Below, in pieces: positions 1 through 64,000 of a DNA stretch of 64,000 nt. The position numbers and the translations under genes are program-made. The DNA comes from an uncultured Chloroflexia bacterium (GTDB taxonomy: Bacteria > Chloroflexota > Limnocylindria > Limnocylindrales > CSP1-4). The notes under the pieces are model-generated. The model saw only the letters and a program-made list of their open reading frames with translations, was not told the origin of the DNA and ran no database searches. The DNA is taken from the NCBI GenBank assembly GCA_963725745.1, contig CAVRZS010000003.1, positions 428,260-492,259 on the forward strand, written 5' to 3'. Numbering within the stretch: position 1 is the first letter of the stretch; each line of letters begins with the position of its first letter.

Positions 1-408
1 GTCCTCGATCGTGTGCGATGCCACGGTGGAGATCACCGCGATCGCGCCCGCAGCCGCTGCCGCGCGTGCCGTCGCCTTCTCGCCATCGCCGTGCGCCAGG
101 CCGTGGAGCGCGGCCGGGGCGATGCCCACGGGGAGCGCCACCTGACGGCCCAGGATCGTGGTGGAGGCGTCCACGGTCGCGACGTCGACCAGCACCCGCG
201 GCCGGAGCCGGAACGCGTCCCAGGCAGTCAGGCAGGCGCGCAGCGTGTGCTCGTCGCCGGCACCGCCCGCGTAGTAGGCCCATGCCGATGGATGCAGCCG
301 CGCCCGGGCGGGCGTCTCGAAGTCGGCGAGGCTCACGATCGCGTCGAGGTCGATCGGCGGCTCGGTCGAGGGCGGATACGAGAGACCCGGCAGGGGGGCT
401 GCGGTCAT
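1..408 (-). CDS. FMN-dependent alpha-hydroxy-acid dehydrogenase/oxidase (LldD / glycolate oxidase family), N-terminal 136 codons; continues beyond the window edge
   Basis: Own translation of the minus strand from ATG at 408..406: MTAAPLPGLSYPPSTEPPIDLDAIVSLADFETPARARLHPSAWAYYAGGAGDEHTLRACLTAWDAFRLRPRVLVDVATVDASTTILGRQVALPVGIAPAALHGLAHGDGEKATARAAAAAGAIAVISTVASHTIED. It shows typical FMN_dh N-terminal blocks. It is absent from the ORF track because it is open at the edge. Confidence 0.7.
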   Translation of the reverse strand, partial: MTAAPLPGLSYPPSTEPPIDLDAIVSLADFETPARARLHPSAWAYYAGGAGDEHTLRACLTAWDAFRLRPRVLVDVATVDASTTILGRQVALPVGIAPAALHGLAHGDGEKATARAAAAAGAIAVISTVASHTIED

Positions 409-452
409 GGTCGACAGGATAGGTGACGTGATCCGGCGTCGCGGGCGGCGCG

Positions 453-3134
453 CTAGCCGGTGACCTCGAGGTTGGCGAGGCTCGCCAGCATCGTCTTGCG
501 CCCCACCGCGGGATCGCGGAAGGCCACGGTGACCTCCTCGTCGTCGCGCGTGAGCTTCGAGGTCACGACGATCCCGTCGCCCCAGCGCGCATGATGGATG
601 CGGTCGCCGTCGCGGTACCGTCGCTCGCCCGGCACGATCGGGCGCGCGGGCACGACGCCACCCGCGGCGCGCGGCTGCGGGCCGAGCGACCCCGACGGCG
701 CACCCGCCGCGAACGCCTCCCGCTTGGCGCCCAGGTCGCGGGTCGGGCGGAACGCCTCCCCCGGGGCCGGGGCACCGGGCCGTCCGCTCCCCTCGCGGTA
801 CGCGCCGCCGCCCGAGCGGATCGCCGAGCCGAACCTGGATCGCCGGTCGCCGAACACGAGGTCGGGGTCGATGTCGACGTCGTACTCGCTGCCGCGGCGG
901 AGCTGCGGTCCGACCATGAGCTCGGCCGGGATCTCGAGCAGGAAGCGCGACGGGACGCTCATCCCGCCACCGCCCCAGGTCGCCCGGCGCCAGGCGTGGG
1001 ACAGGTACAGCCGCCGCTTCGCCCGCGTGATGCCCACGTATGCGAGGCGCCGCTCCTCTTCGAGCTCCTTCTCGTCGTCCAGGGCGCGGTTGTGGGGAAA
1101 CAGCCCCTCCTCCAGCCCGGCGATGAACACCACCGGAAACTCGAGACCCTTGGCCGCGTGGAGCGTGATCAGGGTGACCGCGTCCGAATCGCCCTCGTAC
1201 GCGTCCTGGTCGGCGACGAGCGCCGTCTCCTCGAGCAGCCGGTCGAGCGCGTCGTCGGGCGACAGGTCGTCGTAGCGGGTCGTGACCTGGCGCAGCTCGA
1301 GCAGGTTGGCCCAGCGATCCTCGCCCTCCTCCGAGCCGTCGGCGAGCATGGCGCGGTACCCGGACGCCTCGAGGACCTCGTCGAGCAGCTCCGGCAGCGG
1401 CAGCACGCCGATCCGGGTGCGCAGCCGGACGAGGAGCCGCGCGAACTCCCCCATCGCCGTCCGGATGCGCGGCGCCAGCCCCTCGACCTCGCCGGCCGCC
1501 GCCGCCTGGACCGCGAGGTACGTGTTGTCGTCGTGGGTGACCGCCCAGCGGCGCAGGGCCTCGACGCTCTTGTCCCCGATCCCCCGGGCCGGGACGTTGA
1601 TGATCCGCTCGAACGAGACGACGTCCGTGTCGGACCGCAGCACGCGCAGGTAGGCCAGGGCGTCCTTGACCTCGCGGCGCTGGTAGAACCGCGTGCCGCC
1701 GACGAGCTGGTAGCGGATGCCGTAGGTGAGGAACTTCTCCTCGATGGCTCGGGACTGCGCGTTCATCCGGTACATGACGGCGACGTCCTTCGCCCGGAAG
1801 CGGCTCGACTCGTCGTCGTCGGCGCGGCGCGTCAGCACGGAGCCGCGGCCGCCGACGAGCCCGTCGATCTGGCGCACGATCCACTCGGCCTCCTCCTCCT
1901 CGTTGAAGGCCTCGAAGCGCTGGATCGGCACGCCGCCCTGGTTCTCGGTCCACAGCTTCTTGTCGGTCCGGCGCTCGTTGCGCGACACGACGGCATGGGC
2001 CGCGTCGAGGATCAGCTGGGTCGAGCGGTAGTTCTGCTCGAGCTTGACCACCGTCGCCTCGGGATAGTCGCGCTCGAAGTCGAGGATGTTCTGGACGTTG
2101 GCCCCGCGCCAGCCGTAGATCGACTGGTCGTCGTCGCCGACGACGCACAGGTTGCGGGTGGCCGACGCGAGCGCACGGATCCACAGGTACTGCGGGCGGT
2201 TGGTGTCCTGGTACTCGTCGACGTGGAGGTAGCGCCACCGGGCGTGGTACGTCGCGAGGACCTCGGGCGACTGCTCGAACAGCTCCACGGCCCGCAGCAG
2301 GAGGTCGTCGAAGTCGAGCGCGTTGGCGGCCCGCAGGCGGTCCCGGTAGCGTCCGGCCAGGCGCGCGATCATCCGCTCCCGGTGGTTGACGGCGTGCTCG
2401 GCCAGGAACGCCTCATCGAGCATGTCGTTCTTGGCCCGGCTGATGGCGCCCAGGATCGCCGCCGGCCGGAACTCGCCCGTCGCCGGCAGGTCCTCCTCGG
2501 CGAGGATCCGCTTCATCAGCTGCTGCTGGTCGTCGGTGTCGTAGATCACGAACCGCCGGTCGAGCCCGATCGCCTCCCCGTCGCGCCGCAGCACGCGCGC
2601 GCACAGGGCATGGAACGTGCCCGCCTCGACGTCCTTGCCGACCTCGCCGGCGAGCGCCGCGATCCGCTCCCGCAGCTCGCCCGCGGCGCGATTGGTGAAC
2701 GTCACGGCCAGGATCCGGCGCGGCTGGACCGCCTTGACGCCGATCAGGTAGGCGATCCGGTGAGCGACGACGCGCGTCTTGCCGGAGCCGGCGCCGGCCA
2801 GGATGAGCAGCGGGCCCTCGGTCGTCGTGACCGCGCGCGCCTGCTCCGGGTTGAGGTGGGAGACGATCTCGTCGGCACGCGCGGCGCGGCGGGCCTCGAT
2901 CGCCGCCGCGACCGCCTCTGGATCGAGCGCGGGACCTGCCGCGGCGAGCTCGGGCTCGTGCGGCAGCTCCCGCAGCCACTCGGGCTCCTCCGGCGCGGCC
3001 ACCACGCCCGGCGCCGCGTCCGCGGCCGGCCCTTCGGGGGGCTCGCCGACGTCGAGCCAGGTCCCCTGGCCCTCGGGCTCGGCCCGCCGCGTTCCGCGGC
3101 GCTTGACGGGCTCGTTGGCACGGCTGGGACTCAC
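453..3134 (-). CDS. pcrA: ATP-dependent DNA helicase PcrA/UvrD family, with N-terminal extension and C-terminal Tudor-like tail
   Basis: 893-aa ORF with Walker A AGAGSGKTRV, DEYQDTN, and UvrD/Rep helicase blocks throughout. The C-terminus reads RYRDGDRIHHARWGDGIVVTS. GTG start at 3134. Confidence 0.9.
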   Translation of the reverse strand: MSPSRANEPVKRRGTRRAEPEGQGTWLDVGEPPEGPAADAAPGVVAAPEEPEWLRELPHEPELAAAGPALDPEAVAAAIEARRAARADEIVSHLNPEQARAVTTTEGPLLILAGAGSGKTRVVAHRIAYLIGVKAVQPRRILAVTFTNRAAGELRERIAALAGEVGKDVEAGTFHALCARVLRRDGEAIGLDRRFVIYDTDDQQQLMKRILAEEDLPATGEFRPAAILGAISRAKNDMLDEAFLAEHAVNHRERMIARLAGRYRDRLRAANALDFDDLLLRAVELFEQSPEVLATYHARWRYLHVDEYQDTNRPQYLWIRALASATRNLCVVGDDDQSIYGWRGANVQNILDFERDYPEATVVKLEQNYRSTQLILDAAHAVVSRNERRTDKKLWTENQGGVPIQRFEAFNEEEEAEWIVRQIDGLVGGRGSVLTRRADDDESSRFRAKDVAVMYRMNAQSRAIEEKFLTYGIRYQLVGGTRFYQRREVKDALAYLRVLRSDTDVVSFERIINVPARGIGDKSVEALRRWAVTHDDNTYLAVQAAAAGEVEGLAPRIRTAMGEFARLLVRLRTRIGVLPLPELLDEVLEASGYRAMLADGSEEGEDRWANLLELRQVTTRYDDLSPDDALDRLLEETALVADQDAYEGDSDAVTLITLHAAKGLEFPVVFIAGLEEGLFPHNRALDDEKELEEERRLAYVGITRAKRRLYLSHAWRRATWGGGGMSVPSRFLLEIPAELMVGPQLRRGSEYDVDIDPDLVFGDRRSRFGSAIRSGGGAYREGSGRPGAPAPGEAFRPTRDLGAKREAFAAGAPSGSLGPQPRAAGGVVPARPIVPGERRYRDGDRIHHARWGDGIVVTSKLTRDDEEVTVAFRDPAVGRKTMLASLANLEVTG

Positions 3135-3212
3135 CGGGCCATTCTAGGTTGGGCGGCTCACCCCGGCCGCCTGCCGCGGCCGGTCGCCATGGCGAGGCGC
3201 GCGCGGCTCGCG

Positions 3213-3654
3213 TCAGCGCGCGGGCGGCGGCGGGACGGGCCCACCCCACGGAGCCGGCGGACCGCCCGGTTGCGCCGGGGCCGGGTAGGGTCCGGGCGCC
3301 GGATAGGGCGCGTAGCCGTAGGCCGGATAGCCGCCCGCCGGCGGCCCGGGCGTCGTCGACTCGACCTGGATCTCGATGCCCCCGACCCAGCCCGCCACGA
3401 AGTTGTAGAGCGCGCACGCGATCGCCGTGAACACCCAGCCGATCGCACCGTAGAACAGGACGGCCAGGATCCCGAAGATCACCAGGCCCACGACGCCCAG
3501 ACCCGATGCTCAGCCGGGATTCCGCCGGGACCACGGCCACCCCGACCAGGCCGATGAGCCCGAACACGATGATGAACACCAGGGCGATCACGGCGTAGAG
3601 CGCGGCCACCATGGTGGCGGTGCGCACGATCCCGAAGCGCCGAATGCGGACCAT
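3213..3654 (-). CDS. Small membrane protein, DUF3566-like, with Pro/Tyr-rich tail; reading frame broken by one extra base
   Basis: Frame 1 from 3654 reads MVRIRRFGIVRTATMVAALYAVIALVFIIVFGLIGLVGVAVVP. Frame 2 from about 3509 to 3213 reads GLGVVGLVIFGILAVLFYGAIGWVFTAIACALYNFVAGWVGGIEIQVES plus a PGPPAGGYPAYGYAPYP tail. Joined, they resemble actinobacterial DUF3566 proteins (family recalled from memory). The span is 442 nt = 3n+1. The switch lies near 3490-3510. Confidence 0.5.
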
Positions 3655-3742
3655 GGGCGTGCTCCCGTACGGCAGAAGGACGTCCCCGAGTCTACGCGGC
3701 GGGTTCCCTCGCGCTCGTCGGTGCGCCTGGCTCGTCGGTGCG

Positions 3743-4562
3743 CTAGCTGGACGCGGGCGAGGGCTGCCCCTCGACGGGCTCGTCGATCACGAGGTCCTCG
3801 TCCCAGCGGCTGGCGTCGATCTCCGCGTGCACGTCGACCCTGCCGTCTTCGCTCGTCGCCTCCAGCGATCAGCCGCGCCGGGCGCAGCGTGAGCGCGTCG
3901 GTCTGGAGCGTGAGGTCCACGTCAACGGGCGGCAGGTCCGCTGCCTGATCGTGCGGCAGCATCAGGCCCAGGATCATCAGCGGGTCCGAGCCGGCGTCGA
4001 GGTGGACCTCGTGGCAGCGGCCGGAGGCGCTCGCGCAGGCGACCTCGCGGGTGGTGGGCACGAGTCCCGGGGTCGCGAGATACGAACGCAGCCGGTCGAC
4101 CAGCGTCAGCGGGTTGATGTCCACGCCGGCCTCCGCGGACGCACCGCCCAGCGACGCCTTCACCCAGGGGTCGTCGGGTGCCGTGCGGTACCAGGCGCCG
4201 TCCCAGACGGTCACGGTGTCCATGTCCACCTCGAGGCCATCGCTGGCGAGGTGGGTCCGGGTCTTGCCGTCCTTGGGGCGAATGTCGGCGTCGAGGGTCG
4301 TGCCGGCGAGGTCCACGGCGGCTTCGGGGCGGCCGACGAGGTTCCCGGCGATGGAGCCCGAGATCGTGCCCTCGAAGTGCACGGCGGAGGCGTCCAGGGT
4401 CGCCTGGAGCGAGCGCGCGATCATCTCCTTGGGGTCGGTCACGCGGTCGGCCGGCACCGCCGGCGCCAGCGGTCCGACGCCGAACACCGTCCCGGCTCCG
4501 AGCACGATCAGCACCAGGACGCCGACCACGGTGAGGCCCGCGAAGACGCCGGACTTGGACAT
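3743..4562 (-). CDS. Membrane-anchored LppX/LprAFG-like (LolA-fold-like) envelope protein; frame broken by one extra base near 3862-3875
   Basis: ATG at 4562: MSKSGVFAGLTVVGVLVLIVLGAG (TM anchor), then SLQATLDASAVHFEGTISGSIAGNL...VWDGAWYRT. After ...TLRPARLIA the tracked frame turns Arg-rich. The +1 frame gives a plausible end, LEATSEDGRVDVHAEIDASRWDEDLVIDEPVEGQPSPASS-TAG (stop 3743..3745). The span is 820 nt = 3n+1. Confidence 0.5.
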
Positions 4563-4688
4563 CGAGTCGCTGCTCCAATGGCGAGCCGGGCGCTGGCTCG
4601 GGGTCGTCTGTGTCGGGAGACAGGCTCGCCCCTGTCGTCCGAATCGGTCAAACGGCCAGAGGCACATCCGCCCGACAACGAGGAACGA

Positions 4689-4715
4689 CCCCCGGAGGCT
4701 GTCGCCTGCCGGGGG
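4689..4715 (-). terminator. Hairpin downstream of groEL (candidate intrinsic terminator)
   Basis: The plus strand reads CCCCCGGAGGC-TGTC-GCCTGCCGGGGG, an 11-bp GC stem with one bulge, 18 nt after the groEL stop. On the minus strand it is followed by TCGTTCCTCGTTGTC. Confidence 0.4.
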
Positions 4716-4732
4716 CCGTGTGTTGTCTCGGG

Positions 4733-6418
<1,686 letters not shown>

Positions 6419-6727
6419 TCAGTCCTCGACGATCGCGAGGATGTCCTTCTGGCTGACGATCAGCAGGTCGTCGCCCTCGACCTTGAACTCGGTCCCGGCG
6501 TACTTCGCGTACAGGACCTTCTGGCCGACGGAGACGTCGATCGCCTCGCGTGAGCCGTCGTCGAGGATCTTGCCCGGCCCGACGGCCAGGATCTCGCCCT
6601 CCTGGGGCTTCTCCTTTGCCGTGTCCGGCAGGACGATGCCGGACTTCGTCATCTCCTCACGCGGGGTGGGCTTGATGACGACGCGGTCGCCCAGCGGCTT
6701 GAGCTTCGTCGAAGAGGCGGTGGCCAA
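6419..6727 (-). CDS. groES: Co-chaperonin GroES (Cpn10)
   Basis: [52 protein letters not shown]...IVED. TTG start at 6727, preceded by GAGGAGGA 7 nt upstream. The longer tracked ORF to 6931 is upstream read-through. Confidence 0.9.
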
Positions 6728-6934
6728 CGTGCAATCCTCCTCTGACAGCCGCGAACCGGCCGTCAAATGGCCTGTGATGTGGACACGGGTCCTCCGGGGC
6801 GGGCTGCCCCAACTGGCCCGAGTGCAGGTCGTCGAGTGCATCTGGCCGGTTGCCGCGGACCGGTCGCGCCCACCGCTTCGGGGTGTCGTCCCGAGGGCGG
6901 GTCCGCCGGCCGCAGCCAGAACCATTAGCACTCT

Positions 6935-6961
6935 CGCCGTTAGAGTGCCAATCTACCCCCG
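6935..6961 (-). promoter_or_regulatory. CIRCE operator (HrcA binding inverted repeat) upstream of groES-groEL
   Basis: TTAGCACTC-tcgccgtta-GAGTGCCAA. This matches the consensus TTAGCACTC-N9-GAGTGCTAA with one mismatch. It lies about 208 nt upstream of the groES start. Confidence 0.85.
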
Positions 6962-7049
6962 CCCGATTGTGGCTGTCAACCGAATTCCGACGTCTCCGCG
7001 CCCCGCCGGGCGCTAGAGTTCGGCGACGGTAGGACCGCGCGGAGGGTTC

Positions 7050-8072
7050 ATGGCGACGCAGGCAGGACCGGCATCGGACGACGCGGCCGAGCACATCCTG
7101 ATCGACGCCCGGCAGTCGCTCGGGGCGGCCACGCTCGATGACCTGTTTCCCGAGGGCGAGCAGTTCCGGCAGTCGGTGCTCACGTTCACGGTGCTGCTGG
7201 CCCTCGCCGCGCTGATCGCGACCTTCGGCCTGATCCAGGACTCGGTCGCAGCGATCATCGGCGCGATGGTGGTGGCGCCCCTGGGCGGCGCGATGATGGC
7301 CCTGGCGGGCGCACTCGTCACCGGCCGCAGCCGCTGGCAGGTGAACTCGTTCGTGGAGGTCGTCCTCGGCGCGCTGATGGTCGTCGCGATCGGCTTCGGC
7401 GTCGCGGCCGTGCTCCCCGATCCTCTGACGCTCAACCCGTCGCTGGCGGCACGCACCGAGCCCGGGCTCCTGGACCTCGGCGTCGCCCTCGCCGCGGGGG
7501 CCGCCGGCGCGTTCGTCACCGTCCGCCGGACCGGGAGCGACGCGCTGCCGGGTGTCGCGATCGCCGTGTCGCTGGTCCCGCCCCTTGCGACCGTCGGGAT
7601 CTGCCTCGAGCTGGGGCGGACGAGCGACGCGGCTGGGGCGCTCACGCTGTTCCTGACCAACTTCGCCGCCATCGTCGTCATCGCCTCGATCGTGTTCGCC
7701 ATCTGCGGCGTCCGACCCGTGCCGACACCCGCGAACGCGGGCCGGGTGCTCGCCCGCGGCCTGGTCCTGGCGGTGATCGGCCTGACGCTGATCTCGATCC
7801 CACTCGCCATCACCTCCGCCGACCGGATCCGGACGGTCCTGTGGAGCAATGCGGCCGCGCCGGTCATCGAGGCATGGGTCGAGCCACAGGGACTGCGGGT
7901 GGTCGACTGGGAGATCGAGGAGGACACGCTCGGGCTCGACGTGGCGGGGCCGGCCGCGCCGACCGCCGTCGACGGCCTCGCGAGCGACCTGGCGACCGCC
8001 ATCGGCGCGCCGATCCAGCTCCGGCTCAGCTACCTCGCGGAGCAGACGACGGTCGTCCCGGCGTCGCCGTAG
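7050..8072 (+). CDS. DUF389 family integral membrane protein
   Basis: 340 aa. GGAGGG precedes ATG 7050. Multiple TM segments with the pattern AIIGAMVVAPLGGAMMALAGALVTG ... ALPGVAIAVSLVPPLATVGICLELG ... LTLFLTNFAAIVV, typical of DUF389 (from memory). Confidence 0.65.
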   Translation: MATQAGPASDDAAEHILIDARQSLGAATLDDLFPEGEQFRQSVLTFTVLLALAALIATFGLIQDSVAAIIGAMVVAPLGGAMMALAGALVTGRSRWQVNSFVEVVLGALMVVAIGFGVAAVLPDPLTLNPSLAARTEPGLLDLGVALAAGAAGAFVTVRRTGSDALPGVAIAVSLVPPLATVGICLELGRTSDAAGALTLFLTNFAAIVVIASIVFAICGVRPVPTPANAGRVLARGLVLAVIGLTLISIPLAITSADRIRTVLWSNAAAPVIEAWVEPQGLRVVDWEIEEDTLGLDVAGPAAPTAVDGLASDLATAIGAPIQLRLSYLAEQTTVVPASP

Positions 8073-8089
8073 GGCCGCCGGGCCTGTCC

Positions 8090-8920
8090 TCAGGTGCTGC
8101 GGCGGAACGCCGAGTCGTAGGCGGCGACCAAGGCGTCGCCGAGGGCATCGAGGCCGTCCTCATCGAGGCCGCGCCGAGCGCCGACCCAGCGTGCGGTCAG
8201 CGCGACGAACGCCGGCTCGTTGCGGGACCTGGGGGCGCCTCGTGGGGTCAGGAACGGAGCGTCGGTTTCGACCAGCAGGCGCGTCGACGGCACGATCGCG
8301 GCCACCTCGGCCGAGGCCTCCTCGCCGCCCCGGAACACCAGGCCGCTGAAGCTCACGGCGAGGCCCAACGCGAGCACCTCGCGAGCGTAGTCGACCGAAC
8401 CCGAGAAGCTGTGGATCACTGCGGGCGGCCGGTCGTCGAACGCGGCCGCAGCCGGCGCGCCGCCGAACCCGGCCCGGCGCAGCTCCTCGACCAGCGCGTC
8501 CTGGGCGTCGCGCGCGCCCGCCTTCGAGCGGCAATGCAGGATGGCGGGCTTGCCGGTCTCGAGGGCGAGCGCGAGGTTGCGCCGCAGGTTCTCGAGCTGG
8601 GCGTCCCAGGGCGAGAACATCCGGTCCGAATCCAGCCCCGTCTCACCGATCGCGAGGACCCGCTCGTCGCGCGCCCAGGCCTCGATGCTCGCCCACTCGC
8701 GATCAGTCACCTTCGCCGCGTCGTGGGGATGGACGCCGACGGCCGCGTCGAGCCACGGAAATCGCTCCACGATCCCTAGGGCACGCGCCGACGACGCATG
8801 GTTCCAACCCGGCACCAGGATCCGCTCGACGCCCGCGAGCCGGGCGGCTCCGAGCACCAGGTCGAGGTCGTCGGCGAACCGGTCCGCGTTGACGTGGCCG
8901 TGGGCGTCGATGAGTCGCAC
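8090..8920 (-). CDS. tatD: TatD family metal-dependent hydrolase/DNase
   Basis: 276 aa, GTG start. MRLIDAHGHVNADRF ... AIGETGLD ... PAILHCR ... VIHSFSG ... LLVETDAPFL. Confidence 0.85.
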   Translation of the reverse strand: MRLIDAHGHVNADRFADDLDLVLGAARLAGVERILVPGWNHASSARALGIVERFPWLDAAVGVHPHDAAKVTDREWASIEAWARDERVLAIGETGLDSDRMFSPWDAQLENLRRNLALALETGKPAILHCRSKAGARDAQDALVEELRRAGFGGAPAAAAFDDRPPAVIHSFSGSVDYAREVLALGLAVSFSGLVFRGGEEASAEVAAIVPSTRLLVETDAPFLTPRGAPRSRNEPAFVALTARWVGARRGLDEDGLDALGDALVAAYDSAFRRST

Positions 8921-8943
8921 GGGCCGATGCTATGCCGAGCGCC

Positions 8944-9216
8944 CTACACCTCGTCGACCGCCACCTCCTCGGCCCACAGGCGCGACCCCAGGTAGAAGCC
9001 GAGCAGGGCGTCGAGGAAGGCATCGCCCTCGTCAAGGGTGAGCACGCGGCCGCGCTCGTCCCGCCCACCCTGGGCGATCAAGAACTCGATCCCCTCGCGC
9101 TCCTCCGGGATGAGCACCTCGACCTCGGCCGCTTCGCCCGGTTCGCGGACGGTCAGGCGGGCGAGTGGCTCGATGACGGCGTCAGGTGTGCGACTGAGGA
9201 GGAGGACGGCCCTCAC
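8944..9216 (-). CDS. Small acidic hypothetical protein (90 codons), translationally coupled to the giant upstream gene
   Basis: GTG start at 9216..9214 overlaps the TGA of the 1388-aa ORF (GTGA). Sequence: VRAVLLLSRTPDAVIEPLARLTVREPGEAAEVEVLIPEEREGIEFLIAQGGRDERGRVLTLDEGDAFLDALLGFYLGSRLWAEEVAVDEV. I recognise no family. Confidence 0.5.
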   Translation of the reverse strand: MRAVLLLSRTPDAVIEPLARLTVREPGEAAEVEVLIPEEREGIEFLIAQGGRDERGRVLTLDEGDAFLDALLGFYLGSRLWAEEVAVDEV

Positions 9217-12200
9217 GGGGCGGCCTGCTGCTTCTTGTGCATGTCGCCGATCATGATGTCCAGCCGGTGCACGAACCCTTCGATGGCGGCATCGCCGACG
9301 AACGGCCGGATCTTCTCGATGAACTCCGCGCGGTTCTTCGAGATGCCCTCGAGCTTCGTGACGAGGTCGGGCGGGTACTTCTCGGGCAGGTCCCGCGTGA
9401 ACCCCTCGATGCTGGCGCGGTCCTTCGTGCTCGTGAACGACAGCGCATGATCGATCGGCGTGAGCTTGAGCTGACCGTTCTGGAACTCGTACAGGTAGTT
9501 CCCGAAGTTGGCGCCGCGGTCGACGTTGTTGATGAGGTAGTCGAGGGCATCCATGTTGACCATGGCGTCCCGGAACTCCTGGGACTCGATGAGCCGCTTG
9601 AATGCCGCGTGGTCCTTGCGGGCGAGGTCCGCGAGCGAGTTCGACTCACGCCACTCGATCAGCACGCCCTGCTTGCCTTCGATCGTGACGAGCTGCCCCT
9701 GGGGTGCGGCCTCGTACCCCAGCTCCTTCGCCACCATGCCCCCCGCGACCTCTCGCGGCGCCTGCTGGCCCTCGACGATGCCCCGCTCGACGGCTCGTTC
9801 GATGCGGACGGTATTGCCGTCGCGGTCGACGAGGTGCTCGGCCTCGGTCGGCTTGAACAGGTACTTCTTGGTGGGGTCATTCGAATCCTTGACCACCCAC
9901 GACTTCTCGGCCGTGGTGCCTGCCGTGAGCTGGTCGCCGGTGCGCACGTATCGACCTTTCTCCTCGGGAGCGTATTTTGCCGTCGGGGTCGAGGGCGCGG
10001 CGTTCTCGCCGCTCGCCGGCAGATCGCGCCCGGAATGCTGGCCGGCCCGCCCCTCGATGTTCATCTTGACCAGGTCGTCGTACTTGTAGACGGGCTCCGG
10101 CGACGGCGTCAGGTCGTGCGGGACCTTCGACTTGGGGAGCAGGCCGCCCTGGTCCGGCGTCGGGGGACGGATCGCGGGTTGGTTGCCACCAGGCGGCGGG
10201 CCGCCCGGACCGGGTTGACCCGGGGCCACCCCGCCGGGGCTCGGGCCTTTCTTGATGGCCCCTCCCGTGCCGGCGACATCCGCACCGGTCTGGGCGCCAA
10301 CGGGCGGCGGGCCCTTCTTGATCGCCCCTCCCGTGCCGGCGACATCCGCGCCGGTCTCGGCGCCAACCGGTCCTTTGTTGGCACGGCCGTCTGGCGCTGT
10401 TCCCCCACCCGGCTCGGGAATGGGCGCTCTGCCTGCGAGCCCGTCCGGCGCGGTCTCCCCGCCTGCGGGTCCTGGGGGCGTGGCCGGCGGTCGCTCATGG
10501 ATGCCGGTGCCCGGGGTCGTCTCGGCGCCGGGCGTGGGGCCGGCGGGTGCGGCCGGGGCGCGCGGTGGGAACGTTCCCGGGGTCGTCTCGGCGCCGGGCG
10601 TGGGGCCGGCGGGTGCGGCCGGGGCGCGCGGTGGGAACGTTCCCGGGGTCGTCTCGGCGCCGGGCGTGGGGCCGGCGGGTGCGGCCGGGGCGCGCGGTGG
10701 GAACGTTCCCGGGGTCGTCTCGGCGCCGGGCGTGGGGCCGGCGGGTGCGGCCGGGGCGCGCGGTGGGAACGTTCCCGGGGTCGTCTCGGCGCCGGGGGTC
10801 GGGCCGGCGGGTGCGCCTCCGCCCGTTCGACCACCACCACCGCCGCCACCGCCAGTGCCGCCGCCGCCACTGCTGCCGCCGCCACCGCCGCCGCCGGTGA
10901 TGGCCTCGGCTCCGCCGATCGGGATCGCGGGCTCCTTGGGGCCGCCGGGAGCCTTCGTCGGCGTGGCCGTGTCGTGCCCTCCCGTGGCGGTCGGTGACTT
11001 CGTCACGAGCGCCGGCACCAGCGCCCCGGCCGCACCACTGAGCGCGTCGCCGGTCGTCACCTCGCCGACCCCAGCGCCGACGCCCACCTGGACGAGCTTG
11101 CCGGCGACGCCACCCTGCATGACCTTCGGCAGCAGCTGTGTCCCGTGGCCGGCGATGCCGCCCAGCGTGCCCCCGACCATCCCCTCGCCCGGCTTGCCGC
11201 CCGACGCGAGGTTCTGCGCCTCGTTGACGAACCCCTCGGCGAGCACCTGGCCGCCCTTCGCCGCAAATCCCTCGCCGCCGGCCGCGAGCACGCCGCCGAC
11301 CTGGCGGGTCGCCGCCGGCGCGATCGCCCCCGCCCCGATCACGCCGCCCTGCCACGTGCGGCTCATGAGCTTGCCCGCGTCGTGGTCACCAGTGGCGAGC
11401 TGGCGCGAGCCCTCGCCGACGAACGCGCCGCCCGCGCCGGCCCCGACCGCGGTGACGCCGACGGCCCACGCCGGAGCCGTCGCGAGCGCGGCCTCGCCGG
11501 CGATCGGCACGAGCGAGACGAGCGCGACCTGGACAATCGACATCGTCGTCGCGAGGCGGCGGTATCCCCGGTCGAGGTCGGCGTCGTACTCCGCCTCGGC
11601 CTTGACCCGCTGCTCGACGCCGGGCTTCTCCTGGATGATCAGCTTGAAGGCACCGACGTAGTCGCCCGCGTCGATCAGGGTCTTGACCCCCTTGTCGCGC
11701 AGGATCCGGAGGCGGTTGACCTCGAGGTCGAAGCTGCCCGGGTCGTCCGCACCGCCCAGGAATCCGAGGATGCGCAGCTTCGTTCGCGAGTTGCCGAGCT
11801 TGATCGAGTCGTAGTCGTCGCGGGCGCGGACCAGGGCGCTGTAGATGCTCTGCATGTAGCCCTTGAGGGCCTCGCGTGCCTTCTCGTGCAGCCCGAGCGC
11901 CTGGGCCTCCCAGATCTGGATGGTCGTGGGGCCGTTGGTGATGGTCCAGATCCCGGGCTTGTCGGACTTGACGAGGTGGCTCTGGATGACGCTCAGCGCG
12001 TTCTGCACATCCTCGATCCCGAGCTGCTCGGCGAGGCCGGCCTTGCCGCTGGGGCCGAAGTTCTCGGCGATCTTCTGGCGCAGCTTCACCTCGCCGGGCG
12101 CGCGCTGCTTCGTGAGCACCGCCTCGAGGTTCCCGCCGTGGACCGCGGCGTAGTGGGCGTTGAGGATCGACTTGGTCTGCTCGACCCGACCCGCCACCTC

Positions 12201-13379
12201 GCCGATGTCGAGCCCGATGATGTTGAAGTTGGCGCCGCGCTGCAGGGCGTACCGGATTTCGCCCTCGAGCGAGCGGAACTTCACGAGCGCGGCGTACGCC
12301 GATCCCGCCTTCTCGGTCCGGGCAAGGATGAGCGCCGCCCGCAGGGACTCGACGAGCTGGACGTGGCGGCTGGTCGCGTGGCTGCCGACCTTCACGGCGC
12401 TGAGCCGGCCCCGGACCTTCTCGTTGATCTCCTTGATGCCCGATGAGACGGCGATGTCCGCGCGGCCCGCCGTTTCCTCGCGGACGATCCCGGGGCCGGA
12501 CTCGCCCATCTGCGCGTTCTCCCACAGCAGGAGGTGGATCGCGAAGATGGTCTCGTTGAGATCCTCGTAGCTCTCCGCCTGCGGCACGTCCTGGCGGCCC
12601 TTCGCGGCGCCCAGCCGCTTGTTGACCATCGCGATCTGGTCGGCCACGGCGGCGAGCGGTGCGCCCGGCAGGTTGAGCCGCTTCGCCTCGGCGACGGCGT
12701 CGAGCATCCGTGCGGACACGCGCGGCCACGACCCGGCCGCCTTGCGCCGGTTGTCCGGGTCGGCGTCCTGGGCCCCGATGAACACGGTCCGGACGCTCCA
12801 CAGCAGCGACCGGTGCGCGGAGGACAGGTCCTTGCCGAAGCGGACGGAGTCGAGCCCGGCCCCGCCCCTGTTGATGAGGGCGGCCGCGAGGTCCTGGAAG
12901 CCGTTGACCAGGTCGGCGTACGAGTCGAAGGATGGGCCCGAGCCGCGGGGCTTCGTGGTCCCACCGGGCTTCGTCGCCCCGCGCGGCGGGGCCGGCGCGG
13001 GCGCCCGCTGGACGCTGAGCGCCTGGGCGCGCATCAGGCCGGCCACCGCGCGGTTGCCGGCCGAGCGCTGCAGGGCGTTCACCTGCGATCGCGCCAGCCG
13101 ATCCACGGGATCCGCGGGCGTCCAACCGACGAGCGCGCTGCCCTCGTCGGGCGTCTCCTCCGGTTCGGGAGCCGGCGTGCGGGGCGCCTCGACCGCCCGC
13201 TGGCGAGAGCGCGCAGCCCGGGACGGCTGCGCCTTCACGACACGGCTGCGCCCGCGCGCGGCGACTCGCCGCCGCCAGGGACGAGCGCTCCGTCGGGGGG
13301 TTTGGTCGCGAACGAGCCCGGGGCCATCGTGCCCGAGCGTCGGCCAGGCGAGCGAGCCCCACAACCGGGCGGCGGGCAA
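9213..13379 (-). CDS. 1388-aa mosaic protein: LQRSAGNRAV-type N-terminal leader, long helical region, Gly-zipper/TM block, poly-Gly and Pro-rich tandem repeats, C-terminal type-II PI3/PI4-kinase-like domain
   Basis: A single uninterrupted ORF. The C-terminal 233 aa carry KKYLFKP, LDYLINNVDRGANFGNYLY and LTPIDHALSF. The start is uncertain: TTG at 13379, with alternative in-frame GTGs downstream. Confidence 0.8.
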   Translation of the reverse strand: MPAARLWGSLAWPTLGHDGPGLVRDQTPRRSARPWRRRVAARGRSRVVKAQPSRAARSRQRAVEAPRTPAPEPEETPDEGSALVGWTPADPVDRLARSQVNALQRSAGNRAVAGLMRAQALSVQRAPAPAPPRGATKPGGTTKPRGSGPSFDSYADLVNGFQDLAAALINRGGAGLDSVRFGKDLSSAHRSLLWSVRTVFIGAQDADPDNRRKAAGSWPRVSARMLDAVAEAKRLNLPGAPLAAVADQIAMVNKRLGAAKGRQDVPQAESYEDLNETIFAIHLLLWENAQMGESGPGIVREETAGRADIAVSSGIKEINEKVRGRLSAVKVGSHATSRHVQLVESLRAALILARTEKAGSAYAALVKFRSLEGEIRYALQRGANFNIIGLDIGEVAGRVEQTKSILNAHYAAVHGGNLEAVLTKQRAPGEVKLRQKIAENFGPSGKAGLAEQLGIEDVQNALSVIQSHLVKSDKPGIWTITNGPTTIQIWEAQALGLHEKAREALKGYMQSIYSALVRARDDYDSIKLGNSRTKLRILGFLGGADDPGSFDLEVNRLRILRDKGVKTLIDAGDYVGAFKLIIQEKPGVEQRVKAEAEYDADLDRGYRRLATTMSIVQVALVSLVPIAGEAALATAPAWAVGVTAVGAGAGGAFVGEGSRQLATGDHDAGKLMSRTWQGGVIGAGAIAPAATRQVGGVLAAGGEGFAAKGGQVLAEGFVNEAQNLASGGKPGEGMVGGTLGGIAGHGTQLLPKVMQGGVAGKLVQVGVGAGVGEVTTGDALSGAAGALVPALVTKSPTATGGHDTATPTKAPGGPKEPAIPIGGAEAITGGGGGGGSSGGGGTGGGGGGGGRTGGGAPAGPTPGAETTPGTFPPRAPAAPAGPTPGAETTPGTFPPRAPAAPAGPTPGAETTPGTFPPRAPAAPAGPTPGAETTPGTFPPRAPAAPAGPTPGAETTPGTGIHERPPATPPGPAGGETAPDGLAGRAPIPEPGGGTAPDGRANKGPVGAETGADVAGTGGAIKKGPPPVGAQTGADVAGTGGAIKKGPSPGGVAPGQPGPGGPPPGGNQPAIRPPTPDQGGLLPKSKVPHDLTPSPEPVYKYDDLVKMNIEGRAGQHSGRDLPASGENAAPSTPTAKYAPEEKGRYVRTGDQLTAGTTAEKSWVVKDSNDPTKKYLFKPTEAEHLVDRDGNTVRIERAVERGIVEGQQAPREVAGGMVAKELGYEAAPQGQLVTIEGKQGVLIEWRESNSLADLARKDHAAFKRLIESQEFRDAMVNMDALDYLINNVDRGANFGNYLYEFQNGQLKLTPIDHALSFTSTKDRASIEGFTRDLPEKYPPDLVTKLEGISKNRAEFIEKIRPFVGDAAIEGFVHRLDIMIGDMHKKQQAAP
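10243..10372 (-). repeat. Two imperfect 66-bp tandem units inside the giant ORF (encode GA.TGADVAGTGGAIKKGP)
   Basis: gggcctttcttgatggcccctcccgtgccggcgacatccgcaccggtctgggcgccaac is repeated 66 nt later with a few mismatches. Confidence 0.7.
10510..10815 (-). repeat. 66-bp tandem repeat, 4 identical copies plus a diverged partial fifth, inside the giant ORF (22-aa unit APAAPAGPTPGAETTPGTFPPR)
   Basis: The unit cccggggtcgtctcggcgccgggcgtggggccggcgggtgcggccggggcgcgcggtgggaacgtt starts at 10510, 10576, 10642 and 10708. The partial copy from 10774 has 2 mismatches. Confidence 0.9.
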
Positions 13380-13432
13380 TCGTTGGGGAAGTCAGTCCTG
13401 CCTGAAGGGGCAACCCGGGTGCCACCCGACGC

Positions 13433-15076
13433 TCAGGCCCCGTCGGCCTCCCGGTCGACGTCGACGCGAGGGAACAGCGGGAGCGGCGTGTCGGTCACCC
13501 GCCCGGTCGCCTCGCCGGCCGACCACTCGAGCAGCTCGAGGACCGCGGGTCCGCCGTTGCCGTCGGCCTCGTACGGGTACGCGTGACCCAGCTGGGCGAG
13601 GATCTGCGGGGCCATGGCGGGCATGAACGGCGCGACCGCCAGCGCCACCAGCCGGCACGCCTCGACCAGGTCGCCGAGCACGTCCCGCAGCCGGGTGGCG
13701 GCCTCGGCGTCGCCGGCCTGGGCCGCCTTGTTGAGCGTCCAGGGCTGCTCCGAGTCGACCGTCTTGTTGGCGCCGCCGACGAATTCCCACAGCTCCCCGA
13801 GCGCGTCGTGGAGCCGGCAGCCGTCGAGCCGCTCCCGGTACGCCCGCAGCGTGTCGGCCCAGCCCTCGGCGAGGGGCGAGTCGCCGGCCGCTCGCGGGGC
13901 CGGCCGCTCGCCACCGAGGTACCGGTTGACCATCGTGACCGTGCGGTTGACGAGGTTGCCGAAGTCGTTGGCGAGGTCCGCGTTGTAGCGACGCACGAAC
14001 GAATCCCAGGACACGTCGGTGTCGCGGTCGAAGGCGACCTCGCGCAGGGTCACGTAGCGCGCTCCGTCCGCCCCGAACGCGGCCACGACGGCGTGCGGAT
14101 CGAGGAAGTTGCCCCGGCTCTTGCTCATCCGCTCGCCCTGGACGAGCAGCCAGCCGTGGACCCACACGTGGCGCGGTGCGTCGATGCCCGCCGACCACAG
14201 CATCGCCGGCCAGGCGATCGTGTGGAAGCGGGCGATGTCCTTGCCGATGACGTGGAGGTCCGCGGGCCACCAGTGGTGGAAGGCCTCCATGTCGCCCGGG
14301 AAGCCGGCGCCGGTGATGTAGTTGATGAGCGCGTCGTACCAGACGTAGATCGTGCCGGCCTCGGGATCCCAGGAGCCGTCCTCGAGCTGCGCCGTCTCGC
14401 CGTTGTCGGCAATGGGGAACGGGATCCCCCAGGTCGCGCCGGCGCGGCTGATCGAGAAGTCCTCGAGGCCCCCGCGGATGAAGCCCAGCATCTCGTTGCG
14501 GCGGTAGTCCGGCTGGACGAAGTCCGGGTTGGCCTCGTAGTGGGCCGCCAGCCGCTCCTGGTACGCCGACAGGCGGAAGAACCAGTTGCGCTCGGTCAGC
14601 CACTGCAGCGTGACGTCGGGGTGGTTCGGGCATTGCATGCCCCGCGCGGTCTCGAGCAGGTCCGAGATCGCCATGAACCCCTCGTTGGGGCAGTACCAGC
14701 CCTCGTACGTGCCGGGATAGATGTCCCCGTTGTCGTATGCCCGGCGAACCATCTCCTGCGCGGACAGGTAATGGTCGGGATCGGTGGTCCGGATGAACCG
14801 GTCGGGGCTGATCAGGAGCGCGTCCTCGGCCGCGCGGAACAGGGCGACCTTCTCGTCGACGAACTCGCGCGGCGTCCGGCCCTCGGCCGCCGCCGACTGG
14901 GCGATGTTGACGGAGTGCTCGTCGGTGCCGGTGAGGAACCGGGTGTCGTCGCCCAGCATCCGGTGCCAGCGCGCGATGACGTCCGCCCCGATGACCTCGT
15001 ACACGGTGTGCAGGCCCGGAGCGTTGTTCGCGTAGGCGATGGCCGTGGTCAGGTAGTAGCGGCGGCGATCGGACAT
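13433..15076 (-). CDS. metG: Methionine--tRNA ligase (short form)
   Basis: 547 aa: MSDRRRYYLTTAIAYANNAPGLHTVYEVI ... TGTDEHS ... RMSKSRGN (KMSKS). Confidence 0.95.
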   Translation of the reverse strand: MSDRRRYYLTTAIAYANNAPGLHTVYEVIGADVIARWHRMLGDDTRFLTGTDEHSVNIAQSAAAEGRTPREFVDEKVALFRAAEDALLISPDRFIRTTDPDHYLSAQEMVRRAYDNGDIYPGTYEGWYCPNEGFMAISDLLETARGMQCPNHPDVTLQWLTERNWFFRLSAYQERLAAHYEANPDFVQPDYRRNEMLGFIRGGLEDFSISRAGATWGIPFPIADNGETAQLEDGSWDPEAGTIYVWYDALINYITGAGFPGDMEAFHHWWPADLHVIGKDIARFHTIAWPAMLWSAGIDAPRHVWVHGWLLVQGERMSKSRGNFLDPHAVVAAFGADGARYVTLREVAFDRDTDVSWDSFVRRYNADLANDFGNLVNRTVTMVNRYLGGERPAPRAAGDSPLAEGWADTLRAYRERLDGCRLHDALGELWEFVGGANKTVDSEQPWTLNKAAQAGDAEAATRLRDVLGDLVEACRLVALAVAPFMPAMAPQILAQLGHAYPYEADGNGGPAVLELLEWSAGEATGRVTDTPLPLFPRVDVDREADGA

Positions 15077-15098
15077 GTCGGGCGATCGTAGCAGGGGG

Positions 15099-16526
15099 TC
15101 AGTCCGCCGCGACCGGGGCCGGGGCGGGACCCGGCACGGCGGCGGCCAGCGGCCGCCGGAGCAGGAACAGCACCGCGACGAGGGCCAGCGCGAACACGAT
15201 GACCCGGCTGACGAAGGCCGCGTGGGAGCCCGGCATCAGGTCGGTCGCGCCGGGAGCCAGCACGTAGTCGAACGCGGCCGCCGGGATCGCGACGCCCAGG
15301 GCCGATCCCACCTGGCGCAGGGAGTTGAACACGCCCGCCGCGATGCCGGCGTCCTCGGGCCGGAACTCCGACAACGCCGTCACCGTGCTCGCGACGACGC
15401 CCAGCGCGATCGGCACGCCGCCCAGCGCCCCGACGGCGGACACGACCAGGAACGGCGTCGTGGCGTCGAAGGTGGCCATCAGCACGGCCGCCACGAGCGC
15501 GAACACCAGGCTCCAGACCATGACCCTCGACGCCCCGAGGCGGGCGACGATCCCCGCGGCCCGCGGGAACAGGATGGCCGCGAGCAGGGGCCACGGCAGC
15601 AGCACGAGCGCGGTCTCGGTCGGCGTCAGGCCGCGGACGCCCTGGAGGTAGACCGCGAGCTGGATCGACCCGGACAGAATCCCGAACCACGCCGCGGCAC
15701 CCACCAGCGTCGAGGCGACGAACGCGCGGCTGCGGAAGATCTCGAGGTGGACGGCGGGCTCGGCGGCCGACCGTTCGCGCCACACGAAGGCGATCAGCGC
15801 GACGACGGCGAGCGCGAAGCCGCCGATCACGGCCGCGGACGTCCAGCCCCACACGTCGCCCTGGAGGAGTGCGCCGTTGATGCCCAGCAGCACGAGGCTG
15901 CCGAGGACGAGGCCCGGCCCGTCGAGCGGCCGGTGGCGCCCGGCGGCGGCGCGGGGCAACGCGATCCAGGCCATCGTCGCCACGCCCAGCGCGAGCGGGA
16001 CCTGCGCCCAGAAGATCCCCGACCAGCCGACCAGGCTCGCCAGGAGCCCCCCGACCAGCGGGCCGACGACCGCGGCGATCGCGCCGGCGGCGAAGTACAG
16101 CCCGAGCGCACGGCCGCGCGCGGCCCCCTGGTACGTCGCGGAGATGGCCGCCAGCCCGATCGTCAGCAGCGCCGCGCCGCCAACCCCCTGCACGACCCGG
16201 CCCGCCAGGAGCACCCCGTAGGACGGGGCGAGGGCGCTGGCCAGCGCGCCGGCCGCGAACAGGAGGCCGCCGACGGCGAGCACCCGCCGGTGGCCGTAGC
16301 GATCGCCGAGGCGGCCGACGGCGAGGATCGACACCGCGTACGGCAGCACGTATGCGCTGACCGTCCAGGCGAGGGTCGATTGCCCGACGCCGAACGCCTC
16401 GCCGATGACCGGCAGGGCGAGGTTGACGATCTGGAGGTCGAGGTTCGCGGTGAAGGCCGCCAGGACGGCGACCGCGACGATCGCCGACGGGCGGCGCGTT
16501 GCCGCCGGACGGCCGCCGGGGGTCAT
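15099..16526 (-). CDS. MFS transporter, DHA2 (EmrB/QacA-like, 14-TMS) family
   Basis: ATG at 16526: MTPGGRPAATRRPSAIVAVAVLAAFTANLDLQIVNLALPVIGEAFGV...GRLGDRYGHRRVL... with many TM segments to the stop at 15099. In the track it is fused to the upstream lyase ORF. Confidence 0.85.
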   Translation of the reverse strand: MTPGGRPAATRRPSAIVAVAVLAAFTANLDLQIVNLALPVIGEAFGVGQSTLAWTVSAYVLPYAVSILAVGRLGDRYGHRRVLAVGGLLFAAGALASALAPSYGVLLAGRVVQGVGGAALLTIGLAAISATYQGAARGRALGLYFAAGAIAAVVGPLVGGLLASLVGWSGIFWAQVPLALGVATMAWIALPRAAAGRHRPLDGPGLVLGSLVLLGINGALLQGDVWGWTSAAVIGGFALAVVALIAFVWRERSAAEPAVHLEIFRSRAFVASTLVGAAAWFGILSGSIQLAVYLQGVRGLTPTETALVLLPWPLLAAILFPRAAGIVARLGASRVMVWSLVFALVAAVLMATFDATTPFLVVSAVGALGGVPIALGVVASTVTALSEFRPEDAGIAAGVFNSLRQVGSALGVAIPAAAFDYVLAPGATDLMPGSHAAFVSRVIVFALALVAVLFLLRRPLAAAVPGPAPAPVAAD

Positions 16527-18056
16527 GGCGCCGCGGCGACCTCCGCCAGCGCCGCGTCGAGCAGCTCGCCGCACAGCACCCCGCGCCACCGCGGCGTGGA
16601 CCAGCGCCGCCGGCGGGTTGGGGCCCAGCGGCTCGCGGACCCGGCGGATGACGTCGAATGCGGCCGAGATGGCGGGCGGGAGGGGCCGCCCGGTGGGCGC
16701 CACGATAGCCATGGTCGACGTGGTGAGCAGCTCGATCGCGAGCACGTCCTCCAGGAGCCCGAGCGCCTCGTCCGTCCGTTGCGCGGTCAGCGCCGCGTTC
16801 GTGGCGTGGTCCTCGACCCCGAGATCCAACGGGCCGATGTCGAGCGTCGCGGGCTGCGCCGCGAGTCGCAGCTCGGCGTAGCGCACGGCCGCGGTGTAGC
16901 GCAGCAGCCCGCCGCCCTGCGCGATGAGCTCTGCGACCGACTCGCCGAACAGCAGCTCGGCCAGCGACGCCCACAGGTGATTCATCCGGCGGTCGGACAG
17001 CTGGCCGACGTGCGCGATCGCCGGCCGCAGCGCATCGAGCCCGAGCGCCATCGCCATGGGGTGGAAGTTGCCGTTGCTGAGCATCCGCCCCGTGGCGATG
17101 TCGACGAGCGGGTTGTCGTCCATCGCGTTGACCTCGATCGAGACCGACCGCGCGAGGATGTCGATGAACTCGCGGAACGCGCCATGGACCTGGGGACCGA
17201 CCCGGAACGAGAGCGGGTCCTGGACGGATTTGGGCACGCCGGGGGTGAACAGCTGGCTGCCGCCGAGGAACGCCCGGATGTCGGAGCCGGATGCGGCCTG
17301 GCCCGGGACCGCCTTGGCCGCGAGCACGGCGGGGTCGAGGACCGACGGATTGCCGGACATCACCTCGAGCCCGGAGGCGAGCGTGAGGTCCGCGATGCGC
17401 GCGATCTGCCGTGCGTGCTCCGCCACCAGCGCCGCATGCCCGATCGACACCCCGTTGGCGGAGATGAGCGCGAGGCCGTCCTTGGGCTCCAGCACGACGG
17501 GCGAAAGGCCGGCGGCGCGCAGCGCGTCGGCGCCCGACACCGTCTCGCCCCGATACTCCGCACGGCCGCGACCGATGAGCACCTGGGCGATGGCGGCCAT
17601 GTGCATCAGGTCCGACGCACCCACGGAGCCGGTGGTCGCGACGATCGGGTGGATGCCGGCGTTCAGCAGCGCGGCCAGCCCCTCGGCGGCCGGCAGGCTC
17701 GCGCCCGAACCGCCGCGGGCGATGCCGTTGAGGCGGACCGCCATCGCGGCCCGCACCACCGGGGTCGGCAGGGGCTCGCCGATCGCGCCCTCGTGCGCGT
17801 TGACAATCATCTCCTGGTACTGACGCAGCGTCTCGCGGGGCACCCGGACGTCGCGCATGTGACCGAGCCCGGTGTTGAGCCCGTAGATCAGCGCCGGACC
17901 GTCGACCAGCGCGTCGACGACGGCCCGGGACGCGCGGATCCGGTCGATCGCGTCCGGGCCGAGCTCGACCCGTGCGCCATGCGCGACTCGCAGCAGGTCG
18001 TCCATGCGCAGGTCGGCCGCGCCGATCTGGACCGCGTCGCTCGCGTCGACCGTCAT
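16523..18056 (-). CDS. Aromatic amino-acid (histidine/phenylalanine) ammonia-lyase family protein lacking the Gly of the Ala-Ser-Gly MIO triad; last ~20 codons reached only after a 1-nt frame correction near 16580
   Basis: YGLNTGLG, GSVGAS-DLMHMAAI (canonical GSVGASGDLAPLA), VQDPLSFRVGPQVHGA, DDNPLV, NGNFH. The alternative frame after ...AAVARG gives VLCGELLDAALAEVAAAP-TGA, overlapping the MFS ATG as ATGA. The span is 1534 nt = 3n+1. Confidence 0.8.
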
Positions 18057-18153
18057 CGCGTCATCTGCCGCCTGCCCAAGCCGCCCTCCATCGAACCCGT
18101 TGGCCGGATTGTCACCGCCCGGCGTTGACGGTCAAGTGCCGTCGCCCCGGCGA

Positions 18154-19874
18154 TCAGTGGCGGAAGTGGCGCGTCCCGGTCACGAGCATCGCCGCGCCGG
18201 CCTCTTCCACCGCCACGAGGACCTCGGCGTCGCGCATCGAGCCGCCGGGCTGGACGATCGCCTGCACGCCGGCATCGAGCAGGAGCCGCGGCCCGTCGGC
18301 GAACGGGAAGAACGCGTCCGAGGCGGCCGCCGCGCCCACCGCCCCATCCTCGCCCTGGAACTGGCGCGCCTTGTCGATGGCGCCCCGGCACGCGTCGACC
18401 CGGCTCACCTGCCCCGAGCCGAGGCCCAACGAGCATCCCGTCGCGGACGAGGACGATCGCGTTCGAGACCACGCCCCGCGCGAGACGCCAGGCGAGGTCG
18501 AGGTCGCGCAGCTCAGCGTCGGTCGGGCGGCGGGACGAGACGCACGCCCAGGCGGCCGGCTCGTCGGGCTGCCGGTCGGGCGCGGTGACCAGCACGGCGC
18601 CGCCGGCGGTCCGCACGGAGCCCAGGTAGTCGATATCCAGCAGGCCGCGGCCGGTGAGCCCGGTGCGGTCCGCGCGCGCGTCGATCGACGGGTCCACGAC
18701 CAGCCGCAGGTTGGGCTTGGTGGCCAGGACCTCGAGCGCCGCGGCGTCGAAGGCCGGCGCGACGACGACCTCGAGGAACAGCGACGTGAGGCGCTCGGCC
18801 AGCGCACGATCGACCGGGCCCGTGAGCGCCACGACGCCGCCGAACGCCGACACGGGATCGCCCGCGAGCGCCGCGTCCCAGGCCTCGAGGAGGCTGTCGC
18901 GTTCCGCGGCGCCGCACGGATTGGTGTGCTTGACGATGACGACGGCGTGACCGCGCAGGAGTCGGGCCAGGGCGGCCGCCGCCGATGCGTCGAGGACGTT
19001 GTTGTAGCTGAGCGCCTTGCCCTGGAGCGGCGGCTCGCCGCTCGCGAACGGACCCTCCGCCGCGCGCGGCTCGCGGTCGATGCGCCGATACCGGGCCGCG
19101 GGCTGGTGCGGATTCTCGCCGTAGCGCAGTGTCTCGACCTTGGCCATCGAGATCGTGAGCACGGGCGGGTAGGGATCCTCGCTGCCGGGCAGGCCCGGCT
19201 CCGCGGGCAGCGGCACGCCCGCGTCGAACATCCGGCACGGCAGCTCGGCGGCGATCCGGGCGTCGTAGGCGGCGGTGTGCGCGAACGCCTCGATCGCGAG
19301 CGCCGAGCGCAGCCCGATCGGCACCTCGCCATGGTCGTCGAGCGCGGCGAGCACGCCCGTCGTACCGCGCGGGCGAGGTGACGATCGCGACCGAGGCGTG
19401 GTTCTTGGCGGCGGCCCGGACCATCGACGGGCCGCCGATGTCGATCTCCTCCACCAGGTCGTCCAGCGAGATGCCCGGCCGCCGCGCGGCCTCCGCGAAC
19501 GGATACAGGTTGACGACGACGAGCTCGAACGGGGCGATCCCGGCGGCCGCGAGCGCCTGGCGGTGGTCCGCGCGGCGGCGGTCGGCGAGCAGCCCGGCAT
19601 GGACGCGCGGGTGGAGCGTCTTGACCCGGCCATCGAGCATCTCGGGGAAGCCCGTGACGTCGGCGACATCGGTCACCGGCAGACCCGCGTCGCGCAGCGC
19701 CCGCGCCGTCCCGCCCGTGCTGACCAGCTCGAACCCGCGTTCGACCAGGCCCGCCCCGAGCTCGGCCAGCCCGGTCTTGTCCGACACCGAGAGCAGTGCC
19801 CGCCGCGGGACCCGGGCGCGATCGTCGAACGCCGCGGGATCGAACGCCGCGCGACGCGCGCCGGGCGGGCTCGT
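18154..19874 (-). CDS. purH: AICAR transformylase / IMP cyclohydrolase (PurH) portion of a purN-purH continuous frame; two 1-nt frame shifts (~18424 and ~19357)
   Basis: [37 protein letters not shown]...[10 protein letters not shown]...VVNLYPF...[30 protein letters not shown] | [14 protein letters not shown]...[10 protein letters not shown]...[11 protein letters not shown]...[12 protein letters not shown] | [11 protein letters not shown]...ASDAFFPF...[10 protein letters not shown]...[11 protein letters not shown]. The three segments sit in three tracked ORFs (18513..21308, 18053..19669, 18154..19332). Confidence 0.9.
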
Positions 19875-20453
19875 GATCGCGCCGGCGAGGAGCGCCGCCA
19901 CGGCCGTGGGCAGGAGCCGGTGCTCGACGGCGTGGAGACGCCCGAGCAGGCTGGCCTCATCGTCGCCCGGGAGCACCGGGACCGCCTCCTGGGCCACGAT
20001 CGGCCCGCCGTCGAGCGTCGCGTCGACGAGATGGACGGTGACGCCGGTCACGGCGACGCCGGCCGCGAGCGCATCGCGCACGGCGTGGAGGCCAGGGAAT
20101 GCCGGCAGCAGCGAGGGATGGACGTTGAGGATCCGCCCCTCGAAGCGCCCGAGGACCGCGGGTCCGACGAGGCGCAGGTAGCCGGCGAGGACCAGCGCGT
20201 CGGGCGCGATCGCGGCGAGCGTGTCGGCGAGGACCGCGTCGTCGCCACCCGGCACGAGCGCGGTCTCGATCCCCTGCTCGCCCGCCCAGTCGAGCGCGGG
20301 ACACGGGCGATCGGCGAACACCAGCGCCACCTCGCCGCCGAGCGCGCCACGCGCCGCGGCACCAACGAGCGCCCGCAGGTTCGACCCGGATCCAGACACC
20401 CCGACGGCGATCCGCCGCACGCCGACGTCGGCCACCTTGCTCACCCCGCTCAC
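19875..20453 (-). CDS. purN: Phosphoribosylglycinamide formyltransferase (PurN) portion; no stop codon before the PurH domain
   Basis: [18 protein letters not shown]...[22 protein letters not shown]...[22 protein letters not shown]...EHRLLP. Candidate starts are GTG 20453 (GTGA overlap with the purM stop), 20444 and 20420. Confidence 0.85.
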
Positions 20454-21586
20454 CCCGCTTCCGCGTAGCGATGGCCGCCCAGGTCCGCGGCGTCGACCAC
20501 CTCCCCGACGACCCAGGCCGGGATCCCGCGCTCGCCGGCCAGCTCGACGGCCCGTCGCGCGTCGCCGGCCGGCACGACCACGACCATGCCCAGCCCCCCG
20601 TTGAACGTCGCGCGCAGCTCGTCCTCCTCGATCCCACCCAGCTCGCCGAACAGGCGCATCTCCGAGGGCATCGGCCAGGTGGACGGCCGGAGTCGAGCGC
20701 CAAGGTCCGCCGGGAGGGCGCGCGGCACGTTGCCCGGCAGGCCGCCGCCGGTGATGTGCGCGATCCCGCGGACGACGCCGCCGTCCGCGGCAAGCGCGGC
20801 GCGAATCGCCATGACGTCGCGGGCGTAGATGCGCGTCGGGGTCAGCAGCACCTCTCCCAGCGTGGCGAACGCGCGATGCGGCTCGGCGTCGAGGCAGCCG
20901 CGCGCCGTGGCATCCCCGAGGACCCGGCGCAGCACCGCCTGGTACGGCGCCCGGAGATCGAGATCGTGCTGCGCGACGAGGGCCCGCACGAGCGAGAACC
21001 CGTTGGCATGCAGGCCGCTCGCCGCGAGCCCGACGATCGCGTCGCCCGCCCGGGCGGCCGTCGCGTCGAGCAGCTGGGCGCGCTCGGCGACCCCGATGCA
21101 GAACCCGGCCAGGTCGAACTCGCCGGCCTCCATGAGCCCCGGGTGCTCGGCCGTCTCGCCGCCCACGAGGGCGGCGCCCGCCTGGCGGCAGCCGTCGGCG
21201 ACCCCGCCCACGAGCTCGGCGATGTGGTGCGGATCGAGCCTGCCGACGGCGATGTAGTCGAGGAACGCGACGGGCTCGGCGCCCGAGCACACGACGTCGT
21301 CGGCGCACATCGCCACGAGGTCGATCCCGATGGTCTCGAACCGTCCCAGCGCGCCCGCGATGGCGGTCTTGGTCCCGACCCCGTCCGTCGAGGACACGAT
21401 GACGGGCTCGCGGATGCCGTCCGGGATCGCGAACGCCGATCCGAAGCCGCCGAGCCCGCCCAGGATCTCCGGGCGCCGGGTCGACTCGACCGCCGCGCGC
21501 ATGAGCTCCACGGCGCGGTCGCCGGCCCGCACGTCGACGCCGGCCCGGGCGTACGCCACGCGGGTGAAGGTCCCCCGCTCGCTCAC
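20450..21586 (-). CDS. purM: Phosphoribosylformylglycinamidine cyclo-ligase (AIR synthetase)
   Basis: The GTG start at 21586 overlaps the purF TGA (GTGA). [18 protein letters not shown]...[10 protein letters not shown]...[10 protein letters not shown]...GGETAEHPG...GLHANGFSL...HITGGG. The tracked 608-aa ORF N-terminus is out-of-frame read-through of purF. Confidence 0.92.
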
Positions 21587-23036
21587 CCGCCGACGCCGCT
21601 TCCCACCGTCTCGAGCAGGAACTTGCGCGCCGAGACGTCGTACGGGACGGGGACGGGATAGTTGCCGTCGAAGCAGGCGAAGCAGAACCGCTCGTACGGC
21701 AGGTCCAGGGCGTTCAGGACGCCCTTGATCGAGAGGTAGCCCAGCGTGTCGGCGCCGATGAAGCCCCGGATCTCCTCCACGGAGTGGGTGGCCGCGATGA
21801 GCTCGGTCTCGATCGAGGTGTCGATGCCGTAGAAGCAGGGGTGGTAGATGGGCGGCGCGCTGATCCGGACGTGGACCTCGCGGGCGCCCGCGCGGCGCAG
21901 CAGGCCGACGATCTGCTTGGTCGTGGTGCCCCGCACGATCGAGTCGTCGACGACGATCAGGCGCCGGTCCCGGATGGTCTCGCGCAGCGGGCTGAGCTTG
22001 ACGTTGACGCCGCGCTGGCGCATCGCCTGCGAGGGCTGGATGAAGGTCCGGCCGCTGTACCGGTTGCGGACCATGCCCTCGCGGAACGGCACGCCCGACG
22101 CCTCCGCGTACCCCGCGGCCGCCGGGGCGCCGGTGTCCGGCACCGGCATCACGAGGTCGGCGTCGACGGGGTGCTCGATCGCGAGCTGCATGCCCATGTG
22201 GCGGCGCGCCTCGTACAGGTTCCGGCCCTCCATGTACGAGTCTGGGCGCGCGAAGTAGATGAGCTCGAACACGCACAGGGCCGGCGTGGCGGTGGCGTAC
22301 TTGACCGAGACCGGCTCGCGCCCGGGTTCGAGGACCACGATCTCGCCGGGCTCGACGTCGCGCACGAACTCGGCGCCACGATGTCGAGGGCCGCGGTCTC
22401 CGAGGCCAGGATCCAGCCCGCGGTGTCGTCGCCCCACAGGCCCGGGCCGTCGGTGCCGTCGCCCGAGATGGGCAGCCGCCCGAGGACCAGCGGCCGGAAG
22501 CCGTGCGGGTCGCGGACGCCGATCACCTGGTGCTCGGACAGGATCACGAGGCTGAACGCGCCCTTGACCCGCGGCAGGACCTTGCACAGGGCGTCGACCG
22601 TGTCGTCGGCCGGCTCGTCGGCGAGGAGCGCGGTCAGGAGCTCCGTGTCGGTGCTCGCGGGGAGGCGTCCTCGCCCGCCCTCGAGCTGGCCGAGCAGCTC
22701 CCGCGTGTTGACGAGGTTGCCGTTGTGCCCGATCGCGAGCGCGCGGCGCGGCCCGAGGCGGAGCGTGGGCTGGGCGTTCTCCCAGACCGTCGACCCCGTG
22801 GTCGAGTAGCGGCAGTGGGCCACCGCGAGGTCGCCCGCGAGCGACGGGATCCGGCGCTCGTCGAGCACCTGGCCGACCATGCCCAGGTCCTTGTAGATCA
22901 TCAGGTTGCGCCCGTCGGACACCCCGACCCCGGCCGACTCCTGGCCGCGATGCTGGAGCGCGAACAGGGCCGTGGCCGCGACTCCCGCGGCCTCGTGGCC
23001 GCGATCGGGCAGGACGACCCCGACGACGCCGCACAT
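21583..23036 (-). CDS. purF: Amidophosphoribosyltransferase; 1-nt deletion frame shift near 22377
   Basis: The N-terminal half is in the frame of ORF 22149..25406: MCGVVGVV...[14 protein letters not shown]...[10 protein letters not shown]...GHNGNLVN...[10 protein letters not shown]. The C-terminal half is in ORF 21583..23034: [15 protein letters not shown]...VMPVPDTG...[11 protein letters not shown]...PCFYGID. The junction reads GTGGCGCC where GTGGGCGCC would be expected. The span is 1454 nt = 3n+2. Confidence 0.9.
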
Positions 23037-25372
23037 CAGGCGAGGTCCTCCCAGCCGAGCGCGCGTGGCAGGCCGTGTTCCCAGGCGTGACGCAGGTCGG
23101 CGATCGCGACGTCGAGCGCGTCGGCGATCCGGCTCCCGCGCTCCTCGGCCGCGCCGGTGGCGCCCTCGCCCGCGAGCTCGATGACCAGCCGCGAGCCCCC
23201 GGTCATGCCGAGCTCGTCGCCCGGCAGCCCGTGCTGGCGCGCCAGGAGGATGAACGCCGGAACGTGGCGCGGCGCCACCTCGACGATCAGCCGCGAGGGG
23301 CTCTCGCCGAACAGCCCGACCGCCGGCGAGCCGCCGACCGTGAGGCGCAGCAGCGCGCCGATGTCGCTCCAGATCGCCATCTCGGCGACCGCCACGGCGA
23401 GCCCGCCACCGGAGACGTCCTGGCAGCTCTCGACCAGCCCCCGGTCGACGGCCTCGCGGATGAACGCCTGGAGGCTGCGCTCGCGCTCGAGGTCGATCGC
23501 GGGCGGGCCATCCTCGGGTGAGGCGCCGGCGAGCCGGGCGTACTCGCTGCCGGCGAGGCCGGCGGCGGCCTGCCCGACCAGCAGGACCGCGTTGCCCTCG
23601 GCGCGGAACGCCGGTCCGACGCGCTTGGCCACGTCGTCGAGCAGGCCGACCACCCCGATCTCGGGCGTGGGATCGATGGCCGCGGCGGGCGACTCGTTGT
23701 ACAGGGAAACGTTGCCACCCGTGACCGGCAGGCCCAGCGCGAGGCACGCGTCCGACAGCCCCCGGACGGCCTCCGTGAGCTGCCAGAAGGCCTCGGGCCG
23801 GGTCGGATCGCCGAAGTTGAGGCAGTTGGTGACGCCCAGTGGCCGGGCCCCGGTGATCGCGACGTTGCGGGCGGCCTCGGCGACCGACATCGCCGCGCCC
23901 AGCCAGGGGTCGATGGCGCCGACCGGCGCGTTCGCGTCGGTCGACGCGACCAGGGCCTTGGTCGTGCCCTTGATCCGCAGCACGGCCGCCCCTCGGCCCG
24001 GGCCGGCCACCGTGTTGGCCTGGACGTTGTGGTCGTACTGCTCGAACACGCTCCGGCGCGACGAGAGATTGGGCGAGCCGAGCAGCGCCAGCAGCACGGC
24101 TCCGGGATCCTGACCGCGGAGGGGCAGCGTGTCCACGGGTTCGACCGGGGCGCCGGGGGCAGGCGCGGCGCGTCGACGTGCGGGCGGCCGCGACTCGCGC
24201 TGGAACACGATCGCGCCCGACGCCAGCGCGGCGGCCGGGATCCTCGCGAGCTCCGTGACCCCGTCGACCGGTCGGCCGTCCGTGCCCAGCGCCCCCGTCG
24301 CGCCGGGACCCGTGAGGACGACGATGTCGGGCTCCGCCGTGACCCGGCCGATGATCGCGACCGGGAGGTCCCATCGCTCGCACACCGCGCGAACGGCCTC
24401 CCACCGGTCCGGCTCGACGATCGCGACCATCCGCTCCTGCGACTCCGAGATCATGACCTCGAACGGTTCGAGGCCCGGCTCGCGGCGCGGGATCGCATCG
24501 AGGTCGACCAGCATCCCGGTGCCCGCCCGGTCCGCCGTCTCGCACGTGGCGCACGTGATCCCCGCGGCGCCCAGGTCCTGCACGCCGACGACGAGCCCCG
24601 CGGCGATCAGCTCGAGGGTCGCCTCGATCAGCAGCTTCTCGGCGAACGGGTCGCCGACCTGGACGGACGGGCGCTTGGACGGGTCCTGATCTCCGAACGT
24701 GGCCGATGCCAACACGGATGCGCCACCGATGCCGTCTCGCCCAGTCGCCGACCCGTACAGGACGACGAGGTTGCCCACGCCGTCGGCCGCGGCCCTCGTC
24801 AGCATCCCGTCCTCGAGCAGCCCGATCGCCATCACGTTGACCAGCGGGTTGCCCTGGTAGGAGGGATCGAACACGAGCTCGCCGCCCACCGTCGGCACGC
24901 CCACGCAGTTGCCGTACCCGCCGACGCCGCGGACCACGCCGTCGACCAGGTGGCGCGTGCGCGGGTCGGACGGGTCGCCGAAGCGCAGGGCGTCGAGGAC
25001 GGCGATCGGCCGGGCGCCCATGGCGAACACGTCGCGCAGGATCCCGCCGACGCCCGTCGCCGCGCCCTGGTAGGGCTCGACCGCGGACGGATGGTTGTGC
25101 GACTCGATCTTGAACGCCACGGCGAGCCCGTCGCCGATCGAGATCACGCCGGCCTGCTCCCCCACCCCCGCGACGACGTCGCGCCCCGCGGTGGGCAGCG
25201 TCGCCAGCAGGGGTCGCGAGCTCTTGTACGAGCAATGCTCGCTCCACATCACGCTGAACATGGCGAGCTCGAGGTCGTTCGGGTCGCGGCCCAGCTTGTC
25301 GCGGATGGCGTCCAGCTCCACGTCCTCGAGCCCGAGGGCCCGGTGCAGCGGGGCGGCGACGGTGGCGGTCAA
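23036..25372 (-). CDS. purL: Phosphoribosylformylglycinamidine synthase subunit PurL (FGAM synthase II)
   Basis: The TTG start at 25372 overlaps the purQ TGA (TTGA). LTATVAAPLHRALGLEDVELDAIRDKLGRDPNDLELAMFSVMWSEHCSYKSS...ESHNHPSAVEP...GNVSLYNES. Confidence 0.92.
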   Translation of the reverse strand: MTATVAAPLHRALGLEDVELDAIRDKLGRDPNDLELAMFSVMWSEHCSYKSSRPLLATLPTAGRDVVAGVGEQAGVISIGDGLAVAFKIESHNHPSAVEPYQGAATGVGGILRDVFAMGARPIAVLDALRFGDPSDPRTRHLVDGVVRGVGGYGNCVGVPTVGGELVFDPSYQGNPLVNVMAIGLLEDGMLTRAAADGVGNLVVLYGSATGRDGIGGASVLASATFGDQDPSKRPSVQVGDPFAEKLLIEATLELIAAGLVVGVQDLGAAGITCATCETADRAGTGMLVDLDAIPRREPGLEPFEVMISESQERMVAIVEPDRWEAVRAVCERWDLPVAIIGRVTAEPDIVVLTGPGATGALGTDGRPVDGVTELARIPAAALASGAIVFQRESRPPARRRAAPAPGAPVEPVDTLPLRGQDPGAVLLALLGSPNLSSRRSVFEQYDHNVQANTVAGPGRGAAVLRIKGTTKALVASTDANAPVGAIDPWLGAAMSVAEAARNVAITGARPLGVTNCLNFGDPTRPEAFWQLTEAVRGLSDACLALGLPVTGGNVSLYNESPAAAIDPTPEIGVVGLLDDVAKRVGPAFRAEGNAVLLVGQAAAGLAGSEYARLAGASPEDGPPAIDLERERSLQAFIREAVDRGLVESCQDVSGGGLAVAVAEMAIWSDIGALLRLTVGGSPAVGLFGESPSRLIVEVAPRHVPAFILLARQHGLPGDELGMTGGSRLVIELAGEGATGAAEERGSRIADALDVAIADLRHAWEHGLPRALGWEDLA

Positions 25373-26142
25373 CGCGCGGCTCCGGCGACGACGGGCTCGG
25401 CGACACCCGGCGACACGCCCCGGATCCATCCGGTCGTGGCCCACTCGGCGGCGCTCACGACGAACGAGCGGATGATGCCCAGGCCATCGTCCGAGCCCAG
25501 GATCGCCTCGGAGGCGGTCTCGGGATGGGGCATGAGCCCGGCGACGTTGCCCGCCGCGTTGCGCACGCCCGCGATCCCGCGCAGGGACCCGTTGGGGTTG
25601 CCGGGGTCGTCGGGTCCGGCCACGGCACCGTCGGGGCCCGCGTAGCGCCACAGGACGCGCCCGTCGCGCTCGAGCGCATCGAGGGTCGGCTCGTCCGCGT
25701 AGTAGCAGCCCTCGCCGTGCGCAACCGGCATCCGCAGCGGGCGGCCGTCGAGCTCACGGGTGAACGGGCTGTCCAGGTCCGCCGGCAGGAGCGTGACCTC
25801 GCGGCACACGAACCGCAGCCCGCGGTTGCGCAGCAGCGCACCGGGGACGAGACCCGCCTCGGCCAGGACCTGGAACCCGTTGCAGATCCCGAGCACCGGC
25901 CCGCCACGGTCGGCGAACGCGGCGACGGCGCGCATGACCGGGCTGAAGCGGGCGATGACCCCGGCCCGCAGGTAGTCGCCGTAGGCGAACCCGCCCGGCA
26001 GCAGCACCCCGGCCACGCCATCGAGGTCGGCCGCCTCGTGCCACAGGATCACCGGCTCGGCGCCCGCGATCGTGACCGCGTTGACCGCGTCGATGTCCCG
26101 GTTCGATCCCGGGAACAGCACGATGCCGATGCGGGCGGTCAC
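25369..26142 (-). CDS. purQ: Phosphoribosylformylglycinamidine synthase glutaminase subunit PurQ
   Basis: The GTG start at 26142 overlaps the purS TGA (GTGA). VTARIGIVLFPGSNRDID...LPGGFAYGDYLRAG...GICNGFQVL...MPHPE. Confidence 0.92.
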   Translation of the reverse strand: MTARIGIVLFPGSNRDIDAVNAVTIAGAEPVILWHEAADLDGVAGVLLPGGFAYGDYLRAGVIARFSPVMRAVAAFADRGGPVLGICNGFQVLAEAGLVPGALLRNRGLRFVCREVTLLPADLDSPFTRELDGRPLRMPVAHGEGCYYADEPTLDALERDGRVLWRYAGPDGAVAGPDDPGNPNGSLRGIAGVRNAAGNVAGLMPHPETASEAILGSDDGLGIIRSFVVSAAEWATTGWIRGVSPGVAEPVVAGAAR

Positions 26143-26453
26143 CCGGCGGCTCCCGCGCCCGCGGTGGCCGGCATCCCCGGCGTGGAGCGCTCGCCCAGCG
26201 GCTCGACCTCGTACGCCTCGATCAGCGGGTTCGACAGCAGCTCGCCGGCCAGCCGCTCGACCACCGCCCGCGCCGTTGCCTCGTCGGCCGCCGACACCGT
26301 CAGCTCGACCCGCCGCCCGACGCGCACGTCGGCGACGCCGTGGATCTCGAGGTGCGGCAGGCTGCGCTCGACGGCCCGGCCCTGTGGGTCGAGGATGCCG
26401 GGCTTGGGCGTCACGTTGACGGCGAACCGGTACGCGCTGACGTGGTCGCTCAT
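26139..26453 (-). CDS. purS: Phosphoribosylformylglycinamidine synthase subunit PurS, with ~25-aa C-terminal extension
   Basis: The ATG at 26453 overlaps the purC TGA (ATGA). MSDHVSAYRFAVNVTPKPGILDPQGRAVERSLPHLEIHGVADVRVGRRVELTV...NPLIEAYEVE. Confidence 0.85.
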   Translation of the reverse strand: MSDHVSAYRFAVNVTPKPGILDPQGRAVERSLPHLEIHGVADVRVGRRVELTVSAADEATARAVVERLAGELLSNPLIEAYEVEPLGERSTPGMPATAGAGAAG

Positions 26454-27367
26454 GGGCCGATGACGTCCTCCGTGAGATAGCGATCGAAGCTGGACCCCGT
26501 GATGCGCTCGAAGGCCTCGACATACCGCTGGCGTGTGCCGGCGATGACCGGCACCGGCAGCCCGGGGCCGGGTGGCGTCTTGTCCCAGCGCTCGTGTTCG
26601 AGCCAGTCGCGGACGTACTGCTTGTCGAAGCTCGGCTGCGCCTGGCCGGGCTTGTACGCGGCGGCCTCCCAGAAGCGGCTGGAGTCGGGGGTGAGCACCT
26701 CGTCGATGAGGAGCAGCTCGCCCGACGGCAGCACGCCGAACTCGAACTTGGTGTCGGCCAGGATGATCCCTGCGCGCTCGCACACGGCCGCGCCGTGGCG
26801 GTACAGCGCGAGCGACGCGTCGCGCACGCCGGCCGCGAGCTCGGGCCCGACGATCGTCTCCACGGTCTCGAACGGGATGCTCTCGTCGTGCTCGCCGAGC
26901 GGCGCCTTCGTCGTCGGGGTGAAGATCGGGCCCGGCAGCCGGTCGCTCTCGCGCAGCCCGAACGGGAGCCGGATCCCGCTGATCGCGCCGTCGTCGAGGT
27001 AGGCCTTCCAGGCCGAACCCGAGACATAGCCGCGGACGACGCACTCGATCGGGATCACCTCGGCCCGGCGCCCGATCATCATCCGGCCGCGCAGCATCCG
27101 CACCACGTCGGGGTCGTCACGGGTGATCTCGGCCGGCACGTCGGCAGGATCGGTCGACAGCAGGTGGTTGGGCACGATGTGCGCCGTCTGCGCGAACCAC
27201 CACCGGGACAGCCCGGTGAGCACGCGGCCCTTGTCCGGAATCCCCGTGGGCAGGACGACGTCGAACGCCGACAGCCGGTCCGACGCCACCAGCAGCAGGC
27301 GGTCGGGGCCGAGCTCGTACAGGTCCCGGACCTTGCCGGCGCGGACGAACGCCTCAGCGAGCCGCAC
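26450..27367 (-). CDS. purC: SAICAR synthetase
   Basis: GTG at 27367, a 14-nt overlap with the purB end. GKVRDLYELGPDRLLLVASDRLSAFDVVL...GSAWKAY...ILADTKFEFG...LIDEVLTPDSSRFW. Confidence 0.92.
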   Translation of the reverse strand: MRLAEAFVRAGKVRDLYELGPDRLLLVASDRLSAFDVVLPTGIPDKGRVLTGLSRWWFAQTAHIVPNHLLSTDPADVPAEITRDDPDVVRMLRGRMMIGRRAEVIPIECVVRGYVSGSAWKAYLDDGAISGIRLPFGLRESDRLPGPIFTPTTKAPLGEHDESIPFETVETIVGPELAAGVRDASLALYRHGAAVCERAGIILADTKFEFGVLPSGELLLIDEVLTPDSSRFWEAAAYKPGQAQPSFDKQYVRDWLEHERWDKTPPGPGLPVPVIAGTRQRYVEAFERITGSSFDRYLTEDVIGP

Positions 27368-28674
27368 GGGCGACCTCCAGGCGATCGAGGCGGGCGATGA
27401 CCTCGGGCACGTGGCGCAGCAGCGTCGAGTCGTCGAAGCAGGCGTCGAGATCGGCCAGCGGCAGCTTCTGGGCCACGACGGGGTCGGTCGCGAGCAGGCG
27501 CTGGAGCGGCACCCGCTCGTCGGCGGCCTTGAGGGCGTTGCGCTGGACGATCCCGTAGGCGTCCTCGCGTGACAGGCCGCCGCGCTCGACCAGCGCGAGC
27601 AGGACGCGCGACGAGGCGTGGAGCCCGAGGCCGCGCTCGATGTTCTCGCGCATCCGCTCGGGCCGGACGACGAGGCCCTCGACCAGGCCTGTCGCGCGGA
27701 CCAGCATGTAGTCGAGCAGGATCGTGGCGTCGGGCAGCGCGACGCGCTCCGCGGAGCTGTGGCTGATGTCCCGCTCGTGCCACAGCGGCTGGTTCTCGAG
27801 GCCGGTCTGCGCGTAGCCGCGCAGGAGCCTCGCGAGGCCTGCGATCCGCTCGGACAGGATCGGGTTGCGCTTGTGGGGCATCGCCGAGCTGCCCTTCTGG
27901 CCCGACTTGAACGGCTCCATGACCTCCGCGATCTCGGTGTGCTGGAGGTTGCGGACCTCGGTCGCGAGGCGCTCGAGCGAACCGCCCAGGATCGCGATCG
28001 CGCGTCAGGAAGGCCGCGTGGCGATCGCGCTGGACGACCTGGGTGCTCACGGGATCGACCCGCAGGCCGAGCTCGCCGAGCACCTCGGCCTCGATGTCGG
28101 GCGCCAGGTGGCTGTACGTCCCGACCGGGCCGCTGATCTTGCCCGTCCCGATCTCGGCCGTCGCCTCGGCCAGCCGGGTGCGGCCGCGCGCGACCTCGAA
28201 CGCCCAGCCGGCGCACTTGAGCCCGAACGTGGTGGGCTCGGCGTGCACGGAGTGGGTGCGGCCCATCATCACCGTCCGGGCCTCGGACCGCGCGCGGGCG
28301 ACGAGGGCCGCCGTGAGCCGGTCGGCATCGTCGAGGAGGCGGCCGCCGGCCGCCTTGAGCTGGAGCGCGAGCGCCGTGTCGACGACGTCGCTGCTGGTCA
28401 GCCCGAGGTGCAGGTAGCGGCCGTCCGGACCCACCGTCTCGGCGACCTGCGACACGAAGGCGATCACGTCGTGGTCGGTCGTGCGCTCGATCTCCGCGAT
28501 GCGGGCGACGTCGACGTGCGCCTTCGACTCGATCGCCGCCAGCGCCTCCGCGGGCACCAGGCCACGGCCGACCTGGGCGCGACAGACCGCGATCTCGACC
28601 TCGAGCATCCGCTCGAACCGGGCTTGCTCCGTCCACAGGGCGCCCATCTCGGGCAGCGTGTAGCGCGGGATCAT
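27354..28674 (-). CDS. purB: Adenylosuccinate lyase; 1-nt insertion frame shift near 28000-28008
   Basis: MIPRYTLPEMGALWTEQARFERMLEVE...GLTSSDVVDTA...GRTHSVHAEP...QVVQRDRHAAFL | (A)IAILGGSLERLATEVRNLQHTEIAEVMEPFKSGQKGSSAMPHKRNP...LWHERDISHSS. The halves are in ORFs 27079..28674 and 27354..27920. The span is 1321 nt = 3n+1. Confidence 0.9.
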
Positions 28675-29999
28675 GCCCGCGCCCCCGCGGGGACCGGCAG
28701 GTCGGCGGCGATGTCACCGCGGCGCTGCATGCCGGCCCAGGCGATCGCGTCGGCCGCGCGCTCGGCGGCCTCGCGCGCAGTCATGAGGTCCGGGCCGCGC
28801 CCGACCACTGTCAGCACGCGCCCGCCGTTGGTCCCGAACGTGCCGTCCGGCCGGCCGAAGGTGCCGGCGTGGAACACGAGGGCGCCCTGCTCTGCCGCGG
28901 TTTCCAGCCCGCGGATCGGGTCGCCCCGCCGCGGATCGCCGGGGTAGCCCTTCGCCGCCAGCACGATCCCGACCGCGGCGTCCGGCAGCTCGGGGATGCG
29001 GGCCGGGACGTCATCCGGCAGCCGGCCACGCGCGGCGGCGAGCAGCAGCGGTCCGAGGGAACCCGCGACGCGCGGCAGGATGACCTGGGCCTCGGGGTCG
29101 CCGAGGCGGACGTTGCACTCGAGGAGCACCGGGCCATCGGCGGTGAGCATCAGGCCCGCGTACAGGAAGCCGCGGAACGGCGACCCGCGCCGGGCCATCT
29201 GGGCCAGGATCGGCAGGTGCACCGTCTCGAGGACGCGCTCGACCGCCTCCTCGTCGAGGTCGGGCAGCGGCGAGTAGGCGCCCATGCCACCGGTGTTGGG
29301 GCCCAGGTCGCCGTCGCACAGCCGCTTGTGGTCGCGGGCCGCCGGCAGGGCGATCGCCCGCGTCCCGTCGCACACGGCGATGACGCTCGCCTCGCGACCG
29401 TCGAGCCGCTCCTCGATGACCAGCGCCGGTTCGCCGGCAGGGCGCCCGGCGAGGAACGACGGCGCGAGCTCGATCGCCTGCTCGATCGACTCGGTGACGA
29501 TCACGCCCTTGCCCCCGGCGAGCCCGTCGGCCTTGAGGACGGCGCCTGCGCCCGCGGCCGCGAGCTCGCGCATGAAGGCCGTTGCCGCGCCGGCGTCGCC
29601 GGGCCGGAACGCGCGCGACCGCGGCGTGCGGACGCCGGCGGCAGCCGCGACCTCGTGGCAGAACGCCTTCGAGGTCTCCAGACGCGCGGCTTCGCGGTCG
29701 GGCCCGAAGACGGCGATGCCGGCGGCCCGCAGCGCGTCGGCGACCCCGACCGCCAGCGGCGCTTCGGGACCCACGACGACCAGCTCGGACGCGTGCGCCC
29801 GGGCCAGCGCGACCGCCGCCGCCGGGTCGAGCGGATCGAGCCCGGTCACGCGGACGTGCGGCTCAGCGACGATCCCGGCGCTCCCCGGCGCCACCAGGAC
29901 CTCGTTCACGCCCGGCTCGCGCCCGAGCTTCCAGGCGAGCGCGTGCTCGCGCCCGCCACCGCCGACGACGAGGATCCGGGTGGGCATCACGAGCGTCAT
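28671..29999 (-). CDS. purD: Phosphoribosylamine--glycine ligase
   Basis: 442 aa: ILVVGGGGREHALAWKL...ATP-grasp blocks...NVRLGDPE. The stop overlaps the purB ATG (ATGA). Confidence 0.95.
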   Translation of the reverse strand: MTLVMPTRILVVGGGGREHALAWKLGREPGVNEVLVAPGSAGIVAEPHVRVTGLDPLDPAAAVALARAHASELVVVGPEAPLAVGVADALRAAGIAVFGPDREAARLETSKAFCHEVAAAAGVRTPRSRAFRPGDAGAATAFMRELAAAGAGAVLKADGLAGGKGVIVTESIEQAIELAPSFLAGRPAGEPALVIEERLDGREASVIAVCDGTRAIALPAARDHKRLCDGDLGPNTGGMGAYSPLPDLDEEAVERVLETVHLPILAQMARRGSPFRGFLYAGLMLTADGPVLLECNVRLGDPEAQVILPRVAGSLGPLLLAAARGRLPDDVPARIPELPDAAVGIVLAAKGYPGDPRRGDPIRGLETAAEQGALVFHAGTFGRPDGTFGTNGGRVLTVVGRGPDLMTAREAAERAADAIAWAGMQRRGDIAADLPVPAGARA

Positions 30000-30017
30000 C
30001 GGGCAGGGCTCATCGGC

Positions 30018-31325
30018 TCAGGCGCCCGGCGTCGGGCGATGGCGCTTCGGCCGCCAGGCCCGCTCGATGGTCTGGGTCCGCTCGGGTCCGACCGACACGA
30101 ACACGATCGGCACCCCGGCGTGCTCCTCGAGCGCCGACACGTAGCGGCGCGCGGTCTCGGGCAGGTCGGCGAGGCTGCGGACGTCGTGGATCGGCTGCTC
30201 CCAGCCTTCGAACGCCTCGTAGATCGGGGTCGCGCGGGACAGCGCCGAGCCGCTCGACGGCCAGACGTCGACCCGCCGGCCGTCGATCTCGTAGGCCACG
30301 CACAGCCGGATGGTCTCGATGCCCGACAGGATGTCGAGCTTGTTGAGCACGACCGCGGTGTTGGAGTTCACGGCGACCGCGTAGCGCATCGGGACGGCGT
30401 CGAACCAGCCCACCCGGCGCGGCCGGCCGGTCACGGTGCCGAACTCGCGGCCTCGCTCGGCGATGCCCTTGCCCGTGTCGTCGAACAGCTCGGTCGGAAA
30501 CGGCCCCGACCCCACCCGCGTCGAGTAGGCCTTCATCACGCCGATGACCTCGTCGACCTGCAGCGGCCCGATCCCGCCGCCCGTGCACGCGCCGCCGGCG
30601 ACCGGATTGGACGAGGTGACGTACGGGTAGCTGCCGTGGTCGAGGTCGAGCAGGGTCCCCTGGGCGCCCTCGAGCAGCACGTGATCGCCCCGCCGCAGGG
30701 CGTCCTGGACGAGCCAGGTCGTGTCGTCGAGGTGCGGGGCGAGTCGCTCGCCCCAGCCGGCCGCGAGGTCCACGAGCGCGTTGACGGTGAAGCCCGGCGC
30801 GCCCATGGCGTCGAGCAGGAGGTTCTTGTCGGGCAGCGCCCGGCCGATGCGCTCGCGCAGGATCTCGCGGTCGCACAGGTCCTCCATGCGCAGCCCGAGG
30901 CGCCAGGCGCGGTCGCCGTACGCGGGTCCGATGCCGCGGCCCGTGGTCCCGACCTTGGCGCCGCCGAGCCGGCTCTCGTTCGCCTTATCGAGGGCGACGT
31001 GGTAGGGCATGATCACGTGCGCGCTGCGGCTGACCCGGACCTTCGCGACGTCGATGCCCTTCGCCGCGAGCATGTCCAGCTCCGCGATCAGCGTGGCCGG
31101 GTTGACGACGACGCCGTTGCCGATCACCGACGTGATGTGCGGGTACATGACGCCCGACGGGCACAGCTGGAGCTTGACCGTCTCGTCGCCCACGACCACG
31201 GTGTGCCCCGCGTTGTCGCCGCCCTGGTAGCGGACGACGACGGCGACGTGCTCGGCCAGGAAGTCGGTGGTCTTGCCCTTGCCCTCGTCGCCCCACTGGA
31301 GGCCGACGATCACCGTCGCGGGCAT
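30018..31325 (-). CDS. purA: Adenylosuccinate synthetase
   Basis: ATG at 31325: MPATVIVGLQWGDEGKGKTTDFL...GGDNAGHT...TTGRGIGPAY...GTTGRPRR.GWFD. The longer tracked ORF is upstream read-through. Confidence 0.95.
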   Translation of the reverse strand: MPATVIVGLQWGDEGKGKTTDFLAEHVAVVVRYQGGDNAGHTVVVGDETVKLQLCPSGVMYPHITSVIGNGVVVNPATLIAELDMLAAKGIDVAKVRVSRSAHVIMPYHVALDKANESRLGGAKVGTTGRGIGPAYGDRAWRLGLRMEDLCDREILRERIGRALPDKNLLLDAMGAPGFTVNALVDLAAGWGERLAPHLDDTTWLVQDALRRGDHVLLEGAQGTLLDLDHGSYPYVTSSNPVAGGACTGGGIGPLQVDEVIGVMKAYSTRVGSGPFPTELFDDTGKGIAERGREFGTVTGRPRRVGWFDAVPMRYAVAVNSNTAVVLNKLDILSGIETIRLCVAYEIDGRRVDVWPSSGSALSRATPIYEAFEGWEQPIHDVRSLADLPETARRYVSALEEHAGVPIVFVSVGPERTQTIERAWRPKRHRPTPGA

Positions 31326-31340
31326 CAGCGGCGACCGGAC

Positions 31341-31367
31341 ACGAAAGAACCCCGGTCGGTGCCGGGG
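31341..31367 (-). terminator. Intrinsic-terminator-like hairpin inside the purA leader (candidate attenuator)
   Basis: The minus strand reads CCCCGG-CACCGA-CCGGGG followed by TTCTTTCGTG. It ends about 16 nt before the purA ATG, with no obvious SD in between. Confidence 0.45.
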
Positions 31368-31860
31368 TCCTGGATACACGTCTCCCGCGACAGCCCGCGG
31401 GCGTTCCGACGGGCCGGGGGATCGAAGGTGGGAGCCCGTCTCACGGGGCGGACGCCGCGCCTCCCTCGGGCAATGGTGATCTCCTCCATCGCGGGACTGG
31501 CCCCGCGGGGCCTCGAGGACAGCGCCGAGTATAGCGAACGCGGTGCTCGCGCCGCAGGGTGCTGACCGCGCCCGAGCAGCCGCGCCGGGCGACACGTCGA
31601 TGACGTCGCGGGGCTTCCCCAGCGCCCATCCGGCTCACGATCGACATGGAAGGAGGCGGGCCCGACGTCGCCGATGTGGACGTCGCCGGGCCCGATCGGC
31701 AGGTCACCCCCTGCGCACGCAGATGGGCGGGCTGCCATCGCAGCAACCACCCGATTGGAGGAAGACGAGCTGCCCGGGCTCGGCCGCGAGACGCTCGATT
31801 ACCTCGAGCGCCTCGGGCGTGGCCCGGACGCGGTCGTCCCCCATCGGGGTCGGCCCTGCC

Positions 31861-33402
31861 TCAGAAGAACCCCTGGGCCTTGGGGTCGTAGCTCACGAAC
31901 AGGTTCTTGGTCTGGGTGTAGTGGTCGAGCATCATCTTGTGGGTCTCGCGACCGACGCCGGAGGCCTTGTAGCCACCGAACGGGGCGCCCGCGGGATACA
32001 TGTGGTAGCAGTTCGTCCAGACGCGACCGGCCTTGATGGCCTTGCCCATCCGGAACGCCCGGTTCATGTCGCGGCTCCAGACGCCGGCCCCGAGGCCGTA
32101 CATCGTGTCGTTGGCGATCTCCAGGGCCTCGGCCTCGTCCTTGAACGTGGTCACGGCCAGGACGGGCCCGAAGATCTCCTCCTGGAAGATCCGCATCTTG
32201 TTGTGGCCCTTGAGGACCGTCGGCTCGAAGTAGTAGCCATCGGCGAGCTCGCCCGGGAGCACGTTTCGATGTCCACCGATCAGGAGCTCGGCACCCTCGT
32301 CGAGGCCGATCTTCACGTAGCGCGTGATCTTCTCGAGCTGCGCGGTGGAGACCTGCGCGCCGAGCGTCGTGTGGATGTCGAGCGGGTGGCCCTGCTGGAT
32401 CTTCTCGATCCGGCCGAGGCAGCGCTCGATGAACGGCTCATAGATGGACTCCTGGATGAGCGCACGTGACGGACACGTGCAGACCTCACCCTTGTTGAAC
32501 GCGTACAGGACGAGCCCTTCGATCGCCTTGTCGAAGAATTCATCGTCGCTGGTCAGGATGTCCTCGAAGAAGATGTTCGGGGACTTGCCGCCGAGCTCGG
32601 TGGTCGAGGGGATCAGGTTCTGTGCCGCGTACCCCATGATCATCCGGCCCGTGGCCGTCTCGCCGGTGAACGCGACCTTCGCGATGCGCTTGCTCGAGGC
32701 GAGGGCCATCCCCACCTCCGCGCCGGGGCCGTTGACGACGTTGATGACGCCGGCCGGGACGATGGGCTCGATGAGCTCCATCAGCTTCAGGATCGACCAC
32801 GGGGTCGGGCTGGCCGGCTTGACGACCGTCACGTTGCCGGCTGCGATCGCCGGGGCGATCTTCCACGCCGCCATGAGGAGCGGGAAGTTGAACGGGATGA
32901 TCTGGCCGACGACGCCGAGCGGCTCGCGGAACTGGTACGCGATCGTGTCCTTGTCGATCTCGGAGATCGATCCTTCCTCGCCGCGGATCACGCTGCCGAA
33001 GTAGCGGAAGTGGTCGGAGGCGAGCGGCAGGTCGACGGCCAGCGTCTCGCGGACCGGCTTGCCGTTGTCCCAGCTCTCCGCGACCGAGAGCATCTCCCGG
33101 TTGGCGTCGATGACGTCGGCGACCGCGTTGAGAACCCTCGATCGCTCGGCCGTCGATGTCTCGGCCCAGGCGTCCTTCGCCTTGTGCGCTGCGTCGAGGG
33201 CGAGCTCGACGTCATCGCCGGTCGAGCGCGGCACCTCGGTGATCGGCTTGCCCGTCGCCGGGGTCAGGTCAACCTGATAGCCACCCTTCACCGGCGCGAC
33301 CCAGCGCCCGCCGATGAAGTTGTCGTATCGCTCCTTGAGCGGAACGGGGCTCCCGGACATCCCGGGCGGTGCATAGGTGAACTCCTTGTCGAGAACGGCC
33401 AC
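31861..33402 (-). CDS. NAD(P)-dependent aldehyde dehydrogenase (~513 aa)
   Basis: GTG at 33402, preceded by AAGGAGG (33407-33413). [14 protein letters not shown]...FIGGRWV...WDNGKP...FTGETATG...ELGGKSP...EEIFGPV...YGLGAGVWS. The tracked 749-aa ORF upstream part is non-coding repeat read-through. Confidence 0.9.
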
Positions 33403-33610
33403 GGTGCCTCCTTGTCCCATTCGGGACGGGCGCCAGTGTCTGGCGCCAGGGCTTGGTCCGGGGGACTCCCGGCCCACCATGTGGGTTACACCGGCGGGAT
33501 CCCGGATGCCTAGAGGACGACGGCCTGAAAGCGGTCCGGCCGTCGGCCACGACGCTCGGGGTACGCGCCTGCTCGGCGGCGCGCCGTCGGGGATGTGCCA
33601 GGCTCCGCGC

Positions 33611-34110
33611 GACGTGCGCCGGGCGACCAACGCGGCGCCGCCGCCACGGGATGCGCGCCCGGCGACCATCCGCGGTTGCCGCCGCCACGGCTGCGCGCCC
33701 GGCGACCACTCCAGCGGTTCTTCCGCTGGTTCGCACGCCCGGCGACCAGATCGCCGGTTTCGGGGCACAGAACCGGCACCTTGCACGCCCGGCGACCCGA
33801 ACAGCCGGTTCGCCCGCTGCAGTGAACGCCGGGCGACCAACGCGGTCGTCGCGGCCGCGGCTGTGCGCCCGGTCCAGCCGCTGGCGATCCCGGTCCTGCC
33901 CGCTGCGCTTTCGACGCGCGCTCGCGCTGATCCCGGTCTCCCGCCCGGCGCGCGCCCGCTGCGCGCCCAGCGTTCACTGCAGCCGTTCATCCGCTGGATC
34001 GCACGGTGGCGGCGCCCAGATTGCCGGTTTCCAGGCGCAGAACCGCCAGGCTGAACGCTGGGCGCCCAGATCAGCCGCTTCACCCGCTGCAGTGAACGCT
34101 CGGCGACCAT
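33611..34110. repeat. Array of degenerate ~40-nt GC-rich repeats with core GCGCCCGGCGACCA plus short hairpins; includes a ~130-nt segment duplicated 270 nt apart and an inverted CTGCAGTGAACG copy
   Basis: Core copies start near 33615, 33652, 33692, 33734, 33782, 33823, 33862, 34007, 34052 and 34092. Hairpins include CCAGCGG-ttctt-CCGCTGG (33710-33728) and GCCGGTT-N11-AACCGGC (33753-33777). GCTGCAGTGAACGC occurs at about 33816 and 34086, and its reverse complement at about 33970. Confidence 0.6.
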
Positions 34111-34340
34111 CTGGGACCGAAACGACGCGGATAAGTGGCGGTGAAGCGCATGCCGCTAGGGTGGGTCCTGCCCGTCGATACATGCCGGCCCCGCCGACCC
34201 GTCGCCCCGCCGAGGCCCGACCGCCGGGGCCGGCAACCCACCCGCCCGCCGAATGTCGATGCCCGCCGCAACGCTGGATCGGCCGCCCGAAGCCGCGCAG
34301 CAAAGCGCGGTGCGGACCGATCGGAAGGAGACATGGACCG

Positions 34341-34832
34341 ATGAACAGGGTCCTCATCACCGGGCGCCTGACGCGCGACCCGGAGCTGCGAACCACCGCG
34401 GGAGGCAAGGCGGTCGCGCAGTTCTCGGTCGCGAGCCACGAGTACGTCTCGGGCAAGGAGAAATCGGAGTTCCACAACATCGTGTCCTGGGACCGGCTGG
34501 CCGAGACGTGCGGCCGCTACCTGGGCAAGGGGCAGCTGGTCGCGATCGAGGGCCGGATCCAGACCCGCTCATGGGACGACGACAAGAGCGTGCGCCACTG
34601 GAAGACGGAGATCGTCGCCAGCAGCGTCGAGATGCTCTCGGGCCGGCGCAAGAAGGACTATGCCGCCGAGACCGCGGCAACGGCCCTCGAGGCACAGGCG
34701 GCCGCCGAAGGGTTCGCGCCCGATGCGGCCGAGCCCGTCGCCGACGACGCAGGGTTCAGCGTGGACCCGGGCGGCGACGACGAGGAGGACGAAGAGGACG
34801 AGCTCCTCGAGGAGGCCGCCGCGGCCGCCTGA
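34341..34832 (+). CDS. ssb: Single-stranded DNA-binding protein paralogue (acidic tail without the canonical D-D-D-I/L-P-F tip)
   Basis: ATG 34341 after GGAAGGAG. MNRVLITGRLTRDPELRTTAGGKAVAQFSVAS...FHNIVSWDRLAETCGRYLGKGQLVAIEGRIQTRSWDD...WKTEIVASSVEML; the tail ends DDEEDEEDELLEEAAAAA. Confidence 0.85.
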   Translation: MNRVLITGRLTRDPELRTTAGGKAVAQFSVASHEYVSGKEKSEFHNIVSWDRLAETCGRYLGKGQLVAIEGRIQTRSWDDDKSVRHWKTEIVASSVEMLSGRRKKDYAAETAATALEAQAAAEGFAPDAAEPVADDAGFSVDPGGDDEEDEEDELLEEAAAAA

Positions 34833-34903
34833 CCGATCACTCCTCCTCCCGGCGACGGCGCGGCTCCCCCTCCCGCGTCGTCGCCGCATCGTCCCCAACG
34901 CGA

Positions 34904-34935
34904 ACGGCCCCGCCGGGTCTGTCCGGCGGGGCCGT
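34904..34935. terminator. Perfect 13-bp GC hairpin between convergent ssb and the beta-helix gene (candidate bidirectional terminator)
   Basis: ACGGCCCCGCCGG-gtctgt-CCGGCGGGGCCGT. There is no clear U-tract. Confidence 0.5.
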
Positions 34936-34969
34936 GGGTGCGGGTTCGCTGAACCGCTGCGGCGTCAGG

Positions 34970-35785
34970 CTATTGCGTGAGCCCGGCGCACTGGCCGATC
35001 CCCCTGCCGCCGACGATGCTCGGCGCCCCGCCGTCGAGGGGATTGACCTGCGCGGCCGGGACGTTGCCGTGACAGATGAGGTTGCCGCCGATCGTCTGCG
35101 GGACGATCGGGCCGCCGACGGCGCTCAGGTCGCTTCCCATGACCTCAGACGAGTCGGTGTCCACGCCGGGCCCGGTTTCCGGGTTCGACTGGCTGACGTT
35201 CCTCGAGAAGATCACATTCCCGTCGACCGTGTTCCGGATCAGCCCGATCCAGCCGCCGTGCCACCCCTTGACGACCAGGTTGCCGTGAATCACGTTGTCC
35301 TTGACCGGGAAGTTGCGGAAGTCCTCCTGCGACGTGCTCAGGACGCCGCCCCCGTTCGAGATCACGTTGCCGCCGACGGTGAGCTGGCCCAGCTGGAGCG
35401 CCAGCGGATGGTTGGCGATGATGTTGCCACCCACCGTGTCCGGTCCGAGGGTCCCCTCGCCACCCGGCGAGTTCCAGCCAAGGCCGAGGACCGCACCTCG
35501 GCCGACCTTGACGTTCCCCTTGACGTGCATCTCGCCATGAAGCCACATCTCGGCACCGTGGTCGTTCAGGCTGGCGCCTTTGGCGAGCCTCAGGTTGCCG
35601 TTGATCCACACGGTGGCGCCGAAGGCGATGTTGCACGTGCCGGTGACGGTGAAGCTGCTGTAGGTGCCCGCTGCCATCGTCCCGTTGGAGCAGGTCCCTG
35701 CGCCCGGGCCAGCGGCGAGAGCGACCCCGGGCGATGCCAGCGCCAGGAGCGCCACCAGGGTTCCGAGGATTCCGAGTCTGCGCAT
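34970..35785 (-). CDS. Secreted repeat protein, probable beta-helix (periodic GGN[IV]/GN[LV] motifs), Cys pairs at both ends
   Basis: ATG 35785 after CAGGAGG. Signal peptide MRRLGILGTLVALLALASPGVALA, then GNLRL, KGNVKVG, VGGNIIAN, VGGNVISN, HGNLVV, DGNVIF, GGNLICHGN. Confidence 0.6.
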   Translation of the reverse strand: MRRLGILGTLVALLALASPGVALAAGPGAGTCSNGTMAAGTYSSFTVTGTCNIAFGATVWINGNLRLAKGASLNDHGAEMWLHGEMHVKGNVKVGRGAVLGLGWNSPGGEGTLGPDTVGGNIIANHPLALQLGQLTVGGNVISNGGGVLSTSQEDFRNFPVKDNVIHGNLVVKGWHGGWIGLIRNTVDGNVIFSRNVSQSNPETGPGVDTDSSEVMGSDLSAVGGPIVPQTIGGNLICHGNVPAAQVNPLDGGAPSIVGGRGIGQCAGLTQ

Positions 35786-36064
35786 ACAAGCACCTCCTGT
35801 TGCGGGTCTGGCGACCCCGTGCTGCGACCGGTCGGAGGCAGACGGCGCCCGCCTCCACAACCCCCGGGAGCACCGCGCTGGGACGACGGCCAAGCCTCGC
35901 ACGGACGATCGTTCCGATCTCCGGGAGCCTGTACGCCGGTCGACCCGCGGCAACTCGACCTTAACACGTTCGCGACCATCGAACCACCGCGCGGCGCTCG
36001 CGCGGACCACGTTTCCCCGCCCGCAGCCATGCCACGGTCTGATGACAGGCGGATCAGGGTGTGA

Positions 36065-36931
36065 TCACGGGACGTACAGGGAGCGCCGCGGGATGCCCGT
36101 CTCCGCCGACACCTGGCGCGCCGCGTCGCCCCGGGCGGCGCCCGCGGCCATCAGCGTCTCGACGCGTGTGCGGGCGGCCGCCAGCGAGACGTTCGCGTCA
36201 TCCGGATCGACGGCCCCGCTGACCGACCAGCCGACCACGATGACGACCTCCCCGCGCGCGGGGATGGCGCCGTCGAGCGCCGCTGCGGCCAACTCGGCGA
36301 GCGGCCCCCGCACGACCTGCTCGTGGAGCTTGGTGAGCTCGCGGCACACGGCGCCGGGCCGCTCGGGACCGCAGGCGGCGGCAAGGTCGCGCAGGGTCGC
36401 CGCCAACCGGCCGGGTGCCTCGAACACCAGCGTGCCCCGGTCATCGGCCGCGATCCGGGCCAGGCGTTCGCGACGGTCGCGGCCGGAGCGGGGCAGGAAC
36501 CCCTCGAACGACCAGCGCGGGCCCGCGACGCCGCTCGCGGCGACCGCCGCCAGGACCGACGACGCCCCGGGGATCGGCACGACGCGCCCGCCGGCCGCCG
36601 CCCACGCCGCCACGAGCCCCTCGCCGGGGTCGGACACGACAGGCGTGCCGGCGTCGGTGATGAGCGCGAGGTCGGCGCCCCCTTCGAGATGCGCCAGCAG
36701 CTCGCGTTCGCGTGCCGGCCCGCTCTGGGCGTGGTAGCTGGTCGTCCGGGTGGCGATCTCGTAGCGGTCGAGCAGGCGCCGGCTGATGCGCGTGTCCTCG
36801 GCGGCGATCAGCGGGACGGCGCGCAGCACCTCGAGCGCCCGCATCGTGACGTCGCCCAGGTTCCCGATCGGCGTGGCGACGACATACAGCGTGCCGCGGG
36901 CCACCGTCCCGCCCGCATTGGCGTCCGCCAT
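36065..36931 (-). CDS. rsmI: 16S rRNA (cytidine1402-2'-O)-methyltransferase
   Basis: ATG 36931: MADANAGGTVARGTLYVVATPIGNLGDVTMRALEVL...IAAEDTR...TDAGTPVVSDPG...GASSVLAA...FEGFLP...RELTKLHE. Confidence 0.88.
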   Translation of the reverse strand: MADANAGGTVARGTLYVVATPIGNLGDVTMRALEVLRAVPLIAAEDTRISRRLLDRYEIATRTTSYHAQSGPARERELLAHLEGGADLALITDAGTPVVSDPGEGLVAAWAAAGGRVVPIPGASSVLAAVAASGVAGPRWSFEGFLPRSGRDRRERLARIAADDRGTLVFEAPGRLAATLRDLAAACGPERPGAVCRELTKLHEQVVRGPLAELAAAALDGAIPARGEVVIVVGWSVSGAVDPDDANVSLAAARTRVETLMAAGAARGDAARQVSAETGIPRRSLYVP

Positions 36932-36933
36932 CG

Positions 36934-37827
36934 TCAGGGTCGGGCCGAGCCGGGCCTGCGCCGCGGGTACAGGTAGTCGACGCCGGCGGTCCGCGGCCCC
37001 AGCTTGGCGATCGGCGGGACCTGGCGCTTGAACTCGGCGCCCGCGACCATCCGGTCCACCCGCTCCACCAGGGCCCGGTCGAAGCCCATGGCGACCATCT
37101 CCTCGACCGAGCGCCGCTTGTCGATCCGCCAGAACAGCAGCCGGTCCAGCTCGTGGTAGGTGAAGCCGGCCTCCGTCTCGTCGGTCTGCCCGGGCCACAG
37201 ATCGGCCGATGGCGCCTTGCGGATGATCGCCTCGGGCACGCCGATGTCCGCCGACAGCTGGCGAACCTGGCTCTTGTACAGGTCGCCGACTGGGTTGAAC
37301 GCGCACGCGGAGTCCCCGAACAGCGTCGTGTATCCGATCAGCGCCTCGGTCTTGTTGCCCGTCCCGACGACCAGGCCCTGCCAGCCGACGGAGCGGTCGT
37401 ACAGCACGCTCATGCGCATCCGGGCCATGAAGTTCCCGCGCCGGAGCGGCGACGCCTCGAGGCCTTCGGCGCCAGCTGCGCCGGGGACACCGTCGGACCC
37501 GTAGTACCCCTCGACCATCGGGCTGATGTCGACCAGCTCCGACGCGCAGCCCAGCCGCTCGACGACCGTCTCGGCGTCGCCGCGCGACTCGGGCGACGAC
37601 GTCCGGTACGGCATCAGGACGCACAGGAGCCGCTCGGCGCCGATCGCCTCGGCCACCAGGTACGCGACCAGCGCGGAATCGATCCCGCCCGACAGCCCGA
37701 GCACCGCGCGCTCGAAGCCGGCCTGGGCCAGCTGGCCGCGCACGAATTCGGCGATGACCCGCCGCGCGACGCCCGTGTCGATCGCGAGCTCGTCGGGCAG
37801 CACGAACATCGCGGCGCCCTCGGTCAT
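36934..37827 (-). CDS. nadE: NAD+ synthetase, synthetase (ATP-pyrophosphatase) subunit
   Basis: The ATG at 37827 overlaps the stop of the upstream CN-hydrolase gene (ATGA). GLSGGIDSALVAYL...GTGNKTE..IGYTTLFGD...PSADLWPGQTDE. Confidence 0.88.
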   Translation of the reverse strand: MTEGAAMFVLPDELAIDTGVARRVIAEFVRGQLAQAGFERAVLGLSGGIDSALVAYLVAEAIGAERLLCVLMPYRTSSPESRGDAETVVERLGCASELVDISPMVEGYYGSDGVPGAAGAEGLEASPLRRGNFMARMRMSVLYDRSVGWQGLVVGTGNKTEALIGYTTLFGDSACAFNPVGDLYKSQVRQLSADIGVPEAIIRKAPSADLWPGQTDETEAGFTYHELDRLLFWRIDKRRSVEEMVAMGFDRALVERVDRMVAGAEFKRQVPPIAKLGPRTAGVDYLYPRRRPGSARP

Positions 37828-38840
37828 CGGTCGGACGCGCTGGGCGCCGTGGGTTCGGGCTCGCCGTCGGGTCCGGCCGCGCCGGCCGCGCTGGCGGCGT
37901 CGACCGCCACGTCGGTGCCGTCGACCGCCACGTCGAAGCCGTCCTGCGATCCCGGCTCCGCCGTGTTGTCGACCGCGAGGCCGGACCGCTCCGCGATCAG
38001 CCGCCGCCATTCCCGGGCGACCAGCTCCGGGCGCTCGTCGCGCAGCAGCGGCAGCGAGATGCGCTCGCGACGGACGTCCCCGAGGTCGAGGTCCGCGAAG
38101 AACAGGCCCTCGTCGAACAGCGGCGCCGAGAACACGGCGGCCCCGCCCGGTCCAATGACCTCCGACCCGCCCCAGAACGAGATCGACTCGTCCACGCCGA
38201 CCCGGTTGCAGAACACCACGAACGACGTCGTCAGCTGCGCGTACGTGCGCATCAGCGTCCGCCACGAGTTCGCCGTCCCGAGCCCGACCTCGCTCGTGCG
38301 CGCCAGGTCGCGGCCGGGCGACGACGACACGTTGACGAGGATCTGCGCCCCGTCGAGCGCGAGCAGCTGGGGCGTCGAGAGGTGCCAGAAGTCCTCGCAG
38401 ATCGCGAGGCCGACGCCCACACCCAGCCGCGACGGCGTCGCGCGCACCTGGTCGCCCGGGGCGAAGAACCGTCGCTCGTCGAACAGGCCGTAGGTGGGCA
38501 GGTGCACCTTGCGGTGGACGTGCCGGATGTCGCCGTCCTCGAGCAGGGCGGCGGCGATGAACAGGCGATGGTCGGCGGACTCCTCGACGAACGACACGAT
38601 CGCCGACAGGCCATGGGTCAGGGCCGCGAGCGACGCCAACCGCGCGTCATCGAGCCGCATCGCCACATCCGCCGCCAGGTCCTGGAGCTGGTACCCGGTC
38701 AGCCCGAGCTCGGGGAACACCACCAGGCCCGCACCACCCGAGCGCGCCTTCTCGAGCAGGTCCCGGTGGCGCACGAGGTTCGCCTCGAGGTCCCCGAGGC
38801 GGGGCGCGAGCTGGGCGAGGGCGATGCGGAGCGGCTGCAC
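37824..38840 (-). CDS. Carbon-nitrogen hydrolase family protein, probable glutaminase partner of NadE, with ~55-aa acidic/Ala-rich tail
   Basis: GTG 38840. MQPLRIALAQL...VVFPELGLTGY...HRKVHLPTYG.FDE...GLAICEDFWH (Glu-Lys-Cys triad context). Confidence 0.85.
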   Translation of the reverse strand: MQPLRIALAQLAPRLGDLEANLVRHRDLLEKARSGGAGLVVFPELGLTGYQLQDLAADVAMRLDDARLASLAALTHGLSAIVSFVEESADHRLFIAAALLEDGDIRHVHRKVHLPTYGLFDERRFFAPGDQVRATPSRLGVGVGLAICEDFWHLSTPQLLALDGAQILVNVSSSPGRDLARTSEVGLGTANSWRTLMRTYAQLTTSFVVFCNRVGVDESISFWGGSEVIGPGGAAVFSAPLFDEGLFFADLDLGDVRRERISLPLLRDERPELVAREWRRLIAERSGLAVDNTAEPGSQDGFDVAVDGTDVAVDAASAAGAAGPDGEPEPTAPSASDR

Positions 38841-38849
38841 GCCCCGAGT

Positions 38850-39435
38850 CTAGGCCCCGTCGCCCCCCTGGGGAGCGGCCGGCGCCGACGGCGCGGCCGC
38901 CGGACCGGACGCGGGGGAATCGGACCCCGCACCGGACGCGGGGGGACCGGAGCCAGCGCCCGCGGGTCCCGTCGCCTGACCCGTGGATTGGCGCTGTTCG
39001 CTGGAGCCGTCGACCTCGCTGGCGAAATGGCAGGCCACGTCGTGACCCGTCGACAGCGGCGCCAGCTTCGGGACCTCGTCCACGCATCATTCGGGGTTCC
39101 CGAGCCGCTCGCGGAGCCAGCAGCGCGTGTGGAAGTGGCAGCCGGCGGGCGGGTTCACCGGGGACGGAACGTCACCGCGCAGGATGATCCGGCGACGATG
39201 GCGCTCGATCGCCGGGTTGGGAATGGGAACGGCCGAGAGCAGCGCCACCGTGTACGGATGGAGCGGCCGGCGGTTCGGCTCCCGCGACGGCGCCAGCTCT
39301 ACGATCCGCCCGAGATACATCACCGCGATCCGGTCGCTGATGTGCCGAACGACCGACAGGTCGTGGGCGATGAACAGGTAGGTCAGCCCGAGGCGGCCCT
39401 GCAGCTTCTCGAGCAGGTTGATGATCGGCGTACCC
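38850..39435 (-). pseudogene. 5'-truncated Opp/Dpp-type ABC ATPase remnant (paralogue of 41341..42657) with an in-frame TGA
   Basis: Only the C-terminal part is present: [46 protein letters not shown]...[12 protein letters not shown]...[48 protein letters not shown]. Walker A, the signature motif and Walker B are missing. The TGA at 39087..39089 sits where the intact copy has Arg ([12 protein letters not shown]). Confidence 0.75.
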
Positions 39436-39582
39436 AGACCGCGAATCGTCGCTAGCCGAAGGAGGCCTGCGAGACCGCGAGCGAGCCGGTCGGGTCGCGA
39501 ATGCTAGGCTGGCCGCCGTCCGACGTTCGGCGCCGCCGAGCTCGACGATGTCTCGTCGCCCTCGCCAGGAGCCGACCCGACG

Positions 39583-41304
39583 ATGCCGACGCGCCGTCCC
39601 GCCCAGTGGGCCCTCTCTCTCGCCGTCAGCGCGCTCATCGCCGCGGCCTGCGACGCGGGGCCGGTCGTCACCGGCCCGCCCGGGATCGCCGGCCCGAGCA
39701 ACGCGCCGTCGTCCTCGGCCGCCGCCCCCACGGAGGAGCCGTTCACGGCTGCCTCGTGGCCCGCGGACGGGACGGCATGCGGCACCGAGGGCTACACCGG
39801 CAGCCTCGGCCGGATCGAGGCCCCGGACGCCCGGACGGTCCGGTTCACCCTCTGCTCCCCCGATGGCGCGTTCCTCGCCCGGGTGGCCCATCCCGCGCTG
39901 GGCGTGCTGGACGCGGCAGAGATCGACCGCATCGCCACGTCGCCTGAGGCGGCCAGGGACCTGGCCGGAACCGGGCCCTACCGGATCGACGCCTGGACGC
40001 CGGGCCAGAACGTGCGTCTCGTCCGCGTCGCCCCCGACGCATCGGCCGACGCCAAGGTGCCCAAGCTCGTGCTGACGTGGTCCGACGACTCGACCCAGCG
40101 CACCGGCGGCCTCCAGTCGGCGACCGTCGATGGCATCGACGCCCCGGGTCCGCTGGACATCGAGCGCATCGCCACCCTGCCTGAGCTCGCGGTCGTCCCG
40201 CGCGACGGCATCGCGACGGCGTATCTCGCGTTCGGGACCGGCGACGGGCTGGGCAAGGTCGCCGTCCGGAGGGCGCTGGCCGCCAGCCTCGACCGCGACA
40301 CGCTGACGAGCGAGGACTTCGCGCCGGGATCGACGACGGCGACCCACGTCGCCCCGTGCGAGATCGAGGCCGCCTGCGGCGGCGACGACTGGTACGAGTT
40401 CAACGCGCCGGCCGCGAGCGCGGCCCTGGCGGCGGCCGGGTTCGACCTCGGCGATACCTACCGGCTCCACGTCCCTGACCGCCCGATCCCCGGCCTGCCC
40501 GACCCGGCCGGGCTGGCGGCGGCCGTCGCCGCCCAGCTCGAGGAGAACGTCGGGCTGCACACCGAGATCGACACGATGCCGGTCTCCGACTACCTGGACG
40601 AACTCGCCAGCGGCAAGCTGGACGGCCTCTACCTGGGCGGTGTGGGCTCCACCGTCGCCGACCCCGAGGCGTTCCTCGAGCCCCTGTTCGGGCGAGGCAA
40701 CAAGTCGACGCCCGCCGCCCGGACGCCGCGCGCAGCGGCCGCCCTCGCCGATGCTGCCGCGACTGCCGACCCAGCCGCCCGCGCGGCCGCGTTCACAAGG
40801 GCCAACGGCGCGATCCGGGACTCGGCGGCGCTGATCCCGCTGGCCCACCCGGGGTCGGTGACGGCGTTCCGATCTGACGTCAGCGGCGTGGCCACGTCCC
40901 CGCTCGGGCTCGACCCGCTGGGCACGTTTACCCCGGGCGATCGCAAGCAGCTCGTGTTCATGCAGTCGACGGAGCCCGATGGCGCCTACTGCGGCGACCA
41001 GGCATCGCCCGACGCCTACCGGCTGTGCGGCCTCGTCGTCGAGGGACTGTACGGCTTCGACCCGGGCACGCTCACGATCGAGCCGCGGCTCGCCCAGCGC
41101 TGTGAGCCCGACGCGCAGGCGCTCGTGTGGACCTGTCGCCTGCGCCAGGGGGTCACCTACAGCGACGGCGCACGGCTCGATGCCGGAGACGTCCTGGCCT
41201 CGTACGTCGCGCAGTGGGATCGGTCGCAGCCGATGCGCAGCGGATCGGATGCGCCATTCAGCGCCTGGGACGAGCTGTTCGGCGACACCATCGGCGGGCC
41301 GTAG
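39583..41304 (+). CDS. Family-5 (Opp/Dpp/Nik-type) solute-binding lipoprotein with circularly permuted segment order
   Basis: Lipobox LIAAAC. The mid-family block (TVRFTLCSPDGAFLARVA...GTGPYRIDAW) comes first. The usual C-terminal end (ALIPLAHPGSVTAFRSDVSGVATSPLG) runs straight into the usual N-terminal block (QLVFMQSTEPDG...VVEGLYGFDP..IEPRLAQRCEP...WTCRLRQGVTYSDGARLDAGDVLASY). Confidence 0.8.
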   Translation: MPTRRPAQWALSLAVSALIAAACDAGPVVTGPPGIAGPSNAPSSSAAAPTEEPFTAASWPADGTACGTEGYTGSLGRIEAPDARTVRFTLCSPDGAFLARVAHPALGVLDAAEIDRIATSPEAARDLAGTGPYRIDAWTPGQNVRLVRVAPDASADAKVPKLVLTWSDDSTQRTGGLQSATVDGIDAPGPLDIERIATLPELAVVPRDGIATAYLAFGTGDGLGKVAVRRALAASLDRDTLTSEDFAPGSTTATHVAPCEIEAACGGDDWYEFNAPAASAALAAAGFDLGDTYRLHVPDRPIPGLPDPAGLAAAVAAQLEENVGLHTEIDTMPVSDYLDELASGKLDGLYLGGVGSTVADPEAFLEPLFGRGNKSTPAARTPRAAAALADAAATADPAARAAAFTRANGAIRDSAALIPLAHPGSVTAFRSDVSGVATSPLGLDPLGTFTPGDRKQLVFMQSTEPDGAYCGDQASPDAYRLCGLVVEGLYGFDPGTLTIEPRLAQRCEPDAQALVWTCRLRQGVTYSDGARLDAGDVLASYVAQWDRSQPMRSGSDAPFSAWDELFGDTIGGP

Positions 41305-41340
41305 CCGCCGGCCGATCGACCCGCGGCGGACGTCGCCGGC

Positions 41341-42657
41341 TCAGCCTTGACCGGACTCCGTGCCGCCCGCGCTCGACGCCGAGGCGGCGCTCCCGGTGCC
41401 GTTCTCGGCCCCCGCCTGCTCGGCGGGAACGGTCGTATCGGCCATCGCCGCCATCGCCGCCGTCGCCCCGGCCGCGGCCGCGGTGGCCTCCGCAACCGTC
41501 GTCGGCGCCGGCTCCAGGGGGGCCGCTGCCGCGACCGTCTCGGGCTGGGGAACGGGCGCCGCCGAGACCGGCTGCGCGTCATCGCCGTAGGCGACAGCGC
41601 GCAGCGAGTCCTCGACCCGCTCGGCGAAGTGGCAGGCCACCTGGTGGCCCTCGCCGAGGTCGCGGAACTCGGGCACCTCGGCCGAGCACCGCTCGGGGTT
41701 GCCCAGGCGCTCGCGCAGCCAGCAGCGCGTATGGAACCGGCACCCGGACGGCGGTGCCGCCGGCGACGGCACGTCGCCCTGGAGGACGATCCGCGGCTTG
41801 CGGACGCGGGGATCGGGGTCCGGCACGGCCGACAGGAGCGCGACCGTATACGGATGCAGCGGGTGGTCGTAGAGCTCCTGGGCCGTGGCCAGCTCCGCCA
41901 TCTTGCCCAGGTACATCACGCCGACGCGGTCGCTGATGTAGCGCACGACCGAGAGGTTGTGGGCCACGAACAGGTAGGTGAGCGAGAACTGTTCGCGCAG
42001 GTCCAGGAGCAGGTTGAGCACCTGGGACTGGATCGACACGTCGAGGGCGGAAACGGGCTCGTCCGCGAAGATGAACTCCGGGTCCAGCGCGATCGCCCGC
42101 GCGATGCCGATCCGCTGGCGCTGGCCGCCGGAGAACTCGTGCGGGTAGCGGCGGGCATAGTCGCGTCGCAGGCCGACCACCTCGAGGTAATCGCCGACCC
42201 GCTTGTCGCGGACCGCGCGCTTGCCCCAGCCGTTCTCCTCGGTCGCCTGCGCCAGCAGGCCCTCCCCGATCAAGTCGCTGACGGGCATGCGCGGGTTCAG
42301 GGAGGCGACCGGGTCCTGGAACACGATCTGCATCCGGCGGCGGACGGTCTTCTTGTCGACGCCGGCGAACCCGATGATCTCCTTGCCGTCGAGCAACGCG
42401 CTGCCGCCGGTGGCCTTCTCGAGGTTGAGCAGCGTGCGGCCGAGGGTCGTCTTGCCGCAGCCGGATTCACCGACCAGGCCCAGGACCTCGCCGCGCTTGA
42501 TGTCGAAGCTCACGCCGTCGACCGCGTACACGTGACCCGCGACGCGGCGCAGGATCCCCGCCCGGATCGGGTAGTAGGTCTTGAGGTCCTTGATGGACAG
42601 CATGGTCTGGCCCTTGACGCCCCAGTCCGTGCCCCTGCCCTTCTCGGAGACGGTCAT
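41341..42657 (-). CDS. Oligopeptide/dipeptide ABC transporter ATP-binding protein (OppF/DppF-like) with ~100-aa Ala-rich C-terminal tail
   Basis: The ATG at 42657 overlaps the upstream stop (ATGA). [17 protein letters not shown] ([13 protein letters not shown]), [18 protein letters not shown]. Confidence 0.9.
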
Positions 42658-43730
42658 GAGACCGCCTCGGGCGCCGGCGCGTCGTACTCGGCCAGGCGAG
42701 CCTTGAACCGCTCGTCGTGGAGCCAGCAGCGCGACGCGCGCTCGGGACCCAGGGCGATCAGGTCGGGCTCCGATTCGTTGCAAATCTCCCACGCGTAGTT
42801 GCAGCGCGGGGCGAACTTGCAGCCGGCCGGCATCCGGAACGGGTTGGGCACGACCCCGCGAATGGCTGACAGCCGTTGGCCGAGCTTGGCCGTCGAGGGA
42901 ATCGAATCGAGCAGGCCGCGCGTATATGGATGGCGGGGGTTGAGGAGCACCTCCTCGACCGTGCCCGTTTCCACCACCCGGCCGCCGTACATCACGGCGA
43001 TGTCGTCCACGGTCTCGGCGACGACGCCGAGGTCGTGGGTGATCAGCAGGAGCGCCGTGCCGGTGCGGTCCTGGATTCCCTTGATCAGCTCCAGGATCTG
43101 GCGCTGGATCGTGACGTCGAGCGCCGTCGTCGGCTCGTCGGCGATGATCAGGCGCGGGCTGCAGCTGAGCGCCATGGCGATCATGATCCGCTGGCGCATG
43201 CCACCCGAGAGCTCGTGCGGGTACTGCGTCAGCCGCCGCTTGGGGTCAGGGACGCCCACGTCCATCAGCGACTTGAGCGCGATCTCCTTGGCGCCCTTCT
43301 TGTCCACGTCATGGTGAAGCAGGACGGCCTCTGAGATCTGGTCGCCGACCGTCAGCACGGGGTTGAGCGACGTCATCGGCTCCTGGAACACCATCGCAAT
43401 CTCGCTGCCGCGGATCTTGCGGATCTCGTCGTCCGACAGCTTGAGCAGGTCGGTGCCGTCGAACAGGATCTCGCCACTGACGATCTTGCCCGGGGGCGAG
43501 TCGATGAGCCGCATGATCGAAAGGGCGGTGACGCTCTTGCCGGAGCCCGACTCGCCGACCACGGCCAGGCGCCCACCCTTGCGCAACTGGAAGCTGACGC
43601 CGTCCACCGCCTTGACGGTGCCATCGAGGACGTTGAAATGGGTGTGCAGGTCGCGGACGTCGAGGAGGACATCCCCGACGCCCGCCCGGCGCACGCGTGC
43701 TGAGGCCTCGGGTATCGCCTGCCCCGTCAA
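42654..43730 (-). CDS. Oligopeptide/dipeptide ABC transporter ATP-binding protein (OppD/DppD-like)
   Basis: The TTG at 43730 overlaps the permease stop (TTGA). [36 protein letters not shown]. Confidence 0.9.
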
Positions 43731-44695
43731 ATCTTTGCTCGCGGGTCGAGCGCGTCCTGCAGGCCGTCCCCCATGAAGTTGATCCCCAGCACGATGATGA
43801 CGATCGCCAGGCCCGGGAAGCACGCCCACCACCAGTTGCCGACGGAGATGTACTCCAGCGACCCGCTGAGGATGTTGCCCAGCGTCGGCGTGGTCACGGC
43901 GACCCCGTAACCCAGGTAGCTCACGAACGCCTCGCCGATGATCACCGAGGCGACCGACAGCGTGGCCGCGACGATGATCGGCGACAGCGAGTTGGGCAGC
44001 AGGTGGCGGAAGATGATCCGTCTCGACGACACCCCGGCGGCCCGCGCGGCATCGACGTAGTCCTCTTCGCGCAGCTGCAGCAGCACGCTGCGCACGAGTC
44101 GGGAGATCCCGAGCCAGCCGAACAGGCCGAAGATCAACGTGACCGAGACCCAGCTGCCGGCCCCGAGGAAGCGGGTGAACACGAGGATCAGGAACAGGAT
44201 CGGCAGCGCCAGCAGGGAGTCGACGATCCGCATCAGCAGCGCGTCCGTGCGGCCCCCGAAGTAGCCCGCGGCGCCGCCGACGAGCGTACCCAGGACCACG
44301 GAGATGGACGTGGCAAGGACCCCGATGACGAGCGAGAAGCGGATGCCGTTCATGACCAGCACGAACACGTCGCGCTGGAGGCCGCCGGTCTCGCCGAACG
44401 GCCGGAACGGCACGAGGCTGGGCGGACGACCAGCATGCACGAACTGGTCGGGCGCCGGGATCTTGAGGTAGTCAAAGGGGAGGAAGATCGGCGCCACCAA
44501 TCCCAGCACGCACATGCCCAGGAACAGCGTGGAGCCGACGACGGCCATGCGGTGGCGCTTGAACCGCTTCCACGTCAGCTGGAATTGGTTGAGCGACTCG
44601 AGCTGGACGTCGTAGTCGGGCGAGGCCGCGTCCGTCGGCGCGATCTCCTCGATCTCGGCGGGGATGACGGCGTGGAGCGGTTCAGACTTGTTCAT
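43727..44695 (-). CDS. ABC transporter permease (OppC/DppC-like)
   Basis: ATG 44695: MNKSEPLH...; TM segments and the BPD_transp_1 EAA-like loop ([23 protein letters not shown]). Confidence 0.9.
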
Positions 44696-44697
44696 GA

Positions 44698-45795
44698 TCA
44701 ACCGTAGCTGATGCGGGGATCGGCGATTCCGTAGATGACGTCCGCCAGGAGGTTGGCGAACACGACGATGACGGCCGTGACGACGAGGATGCCCATCAGC
44801 ACCGGGTAGTCGAAGTTGCCGGTCGCCTCGATGAACGCCCGGCCCATCCCCGGCCAGCTGAAGATCGTCTCGGTGACGATGGCGCCGGCGAACAGGAACG
44901 GCAGCTCGAGGCCGATGTTCGTGATCACGGGCAGCAGGGCATTGCGCAGCGCGTGCTTGCGCATCACGCGCTTCTCTGACACGCCCTTGGCCCGTGCGGT
45001 GCGCACGTAGTCGCGGTTGATGGCATCGATCATCGACGCCCGGATGAAGCGCGAGTCGGCCGCGATGTTGACCACGACCAGGGTAATCACCGGCAGGATC
45101 AGGTGGCTGGCCATGTCGGTGAACGCCTGGATCGGGGTGGATCGCACGAACTCCCAGTACGCCTCCGTCCCGAAGGCCGGCGTGGTGCGCGGATTCCACA
45201 TCCCGCCAGCCGGCAGCCAGTGCAGCGTGCCGGCGAACACGATGATCAGCATCAGTCCCAGCCAGAAGGTCGGGAACGAGTAGCCGACGTAATTGAAGAT
45301 CGTGATCGCGTTGTCGGTCTTGCTGTACCGCTTCACCGCGGCCGTCACGCCCAGGATGAACGCGAGCACGATCCACACCACGAGCGCCGTCCCGGCGAGG
45401 ATTGCCGTCGGCAGCAGGCGGGCGGCGATCACCGAGGTCACCGGCTCACCCGATGTCGTGGAGTAGCCGAAGTCGAGGTGGACGATGCCGTTGTCCCCAC
45501 CGCCCAGGAACTGCGGCAGGATGTTCGGCAGCCCGGTGTCGCTGAGGAGGATCCCAAGCCCCTGTCCGTCGGGGTTGCACGCCCCGAGCCAGCGGCAGTA
45601 CTGGATCGGCACCGGCTGATCGAGTCCCCAGCGATGGCGCATCGCCGCGATCTGCTCCGGCGTGATCTTGGGGTTGGAGAGGAACCTGGCCTCGGGGCCG
45701 CCCGGGGCGGCGAGGAGGATCCCGTAGATCAGGATCGAGGTGAAGAACAGCGTCGGTATCGCCCCGAGGACCCGGCGAATGATGTAGGCACCCAT
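44698..45795 (-). CDS. ABC transporter permease (OppB/DppB-like)
   Basis: 365 aa: MGAYIIRRVLGAIPTLFFTSILIY...DYVRTARAKGVSEKRVMRKHALRNALLP. Confidence 0.92.
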   Translation of the reverse strand: MGAYIIRRVLGAIPTLFFTSILIYGILLAAPGGPEARFLSNPKITPEQIAAMRHRWGLDQPVPIQYCRWLGACNPDGQGLGILLSDTGLPNILPQFLGGGDNGIVHLDFGYSTTSGEPVTSVIAARLLPTAILAGTALVVWIVLAFILGVTAAVKRYSKTDNAITIFNYVGYSFPTFWLGLMLIIVFAGTLHWLPAGGMWNPRTTPAFGTEAYWEFVRSTPIQAFTDMASHLILPVITLVVVNIAADSRFIRASMIDAINRDYVRTARAKGVSEKRVMRKHALRNALLPVITNIGLELPFLFAGAIVTETIFSWPGMGRAFIEATGNFDYPVLMGILVVTAVIVVFANLLADVIYGIADPRISYG

Positions 45796-45911
45796 CGTGC
45801 GCTCCGTCGCTGGAAGGGAGACACGGGACCGACTGCCGAGGCGTGACGGTCCCGTGCCCGATGTGTCGTTGCGGTGACGCAGGGGTCCTGCGTCACCGCG
45901 TCAAGCGAAGG

Positions 45912-47762
45912 CTATTCGCTCTTCCACCAATCCTCGATGTTCCACACCTGCGTGGCAGCCGTGGAGTTGTTCACGACGTTGTGCATCTTGGCCTTGTTGG
46001 CCAGGAGCACGGTGCGCCAGTTGTAGAGGGGGACCTCCGGGAACCCGTTGGCCGGGTCCTGGTAGATCGTCTGGATCTTGCCCATGTCGTCCTTGATCTT
46101 CAGCAGATCGACCGAGCGAAGGCTCTCGTCGAGGGCCGCGTCAACGTCGGCGTTGTGCAGCCGGATGTAGTTCGCACCGGCGTGCGTCGGGTTGGTCGTG
46201 GGATCGAACGAGGAGTGGTACACCCCGTAGTTGCCCAGCGGATCGGGGGTGTTGACCCAGGCGAACTCCGTCACGTCGTAGTTGCCGTGGGTGAGGTTGC
46301 AGGGGACGTCTGCCCCGGGCTCGTTCCAGCCCGCGAACAGGATGCTCGGATCCGCGGCCAGGTTGGTGAGATCGAACTTGATGCCGAGCTCGGCGGCCTG
46401 GGACGCGACCAGGGTGAGGGTGTCGAGGCGGTACTGGCGGTCGGCGCGGGTGCAGGCTTGCAGCACGACGGGCGTCCCGTTCGGGGCGACGAGGTTGCCG
46501 TCGGCGCCCTTGGTGAAGCCCGCGTCGCTCAGGATCTGGGCGGCCTTGGCCGGGTCGTGCTCATAGCACGGGATGTCCTTGTAGGCCCAGGCGAGCGGCG
46601 AGAACATGGCGCACGACGGAGTGGCCGTCCCACCCAGGACACGCTGGTTGATGGCGTCCTTGTCAGTGGCGTAATGCAAGGCCTCGAGCAGCGCCTTGGC
46701 GCCGTCGGCGCCGAACTTGGTCGTCAGGGACGCCAGGTTGTAGGAGTTGTGCTCGTAGGTCAGGCCGTCGATCACGTCGACGTCTGCGGGCGGGACCTGG
46801 CTCGCCTGGAGGGCGGGCAGGTTGGTGTGGTTCATCTCGAGCGCGACGTCGACTTCGTCGTTCGCGTAGCCCGCGATCAGGGCGTCGACCGTCGAGTAGA
46901 ACCGCAGCGTGTAGGCGTCGAAGGGCGTATCGGCCTTCTTGATCGTCTTCCAGAACGCGTCGTTCGGCTTGAAGTCGACCTGTGCGCCGGCCGCCCAGTT
47001 GGTCGGATGCCAGGGGCCGCTGTAGACGCCCGACTCCGGGTCGGCCTGCGTGTACAGCTTGGTGAATGCGTCTGCCGCGGGCACCGTGCTGATGTAGTGC
47101 TTGGGCAGGAGCGGGGCGAACAGGCCGAGGAACGGCTCGTAGATCTTCGAGAAGTGGAGGACGCACGTGCTGCCCGTCCCACCGTCGATGGCCGAGATGT
47201 CCTCGTAGCCCTGGGTGCCCGTGACCGTGCCCGCGTTGGTCGGGTCGAGCTGCCACTTCCACTGGTAGCTGAGGTCGTCGCAGGTGATCGGCTGTCCGTC
47301 GGACCACTGGGCGCCCTCGATCAGCTTGATCGTGACGTCCATGCCGCCGGAGTCGTTGAGCACGACGCCGCCGTTGTCGACGGTCGGGACCTCGGTGGCC
47401 AGCTGGCCGTAGTACTTCAGGTCGGCGGTGTTGCCGAAGAGGCTCCACAGCGAGCCGCCGAAGGCGTCGGTGTCGCCCGCGAAGTTGTCGTAGATGCCCC
47501 ACCAGATGGTGTTGGCCTCGCCGGACGTGCCGACGACGAGCTTGCCGCCCGTGTGCCCGACCGCCTCCGCCTTATAGGTCGTGGTGGTCAGGTCCGGGGG
47601 AATGGCCGCGGCGCTCGGCGACGCAGCGGGCCCTGAGGGCGATGACCCAGCCGCTGAAGGTGCGGCCGCCGACGCGGCCGGCGAGGCGGTTGAGGTCGTC
47701 CCGCCGCACGCTGCGACGACGATCGCCGCAGTGGCCAGCAGGCCCCAGAAACGTTTGTGCAT
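45912..47762 (-). CDS. Family-5 peptide/nickel ABC substrate-binding lipoprotein (canonical segment order)
   Basis: ATG 47762 after GGAGGAG. MHKRFWGLLATAAIVVAACGG (lipobox), a Ser/Ala/Pro linker, then SBP_bac_5-type blocks. Confidence 0.88.
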   Translation of the reverse strand: MHKRFWGLLATAAIVVAACGGTTSTASPAASAAAPSAAGSSPSGPAASPSAAAIPPDLTTTTYKAEAVGHTGGKLVVGTSGEANTIWWGIYDNFAGDTDAFGGSLWSLFGNTADLKYYGQLATEVPTVDNGGVVLNDSGGMDVTIKLIEGAQWSDGQPITCDDLSYQWKWQLDPTNAGTVTGTQGYEDISAIDGGTGSTCVLHFSKIYEPFLGLFAPLLPKHYISTVPAADAFTKLYTQADPESGVYSGPWHPTNWAAGAQVDFKPNDAFWKTIKKADTPFDAYTLRFYSTVDALIAGYANDEVDVALEMNHTNLPALQASQVPPADVDVIDGLTYEHNSYNLASLTTKFGADGAKALLEALHYATDKDAINQRVLGGTATPSCAMFSPLAWAYKDIPCYEHDPAKAAQILSDAGFTKGADGNLVAPNGTPVVLQACTRADRQYRLDTLTLVASQAAELGIKFDLTNLAADPSILFAGWNEPGADVPCNLTHGNYDVTEFAWVNTPDPLGNYGVYHSSFDPTTNPTHAGANYIRLHNADVDAALDESLRSVDLLKIKDDMGKIQTIYQDPANGFPEVPLYNWRTVLLANKAKMHNVVNNSTAATQVWNIEDWWKSE

Positions 47763-47939
47763 CAGATCTCCTCCGATCGATGTCTGGCTGCCCGAGATTG
47801 ACCGTGATCGCAGGCCTGAAGGTCCTGTCAACCGCGGACTGGTGATTCGTGTGTGAATCCTCGGGGCATGCCACGACGGCACTGGTCTCGGCCGGTGCGC
47901 TGCGCGCTACTATTCACACGGCCTCCGAGCCTGTCAAAT

Positions 47940-47953
47940 CCCCCATCCGGGGG
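47940..47953 (-). terminator. Short GC hairpin after gcvPB (weak terminator candidate)
   Basis: The minus strand reads CCCCC-GGAT-GGGGG followed by ATTTGAC, about 10 nt after the stop. Confidence 0.3.
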
Positions 47954-47963
47954 GCGCTCGGGG

Positions 47964-49463
47964 TCAATCCGGGCACGGCGTGTCCGCGCCCGTCATGCCT
48001 CGCCAGCGTAGATTCGGCTGGCGCGCGGCCGTCGCCTCGTCGAGGCGGCGAACGGGAGCCGTGTGCGGGGCTGAGGTGACCAGCCCGGGGTCCGTCTCCG
48101 CCTCGTGGGCGATCTCGATCAGGGCGTCGGCGAAGCCGTCGAGCGTCTCGAGCGACTCGGTCTCGGTCGGCTCGATCAGCATGGCCTCGTCGACCGTGAG
48201 CGGGAAGTAGATCGTGGGCGGGTGGTAGCCCTTGTCGATCAGGCGCTTGGCGACGTCCAGCGTCCGGACACCGGTGCGAGCCTTGATGTCGGAGGCCGAC
48301 GCGACGAACTCGTGCTTGCAGGCCCGACCGAACGGGATCCGGTAGGTCCCGGCGAGCCGCGCCTTGAGGTAGTTGGCCGCCAGCACGGCGTCGTCGGAGA
48401 CCTCGCGCAGGCCGTCGTCGCCGTGCGCGCACAGGTACGCATACGCCCGCACCAGGACGCCGGAGCTGCCGACGAACGAGCGCATCCGCCCGATGGAGGC
48501 CGGGCGCTCGCCCGCCGTCTCGAGGCGATAGCCGCCGTCGTCCGCCCGCACGACCCGCGGGGCCGGCAGGAACGGCACGAGGTCCGGCCGGACGCCGACG
48601 GGGCCGGCCCCCGGTCCACCGCCGCCGTGCGGGGTGCTGAACGTCTTGTGGGTGTTGAAGTGCATGACGTCGAAGCCCGCTTCGCCGGGCTTGAAGCGCC
48701 CGAGGATCGCGTTGAGGTTGGCTCCATCCATGTAGGCGAGCGCGCCGGCGGCGTGCGTGGCATCGAGCAGCTCGCCGATCCGCCGCTCGAACAGCCCGAG
48801 CGTGGACGGGTTGGTGATCATGATCGCCGCCGTCTTCGGCCCGAGGGCCGCCTGGAACGCGTCCAGGTCAACGCCGCCATCGGGCGCCGACGGGATGGTG
48901 ATGGTTCGGAAGCCGGCCATGGTCGCCGTCGCCGGGTTGGTGCCGTGCGACGAGTCCGGCACCAGCACCTCTGTCCGGTCGTGGTCGCCCCGCGATCGGT
49001 GGTAGGCGCGGATCATCAGGATCCCGGTCAGCTCGCCGTGCGCGCCGGCCGCCGGCTGCAGCGTCACCGCGGCCATCCCGCTGATCTCGGCCAGGATCGC
49101 CTCGAGCTCGAACAGCAGCTGGAGCGTCCCCTGGCTGACCGCGTCGGGCGCCATCGGGTGAAGCCCCGCGAAGCCCGGCAGTCGCGCGGCCCACTCGTTG
49201 AGCTTGGGGTTGAACTTCATCGTGCACGAGCCGAGCGGATAGAAGCCCGTGTCGACCGCGTAGTTGAGCTGGCTGAGGTTGACGTAGTGGCGCACGACCT
49301 CGGGCTCGTTGAGCTCGGGCAGGGCCGGCGGGGTCGCCCGCCGTTGGGCGCCCGGGATGCGGTCAAGGGCGTCGGCGGGCGGGTGCGGGATCTTGCCGCC
49401 GCCCCGGCCCGGGCGGCTGCGCTCGAACAGCGTGGGCTGGAGCCGCTCGCCGACGACGCTCAT
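47964..49463 (-). CDS. gcvPB: Glycine dehydrogenase (decarboxylating) subunit 2
   Basis: The ATG at 49463 overlaps the gcvPA TGA (ATGA). NYAVDTGFYPLGSCTMKFNP...SSHGTNPA...NTHKTFSTPHGGGGPG. Confidence 0.93.
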   Translation of the reverse strand: MSVVGERLQPTLFERSRPGRGGGKIPHPPADALDRIPGAQRRATPPALPELNEPEVVRHYVNLSQLNYAVDTGFYPLGSCTMKFNPKLNEWAARLPGFAGLHPMAPDAVSQGTLQLLFELEAILAEISGMAAVTLQPAAGAHGELTGILMIRAYHRSRGDHDRTEVLVPDSSHGTNPATATMAGFRTITIPSAPDGGVDLDAFQAALGPKTAAIMITNPSTLGLFERRIGELLDATHAAGALAYMDGANLNAILGRFKPGEAGFDVMHFNTHKTFSTPHGGGGPGAGPVGVRPDLVPFLPAPRVVRADDGGYRLETAGERPASIGRMRSFVGSSGVLVRAYAYLCAHGDDGLREVSDDAVLAANYLKARLAGTYRIPFGRACKHEFVASASDIKARTGVRTLDVAKRLIDKGYHPPTIYFPLTVDEAMLIEPTETESLETLDGFADALIEIAHEAETDPGLVTSAPHTAPVRRLDEATAARQPNLRWRGMTGADTPCPD

Positions 49464-50848
49464 CGGGCGCTCACGGCGACCGCCGGGTCGCCGATCTCGG
49501 CACCCAGCGCGCTCGCGAAACGCTCGATCTCCTCGCCGGTCGTGACCTCGGTGGCACACACGAGCAGCCCGTCGGTGAGCGACGGCTCGTCGGGCAGGAG
49601 GTCGGCGGTCGGGATCCCCGCCAGCACTCCCCGATCGAGCAGCCGGGCGTGGACGGCGCGGGCGTCCGGGACCCGGACCGCGAACTCGTTGAGGAACGGC
49701 CCGCTGTGCAGCCGCGGCGCGCCGGCCGCCGCCAGCGCCGCCTCGAGCTCCGAGGCGCGGGCCGCCCCGAGCGCCGCGACGTCGCGCAGCCCGTGGGGCC
49801 CGATGGTGGCGAGGTAGATCGAGGCCGCGAGCGCCAGCAGCGCCTGGTTGGTGCAGATGTTGCTGGCCGCCTTCTCGCGCCGGATGTCCTGCTCGCGCGC
49901 GCGCAGCGTCATCACGAATGCCCGCCGCCCATCGAGATCGGCGGTCATGCCCACCAGGCGGCCCGGGATCTGGCGGACCAGCGCATCGGTGCAGGCCACG
50001 ATGCCCAGGTACGGTCCGCCGAACTGGAGCGCGATCCCGAGCGGCTGGCCCTCGCCCGCCGCGATGTCGGCGCCGTACTCGCCGGGCGGCGCGAGGACGG
50101 CCAGCGACACGGGCTCGATGACGCTCACGAACAGCGCACCCGCCGCGTGCGCCAGGCGCCCGATGGCCGCCATGTCCTCGAGCAGGCCGAGGATCCCGGG
50201 CTGCGCCGCGACGACGCCGGCGACCGGCCGGTCCGAGTCCGCGAGCATCCGCTCCAGGGCCTCGAGGTCGGTCGTCCCGGCGGCCGGGCCGCCCGCGACC
50301 AGGGGGATCTCGTCGACGACCAGCCCCGCGCCCTCCGCGTAGGTGTGGAGCGTCTGGCGGTAGTGGGGATGGACGGCACGCGAGATGAGGACCCTCTCGC
50401 GGCGGGTGGCCCGGCAGGTCATGAGGGCCGCCTCGGCGGTCGCGGCGCCGCCGTCGTAGTGGGAGGCGGACACGACGTCCAGGCCGGTGAGCTCGGCGAG
50501 CAGCGACTGGTACTCGTAGATGCTCTGGAGGGTGCCCTGGCTCACCTCGGGCTGGTAGGGCGTGTAGGCCGTGTACCACTCGCCGCGGAGCAAGAGCTGG
50601 TCGACGGCGGGCGGCGTCCAGTGGCGGTACGCGCCTGCGCCCAGGAAGCTCGCGAGATCGACACGGTTGCGGGCGGCCAGCGCGGACAGCCGGCGGCTGA
50701 GCTCGAGCTCCGGCTCGGGCGGGTCGATGCGCAGCGGGCTGGCGCGCAGCGCCGCCGGGATGTCGTCGAACAGGTCATCGACCGAGCCGACGCCGATCGC
50801 CTCGAGCATCCGGGCCCGGTCGTCGGCGACGTGCGGCCCGTAGGGCAC
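49460..50848 (-). CDS. gcvPA: Glycine dehydrogenase (decarboxylating) subunit 1
   Basis: 462 aa, GTG start. MPYGPHVADDRARMLEAIGVGSVDDLF...FLGAGAYRHW...YTPYQPEVSQG. Confidence 0.93.
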   Translation of the reverse strand: MPYGPHVADDRARMLEAIGVGSVDDLFDDIPAALRASPLRIDPPEPELELSRRLSALAARNRVDLASFLGAGAYRHWTPPAVDQLLLRGEWYTAYTPYQPEVSQGTLQSIYEYQSLLAELTGLDVVSASHYDGGAATAEAALMTCRATRRERVLISRAVHPHYRQTLHTYAEGAGLVVDEIPLVAGGPAAGTTDLEALERMLADSDRPVAGVVAAQPGILGLLEDMAAIGRLAHAAGALFVSVIEPVSLAVLAPPGEYGADIAAGEGQPLGIALQFGGPYLGIVACTDALVRQIPGRLVGMTADLDGRRAFVMTLRAREQDIRREKAASNICTNQALLALAASIYLATIGPHGLRDVAALGAARASELEAALAAAGAPRLHSGPFLNEFAVRVPDARAVHARLLDRGVLAGIPTADLLPDEPSLTDGLLVCATEVTTGEEIERFASALGAEIGDPAVAVSAR

Positions 50849-50851
50849 CGG

Positions 50852-51232
<381 letters not shown>

Positions 51233-51302
51233 CAGGCGGGCTCCTCCATGGGACGTCGCGACAATCGGGACGCGTTGGGCTCCGATGGGTCTGACTGCCC
51301 TC

Positions 51303-52430
51303 TCAGGCTGGGCGCTTGTAGAACGGCAGCGGAACGACCTCCGCGGCGACGGGGGCCCCGCGGATGTCCACGGCCAGCATCGTAGCGGGTCCGGCATCGG
51401 CCGGGCGGACGTAGGCCATGGCGATCGCCTTGCCCAGCGTCGGCGACATCGTGCCCGATGTGACCGTCCCGGTGGCGGTCGGCGGCGCACCGTCGGTTGC
51501 CGCACTCAGCACGGGGTAGCCGTGCCGGGCGATTCCCCGGTCGCGCATCACGAGGCCCACCAGCTGGCGCCCGACGCCGTCGCGATCCACCCGCTCCAGG
51601 GCGGCGCGACCGACGAAGTCGCCCGGCTTGGACAGCTTCACGACCCGGCCAAGGCCGGCCTCGAACGGGTTCGTCGAGCGGTCGAGCTCGTTGCCGTACA
51701 GCGGCATGCCGGCCTCGAGCCGCAGGGTGTCGCGGGCGCCCAGCCCGACCGGGACCTGCCCATGGGGCCGCCCGGCCTCGAGCAGCGCGTCCCACAGCTC
51801 TCCCGCCCGGTCCACGTCGACGAACAGCTCGAAGCCATCCTCACCGGTGTAGCCCGTCCGGGCCACCTGGGCCGGGATGCCGGCCACCACGCCCTCCGCG
51901 ATCCCGTAGTAGCGGATGCCGCCGATATCGAGATCGGTCAGCGGCCCCAGGACGTCGAGCGACCGCGGACCCTGGATCGCGACCAGGCCGGTGGCCAGCG
52001 ACCGGTCGTCGAGCACCGCGCGGAATCCCTCCATCCGCTCCGCGAGCGCGTCCGAGACCACCCGCGCGTTCGACGCGTTGGCGACGACCATGAACCGATC
52101 TTCGGCCAGCCGGTAGACGATCAGGTCGTCCAGGATCCCGCCGTCGGCGGCGCAGATCATCGAGTATTGGGCCCGTCCGATCGCGAGCGCCGGCGGGTCC
52201 GTGACGAGCGCGCCCGCCAGCGCGGGACCGGCGTCCGGACCCTCGACGACGAGCTCGCCCATGTGCGACAGGTCGAACAGCCCGGCCGCCCCCCGGACCG
52301 CCCGGTGCTCTTCGAGGATGCCTGCGTACTGGATCGGCATCAGCCAGCCGGCGAACTCGACGATCTTGGCGCCCAGGGCCTCATGGCGGTCCAGGAGCGG
52401 GCTGGGCAGCGGCGTCGTGGCCTCGGTCAT
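51303..52430 (-). CDS. gcvT: Glycine cleavage system aminomethyltransferase T
   Basis: 375 aa: TPLLDRHEALGAKIVEFAGWLMPIQY...LFDLSHMGEL...ARTGYTGEDGFE. Confidence 0.93.
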   Translation of the reverse strand: MTEATTPLPSPLLDRHEALGAKIVEFAGWLMPIQYAGILEEHRAVRGAAGLFDLSHMGELVVEGPDAGPALAGALVTDPPALAIGRAQYSMICAADGGILDDLIVYRLAEDRFMVVANASNARVVSDALAERMEGFRAVLDDRSLATGLVAIQGPRSLDVLGPLTDLDIGGIRYYGIAEGVVAGIPAQVARTGYTGEDGFELFVDVDRAGELWDALLEAGRPHGQVPVGLGARDTLRLEAGMPLYGNELDRSTNPFEAGLGRVVKLSKPGDFVGRAALERVDRDGVGRQLVGLVMRDRGIARHGYPVLSAATDGAPPTATGTVTSGTMSPTLGKAIAMAYVRPADAGPATMLAVDIRGAPVAAEVVPLPFYKRPA

Positions 52431-52443
52431 CGCAGCGTCCTGT

Positions 52444-52899
52444 TCAGGCCGGCATCGGGAACGTCTCGTCGAGCGCGGCGATGGCGCGCGCGGCGAGGGC
52501 CCGCTCGGTCTCGAACGTCAGCAGCATCGACGCCTCGACGAACGAGATCCAGCGCACCTCCGCGAACTCGTGATCGTGGCGCGCGAGGTCGCCGCCCGTC
52601 GGGACCATCAGGAAGTAGTAGACCGTCTTGTTGATGCGCGTCCCGCCCATGACGAACGAGTAGTCGATGTGGTCGAACGGCCGGACGATCCTGACCTCGA
52701 GGCCGGTCTCCTCGGTGACCTCGCGGATGGCCGTCTCCTCGGTCGTCTCGCCCGCGATGGGCGTCCCTTTTGGGAGGCTCCAGGTGACGCCGTCGCGTTC
52801 GCGCCGGCGCATGCCCACCACGAGCTCGGGGGTGCCGTCGGTGACCCGGATGACGATGCCACCGGCAGAGGTGGCTGTGGCCTGCCTCAGGCGGGCCAC
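52444..52899 (-). CDS. NUDIX hydrolase, 13 nt upstream of gcvT
   Basis: GTG 52899. SAGGIVIRV...LPKGTPIAGETTEETAIREVTEETGLE (Nudix box GX5EX7REUXEEXGU). Confidence 0.8.
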   Translation of the reverse strand: MARLRQATATSAGGIVIRVTDGTPELVVGMRRRERDGVTWSLPKGTPIAGETTEETAIREVTEETGLEVRIVRPFDHIDYSFVMGGTRINKTVYYFLMVPTGGDLARHDHEFAEVRWISFVEASMLLTFETERALAARAIAALDETFPMPA

Positions 52900-53221
52900 G
52901 CGGGCGCCACGGAAGAGCGGCGCGAGCCTCCGGCACGGGTGGAGCTGGTCCACCGCATCCGCTGGGCCGGGGTGGGCCGGCCGGTTGCGGCCTCCCGCAC
53001 CGGCTCGATCGTCAGTGCGCGCCACGGGGCGCGGAGCGCCGTCAGGGGTCCGACATCCGGACGGCGGAGCACGGTGCGGCGTCCGGAGGCCGCAATGAAC
53101 GCCGACGAGGGCCGCAGGCCGAGGCGCCGCTCGCGGGCTGACGCCGCGGGATGGACGTAGCGCGCCGGCCAAGCCGCAAAGCGAGTGGCGATGCTGTGCT
53201 GCATTCCGGCATCCTACCGCG

Positions 53222-54283
53222 TCACGGGTTGCCTGCAAGTGCGGCTCGCAGCCGCTCGGCAGACTCCGGTGACAGCGCGCCCCGCTCCCGCGCGATCGCG
53301 GCGTCGCGCTCGAGCAACGCCCGGTAGACGGGAAGGGCATCCGGCGCGCCCGCCCGCAGGGCGGCGAGATGCGCACCGACCGTGCCGAGGTCGCCACGCG
53401 TCGCCGGGCCGGTGAGCGAGGAGGCGATGCCCAGCGCCTGGGCGTTGGCGACCGCCTGTTCGAGCAGCGGCACGAAGATCCGCAGGGCGCCCTCCTCGTC
53501 CAGGCCCAGCAGCCCGGCAATCTCGCGGATCGTATCGAGGAGCGCAACCACGCCGCCGGCCGCGAGCACGGCGGCGGCGTGGTAGGCGGGCTTGGAGCCC
53601 GCCGGCAGGCGGACCGGCACGGCGCCGATGGCCTCCGCCATGTCGCCCAGGTGGGCCGCCAGCTCGTCGTCCCCTTCGATCGCCACGGTCGCGCCGGGCA
53701 GGGCGGCCAGCGCCCGTTCGAGGTCGGCGAACGCAACCAGCGGGTGAAACGCGCCCGCCTGTGTCCCGGCGGCCATCGCCGGGCGCAGGACCTCCGCGCC
53801 CAGGACGCCGCTGGTGTGGATGAGCGCCTGGCCCGCGTACAGGCGAAGGCTCTCCGCGACGGCGACGACGACGTCGTCGGGCACCGCGAGGATCACGAGC
53901 TCGACGTCGTCGACGAGGGCGTTCGCCTCGGCGAACCCGCGGACGCCGGAGACGAGCTCGCGGAACCGCGCCCGCCGGGCCGGGTCCCGCGACGCGACCG
54001 CGCCCACCGGCCAGCCCGCTCGATCGAGCGCGATGCCGAGCGTCGTGCCGACAGGCCCGGCGCCCACGATCCCGACCACCGGCCGTTCCCCGGGACCCGA
54101 GTGGGCGTGGGGGTGGGCATGGTCGCTGAGGTGCTCGACGTCGCCGTGGCGGTGGTGCCCGGGTGCGGCCGGGTCGAGGTCGACGCCCTCCTGGCCGAGC
54201 TCCTGGAGCGTCTCGTCGTGGTCTGCCTCGCGCCGCTCCGCCGCGCGTCGGAGCAGGTCGTCGGTCTCGTCCCAGGCCCTCAT
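53222..54283 (-). CDS. Rossmann-fold + DUF2520 domain protein with His-rich N-terminal extension
   Basis: VVGIVGAGPVGTTLG...VILAVPDD...IHTSG...FHPLVAF...KPAYHAAAVLAAGG...SLTGPATRGD. The N-terminal 60 aa contain HHRHGDVEHLSDHAHPHAH. The start (ATG 54283) is uncertain. Confidence 0.7.
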   Translation of the reverse strand: MRAWDETDDLLRRAAERREADHDETLQELGQEGVDLDPAAPGHHRHGDVEHLSDHAHPHAHSGPGERPVVGIVGAGPVGTTLGIALDRAGWPVGAVASRDPARRARFRELVSGVRGFAEANALVDDVELVILAVPDDVVVAVAESLRLYAGQALIHTSGVLGAEVLRPAMAAGTQAGAFHPLVAFADLERALAALPGATVAIEGDDELAAHLGDMAEAIGAVPVRLPAGSKPAYHAAAVLAAGGVVALLDTIREIAGLLGLDEEGALRIFVPLLEQAVANAQALGIASSLTGPATRGDLGTVGAHLAALRAGAPDALPVYRALLERDAAIARERGALSPESAERLRAALAGNP

Positions 54284-54396
54284 CGGGTCCGCTCCCCTGC
54301 CCTGGCGGCGTGCGCGCGGTACAATTCCACGCAGCGAGTGTAGCGAGCGGTCCGAGGGCGCACCCTCATCGCCCGATCCCCGAAGGAGGATCACCC

Positions 54397-57069
54397 ATGC
54401 CCAGGACCAACGCATTCGGCGCCCGAGCCACGCTCGGCAGCGGCCTTCCCGACATCTATCGCCTGTCGACGCTGGCCGGCTCGGGAATCGCCCTCGGCGT
54501 GGACCTCGGCCGCGCACCGGTCACGCTCAAGATCCTGCTCGAGAACGCGCTCCGCAACGCCGGTGGCGGCATCGTGCGCGAGGAGGACGTTACGGCCCTC
54601 GGGGCCTGGCGCCCGGGCGGAGCCGGCGAGGCGGAGATCCCGTTCATGCCGGGCCGGGTGGTGCTCCAGGACTTCACGGGCGTGCCGGCCGTCGTCGACC
54701 TCGCCGCGATGCGCGACGCGATGGCCGACCTCGGCGGCGATCCAGGGCGGGTCAATCCGCTGGTGCCGGCCGACCTCGTGATCGACCACTCGGTGCAGAT
54801 CGACGCCTGGGGCGGCGCCGGGTCGTTCGCGATCAACGTCGAGCGCGAGTACGAGCGCAACGGCGAGCGGTACCAGCTGCTGCGCTGGGCCCAGACGGCG
54901 TTCCGCGACCTGCGCGTGGTCCCGCCCGGCACGGGCATCATCCACCAGGTCAACCTGGAGTTCCTGGCGACGGTCGTCGCCGACCGGGAGGACGCGGACG
55001 GCCGGGTCGCGTACCCGGACACGCTGGTCGGGACCGACTCCCACACGACGATGGTCAACGGCCTGGGCGTCCTGGGCTACGGCGTCGGGGGGATCGAGGC
55101 CGAGGCCGTCCTCCTGGGCCAGCCCCTGTACCAGCCGATGCCGCGCATCGTCGGCGTCCGCCTGAGGGGCGAGCTGCCGACCGCCTCGACCGCGACCGAC
55201 CTCGTGCTGGTGATCACGGAGATGCTGCGGTCGTTCGGCGTCGTCGGGTCGTTCGTCGAGTTCGCGGGCGACGGCCTCGCCGGCCTGTCGCTGGCCGATC
55301 GGGCGACGATCTCCAACATGAGCCCGGAGTTCGGCGCGACGGCGACCCTGTTCCCGATCGACGACGAGACCCTCGGCTACCTCCGGCTGACCGGACGGAC
55401 CGTCGCACGCGTCGACCTCGTCGAGCGCTACGCGAAGGCCCAGGGCCTGTGGCGGGAGCCGGGCAACGGGCCCGAGTTCGACGTCGCGCTCGAGCTGGAC
55501 CTCTCGACCGTCGAGCCGTCGCTGGCGGGTCCGCGCCGGCCCCAGGACCGGGTCGCGCTCCCGGACCTCGCCGCCAACTTCCGGACCGCCTTCCCGCAGA
55601 CCGAGGGCGTCGCCCGGCGACACATCGCCGACGCGCCCGATGCGCCGCCGTTCGGGCACGGCTCGGTCGCGATCGCGGCGATCACCTCGTGCACCAACAC
55701 CTCCAACCCGACCGTGATGGTGGGCGCAGGCCTGCTCGCGCGCAACGCCGTCGACCGCGGCCTGCGCGTCTCGCCGACGGTCAAGACGTCCCTCGCGCCG
55801 GGGTCCAAGGCGGTCACCGGCTACCTCGAGCGTGCCGGGCTGATGGCGCCCCTGGACGCCCTCGGGTTCGCGCTCGCGGGCTACGGATGCACGACCTGCA
55901 TCGGGAACTCGGGGCCGCTCGCCGAACCGGTCGCCGCCGCGATCGAGTCCGATGAGCTGATCGTGGCCGCCGTCCTGTCGGGCAACCGCAACTTCGAGGG
56001 CCGGATCCATCCCCTGGTCCGCGCCTCGTACCTCGCCTCGCCCCCGCTGGTCGTCGCGTTCGCCCTCGCGGGCCGGGTCGACATCGACCTCACGACCGAG
56101 CCGCTGGGCCATGGCGACGACGGCCGCCCGGTCATGCTGGCCGACATCTGGCCGACGCCGGCCGAGATCCGCGAGGTCATCGCGGGTTCCATCGACCCGG
56201 AGCTGTTCCGCGAGACCTACGCCTCAGTGTTCGAGGGCGACGAGCGCTGGACGGCGCTGCCGATCCCGTCGGGTGACCGGTACGCCTGGGACGCGGCCTC
56301 CACCTATATCGCCCGGCCGCCGTTCTTCGACGGGCTCACGGCCGACCCGGTCCCGCTCACGGACATCGAGGGGGCGCGGGTGCTCGCGCTGCTCGGCGAC
56401 TCGGTCACGACCGACCACATCAGCCCGGCCGGCTCGATCGCGGCCTGGTCGCCCGCCGGCGAGTGGCTCCAGGCGCACGGCGTGGGCCCGCTCGAGTTCA
56501 ACTCGTACGGCGCGCGGCGCGGCCATCACGAGGTGATGATGCGCGGCACCTTCGGCAACATCCGCCTGCGCAACCAGCTTGCGGACGGTCGCGAGGGCCC
56601 GTACACCCGCCACCTGCCCGGCGGCGAGGAGGCGTTCATCTACGACGCGGCGATGCGCTACCGCGCCGAGGGCGTGCCCCTGCTGGTGATCGCCGGCCGC
56701 GAGTACGGATCCGGTTCGTCGCGCGACTGGGCCGCCAAGGGAACGGCACTGCTCGGGATCCGAGCGGTGATCGCGGAGACCTACGAGCGGATCCACCGAT
56801 CCAACCTCGTCGGGATGGGCGTCCTGCCCCTGCAGTTCCTGCCCGGCGAGAGCGCGGCATCCCTGGGACTCAGCGGCCGGGAGGCGTACTCGATCCACGG
56901 GATCGCGACCATCGGGCCGCGCCAGGAGGTCGTGGTCTCTGCCCGCGGCGACGACGGCGCGGAGCGCCGCTTCCGGGCGATCGCACGGCTCGATGGGCCG
57001 ATCGAGGTGGACTATCTGCGCCAGGGCGGGATCCTGCCGGCCGTGCTGCGTCGCCTCGCGCGCGACTGA
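54397..57069 (+). CDS. acnA: Aconitate hydratase A
   Basis: ATG 54397 after GAAGGAGGA. 890 aa with QDFTGVPAVVDLAAMR, TDSHTTM, ITSCTNTSNP, GCTTCIGNSGPL, SGNRNFEGR, YGSGSSRDWAAKG. Confidence 0.95.
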   Translation: MPRTNAFGARATLGSGLPDIYRLSTLAGSGIALGVDLGRAPVTLKILLENALRNAGGGIVREEDVTALGAWRPGGAGEAEIPFMPGRVVLQDFTGVPAVVDLAAMRDAMADLGGDPGRVNPLVPADLVIDHSVQIDAWGGAGSFAINVEREYERNGERYQLLRWAQTAFRDLRVVPPGTGIIHQVNLEFLATVVADREDADGRVAYPDTLVGTDSHTTMVNGLGVLGYGVGGIEAEAVLLGQPLYQPMPRIVGVRLRGELPTASTATDLVLVITEMLRSFGVVGSFVEFAGDGLAGLSLADRATISNMSPEFGATATLFPIDDETLGYLRLTGRTVARVDLVERYAKAQGLWREPGNGPEFDVALELDLSTVEPSLAGPRRPQDRVALPDLAANFRTAFPQTEGVARRHIADAPDAPPFGHGSVAIAAITSCTNTSNPTVMVGAGLLARNAVDRGLRVSPTVKTSLAPGSKAVTGYLERAGLMAPLDALGFALAGYGCTTCIGNSGPLAEPVAAAIESDELIVAAVLSGNRNFEGRIHPLVRASYLASPPLVVAFALAGRVDIDLTTEPLGHGDDGRPVMLADIWPTPAEIREVIAGSIDPELFRETYASVFEGDERWTALPIPSGDRYAWDAASTYIARPPFFDGLTADPVPLTDIEGARVLALLGDSVTTDHISPAGSIAAWSPAGEWLQAHGVGPLEFNSYGARRGHHEVMMRGTFGNIRLRNQLADGREGPYTRHLPGGEEAFIYDAAMRYRAEGVPLLVIAGREYGSGSSRDWAAKGTALLGIRAVIAETYERIHRSNLVGMGVLPLQFLPGESAASLGLSGREAYSIHGIATIGPRQEVVVSARGDDGAERRFRAIARLDGPIEVDYLRQGGILPAVLRRLARD

Positions 57070-57083
57070 ACCCCCAGGACGGC

Positions 57084-57114
57084 GTGAAGCCCCCGGCGGT
57101 GCCGGAGGCTTCAC
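57084..57114. terminator. Extended GC hairpin between convergent acnA and the downstream minus-strand gene
   Basis: GTGAAGCC-c-CCGGC-ggt-GCCGG-a-GGCTTCAC, 15 nt after the acnA stop. Confidence 0.45.
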
Positions 57115-57207
57115 GTGACCAGGACCCTCGACGGGCGGGGAGGAGACCGCACCTTCCGAGGGAGCTTCCGTCGTGCGACGGCGTGCCCCCGCGAGGTGTG
57201 ACGCCGG

Positions 57208-57663
57208 TCAGCGGGAAGTTTTCCGATCCCGCCGCATGGCCCGGAGGTTGAGCGCGAGGCCCACCACCAGGGCGGTCCCCGCGACCGCCGGAATCAGCCG
57301 GCTGACCGCGTCGGGCAGGAACAGGTCGGTGACGGATCCGTCCTCCGCACCCAGCTCCTCGGCCAGCGTCGTGAGCGGGCAGACGCGGTTGTTGCTGGCA
57401 TACACGACGGACTCGGCGATCGCGATGGCGGCCGCGGCGGCCGTGCGCCCGCGCGGATCGCGGCGTGCCCCGTCCCAGGCGACCGCGGCGACCAGCCCGG
57501 CGATCGAGACGAAGATCGCGGTGTGGATCGCCTTGATCGCCCTCAACGTCGGCTGGCGCCGGTCGGGCGACACCCGGGCGGCCAGCCCGTGGGTGATGAG
57601 CCCGCTCCAGACCGGCTGCCTGGCCCGCCGCTCCTGCCCATGGCCGGCGTCGGTGATCACGAT
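57208..57663 (-). CDS. Small integral membrane protein (CPLT motif), family uncertain; start uncertain
   Basis: The C-terminal part of tracked ORF 57208..58014 reads LRAIKAIHTAIFVSIAGLVAAVAW...AAIAIAESVVYASNNRVCPLTTLAEELG...LIPAVAGTALVVGLALNL. The upstream part of that ORF is Arg-rich and overlaps the next gene. Confidence 0.4.
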   Translation of the reverse strand: MVITDAGHGQERRARQPVWSGLITHGLAARVSPDRRQPTLRAIKAIHTAIFVSIAGLVAAVAWDGARRDPRGRTAAAAAIAIAESVVYASNNRVCPLTTLAEELGAEDGSVTDLFLPDAVSRLIPAVAGTALVVGLALNLRAMRRDRKTSR

Positions 57664-57829
57664 CCGGTAGGGGCGTGCGAGGGGGTCCCGTGGCGGCGCG
57701 GCTCGACGATCGCGACGCGGGCCGCCAGCAGGAGCGCACCGCCGGCAAGGAGGTCCGTCGTCGTCGCGGGCGCGGCGACCGACGTCCGGGGGTGCGTGAC
57801 CGTGGTGCTCACGAGGCTGCCGCGTCGGG

Positions 57830-58165
57830 TCAGGCGACCAGCGTTGAGAGGCGCTTCGCCAGGGACGTGCTGTCGGTCGGGTCGACCGCATCGACGTCGA
57901 CCAGGCGGTCGGGGTGCTGGAAGACCGCGACGTATTCGCGCTCGAGGGCCAGGCGCGGAGAGCTCGGCCCGAGGAACATGACGCGCTGACGATCCCCGAT
58001 CGCCCGCACGACACGCACCAGGTAGGAGGTCTCGGGCTCGACGCCGCGGATGACGTCGACGGTCATGACCTTGCCGTCGAGATCGGTGCGCGCGACCAGC
58101 GCGTGGCTCGTGTTGAGCCAGACGGCGGCACTGGTGGGTAGCGGCTGAACGGTCTGGGTGGTCAT
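57830..58165 (-). CDS. Hypothetical protein (111 aa)
   Basis: ATG 58165 preceded by AAGGAGGT 9 nt upstream. MTTQTVQPLPTSAAVWLNTSHALVARTDLDGKVMTVDVIRG... I recognise no family. Confidence 0.5.
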   Translation of the reverse strand: MTTQTVQPLPTSAAVWLNTSHALVARTDLDGKVMTVDVIRGVEPETSYLVRVVRAIGDRQRVMFLGPSSPRLALEREYVAVFQHPDRLVDVDAVDPTDSTSLAKRLSTLVA

Positions 58166-58279
58166 GTCCGGGTTACCTCCTTGACCATCCCAGCCTAGGC
58201 TCGCGGACACCCGGCGCCCAGTTGCCGATCGGCCCGCGGGGAGGGGCCATCTGACCCGAAGGAGGCAGGCAGGGCGCCG

Positions 58280-59440
58280 CTACACCCGGCCCTTGGGGAC
58301 CGTGTGCCAGTACGTCTTGTTGAACACGATCTTGCCCAGGTGCCAGATGCGGTTGGGCCGGGGCGGCCGGGGCGGATGCTCGTAGTCGAACTGGAGCAGG
58401 GTGCCCTTGCCATCGCCGATCTCGAAGAAGCACATCACCTTGCCCAGGTAGTCGCCGTGGCGGTGGTCCACCTCGCGACCCTCGATCGCGGCGACGATCC
58501 GCTCGGTGACGACCGGCGCCTCGAAGTGGGCGGTGGAGCCCGCCTTGGACAGCGGCAGGTCGGTCGCGTCGCCCAGGGCGTAGACGTCGGGCCGGCCCCC
58601 GACCTGGAGCGTGGCGCGGTCCGTGGGCAGCCAGCCGCCGGGTGCCGGGGCCAGCCCCGAGTCGATCAGGAACTGCTGGCCCTTGTGGGGCGGCACGAGG
58701 ATGAGCAGGTCGTAGGGCAGCGCCTCGCCCTCGAGGCTCAGGACGACCTTGCGCCCGGGATCGATCGCCTCGACGTTGAAGAAGGTATGGAGCTCGATCC
58801 CCTTGTGCTCGAGGATCGGCGTCGCCATGTCCGAGACGCTCTGGATCGTGAACGCGCGCCCGATCGGCGAGCAGTAGTCGATCGTCGACCGCTCCCGCAG
58901 ACCGCGAGACCGCAGCTCGGCCTCGATCAGGAACGCGACCTCGAGCGGCGCCGGCGGGCACTTGTAGGGCATGCCGGCGATGCCGATCACGATCCGGCCG
59001 CCGGCGAACCGGTCGAGGGCGCGCCGCAGCTCGAGCGCCGCGTCGGCGGTGTAGAAGTGCTGGGCCTGGGTGTCGAAATGCTCGATCGCCTCGGGCACGA
59101 TCCGCGACCCGGTGGCGAGGACCAGCTGGTCGTAGGGCAGCAGCCGGCCGTCGCCGAGGGTGACGATGCGCGTGGCGGCGTCGACGAAGGCGACCTCGCC
59201 GACCACGAGGTGGACGCGCTTGTCGAGCAGCGAGCGCTCCGGGCGCTGCAGCCGCTCGGCCCGCTCGCCGCCCATCGCGATGTACATGAAGCCCGGCTGG
59301 TACGTGTGCTGGCCAGTCTGATCGACGACCGTGATGGTCAGCTCCCCGGCCTTCAACTGGCGGCGCAGCTTCTTGACGAGGAGATTGGCGGTCAGGGTGC
59401 CCCCGACGCCACCGCCGAGGATGAGGATGTTCGCCATCAC
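58280..59440 (-). CDS. sqr: Sulfide:quinone oxidoreductase-family FAD flavoprotein
   Basis: MMANILILGGGVGGTLTA (FAD fold), MPYKCPPAPLE, GDATDLP, KVMCFFEIG. It sits in the context of TusA/DsrE genes. Confidence 0.7.
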   Translation of the reverse strand: MMANILILGGGVGGTLTANLLVKKLRRQLKAGELTITVVDQTGQHTYQPGFMYIAMGGERAERLQRPERSLLDKRVHLVVGEVAFVDAATRIVTLGDGRLLPYDQLVLATGSRIVPEAIEHFDTQAQHFYTADAALELRRALDRFAGGRIVIGIAGMPYKCPPAPLEVAFLIEAELRSRGLRERSTIDYCSPIGRAFTIQSVSDMATPILEHKGIELHTFFNVEAIDPGRKVVLSLEGEALPYDLLILVPPHKGQQFLIDSGLAPAPGGWLPTDRATLQVGGRPDVYALGDATDLPLSKAGSTAHFEAPVVTERIVAAIEGREVDHRHGDYLGKVMCFFEIGDGKGTLLQFDYEHPPRPPRPNRIWHLGKIVFNKTYWHTVPKGRV

Positions 59441-59447
59441 CGGCTCC

Positions 59448-59693
59448 TTAGCGGCGCTTCTCGACGACGATCTCGTCGTAGCCGTCGCGGGCGTCGAGCG
59501 ACACCAGGCGGTGGCCCGCCTTCTCGACCCACTTGGGGATGTCGGTCCTGGAGCCCGAGTCGGTGGAGTAGACGGCGATCACGGCGCCGACCTCGGACTC
59601 GCGGATGGCCCGGATCAGCTCCATCAGCGGGCCCGGGCAGAAGCTGCCCCGGGCGTCGACGATGCGCACGGTGGGGGTCGCGGTCTCGGTCAT
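59448..59693 (-). CDS. tusA: TusA/SirA-family sulfur carrier protein
   Basis: ATG 59693: MTETATPTVRIVDARGSFCPGPLMELIRAIRE... (CPxP motif). Confidence 0.85.
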   Translation of the reverse strand: MTETATPTVRIVDARGSFCPGPLMELIRAIRESEVGAVIAVYSTDSGSRTDIPKWVEKAGHRLVSLDARDGYDEIVVEKRR

Positions 59694-59707
59694 CGGGGAT
59701 ACCTGCA

Positions 59708-60301
59708 CTAGATGAACAGCGGGGTGGAATCGCCGGTGAGGAGGCCGATGACCGTCGCGGCGCCGGCGGGCTCGCCCATGCCCTCGATCATGTCCTCGGG
59801 CCGGAGGCCGAACATGTCCATGGTCATCTGGCACGGGATGAACTCGACGCCCATGGCCTGGGCGGCCTCGAGCAGCTCCTTGGGGCTGGCGACGCCGTAC
59901 TGCCGGGCGAGGCGGCCCATCATCCACGGGCCCATGCCCAGGAAGTTCATCTTCGAGAGCTTGCGGTGGCTGATGCCGGGCCGCTGCATCGCGGCCAGCA
60001 GCTTCTGCATCCAGGTGCGGCCGGTGATCCGCTTGGAGTCCTTGACGAACACCTGGAGGCCCCAGAACGTCACGAACACCCGCGTCCGGACGCCCATCGC
60101 GGCGCTCGTCGAGGCCAGGATCATCGTCGCCCAGACCTTCTCGAGGTCGCCGCTGTAGTCGATGATCAGGAGCTCCTTCGCCCGGACGCCGCCATCGGCG
60201 AGGGGGTCGGGAGCCGGTGACAGGTCGCGCCCGGGCGCCGGCTCGACGGCCTCGATGGCGGCCTCGACCGGGTCGCCCCCAACCAGTGTCTCGGTGGTCA
60301 T
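59708..60301 (-). CDS. DsrE/DsrF/DrsH-like (DsrE2-type) protein
   Basis: LLIIDYSGDLEKVWATMILASTSAAMGVRTRVFVTFWGL...LSKMNFLGMGPWMM...EFIPCQMTMDMFG. Confidence 0.75.
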   Translation of the reverse strand: MTTETLVGGDPVEAAIEAVEPAPGRDLSPAPDPLADGGVRAKELLIIDYSGDLEKVWATMILASTSAAMGVRTRVFVTFWGLQVFVKDSKRITGRTWMQKLLAAMQRPGISHRKLSKMNFLGMGPWMMGRLARQYGVASPKELLEAAQAMGVEFIPCQMTMDMFGLRPEDMIEGMGEPAGAATVIGLLTGDSTPLFI

Positions 60302-60308
60302 GGGTGCC

Positions 60309-60545
60309 TCACTTCCTGCGGATGACGAAGCGGTACAGCGCGCCGTCCGAGGACTGGTCGACGAGCTCGTTGCCGGTCGCGCGACACCACGCCGCGACGT
60401 CCTTGGTCGAGCCCTGGTCCGTGGCCAGCAGCTCGACCGCCGCCCCGCCGGGCAGGGTCTTCATGGCCTGGGCGAGCTTGACGATCGGCATCGGGCAGGC
60501 GAGCCCCCGGGCGTCCACCCAGTCGGTGACCTCGATGACAGGCAT
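60309..60545 (-). CDS. tusA: TusA/SirA-family sulfur carrier protein (second copy)
   Basis: ATG 60545 after AAGGAGAA. MPVIEVTDWVDARGLACPMPIVKLAQAMKTL... Confidence 0.85.
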   Translation of the reverse strand: MPVIEVTDWVDARGLACPMPIVKLAQAMKTLPGGAAVELLATDQGSTKDVAAWCRATGNELVDQSSDGALYRFVIRRK

Positions 60546-60571
60546 GGCCGTTCTCCTTGCGGACTTGGGGG

Positions 60572-60985
60572 TCAGATGAACACGACCTGGCCGTCGCCCG
60601 CGTTGAGGTAGAACGCGGTGACGCCCTCGACCCCGTCCACGAGCGGATCGAGATCGGTCGATTCGAGACGGAGCAGGTCCATCGACAGGCTGCACGCCTG
60701 GATGTCGACCGCGCCCAGGTCCTTGGCCTGGCGCAGGGTGTCGGCCCACGTTGCCTGACCCGCCTCGGCGAGGGCATCGACGGCGGCGCGGCCGGCCACG
60801 CCGGCCTCGGGCGCGAGCCCGTGGTCCGCGTGGATCCTGTTGGCGCGGAACGCGTCCAACGCCCAGTACTGGAGGAAGATGTTGACGGGCTTGCCCAGCG
60901 CGGCGGCACCGGCCGCGAGCACGGCGGCCGCCTGGAGCTTGTCGTCCGTGCCCGAGAACAGGACCAGGTTGAGCGGCTCGTCCAT
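60572..60985 (-). CDS. DsrE-family protein
   Basis: ATG 60985: MDEPLNLVLFSGTDDKLQAAAVLAAGAAALGKPVNIFLQYWAL...IQACSLSMDLL... Confidence 0.65.
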   Translation of the reverse strand: MDEPLNLVLFSGTDDKLQAAAVLAAGAAALGKPVNIFLQYWALDAFRANRIHADHGLAPEAGVAGRAAVDALAEAGQATWADTLRQAKDLGAVDIQACSLSMDLLRLESTDLDPLVDGVEGVTAFYLNAGDGQVVFI

Positions 60986-61219
60986 GGTGGCGTCCCTTGG
61001 TGCCGGGGCGGGCGTGGCGGCCCGCGACCCTGGGGCCAACGGTCGGGGTTCGTCCGAGATCGCGAGTAGTGCCGGCAGACCCTCCTCGGAAGGGCTGGAG
61101 GTCCCGATCGACGACGACCCGGGCCGTCAGGTCCGCCGGTGACGGGCCGGGCGGCACTGGTGCCGGGTGGTCACGCGGCCGACGTTAACCGCGACAGCAC
61201 CAGCACGAGGACCGAGGCC

Positions 61220-61669
61220 ATGACGGCAAATGCCACGAGCTCCGAGGTCCTGCGTTCGTTCATGCAGCACGAGCACACGGATCTCCACGCAGGGATCGAA
61301 CGGATCCACGAGACCGCCTGTGACCTCGCGTCGATCCCGGCGGACCGGCTGTCGCCGCGTATTGCCGGGATCGTGCACTGGATCGAGCACACGCTCAAGC
61401 CGCACATGACCTGGGAGGAGACGTGGCTCCTGCCAGAGGTCGACCGCTACGCCGACACGCCCTGGCTGGCGAGGCTCGTGCGCTTCGACCATCGCCAGAT
61501 CGCGCGCCGGGCAGAGGCGGTGAGCCAGGATCGCGTCCGGCTGGAACACGGTCCGGAGTCCCGGGCCACGAGCGAGGCCCGGTGCGACCTGTTCGCCCTG
61601 GAAGCGCTCCTGCGCGCGCATCTGGAGCGCGAGGAGCGGTTCCTGTTGCCGCTGCTCGGCGGGGACTGA
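61220..61669 (+). CDS. Hemerythrin HHE cation-binding domain protein
   Basis: ATG 61220. FMQHEHTDLHAGIERIHE...WIEHTLKPHMTWEETWLLPEV...FDHRQI...LRAHLEREERFLLPLL. Confidence 0.7.
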   Translation: MTANATSSEVLRSFMQHEHTDLHAGIERIHETACDLASIPADRLSPRIAGIVHWIEHTLKPHMTWEETWLLPEVDRYADTPWLARLVRFDHRQIARRAEAVSQDRVRLEHGPESRATSEARCDLFALEALLRAHLEREERFLLPLLGGD

Positions 61670-61679
61670 GGAGCACGCC

Positions 61680-62408
61680 GTGCAGGCACATGACGCCACC
61701 GAGATGGCCGGGCCCGACGGGCGCCCGTCCCTCGGCGTCCCCGACCCGGCCGCCAAGCTCCAGGACTGGGGCTTTCTGGCCAACCCGGATCTCCCCGATC
61801 GCCCGGGCCCGGCCTTCCTGCTGGTCGCGCTCCGAAGCGAGCCGACCCTCCGTCACTACGACCCCGAGTCGATCGATTACTGGGTCACGCGCGAGACGCG
61901 GGGCCGGCGTCGCCGGCTGTCGCGCAACACGCCGATGCCCCTGTCCGAGCCGTACTCGTGGGGCATGATCCGGCTCGTCGACCGGATCCACGTCTCGAAC
62001 GAGTACCTGACCTTCGGCGGCCGGCTGGACGCCGCGATGATCGACGGCGCGGTCGTCGCCGTGTTCACCTCGCCGGTGCCGCTCCTCCGGCGCGGCGGGC
62101 ATTCGCAGGGGTGGGACGCGGGGGCCGACATGGTCGGCGCCTTCTTCGGCCGCCTGATGGTCGCGGTCGACTTCGCGCCGGGGTTCGAGGCGCTGCTGGC
62201 CGACGCCAGCCCGATGACGCGCTACGCGGCGTTCGTTCGTGATGCGCTCGATCGCCACCCGCCGCGCGGCACGACCGATGGCGACCGCGGCCTAGCCCTG
62301 CTCATCCGGGGTGAGGCGCGACGCCTGTGCTCCGATGAGCCGGAGGCCTGGGAGGCCGGGGAGCGACTCCTGGAGCCCGTCGAACGGTCGACGGCGAAGG
62401 CCGGTTGA
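61680..62408 (+). CDS. Hypothetical protein (242 aa), no recognised domain
   Basis: An ORF with protein-like composition, 10 nt after the hemerythrin stop. GTG start. Confidence 0.5.
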   Translation: MQAHDATEMAGPDGRPSLGVPDPAAKLQDWGFLANPDLPDRPGPAFLLVALRSEPTLRHYDPESIDYWVTRETRGRRRRLSRNTPMPLSEPYSWGMIRLVDRIHVSNEYLTFGGRLDAAMIDGAVVAVFTSPVPLLRRGGHSQGWDAGADMVGAFFGRLMVAVDFAPGFEALLADASPMTRYAAFVRDALDRHPPRGTTDGDRGLALLIRGEARRLCSDEPEAWEAGERLLEPVERSTAKAG

Positions 62409-62509
62409 CGACCGCGGCCACGGGCCGTCGGTCACCACTCGATCGGGACGGGTGGCACGTGCCGATGGCGCGTCGCCGACCGAGCATCGTGAGGAAGGAG
62501 GCCGCTGCC

Positions 62510-63500
62510 ATGAGGGCGCTGCTCGCGATCGATGGCTCCCGGGAATCCGAGGTCGCCCTGGAAACGGCGGCGAGCCTCGTGTGGCCGCCGGATTCGCGGC
62601 TCGAGATCGTCACCGTCGTGCCCCCCGACCTGGACCTGTTCGGGGGGCCCTGGATCACCCCGTCGACGCCCACGCTGCCGCTTGCTCGGGACGAGATGCA
62701 TGACGACCGCCAGCGGCTGGTCGACGAGGCCGCGAGCCTCCTGCGCCGCCCGGGCCTGACGGTGGTTGGCAGCGTGCTCGAGGGCCGAGCGGCGTCCATG
62801 ATCACCGGCCACGCCCGTCGGTCCGGATCCGAGCTCGTCATCGTCGGGGCGCGCGGCCACGGGACCCTCGAGCGGACGCTGCTGGGGTGCGTGTCCGCCG
62901 AGGTCATGGAGCATGCGTCACTGCCCCGTGCTCGTCGCGCGGCGCACGACGGCCTGGCGCATCCTGCTCGCCACGGACGGCTCCCCCGATGCGGACCTCG
63001 CCGTGGGGCTCGTGGCCGACGCCGGGATCTTCCGCTACGGCACCGCTCGCGTCCTCAACGTGATCGACCTGCCGGCCGCCTGGTGGCTCGGGTTCGGTGA
63101 CACCGCGGCCACGGTCGACGCGTATGAATCGCTCGGCGGGGCTGCGCGCGCCCACGGACGGCAGGTGGCCGAGGATGCCGTCCAGCGGCTGCGGTCCGCG
63201 GGGATCGAGGCCGACGGCACGGTGTGCCAGGGCCCGCCGCCCGCCGAGATCATCGACCAGGCGACGGCGTGGGGCGCCGACGTCATCGTCGTGGGCACGC
63301 GAGGACACGGCCTCCTGCAACGCCTGGTCGTCGGCAGCACCGCGCGGACGGTGGTCCTGCACGCGCCGATGTCCGTCCTCGTGGTTCGCCCCACACCCGT
63401 CGCACCCGGGCCGCGTCGCGGTCACGCCGTGCGTGTCGCCGACGAGCTCGGCTCCAGGGAGCGCCTGTCGGGGCGCCAGCGCATGCCGGTCCCCGCGTAG
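62510..63500 (+). CDS. Tandem universal stress protein (two UspA domains); 1-nt insertion frame shift near 62917-62922
   Basis: ATG 62510 after GAGGAAGGAG. MRALLAIDGS...LVIVGARGHGTLERTLLGCVSAEVMEHAS | CPVLVARR...ILLATDGS...VIVVGTRGHGLLQRLVVGSTARTVVLHAPMSVLVVR. The two halves are in ORFs 62405..63100 and 62913..63500. Confidence 0.8.
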
Positions 63501-63509
63501 GCTTCGTTG

Positions 63510-64000
63510 ATGCGGATCGTCGAACCCCCGGAGGCCGTCGCCTCGATACGCTCGGGCGACCAGGTGTACGTGCACTGCGCCGCGGCGACGCCGTCGGTCC
63601 TGCTCGACGCGCTCGTCGCGCGGGCCCCTGAGCTGCACGACGTCGGCATGGTCCACCTCCATATCGAGGGCCCGGGTCCGCACCTCGCCCCGGACATGGC
63701 GGGACACTTCCGCCACCGCGCGCTGTTCATCGGGCCCAACGCCCGGGCGGCCGTGAACGAGGGCCGGGCCGACTACGTCCCGGTGTTCCTGTCCGATGTC
63801 CCCCAGCTGTTCGACTCGGGCACGATCCCCCTGGACGTCGCGTTCGTGAACGCCACGCCGCCCGACGACCACGGGTTCTGCTCCCTTGGCACGAGCGTCG
63901 AGGCCATGCACGCCGCGATCCGGGGGGCGAAGACGGTGGTGGTGCAGTTCAACCGCTCCATGCCCCGCACGCTCGGCGACAGCTTCATCCACGTCAGCGA
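63510..64000 (+). CDS. Acetyl-CoA hydrolase/transferase family protein (4-hydroxybutyrate CoA-transferase-like), N-terminal part; runs off the window
   Basis: Own translation from ATG 63510: MRIVEPPEAVASIRSGDQVYVHCAAATPSVLLDALVARAPELHDVGMVHLHIEGPGPHLAPDMAGHFRHRALFIGPNARAAVNEGRADYVPVFLSDVPQLF...VAFVNATPPDDHGFCSLGTSVEA. It is not in the ORF track because it is open at the edge. Confidence 0.8.
   Translation, partial: MRIVEPPEAVASIRSGDQVYVHCAAATPSVLLDALVARAPELHDVGMVHLHIEGPGPHLAPDMAGHFRHRALFIGPNARAAVNEGRADYVPVFLSDVPQLFDSGTIPLDVAFVNATPPDDHGFCSLGTSVEAMHAAIRGAKTVVVQFNRSMPRTLGDSFIHVS

Follow-up and report, generated by a model that had tools for sequence, protein, structure and literature searches.

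What is a giant mosaic protein that ends in a kinase domain doing among the housekeeping genes of a soil bacterium? The gene lies on the minus strand at 9213..13379 of the window, which is the whole stretch of 64,000 nucleotides that we analyzed, and its host belongs to the phylum Chloroflexota. As a sequence-only reading had noticed, its surroundings are those of ordinary cellular genes (metG, tatD, groES/EL, uvrD, pur genes, aconitase and peptide ABC transport). The same reading had proposed a delivered effector with a kinase warhead and the layout of a polymorphic toxin. Comparison with other loci supports this proposal and suggests that the gene probably encodes a modular effector of polymorphic-toxin type, which would belong to a contractile injection system (CIS) of the eCIS/PVC type in a Chloroflexota lineage.

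The whole ORF is a single intact frame of 1388 codons counted from a TTG. Its third-position GC content is about 0.8-1.0 over most of its length and dips to 0.63-0.67 only in a poly-Gly run and in the 3' linker. Because this value stays high along most of the frame, we consider the ORF to be one real coding sequence. The plus strand of the same interval is stop-ridden and was rejected as the coding strand. We also discarded the plus-strand ORF at 8932-9450, which is an antisense shadow of two real genes and owes its apparent conservation to theirs. Translation likely starts at the GTG at 13238 (codon 48, leaving 1341 aa) rather than at the TTG, with some uncertainty on the exact position. Conservation among the homologs begins at around codon 48, and they keep the segment GWTPADP (aa 85-91) that lies upstream of the leader motif. 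The window's own giant protein was absent among the matches of both protein searches.

All five unlike parts that had been described from the letters were found in this one ORF, together with a 90-codon gene that overlaps its stop codon. Near-exact 66-bp repeats separate the N-terminal from the C-terminal half, and could in principle mean that the assembly fused unrelated genes at the tandem repeats. We exclude such a chimera, whose probability is negligible. An independent short-read MAG (L006) contains an intact 1360-aa ortholog in the same genomic place, and the full architecture is found as a single ORF also in L011, L012 and L137. Moreover, the frame and the third-position GC run on through the repeats, the latter being lower only in the low-complexity stretch, and homologs keep the repeat motif in varying copy number. 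The chimera is thus effectively refuted.

The C-terminal domain (aa 1081-1388; 9216..10139, minus strand) had been taken for a PI4K-like catalytic domain, and both profile and predicted-structure searches of this segment assign it a type II PI4K-like fold. When the whole protein was searched against Pfam and NCBIfam, the only match was a sub-threshold one to PI3_PI4_kinase (PF00454; E 0.0057, 17 bits compared to the required 27.1), and a kinase profile built on 12 sequences returned no PDB match. The profile built on 33 sequences matched PI4KII beta (E 7e-11) and PI4KII alpha (E 4e-10) in the PDB, with the blocks FKPxxxE, LDYLIxNxDRxxGN and IDxxLxF aligned to those of PI4KII in the same order. 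The AF2 model of the domain (pLDDT 78.5, pTM 0.78) had its best Foldseek matches in the human PI4KII enzymes alpha and beta (4hne and 4wtv, E 8e-8), with CtkA and HipA next. All predicted catalytic residues are present, namely K1176 (YLFKP), D1287 and N1294 (NNVDRGANFGNY) and D1310 (PIDHALSF). The corresponding positions K56, D167, N174 and D190, in the numbering of alignment A4, show either complete conservation or conservation in 90% or more of the sequences in the kinase-family alignment. On the basis of profiles and model, the domain is homologous to type II PI4Ks and its predicted catalytic residues are intact. The next-nearest matches are FAM20, actin-fragmin kinase, CtkA and HipA, which are protein or glycan kinases, and the substrate could equally well be a protein. 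The family comprises 344 representative clusters, and in most cases the domain forms the very end of a protein of 600-4000 aa in which Pfam recognizes no other domain. Our literature search turned up no published toxin with a type II PI4K-like domain, in agreement with the sequence-only reading.

At the opposite end of the protein lies a leader (aa 48-135; 12975..13238, minus strand) that is rich in Arg, Ala and Pro and contains the core motif NALQRSAGNRAVAGLMRAQALSVQRAP (aa 101-127; 12999-13079, minus strand), as described before. It is predicted to be disordered (pLDDT < 50 in the AlphaFold prediction) and is a putative packaging tag for an injection system. The hydropathy profile has no signal-peptide-like stretch in the first 600 aa and no hydrophobic segment before aa 608, in line with the lack of a signal peptide noted before. 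The N-terminus thus appears disordered and free of a Sec/Tat-type signal. The position of the motif is constrained. Of 82 long family proteins, 28 have it within their first 120 aa, and it does not recur in the rest of the 108,000 residues. It is N-terminal in 88% of 112 ORFs from soil metagenomes, where its median distance to the start of the ORF is 39.5 aa. The leader motif alone was used to pick 25 loci with a length of 5 kb or more, of which five carry CIS genes, and in four loci the ORF with the leader begins 130-190 nt past an AAA+ gene. The motif is therefore both N-terminal and enriched near injection-system loci.

The sequence-only reading had linked the leader to actinobacterial DUF4157/eCIS-associated proteins. 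Of this, the link to eCIS held, while the actinobacterial host did not, since the host is a member of Chloroflexota, as its nearest syntenic MAGs also indicate, nor did DUF4157 turn out to be the usual follower. The eCIS_core (DUF4157) domain does follow the leader in L052 (E 2.6e-17), but it does so in a minority of cases (4-6 of 55 by motif, 1-2 of 10 by Pfam), and we rejected the leader as a general marker of DUF4157 proteins. The domain is absent from the window protein (Pfam, E up to 1) and from 13 other kinase-bearing proteins. In known eCIS-associated toxins (EATs), DUF4157 is frequent and not obligatory, being found in 36% of them (PMC11297309), and a published model describes eCIS cargo as a variable C-terminal domain joined to a loading sequence that is N-terminal and disordered, with DUF4157 as an optional part (bioRxiv 10.64898/2026.05.27.728243). 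In viral contigs, the leader pattern was matched by no more than two sequences, both of them phage tape-measure proteins in which LQRLAGNYAV is internal, and these are probably chance matches.

Between leader and kinase, the protein contains a carrier region and a linker. The stretch of about 500 residues that had been seen as helical and unlike any recognized family corresponds to aa 136-610 (11550..12974, minus strand). AlphaFold predicts almost all of it as helix with a pLDDT of 70-90, and Pfam, NCBIfam, PHROGs and PADLOC returned nothing for it. This domain is the constant part of a polymorphic family, with ten homologs and a fold that has no known match. The following block (aa 611-795; 10995..11549, minus strand) is a putative membrane-insertion or translocation region of glycine-zipper type. 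Its hydrophobic, Gly/Ala/Val-rich character, already noticed in the sequence, is borne out by composition (23% G, 18% A and 12% V), by one strongly hydrophobic segment at aa ~608-637 and by 37 small-xxx-small motifs in 185 aa, and the block is conserved jointly with the helical domain. Sequence and structure searches detected no relation of the carrier to known cargo, tape-measure or DUF4157 domains. The disordered linker (aa 796-1080; 10140..10994, minus strand) is rich in Gly, Pro, Ala and Thr, and contains the anticipated series of a poly-Gly run (10830-10895, minus strand) and Pro-rich tandem repeats. These consist of a 66-bp unit in 4.6 copies with 99% identity (10510-10815, minus strand) and a second 66-bp unit in 1.9 copies (10242-10367, minus strand). 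The linker motif T-T/I-P-G-T-G/F-I/P-x-P-R-x-P recurs, and is kept in the window protein and in P0011, P0013, P0014, P0016, P0017 and P0022.

Indications of a polymorphic toxin come from relatives that share the N-terminus and differ in the C-terminus, for which the sequence-only reading had advised a search. The N-terminal module of 780 aa is found again in proteins with unrelated C-termini, which include the kinase, a pretoxin HINT domain (PT-HINT) joined to an unknown domain, and two other types. For example, P0014 and P0015 are 95% identical up to around residue 720 and unrelated beyond it, while their CIS loci are otherwise 99% identical. A constant N-terminal part with interchangeable C-termini is the layout that had been proposed. 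eCIS loci are defined by Pvc16_N and an AAA+ ATPase (PMC10020575), and full-length relatives of the window protein lie directly after these genes in contractile injection system loci. In both L011 and L012, genes for tube, Pvc16_N, WHD and AAA proteins are followed directly by a protein with leader, helical domain and kinase, with the Gly-zipper matched in L011 only and the small gene present 3' of the kinase in L012 only. The arrangement is similar in L137, L007 (with two cassettes), L008 and L002. Overall, full-length relatives adjoin CIS genes in L011, L012 and L137, and the kinase cassette does so in L002, L007 and L008.

The kinase is accompanied by a small gene (8944..9216, minus strand) encoding an acidic protein of 90 aa, a putative immunity protein or inhibitor. 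That a small gene lies downstream had been noted before, and it proved to be real and translationally coupled to the kinase ORF through a start/stop overlap (GTGA). Of 13 distinct occurrences of the kinase, 11 have a homolog of this gene immediately on their 3' side, with conservation of the 4-nt overlap. The gene is absent beside other C-termini (L003, L004 and L138). It co-varies with the kinase and not with the trafficking part, which is immunity-like behavior. The 90-aa protein is thus a probable antidote or immunity protein of the kinase.

The architecture, the homology of the kinase, the swapping of C-termini, the co-variation of small gene and kinase, and the linkage of both relatives and leader to CIS are shown by comparison of sequences and predicted structures. 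The mechanism that we propose is the following. The disordered and basic N-terminus, with its LQRxAGNxAV...VQR(A)P pattern, would act as the tag that packages the protein into the particle, by analogy with loading sequences that depend on an AAA+ ATPase. The constant carrier would consist of the helical domain (475 aa) together with the Gly-zipper block, and would probably be located in the tube lumen, in the target membrane or in both. The long Gly/Pro linker with the repeated TxPGTGIxPRxP may separate or release the warhead. The type II PI4K-like kinase would exert the toxic activity by transferring phosphate from ATP to a target, and the coupled 90-aa acidic protein may bind and neutralize it in the producer. 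Because the copy is an orphan and the window has no injection locus, delivery of the window protein is only inferred, and the CIS that it presumably serves would be encoded at another place in the genome. Delivery to another cell is not assured either, since Streptomyces-type CIS can act inside the producer and not on other cells (PMC10020575, PMC11126660).

The genomic setting of this copy also bears on an alternative, according to which an effector gene was captured between metG and tatD and domesticated into a cell-autonomous, membrane-associated kinase that is loaded into no particle. Its roles could be in envelope or stress signaling, or as a toxin-antitoxin-like growth switch regulated by the 90-aa protein. 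The order metG, giant gene, small gene, tatD is kept in three genomes (the window, L005 and L006), at ~60-85% protein identity and with intact ORFs, and a fourth (L136), which shares the metG side, probably has the same position. On this evidence the copy is an orphan that has become fixed between metG and tatD in a sub-lineage. The giant and the small gene have the same orientation as metG and tatD and are closely spaced with them. The coding strand shows no promoter-like or terminator-like site between any of the four, and no CIS gene occurs in the 64-kb window. Another orphan relative, L138, is found beside dnaE. The domesticated role draws on all these observations, and fits equally well the conserved gene order with no separating promoter-like or terminator-like site. 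However, the leader, the carrier, the linker motif and the partner gene are exactly as in the copies adjacent to CIS genes and would be needless for a cellular role. Moreover, orphan effectors far from a secretion locus are common in polymorphic toxin systems, as is well established (PMC3482391). We therefore consider domestication unlikely.

Two further explanations were considered. The protein could be a structural, tape-measure-like component of the machine, whose helical and Gly-rich N-terminus sets tube length or forms a channel and whose kinase is an accessory. Phage tape-measure proteins are also long helical proteins with Gly-rich hydrophobic blocks, related CIS effectors are described in Streptomyces (PMC11126660, PMC13277306), and tape-measure proteins are among the insignificant BFVD matches. 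Nevertheless, the idea is unsupported because the N-terminal module has no significant match in PDB, BFVD or PHROGs (none in PHROGs; best BFVD E 0.1, with TM-scores of ~0.1). A structural protein is not expected away from its machine, nor are the swap of C-termini between 99% identical loci and the tandem occurrence in L007 expected of it, which makes this explanation very unlikely. Alternatively, a polymorphic toxin might be exported by a type VII-like or unknown system, with the adjacency to CIS being coincidental. The window protein indeed lacks DUF4157 and most metagenome ORFs with the leader lie on contigs with no visible CIS gene, but most of these contigs are 1-3 kb long and too short to show neighbors. 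Domain and hydropathy searches detected no WXG, LXG, RHS or signal-peptide features. Together with the CIS genes in one fifth of the longer loci and the short distance between AAA+ gene and leader, this leaves another export route scarcely probable. A known anti-phage defense system is also unlikely, because PADLOC gave nothing on the window protein.

An effector of a contractile injection system with this warhead would be of interest in several respects. To our knowledge, the cataloged inter-microbial weapons include hardly any kinase toxins. A family of hundreds of relatives that pairs a eukaryote-like lipid-kinase fold with a dedicated small inhibitor would bring in both a new toxic activity and a new inhibitor scaffold. 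In its boldest form, which we regard as rather improbable, the proposal is that of a true lipid-kinase toxin. The PI4K-like enzyme, delivered by a CIS, would phosphorylate phosphatidylinositol or a related membrane lipid in soil eukaryotes or in bacteria with inositol lipids (for example, Actinobacteria), the 90-aa protein would be a new kinase inhibitor, and LQRxAGNxAV would be the universal packaging signal of a large soil class. Packaging signals are the bottleneck for engineering CIS particles into protein-delivery tools. The conserved leader could be the signal of a major CIS class in Chloroflexota and other high-GC soil bacteria, and soil injection systems would become reprogrammable if it were universal. 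The orphan copy suggests that effector genes can persist stably among housekeeping genes, where genome-neighborhood screens miss them.

Among known systems, EATs resemble the family in their constant N-terminus and variable C-terminal toxin, in gene position (past the AAA+ ATPase towards the 3' end of the locus, as in the relatives), in the disordered N-terminus with no Sec signal, in the several such genes per locus and, for some, in the immunity genes (Zhang et al. 2012, PMC3482391; Geller et al. 2021, PMC8213781; Danov et al. 2024, PMC11297309). Unlike them, the window protein has no DUF4157/PVC-metallopeptidase, its carrier and warhead are undescribed families, and this copy lies outside any locus. 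A kinase warhead has a precedent in the Tox-Peptide Kinase, a kinase-fold toxin on a PVC-type trafficking region. That kinase belongs to a different family, related to lanthipeptide-synthetase kinases (DxHxEN loop), and occurs in Firmicutes fused to the PVC metallopeptidase (PMC3482391). The Streptomyces tape-measure-related CIS effectors Tme and Sle1 are likewise very large and linked to CIS, and they combine coiled or helical segments, hydrophobic helices of membrane-like character and long disordered parts with an enzymatic or toxic domain at the C-terminus (PMC11126660, PMC13277306). Tme differs in its N-terminal DUF4157, nuclease warhead and in-cluster gene, while the window protein has no detectable tape-measure homology. 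The AlgoCIS cargo Cgo1 and Cgo2 share the disordered N-terminus and the variable C-terminal domain, and need an N-terminal loading sequence for AAA+-dependent packaging into the tube (bioRxiv 10.64898/2026.05.27.728243; PMC8894135). Their loading sequence is reported by the authors as not conserved between systems, whereas the window leader is a sharply conserved motif of very many soil proteins that otherwise lack annotation.

Human PI4K2A and PI4K2B (4hne, 4wtv), the best matches of the warhead by profile and structure, have the G-loop-like SWVVKD, FKPxxxE, LDYLIxNxDR and IDxxLxF in the same order, with the Lys, Asp, Asn and Asp conserved. Identity is ~15-20%, and the window domain differs in missing the palmitoylated CCPCC segment, in a catalytic-loop insertion of one to two residues and in its bacterial, toxin-like context. 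Finally, GerE regulators adjoin the CIS loci of the relatives (compare PMC8213781).

The large gene occupies 9213-13379 on the minus strand as one ORF of 1,388 codons counted from a TTG. In this frame, third-position GC stays near 0.8-1.0 for most of the ORF's length and goes down to 0.63-0.67 only in a poly-Gly run and in the 3' part of the linker. Since codon positions 1 and 2 also follow the usual coding pattern, the ORF corresponds to one real gene. Coding on the plus strand of the same interval was rejected because the translation was nonsense. The GTG at 13238 (codon 48) is the probable true start, because the sequence from codon 48 on is kept in relatives. All five parts described in the sequence-only reading were found, in the following order: a leader (NALQRSAGNRAVAGLMRAQALSVQRAP in the translated sequence, residues 101-127), preceded by a GWTPADP motif conserved in relatives; a helical segment of 475 residues with no match in Pfam, NCBIfam, PHROGs or PADLOC; a Gly/Ala/Val block, or Gly-zipper (residues 611-795), with one strongly hydrophobic stretch; a linker, in which the poly-Gly run precedes tandem repeats of a 66-bp unit (4.6 near-exact copies) and of a second unit (1.9 copies); and, after these repeats, a C-terminal kinase-like domain recognized through profile and structure searches. 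The large protein is itself missing from the results of both protein-database searches; its 90-residue neighbor is present in the protein database at 100% identity (P0169). In the public record, the large gene may have been left uncalled or labeled a pseudogene.

The C-terminal domain had been read as type II PI4K-like, and the comparisons bear this out. With the single sequence, the Pfam family PI3_PI4_kinase stays below threshold (E 0.0057; 17 bits versus a cut-off of 27.1), and a word-indexed protein search returned only 10 relatives. An exhaustive profile search retrieved 344 representative clusters at E ≤ 0.001, 47 of them below 1e-30; in this representative set nearly every copy of the domain sits at the very C-terminal end of a protein of 600-4000 amino acids. 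When a 33-sequence profile was compared with the PDB, the best matches were PI4K2B (E 7e-11) and PI4K2A (E 4e-10), with FAM20 kinases and actin-fragmin kinase below them. The blocks FKPxxxE, GSxQxWV, LDYLIxNxDRxxGN and IDxxLxFP are collinear between the family and these two proteins. From 12 sequences an AlphaFold model of reasonable confidence was obtained (pLDDT 78.5, pTM 0.78); Foldseek ranked the human enzymes PI4KII alpha and PI4KII beta first among PDB structures (E 8e-8 to 2.5e-6), ahead of Helicobacter CtkA, HipA and ordinary protein kinases. The window protein retains the Lys predicted to bind ATP (K1176), the Asp and Asn of the predicted catalytic loop (D1287, N1294) and the Asp predicted to bind metal (D1310); across the family alignment these columns are either invariant or at least 90% conserved. 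The domain is thus predicted to be a type II PI4K-like kinase that would act on a lipid or protein substrate. No Pfam domain was found in the remainder of 13 kinase-bearing proteins. At one locus (L010, 5263-13684) the kinase domain is internal, in a reading frame of about 2800 amino acids that is split between a pair of overlapping ORFs; a partner gene is lacking there, and the search for neighboring injection-system genes detected none.

The sequence-only reading had proposed searching for proteins with the same N-terminus and different C-termini, and such proteins exist. Leader, helical domain and Gly-zipper, which together form the N-terminal 780 residues, are common to 10 relatives. On this carrier P0011 (together with P0003) and P0016 bear the kinase, P0015 a pretoxin-HINT domain followed by an unknown domain, and P0014 and P0017 other, unrelated sequences. 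Up to about residue 720, P0014 matches P0015 at 95% identity; beyond it the two are unrelated. They occupy the same position in loci whose other genes are 99-100% identical. Recombinational swap of the C-terminus is a defining trait of polymorphic toxins (PMC3482391), and the divergence of these two proteins is a replacement of this kind. Whatever the C-terminal domain, linkers of the family share the motif T-[TI]-P-G-T-[GF]-[IP]-x-P-R-x-P, present in the window (10485-10815, minus strand) and in P0011, P0013, P0014, P0016, P0017 and P0022. P0015 lacks it and has the self-cleaving PT-HINT domain in its place. This replacement hints at a release function of the motif, possibly as a site of processing or recognition.

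The small partner gene (8944-9216, minus strand, 90 codons) overlaps the large gene, its GTG start and the TGA stop of the latter sharing bases in GTGA, and this 4-nucleotide overlap with the kinase gene is usual among its homologs. Of the 13 distinct kinase occurrences inspected, 11 have a partner homolog immediately on their 3' side, with identity down to about 38%; the partner is absent in L003 and L004, two loci where the same carrier bears another C-terminus. Since the small gene tracks the toxin domain and not the trafficking part, its product is a putative immunity protein. It is acidic (20 Asp and Glu versus 9 Lys and Arg) and has no match in Pfam or PADLOC. Antisense to the kinase end and the small gene, a 172-residue ORF (8932-9450, plus strand) has coding-like third-position GC; we rejected it as a shadow ORF, as its apparent conservation in all related loci mirrors that of the opposite-strand genes. 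The partner is also absent beside a shorter related protein (P0019, 649 amino acids; L138, 1712-3942), which has the leader, the first half of the helical domain and a different, helical and transmembrane C-terminus. The stop codon of P0019 is overlapped by a 94-residue gene and the locus adjoins dnaE; it is another orphan relative.

Of the 82 family proteins of at least 600 amino acids, 28 have the leader pattern [LIVM]Q[RKQSHG]x[AVILSG]GNx[AVF] within their first 120 residues; it is found nowhere else in the 108,000 residues of collected family proteins. At the DNA level, LQRxAGNxAV was detected in at least 120 metagenome contigs, mostly from soil. Among the matches listed, the median distance from the motif to the first possible start codon is 39.5 residues, and 88% lie within 120 residues of it. 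Genes of contractile injection systems (CISs), recognized with Chloroflexota references, accompany 8 of 120 leader loci among these matches, and 5 of the 25 with a length of 5 kb or more; in three CIS-bearing loci listed the leader ORF directly follows an AAA+ gene. Ten long leader-bearing ORFs were scanned for domains: three have OmpA domains, L052 has eCIS_core/DUF4157 (E 2.6e-17), one other has a weak match to it, and the rest contain no known domain. The association of the leader with DUF4157, put forward in the sequence-only reading, is therefore real and limited to a minority, as only 4-6 of the 55 leader-bearing ORFs among the matches listed show DUF4157 features by motif. These patterns show the leader to be a general tag, placed at the N-terminus of diverse cargo and linked to CIS loci. 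In the published description, cargo of extracellular CISs (eCISs) has a disordered loading sequence at its N-terminus and a variable C-terminal domain, DUF4157 being optional, and loading sequences are said not to be conserved between systems (bioRxiv 10.64898/2026.05.27.728243), which makes the sharply conserved leader motif of interest. In four soil metagenome loci (L016, L020, L050, L073) the leader is followed by VQR[WFH]xxxEHxxLGD, and these proteins look like another cargo family with the same tag. L016 and L020 contain OmpA-family domains and the L050 ORF has no Pfam match; Tox-OmpA is listed for PVC systems by Zhang et al. (PMC3482391).

Relatives of the large gene lie beside injection-system genes. 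In L003 and L004 a baseplate operon (Phage_tail_X, Phage_GPD, Phage_base_V, GPW_gp25, a baseplate-wedge protein and Tail_P2_I) directly precedes the carrier gene. When species-representative genomes were scanned with the kinase alignment, eight loci were obtained, all from Chloroflexota MAGs (Chloroflexia or Candidatus Limnocylindrales). In L011 and L012 a T4 gp19-like tube gene, an unknown gene, Pvc16_N, WHD and AAA+ genes are followed, about 170 nucleotides past AAA+, by the leader and then by the helical domain, the Gly-zipper (matched only in L011) and the kinase, with the small gene after it in L012 only. The order in L137 is Pvc16_N, WHD+AAA, effector, a 99-residue partner and a GerE regulator. 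Pvc16_N together with the AAA+ ATPase sets eCIS loci apart from phage tails (PMC10020575), and GerE is the conserved eCIS regulator (PMC8213781). L007 carries two tandem kinase-partner cassettes (3895-5027 and 9998-11130), each with its own leader-bearing gene, downstream of one AAA+ gene, and second or third leader-bearing ORFs occur in L137 and L139, so that each locus carries several effectors. L008 and L002 are similar, the L002 gene being frameshifted into four overlapping ORFs.

The window itself contains no CIS gene within its 64 kb. metG lies directly upstream of the large gene, and tatD, a DUF389 gene, groES/groEL and uvrD lie on the downstream side; farther out are pur genes, adenylosuccinate synthetase, aconitase and peptide ABC transporters. 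The order metG-effector-partner-tatD-groES/EL is also found in L001/L005 (73-87% identity) and in L006 (about 60% identity), an independent short-read assembly with an intact ORF of 1360 amino acids; the relative in L136 is also linked to metG. Because the arrangement recurs in these assemblies, an artefactual origin of the large ORF, which the sequence-only reading had raised as a chimera at the repeats, can practically be dismissed. Comparison of these loci shows vertical inheritance of the orphan position within the sub-lineage, with an unchanged C-terminus. This pattern, together with the lack of any secretion-locus association, had been named in advance as evidence against an effector; the former is what the sub-lineage displays, and the latter is contradicted by the wider family.

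We consider it probable that the large gene product is a CIS effector. The leader would serve as packaging tag, the helical domain and Gly-zipper as carrier and membrane-insertion region, the linker as a flexible and perhaps cleaved segment, the type II PI4K-like kinase as warhead and the 90-residue partner as co-translated inhibitor. The main rival, domestication into a cell-autonomous role, is distinctly less likely: the synteny of the metG-tatD position and the operon-like packing of the genes speak for it, but every trafficking feature has been retained. No promoter- or terminator-like site was found on the coding strand between the genes of this stretch, a test that is weak for the phylum. 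A structural role as tape measure is improbable. AlphaFold returned a confident all-alpha helical domain (pLDDT 70-90), with low confidence for leader and Gly-zipper, and because this domain has no significant structural match in the PDB (best E 0.24) or in a viral structure library (best E 0.1), its tape-measure likeness is a resemblance only. Export of the large protein by a route other than a CIS seems slightly more improbable still, set against the CIS neighborhoods of the relatives. Near-identical phage tape-measure proteins on two viral contigs (L013, 3688-3716; L014, 6693-6721) have an internal LQRLAGNYAV and Gly-rich hydrophobic blocks resembling the Gly-zipper; this likeness is probably due to chance.

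Polymorphic toxins of eCIS/PVC type have been on record since 2012. One of them, from Firmicutes, has a kinase fold (PMC3482391), of a different family from the type II PI4K-like warhead, and giant tape-measure-like effectors are known in Streptomyces (PMC11126660, PMC13277306). In the libraries and literature searched, a type II PI4K-like warhead with a dedicated partner, a carrier devoid of DUF4157, an explicit conserved leader motif and a stable orphan location of such an effector all appear to be undescribed.

Other features were observed in the window. A 985-residue ORF (15099-18056, minus strand) joins a complete aromatic amino acid lyase (residues 16-470) to an MFS transporter (residues 531-712) and may be a true enzyme-transporter fusion; the related MAG L001, whose assembly is full of frameshifts, has one gene call for each part. 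An aldehyde dehydrogenase ORF (31861-34110, minus strand; local GC 0.65) has an extension of about 280 residues ahead of its domain, and GC is 0.66-0.69 in the peptide ABC transporter region (42000-48000) versus 0.72-0.76 elsewhere. The groES ORF (6419-6931, minus strand) is listed with 170 residues, of which the Cpn10 domain covers only 76-168, and its real start is probably internal.

Follow-up and report, generated by a model that had tools for sequence, protein, structure and literature searches.

We propose that a 1388-amino-acid (aa) protein encoded within the 64,000 nt stretch of DNA analysed here (the window) is probably an effector of a contractile injection system (CIS), with a C-terminal kinase toxin domain and an immunity protein encoded immediately downstream, the pair lying as an orphan at metG/tatD in a soil bacterium of the Chloroflexota (Ca. 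Limnocylindrales). The gene would encode a large cargo protein of a phage-tail-like CIS of the eCIS/PVC type, in which an LQRxAGNxAV leader is followed by a central region that is exchangeable and includes a hydrophobic segment, then by a long disordered linker and a C-terminal enzymatic "warhead" predicted to be an ATP-dependent phosphotransferase. Once delivered, the kinase would most likely do harm through phosphorylation of a conserved component of the recipient cell, and a translationally coupled, acidic protein of 90 aa would most likely bind and neutralise the kinase in the producer. We infer enzymatic activity, injection-system delivery, toxicity and an immunity function from features of the protein, its relatives and their genomic neighbourhoods; the hosts are known here from metagenome assemblies alone.

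The effector gene (9213..13379, minus strand) is an intact ORF that begins with TTG in the ORF list; its start is ambiguous, codons 1 and 6 (both TTG) and codon 48 (GTG) being candidates and ATG being absent. The GC content at its three codon positions (0.72/0.55/0.91) is as expected in a 72% GC genome, indicating that the ORF is a real gene, and full-length orthologues are found at loci L004, L005, L006, L009, L011 and L012. The effector gene shares its orientation with the flanking genes: metG, 53 nt upstream of it, and tatD, 23 nt downstream of the small ORF. Interruption of metG/tatD by the effector gene and small ORF is seen in this lineage only, and the pair therefore looks like an insertion. 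We found no eCIS or other injection-system genes within the 64-kb window, where the neighbours are all housekeeping genes, and the best reading is that of an orphan effector-immunity pair located away from any injection-system operon. Two other identities for the locus were rejected: PADLOC matches to known anti-phage defence systems reached only E 0.03-0.05, and the sole phage signal, in a window of housekeeping neighbours, was one weak match to phrog_3162 (a PHROG of no assigned function), arguing against a prophage gene.

A preliminary description had likened the C-terminal 233 aa of the protein (the last 233 codons of the ORF; 9216..9914, minus strand) to the catalytic core of eukaryotic type II phosphatidylinositol 4-kinases (PI4KII), and our analysis bears this out, the similarity being greater than chance would give. 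The motifs SWVVKDSNDPTKKYLFKPTEAE, REVAGGMVAKELGYEAAP, LDYLINNVDRGANFGNYLY and LTPIDHALSF are all present in the ORF in the order described, and the PI4K2A strings given for comparison, including AAIDNGLAFP, are correct, as seen in the HMMER alignment to 4hnd_A. The kinase domain, residues 1148-1388 (9216..9938, minus strand), is supported by the AlphaFold2 model, Foldseek matches, the family profile and invariant residues. When compared with PDB sequences using HMMER, a profile of 40 family members matched PI4KIIbeta (E 2.2e-13) and PI4KIIalpha (E 1.4e-11), followed by FAM20A (E 1.2e-9) and Fam20C (~1e-7), with motifs in register, and more weakly SMG1, Tel1 and mTOR. A single-sequence phmmer search of PDB gave no match, and a TRIM5 match from a 9-sequence profile was spurious; the deeper 40-sequence profile was used instead.

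The catalytic residues said to be retained are indeed aligned on those of PI4KII: Lys1176 (9852..9854), the ATP-binding Lys of FKP, falls on VFKPK; Asp1287 (9519..9521) and Asn1294 (9498..9500), the catalytic-loop residues of DRG..N, fall on DRGNDN; and Asp1310 (9450..9452), the activation-loop equivalent of the DFG Asp, falls on IDNG (all minus strand). Further key residues are Arg1209, Asp1280, Arg1288 and Arg1372. Across 40 aligned relatives, Lys1176, Arg1209, Asp1287, Asn1294, Asp1310 and Arg1372 are invariant, and the catalytic residues are 94-100% conserved across 95 relatives; Asn replaces the DFG-like Asp in one homologue, P0008. The two outcomes named in advance as speaking against the resemblance, namely a lack of profile or fold matches and motifs lying off the catalytic residues, were not observed.

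The kinase sequence of the window also matches the two profile families suggested for comparison, in both cases below the score cut-off. For PF00454, it scores 20.5-20.9 bits (E 3.6e-4 to 5e-4) against a gathering threshold of 27.1 bits, with an alignment that covers the catalytic-loop region only; for TIGR03843, it scores 24.6-25.3 bits (E 8.6e-6 to ~1e-5; profile positions 50-233 of 253), and this sequence and all 40 family members are far under the NCBIfam cut-off of 172.4 bits. Within the family, 36 of the 40 members match PF00454 at E<=0.01 (best 7.2e-14), 29 match TIGR03843 (best E 4.4e-25), and 11 match HipA_2. Hence, the suggested link to the SCO1664 family (TIGR03843) holds as a distant relation, with no member approaching the cut-off.

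The AlphaFold2 model of the kinase domain (pLDDT 94.1, pTM 0.90), which replaced an earlier model made from 9 sequences (pLDDT 60) that was poor in the catalytic region, has a two-lobed kinase fold like that of solved PI3_PI4_kinase members. The top 12 Foldseek matches in PDB are all PI4KIIalpha/beta (E 1.5e-8 to 4.7e-7, TM 0.51-0.64), the best being 4hnd_A (E 1.5e-8); these are followed by HipA, CtkA and Fam20, and PI4KIIIbeta and SMG1 also match. Within the protein-kinase-like superfamily, the domain is apparently a minimal phosphotransferase of the PI3/PI4-kinase branch with its catalytic residues intact. Given how well these residues are conserved in the alignments, the domain is reasonably taken to be an active phosphotransferase, as the preliminary description proposed.

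Lipid-kinase activity cannot be assumed, because the palmitoylation (CCPCC) and RK-rich insertions of PI4KII are absent. The CCPCC insertion is required for PI4KII activity and is part of the phosphatidylinositol (PI) pocket; in PI4KIIalpha, the PI pocket and membrane anchor are formed by the palmitoylation insertion, the RK-rich insertion and I3 (PMC3974213). We found no CCPCC/palmitoylation insertion in the window domain, and the whole 1388-aa protein contains no cysteine. The RK-rich insertion (I2) and I3 loop are likewise absent in the HMMER alignment to PI4KII, in which PI4KII carries 37-residue and ~15-residue insertions relative to the family; between FKP and the conserved helix that comes next, the sequence cannot be aligned with PI4KII. 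On these sequence grounds, the window protein is not a type II PI4K proper.

The position of the kinase at the end of a very large protein had been regarded as unusual; instead, it is the rule in this family. An exhaustive HMMER search yielded 191 representatives of the kinase family, 157 of which were analysed for domain position, and in 111 of these the kinase domain lies <=40 residues from the C-terminus. We reasoned that a CIS effector context with a candidate immunity gene explains this position. Ten of 38 large relatives contain PF13699 (eCIS_core/DUF4157; best E 2.7e-33), one of them together with CdiA_C, and genes for Pvc16_N and an AAA ATPase lie upstream of kinase-carrying genes at seven loci (L002, L004, L007, L008, L011, L012 and L014), several of which also have tube or sheath genes nearby. 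The kinase ORF immediately follows the ATPase gene in L004, L007, L011, L012 and L014, and is a few genes further downstream in L002 and L008; in L004, L011 and L012, the ORF directly after the AAA ATPase is an orthologue with the N-terminal domain of the window type. A GerE regulator is encoded downstream in L002, L004, L007, L008, L011 and L012. These arrangements fit what is known of eCIS toxins, which sit at the 3' end of operons and are built of DUF4157, a long linker and a C-terminal toxin, with GerE as a named regulator (PMC8213781), and of a known CIS effector that ends in an enzyme domain and combines DUF4157 with transmembrane helices and ~70% disorder (PMC11126660). Moreover, the kinase domain ends proteins whose upstream parts are unrelated to the window type (L002, L007b, L008), also occurs in fusions with DUF4157, Annexin and CdiA_C, and the module of kinase and small ORF is duplicated in tandem in L007; such recombination onto different N-terminal bodies and tandem duplication suggest the behaviour of a toxin cassette. 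Every relative checked is named "hypothetical protein" in databases. Counting against the effector reading are the window's lack of injection genes, the window protein's lack of DUF4157, with no match to PF13699 even at E<=10, the sub-threshold Pfam score, the DFG-like Asn of P0008, and the absence of the small ORF from L010/L011.

Upstream of the kinase, the protein has the layout expected of such an effector. Its N-terminal ~139 residues (12963..13379, minus strand) are basic, Pro-rich and probably disordered, and enclose the leader motif LQRSAGNRAV (residues 103-112; 13044..13073, minus strand), the best-conserved N-terminal block of the orthologues. The consensus LQRxAGNxAV is present in 15 family members, and all orthologues from Chloroflexota (Ca. 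Limnocylindrales) metagenome-assembled genomes share this leader. Loci have roughly one copy each, located with few exceptions in the first ~50-140 residues of an ORF that carries the kinase or follows the AAA ATPase, and the motif is specific to these ORFs; in P0098 and P0105 it lies upstream of the DUF4157 HExxHxxQ signature. The central domain (residues ~140-607; 11559..12962, minus strand) is kept in L004, L006, L009, L011 and L012, and is swapped for other sequence in L002, L007b and L008. A search of 5.8 billion clusters with this domain, or with the N-terminal 560 residues, returned just two homologues, Pfam gave no match, and PDB gave only a chance-level match to talin. The hydrophobic segment that follows (residues 608-655; 11415..11558, minus strand) is conserved in P0009 and P0010 and reaches 1.92 in Kyte-Doolittle 19-residue windows, with room for one or two putative membrane-spanning helices. 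Residues 656-1110 (10050..11414, minus strand) form, by composition per 100 residues, a Gly/Ala-rich region, a poly-Gly stretch and a Pro/Thr-rich linker. This Gly/Pro-rich linker is probably disordered, and its coding sequence contains two tracts detected by Tandem Repeats Finder: 4.6 copies of a 66-nt unit encoding 22 aa (10510..10815, 99% identical) and a second tract of 1.9 copies (10242..10367).

The candidate immunity protein is encoded by a small ORF of 90 aa (8944..9216, minus strand) whose GTG start codon overlaps the TGA stop codon of the effector gene (GTGA). Its codon-position GC (0.82/0.41/0.90) is a coding pattern, and the predicted product is acidic, with 20 Asp/Glu and 9 Lys/Arg. 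Homologues of 90-99 aa overlap or abut the effector stop codon, directly 3' of the kinase domain, in L001/L005, L002, L004, L006, L007 (two copies), L008, L009, L012 and L014, such that the small ORF is found in the window and at nine further distinct loci if L001 and L005 are taken as one. It accompanies the kinase domain whatever the upstream protein body; L010 and L011 lack it, and in both the protein runs on past the kinase domain. The small-ORF family comprises 51 clusters, all of ~90 aa, with no match in Pfam, PHROG or PADLOC; weak EspG and GNAT matches of single members were taken as chance. Pairwise identities of the kinase and small ORF are correlated (r = 0.50, 45 pairs), a value that does not separate co-evolution from shared descent. 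Alternatively, the small protein could be a chaperone, an activator or a co-effector.

Bacterial effectors that rewire host membranes include Legionella LepB/MavQ, Francisella OpiA and Rickettsia Risk1, and the protein described here could similarly be a true phosphatidylinositol 4-kinase, or another phosphoinositide kinase, that alters membrane identity in eukaryotic cells. We consider this quite unlikely: the PI pocket and membrane-anchor elements are absent from this cysteine-free protein, fold relatives that are just as close (HipA, CtkA, Fam20C, actin-fragmin kinase) belong to the protein kinases, no eukaryotic host is known for the uncultured Chloroflexota in question, and the tight coupling of a candidate immunity gene implies that the producer also has the target. 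These points are set against the type II PI4Ks being the closest solved structures and profile matches, weak single-member matches to LepB_N (E 9e-4) and T4SS_Risk1 (E 1.8e-3), Annexin repeats in two relatives, and the known action of eCISs on eukaryotes (PMC8213781). Another unlikely scenario is that this is the first CIS-delivered kinase toxin family with an immunity protein of its own, and that it acts not on a protein but on a membrane lipid, or a lipid-linked precursor, of bacterial cells; a minimal lipid-kinase core like that of PI4KII would then be carried to the recipient membrane by the hydrophobic segment. It would follow, if this were true, that bacterial conflict-system kinases of this kind gave rise to the type II PI4-kinases of eukaryotes.

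The genomic setting of the window copy, among same-orientation housekeeping genes at metG/tatD and with no injection genes in the window, would also suit a kinase that is never exported, namely a resident membrane-anchored signalling or housekeeping enzyme, in effect a giant SCO1664 relative, with the small ORF as its regulatory partner; the hydrophobic segment at residues 608-655 and the relation to TIGR03843 are consistent with this. Nonetheless, orthologues with the same N-terminus directly follow the injection-system AAA ATPase (L004, L011, L012), as do other kinase-carrying ORFs in L007 and L014; the module swaps N-terminal bodies and has a tandem copy in L007; ten of 38 relatives are DUF4157 fusions; the TIGR03843 score is 25 bits against a cut-off of 172; and the pair looks inserted between metG and tatD in this lineage only. 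We therefore regard a resident kinase as very unlikely. Similarly improbable, in our view, is a CIS effector that acts inside the producer population, in an intracellular or cell-death-type system like that of Streptomyces; the kinase, held back by the small protein until firing, would then set off regulated death or differentiation. The data here do not tell extracellular from cytoplasmic systems, and this possibility shares its context evidence with delivery to other cells; a neutralising partner would suit a self-directed enzyme, and the architecture resembles that of Tme from Streptomyces davawensis, an effector whose action is on the life cycle of the producer itself (PMC11126660).

Most contractile-injection cargo proteins have no known activity, and few have identified immunity genes. 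If our preferred reading of a delivered kinase toxin with a downstream immunity protein is correct, this family would add a kinase to the toxin chemistries of CISs, together with a matched neutralising protein, and the conserved N-terminal leader would be a testable candidate loading signal. Few intact relatives of type II PI4-kinases are smaller than this domain, so that it offers a useful minimal model of the branch and perhaps a clue to how the branch arose. Our literature search found no description of a PI3/PI4-kinase-like eCIS toxin, only the 2012 prediction of a PVC toxin kinase domain, "Tox-Peptide Kinase" (PMC3482391). As described, that domain is related to lantibiotic-synthetase kinases, occurs in Firmicutes and has no immunity gene, whereas the family described here resembles PI4KII and SCO1664 and comes with a partner ORF of its own.

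Among known kinases, eukaryotic PI4KIIalpha/beta (PDB 4hnd, 4pla, 4wtv) are the best profile and structural matches, sharing the two-lobed core and, in common order and register, the motifs GxS...FKP (G-loop-like), LDYxIxNxDRxxxN and IDxxLxFP. Identity is 17-19%, however, and the window domain is bacterial, smaller (~240 aa versus ~385 aa) and without the palmitoylation and RK-rich insertions and the I3 loop; it is carried on an effector body and has a small partner gene. The SCO1664 family is the closest named bacterial family; at 25 bits, far under the 172-bit cut-off, the window domain is not a member, and SCO1664 proteins are small, stand-alone proteins of Actinobacteria rather than C-terminal effector modules. 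HipA toxin kinases of type II toxin-antitoxin systems share the protein-kinase-like fold (Foldseek E 5e-6) and, like the candidate pair, combine a growth-arresting kinase with a small neutralising protein. By contrast, HipA is intracellular, with its DNA-binding antitoxin HipB encoded upstream, whereas the partner described here is encoded downstream and is unrelated to HipB, and the kinase is carried on a large effector body.

Resemblances to phage-derived and injected proteins concern the architecture as a whole. A matching fold ends large "head morphogenesis" and ADP-ribosyltransferase proteins of the phage polyvalent/MuF type (BFVD; TM 0.60-0.66, E 2e-6 to 1e-5), in which a kinase is likewise attached to a large phage-derived protein; these differ in having a MuF N-terminal carrier and in being encoded in phage genomes. 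Tme, a tape-measure-related CIS effector (PMC11126660), is similarly very large and mostly disordered: an eCIS marker stands at its N-terminus, transmembrane helices are predicted, and its phenotype is due to an enzymatic domain at the C-terminus. Tme contains DUF4157 and an endonuclease domain, and its gene lies upstream of the baseplate genes, whereas the window protein has the LQR leader alone and a kinase domain, and its orthologues are placed after the ATPase. Lastly, the window copy differs from eCIS-associated toxins (EATs), or PVC-type polymorphic toxins (Zhang 2012, PMC3482391; Geller 2021, PMC8213781), in lacking DUF4157 and in having no eCIS operon around it within the 64-kb window; like them, it combines a targeting N-terminus, a very long linker and a variable C-terminal enzyme, its orthologues lie 3' in eCIS operons after the AAA ATPase and beside GerE, and its relatives include DUF4157 fusions.

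An intact minus-strand ORF of 1388 aa (9213..13379), here called the effector gene, has codon-position GC of 0.72/0.55/0.91, which is typical for a real gene in a 72% GC genome. The preliminary description held that its last 233 codons (9216..9914) resemble the type II PI 4-kinase catalytic core; the four peptide strings quoted there are all found in the ORF in the order stated, and the PI4K2A strings given for comparison are correct, as seen in a HMMER alignment to PDB chain 4hnd_A. As a lone sequence, the kinase domain (residues 1148-1388) is only marginally recognisable: it matches PF00454 with an E-value of 3.6e-4 to 5e-4 (20.5-20.9 bits; gathering score 27.1) and TIGR03843, the SCO1664 family, with an E-value of ~1e-5 (25 bits; cut-off 172), and single-sequence phmmer against the PDB gave no match. 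A word-indexed search returned only eight homologues; their profile, run exhaustively with HMMER against 1.84 billion representatives, found 191 relatives at E<=1e-3, 83 of them at <=1e-10. The profile built from an alignment of 40 diverse members matches PI4KIIbeta (2.2e-13) and PI4KIIalpha (1.4e-11) in the PDB, with weaker matches to FAM20A/C (1e-9 to 1e-7), actin-fragmin kinase (4e-4), CtkA (2e-3) and PIKK kinases. Individually, 36 of the 40 members match PF00454 (best 7e-14), 29 match TIGR03843 (best 4e-25), and 11 each match HipA_2 and Fam20C. The motif alignment to PI4KII proposed earlier recurs in the same register in the profile alignment, with lFKP opposite VFKPK, LDYlinNlDRnsgN opposite [14 protein letters not shown], and pIDhdlsFP opposite AIDNGLAFP.

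An AlphaFold2 model of the domain, made with the 40-member alignment, has a pLDDT of 94.1 and a pTM of 0.90. The structural comparison with PI 4-kinases called for in the preliminary description bears out the resemblance: the 12 best Foldseek matches in the PDB are type II PI 4-kinases (E 1.5e-8 to 4.7e-7; TM 0.51-0.64; identity 17-19%), followed by HipA, CtkA, Fam20 and PI4KIIIbeta. Lys1176, Arg1209, Asp1287, Asn1294, Asp1310 and Arg1372 are invariant in all 40 members, including the four catalytic positions previously listed as retained, and are 94-100% conserved among 95 members. Given these profile and structure matches and the complete catalytic set, the domain is almost certainly a kinase-fold phosphotransferase, and it is reasonable to conclude that it is very probably an active enzyme. 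One relative (P0008; 10001..11263 of metagenomic locus L002) has Asn (PINSELSF) where the DFG-like Asp, otherwise 98% conserved, would stand; the copy may be inactive, or else the change is an error of a frameshift-prone assembly. In BFVD, the model matches the ends of MuF-type "head morphogenesis" proteins of phages and of an ADP-ribosyltransferase polyvalent protein from a Mycobacterium phage, which have the same fold (TM 0.60-0.66); this suggests that a kinase of this fold recurs on large phage-derived proteins. A weak match to phrog_3162 was also seen.

The terminal position of the domain had been regarded as unusual; instead, it is the rule, with the kinase lying <=40 residues from the C-terminus in 111 of 157 relatives. 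Ten of the 38 large relatives carry PF13699 (eCIS_core/DUF4157; best E 2.7e-33), two have Annexin repeats and one has a CdiA_C toxin domain. Toxins of extracellular contractile injection systems (eCIS) have a published signature in which a very long linker connects an N-terminal DUF4157 to a toxin domain at the C-terminus (PMC8213781; PMC3482391). Nearly all of the effector ORFs in the injection-system loci described below, regardless of their central region, have an LQRxAGNxAV leader in their first ~50-140 residues; six-frame translation of 635 kb shows this motif roughly once per locus, and in two relatives it lies upstream of the DUF4157 HExxHxxQ signature. In the effector, the leader is followed by a lineage-specific central domain (residues ~140-607) that has only two homologues and no family match, a hydrophobic segment (608-655), a Gly/Ala-rich stretch, poly-Gly and a Pro-rich linker. 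The linker includes two in-frame repeats of 66-nt units, both encoding 22-aa Pro/Thr-rich units: 4.6 copies with 99% identity at 10510..10815, and 1.9 copies with 93% identity at 10242..10367. The repeats give the impression of recent expansion, and the linker therefore probably varies in length.

Genome matches of the kinase family are all to Chloroflexota/Ca. Limnocylindrales MAGs, which we compared together with metagenome contigs. Pvc16_N and WHD/AAA-ATPase genes lie upstream of the kinase gene in seven loci (L002, L004, L007, L008, L011, L012 and L014), with the kinase gene immediately after the ATPase gene in five (L004, L007, L011, L012 and L014); several such loci have tube (Phage_T4_gp19) or sheath genes upstream, and a GerE regulator is downstream in L002, L004, L007, L008, L011 and L012. 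In L004, L011 and L012 the gene immediately after the ATPase is a full-length effector orthologue with the same N-terminal domain. By this association, the effector is likely to be contractile injection system (CIS) cargo.

Directly downstream of the effector gene is a 90-aa minus-strand ORF (8944..9216) whose GTG start overlaps the effector TGA stop (GTGA). It has coding-type codon-position GC (0.82/0.41/0.90) and encodes an acidic protein (20 Asp/Glu, 9 Lys/Arg). Homologues (35-82% identical, GSRxWA motif invariant) are encoded immediately after the kinase domain in L001/L005, L002, L004, L006, L007, L008, L009, L012 and L014, even where the upstream body differs; the small ORF is absent only from L010 and L011, in both of which the protein extends beyond the kinase domain. 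The family comprises 51 clusters, all ~90 aa, for which no family match was found. L007 (1543..11070) has two tandem pairs after an AAA ATPase, with effectors of ~1054 aa and ~1940 aa, each carrying the LQR leader and terminating in the kinase domain; identity between the two copies is 69% for the kinases and 58% for the small ORFs. We read this as a diversified array of toxin-immunity pairs. The arrangement of effector and small ORF follows the genetic pattern of such pairs, which tips the balance slightly towards an immunity role for the small protein. Immunity genes are known for some eCIS toxins, supporting antibacterial use (PMC8213781).

No injection-system genes were found within the 64-kb window, where the neighbours include uvrD, groES/EL, tatD, metG, a histidine-ammonia-lyase/MFS ORF, pur genes, peptide ABC transporters, glycine-cleavage genes and aconitase; we read the pair here as an orphan effector-immunity cassette. 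It is flanked on the same strand by metG (13433..15076), 53 nt upstream, and tatD (8090..8920), 23 nt downstream, and because these gaps are short it may be co-transcribed with these housekeeping genes. The same gene order is found in the syntenic MAG contig L001/L005. An ORF of 985 aa at 15099..18056 (-) combines a histidine (aromatic amino acid) ammonia-lyase (residues 16-470) with an MFS transporter (531-712); these are separate overlapping genes in L001, and the ORF is either a real fusion or the product of a lost stop or frameshift. An ORF at 27354..27920 (-) encodes no more than the C-terminal end of adenylosuccinate lyase (Lyase_1 positions 282-308 and ADSL_C); near 27920, purB seems to be interrupted or frameshifted. 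In the related long-contig assemblies L001/L005, L003 and L015, the effector gene and neighbouring genes are in fragments: the orthologue in L001, for instance, appears as two calls of 1040 and 174 aa, and the metG and groEL genes are likewise interrupted. Such assemblies are thus frameshift-prone, and protein lengths from them are unreliable.

We propose that recognition of the N-terminal leader would lead to loading of the effector into a contractile injection particle whose genes lie elsewhere in the genome; once delivered, the C-terminal kinase would transfer phosphate from ATP to a conserved component of the cell, harming the recipient, while in the producer the small acidic protein would bind and block the kinase. 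Taken as a whole, this model is rather likely to be correct. A classical PI 4-kinase directed at eukaryotes is an unlikely alternative reading of the type II PI 4-kinase resemblance: elements of the PI pocket have been lost, and a putative immunity gene is present. Activity of PI4KIIalpha requires the palmitoylation insertion (174-CCPCC-178 plus an amphipathic helix), which is also part of the PI pocket, and an RK-rich insertion binds membranes (PMC3974213). The effector protein has no cysteine anywhere in its sequence, and in the profile alignment PI4KII has extra insertions of 37 and ~15 residues, at I2 and I3, relative to the kinase family. The effector domain is a minimal core of ~240 aa and, judged by sequence, is not a type II PI 4-kinase proper. 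Since the equally related folds of HipA, CtkA, Fam20C and actin-fragmin kinase belong to protein kinases, homology cannot tell the substrate. We consider it quite improbable that the effector, with its hydrophobic segment, is a resident membrane kinase, and equally so that it is a self-directed cell-death effector of a cytoplasmic CIS.

All database names retrieved for the relatives are "hypothetical protein", and in the literature searched we found neither a PI4KII/SCO1664-like kinase described as an injection-system toxin nor any account of its partner protein. The closest analogue of the proposed injected kinase is Tme, a CIS effector of Streptomyces davawensis with DUF4157, transmembrane helices, ~70% disorder and a C-terminal nuclease (PMC11126660), whose layout the effector matches. 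Kinase toxin domains in PVC-type toxins are already known as a 2012 prediction, the "Tox-Peptide Kinase" (PMC3482391). By description, however, that domain is akin to lantibiotic-synthetase kinases, occurs in Firmicutes and lacks an immunity gene (PMC3482391), whereas the effector kinase is PI4KII/SCO1664-like and is accompanied by a partner.
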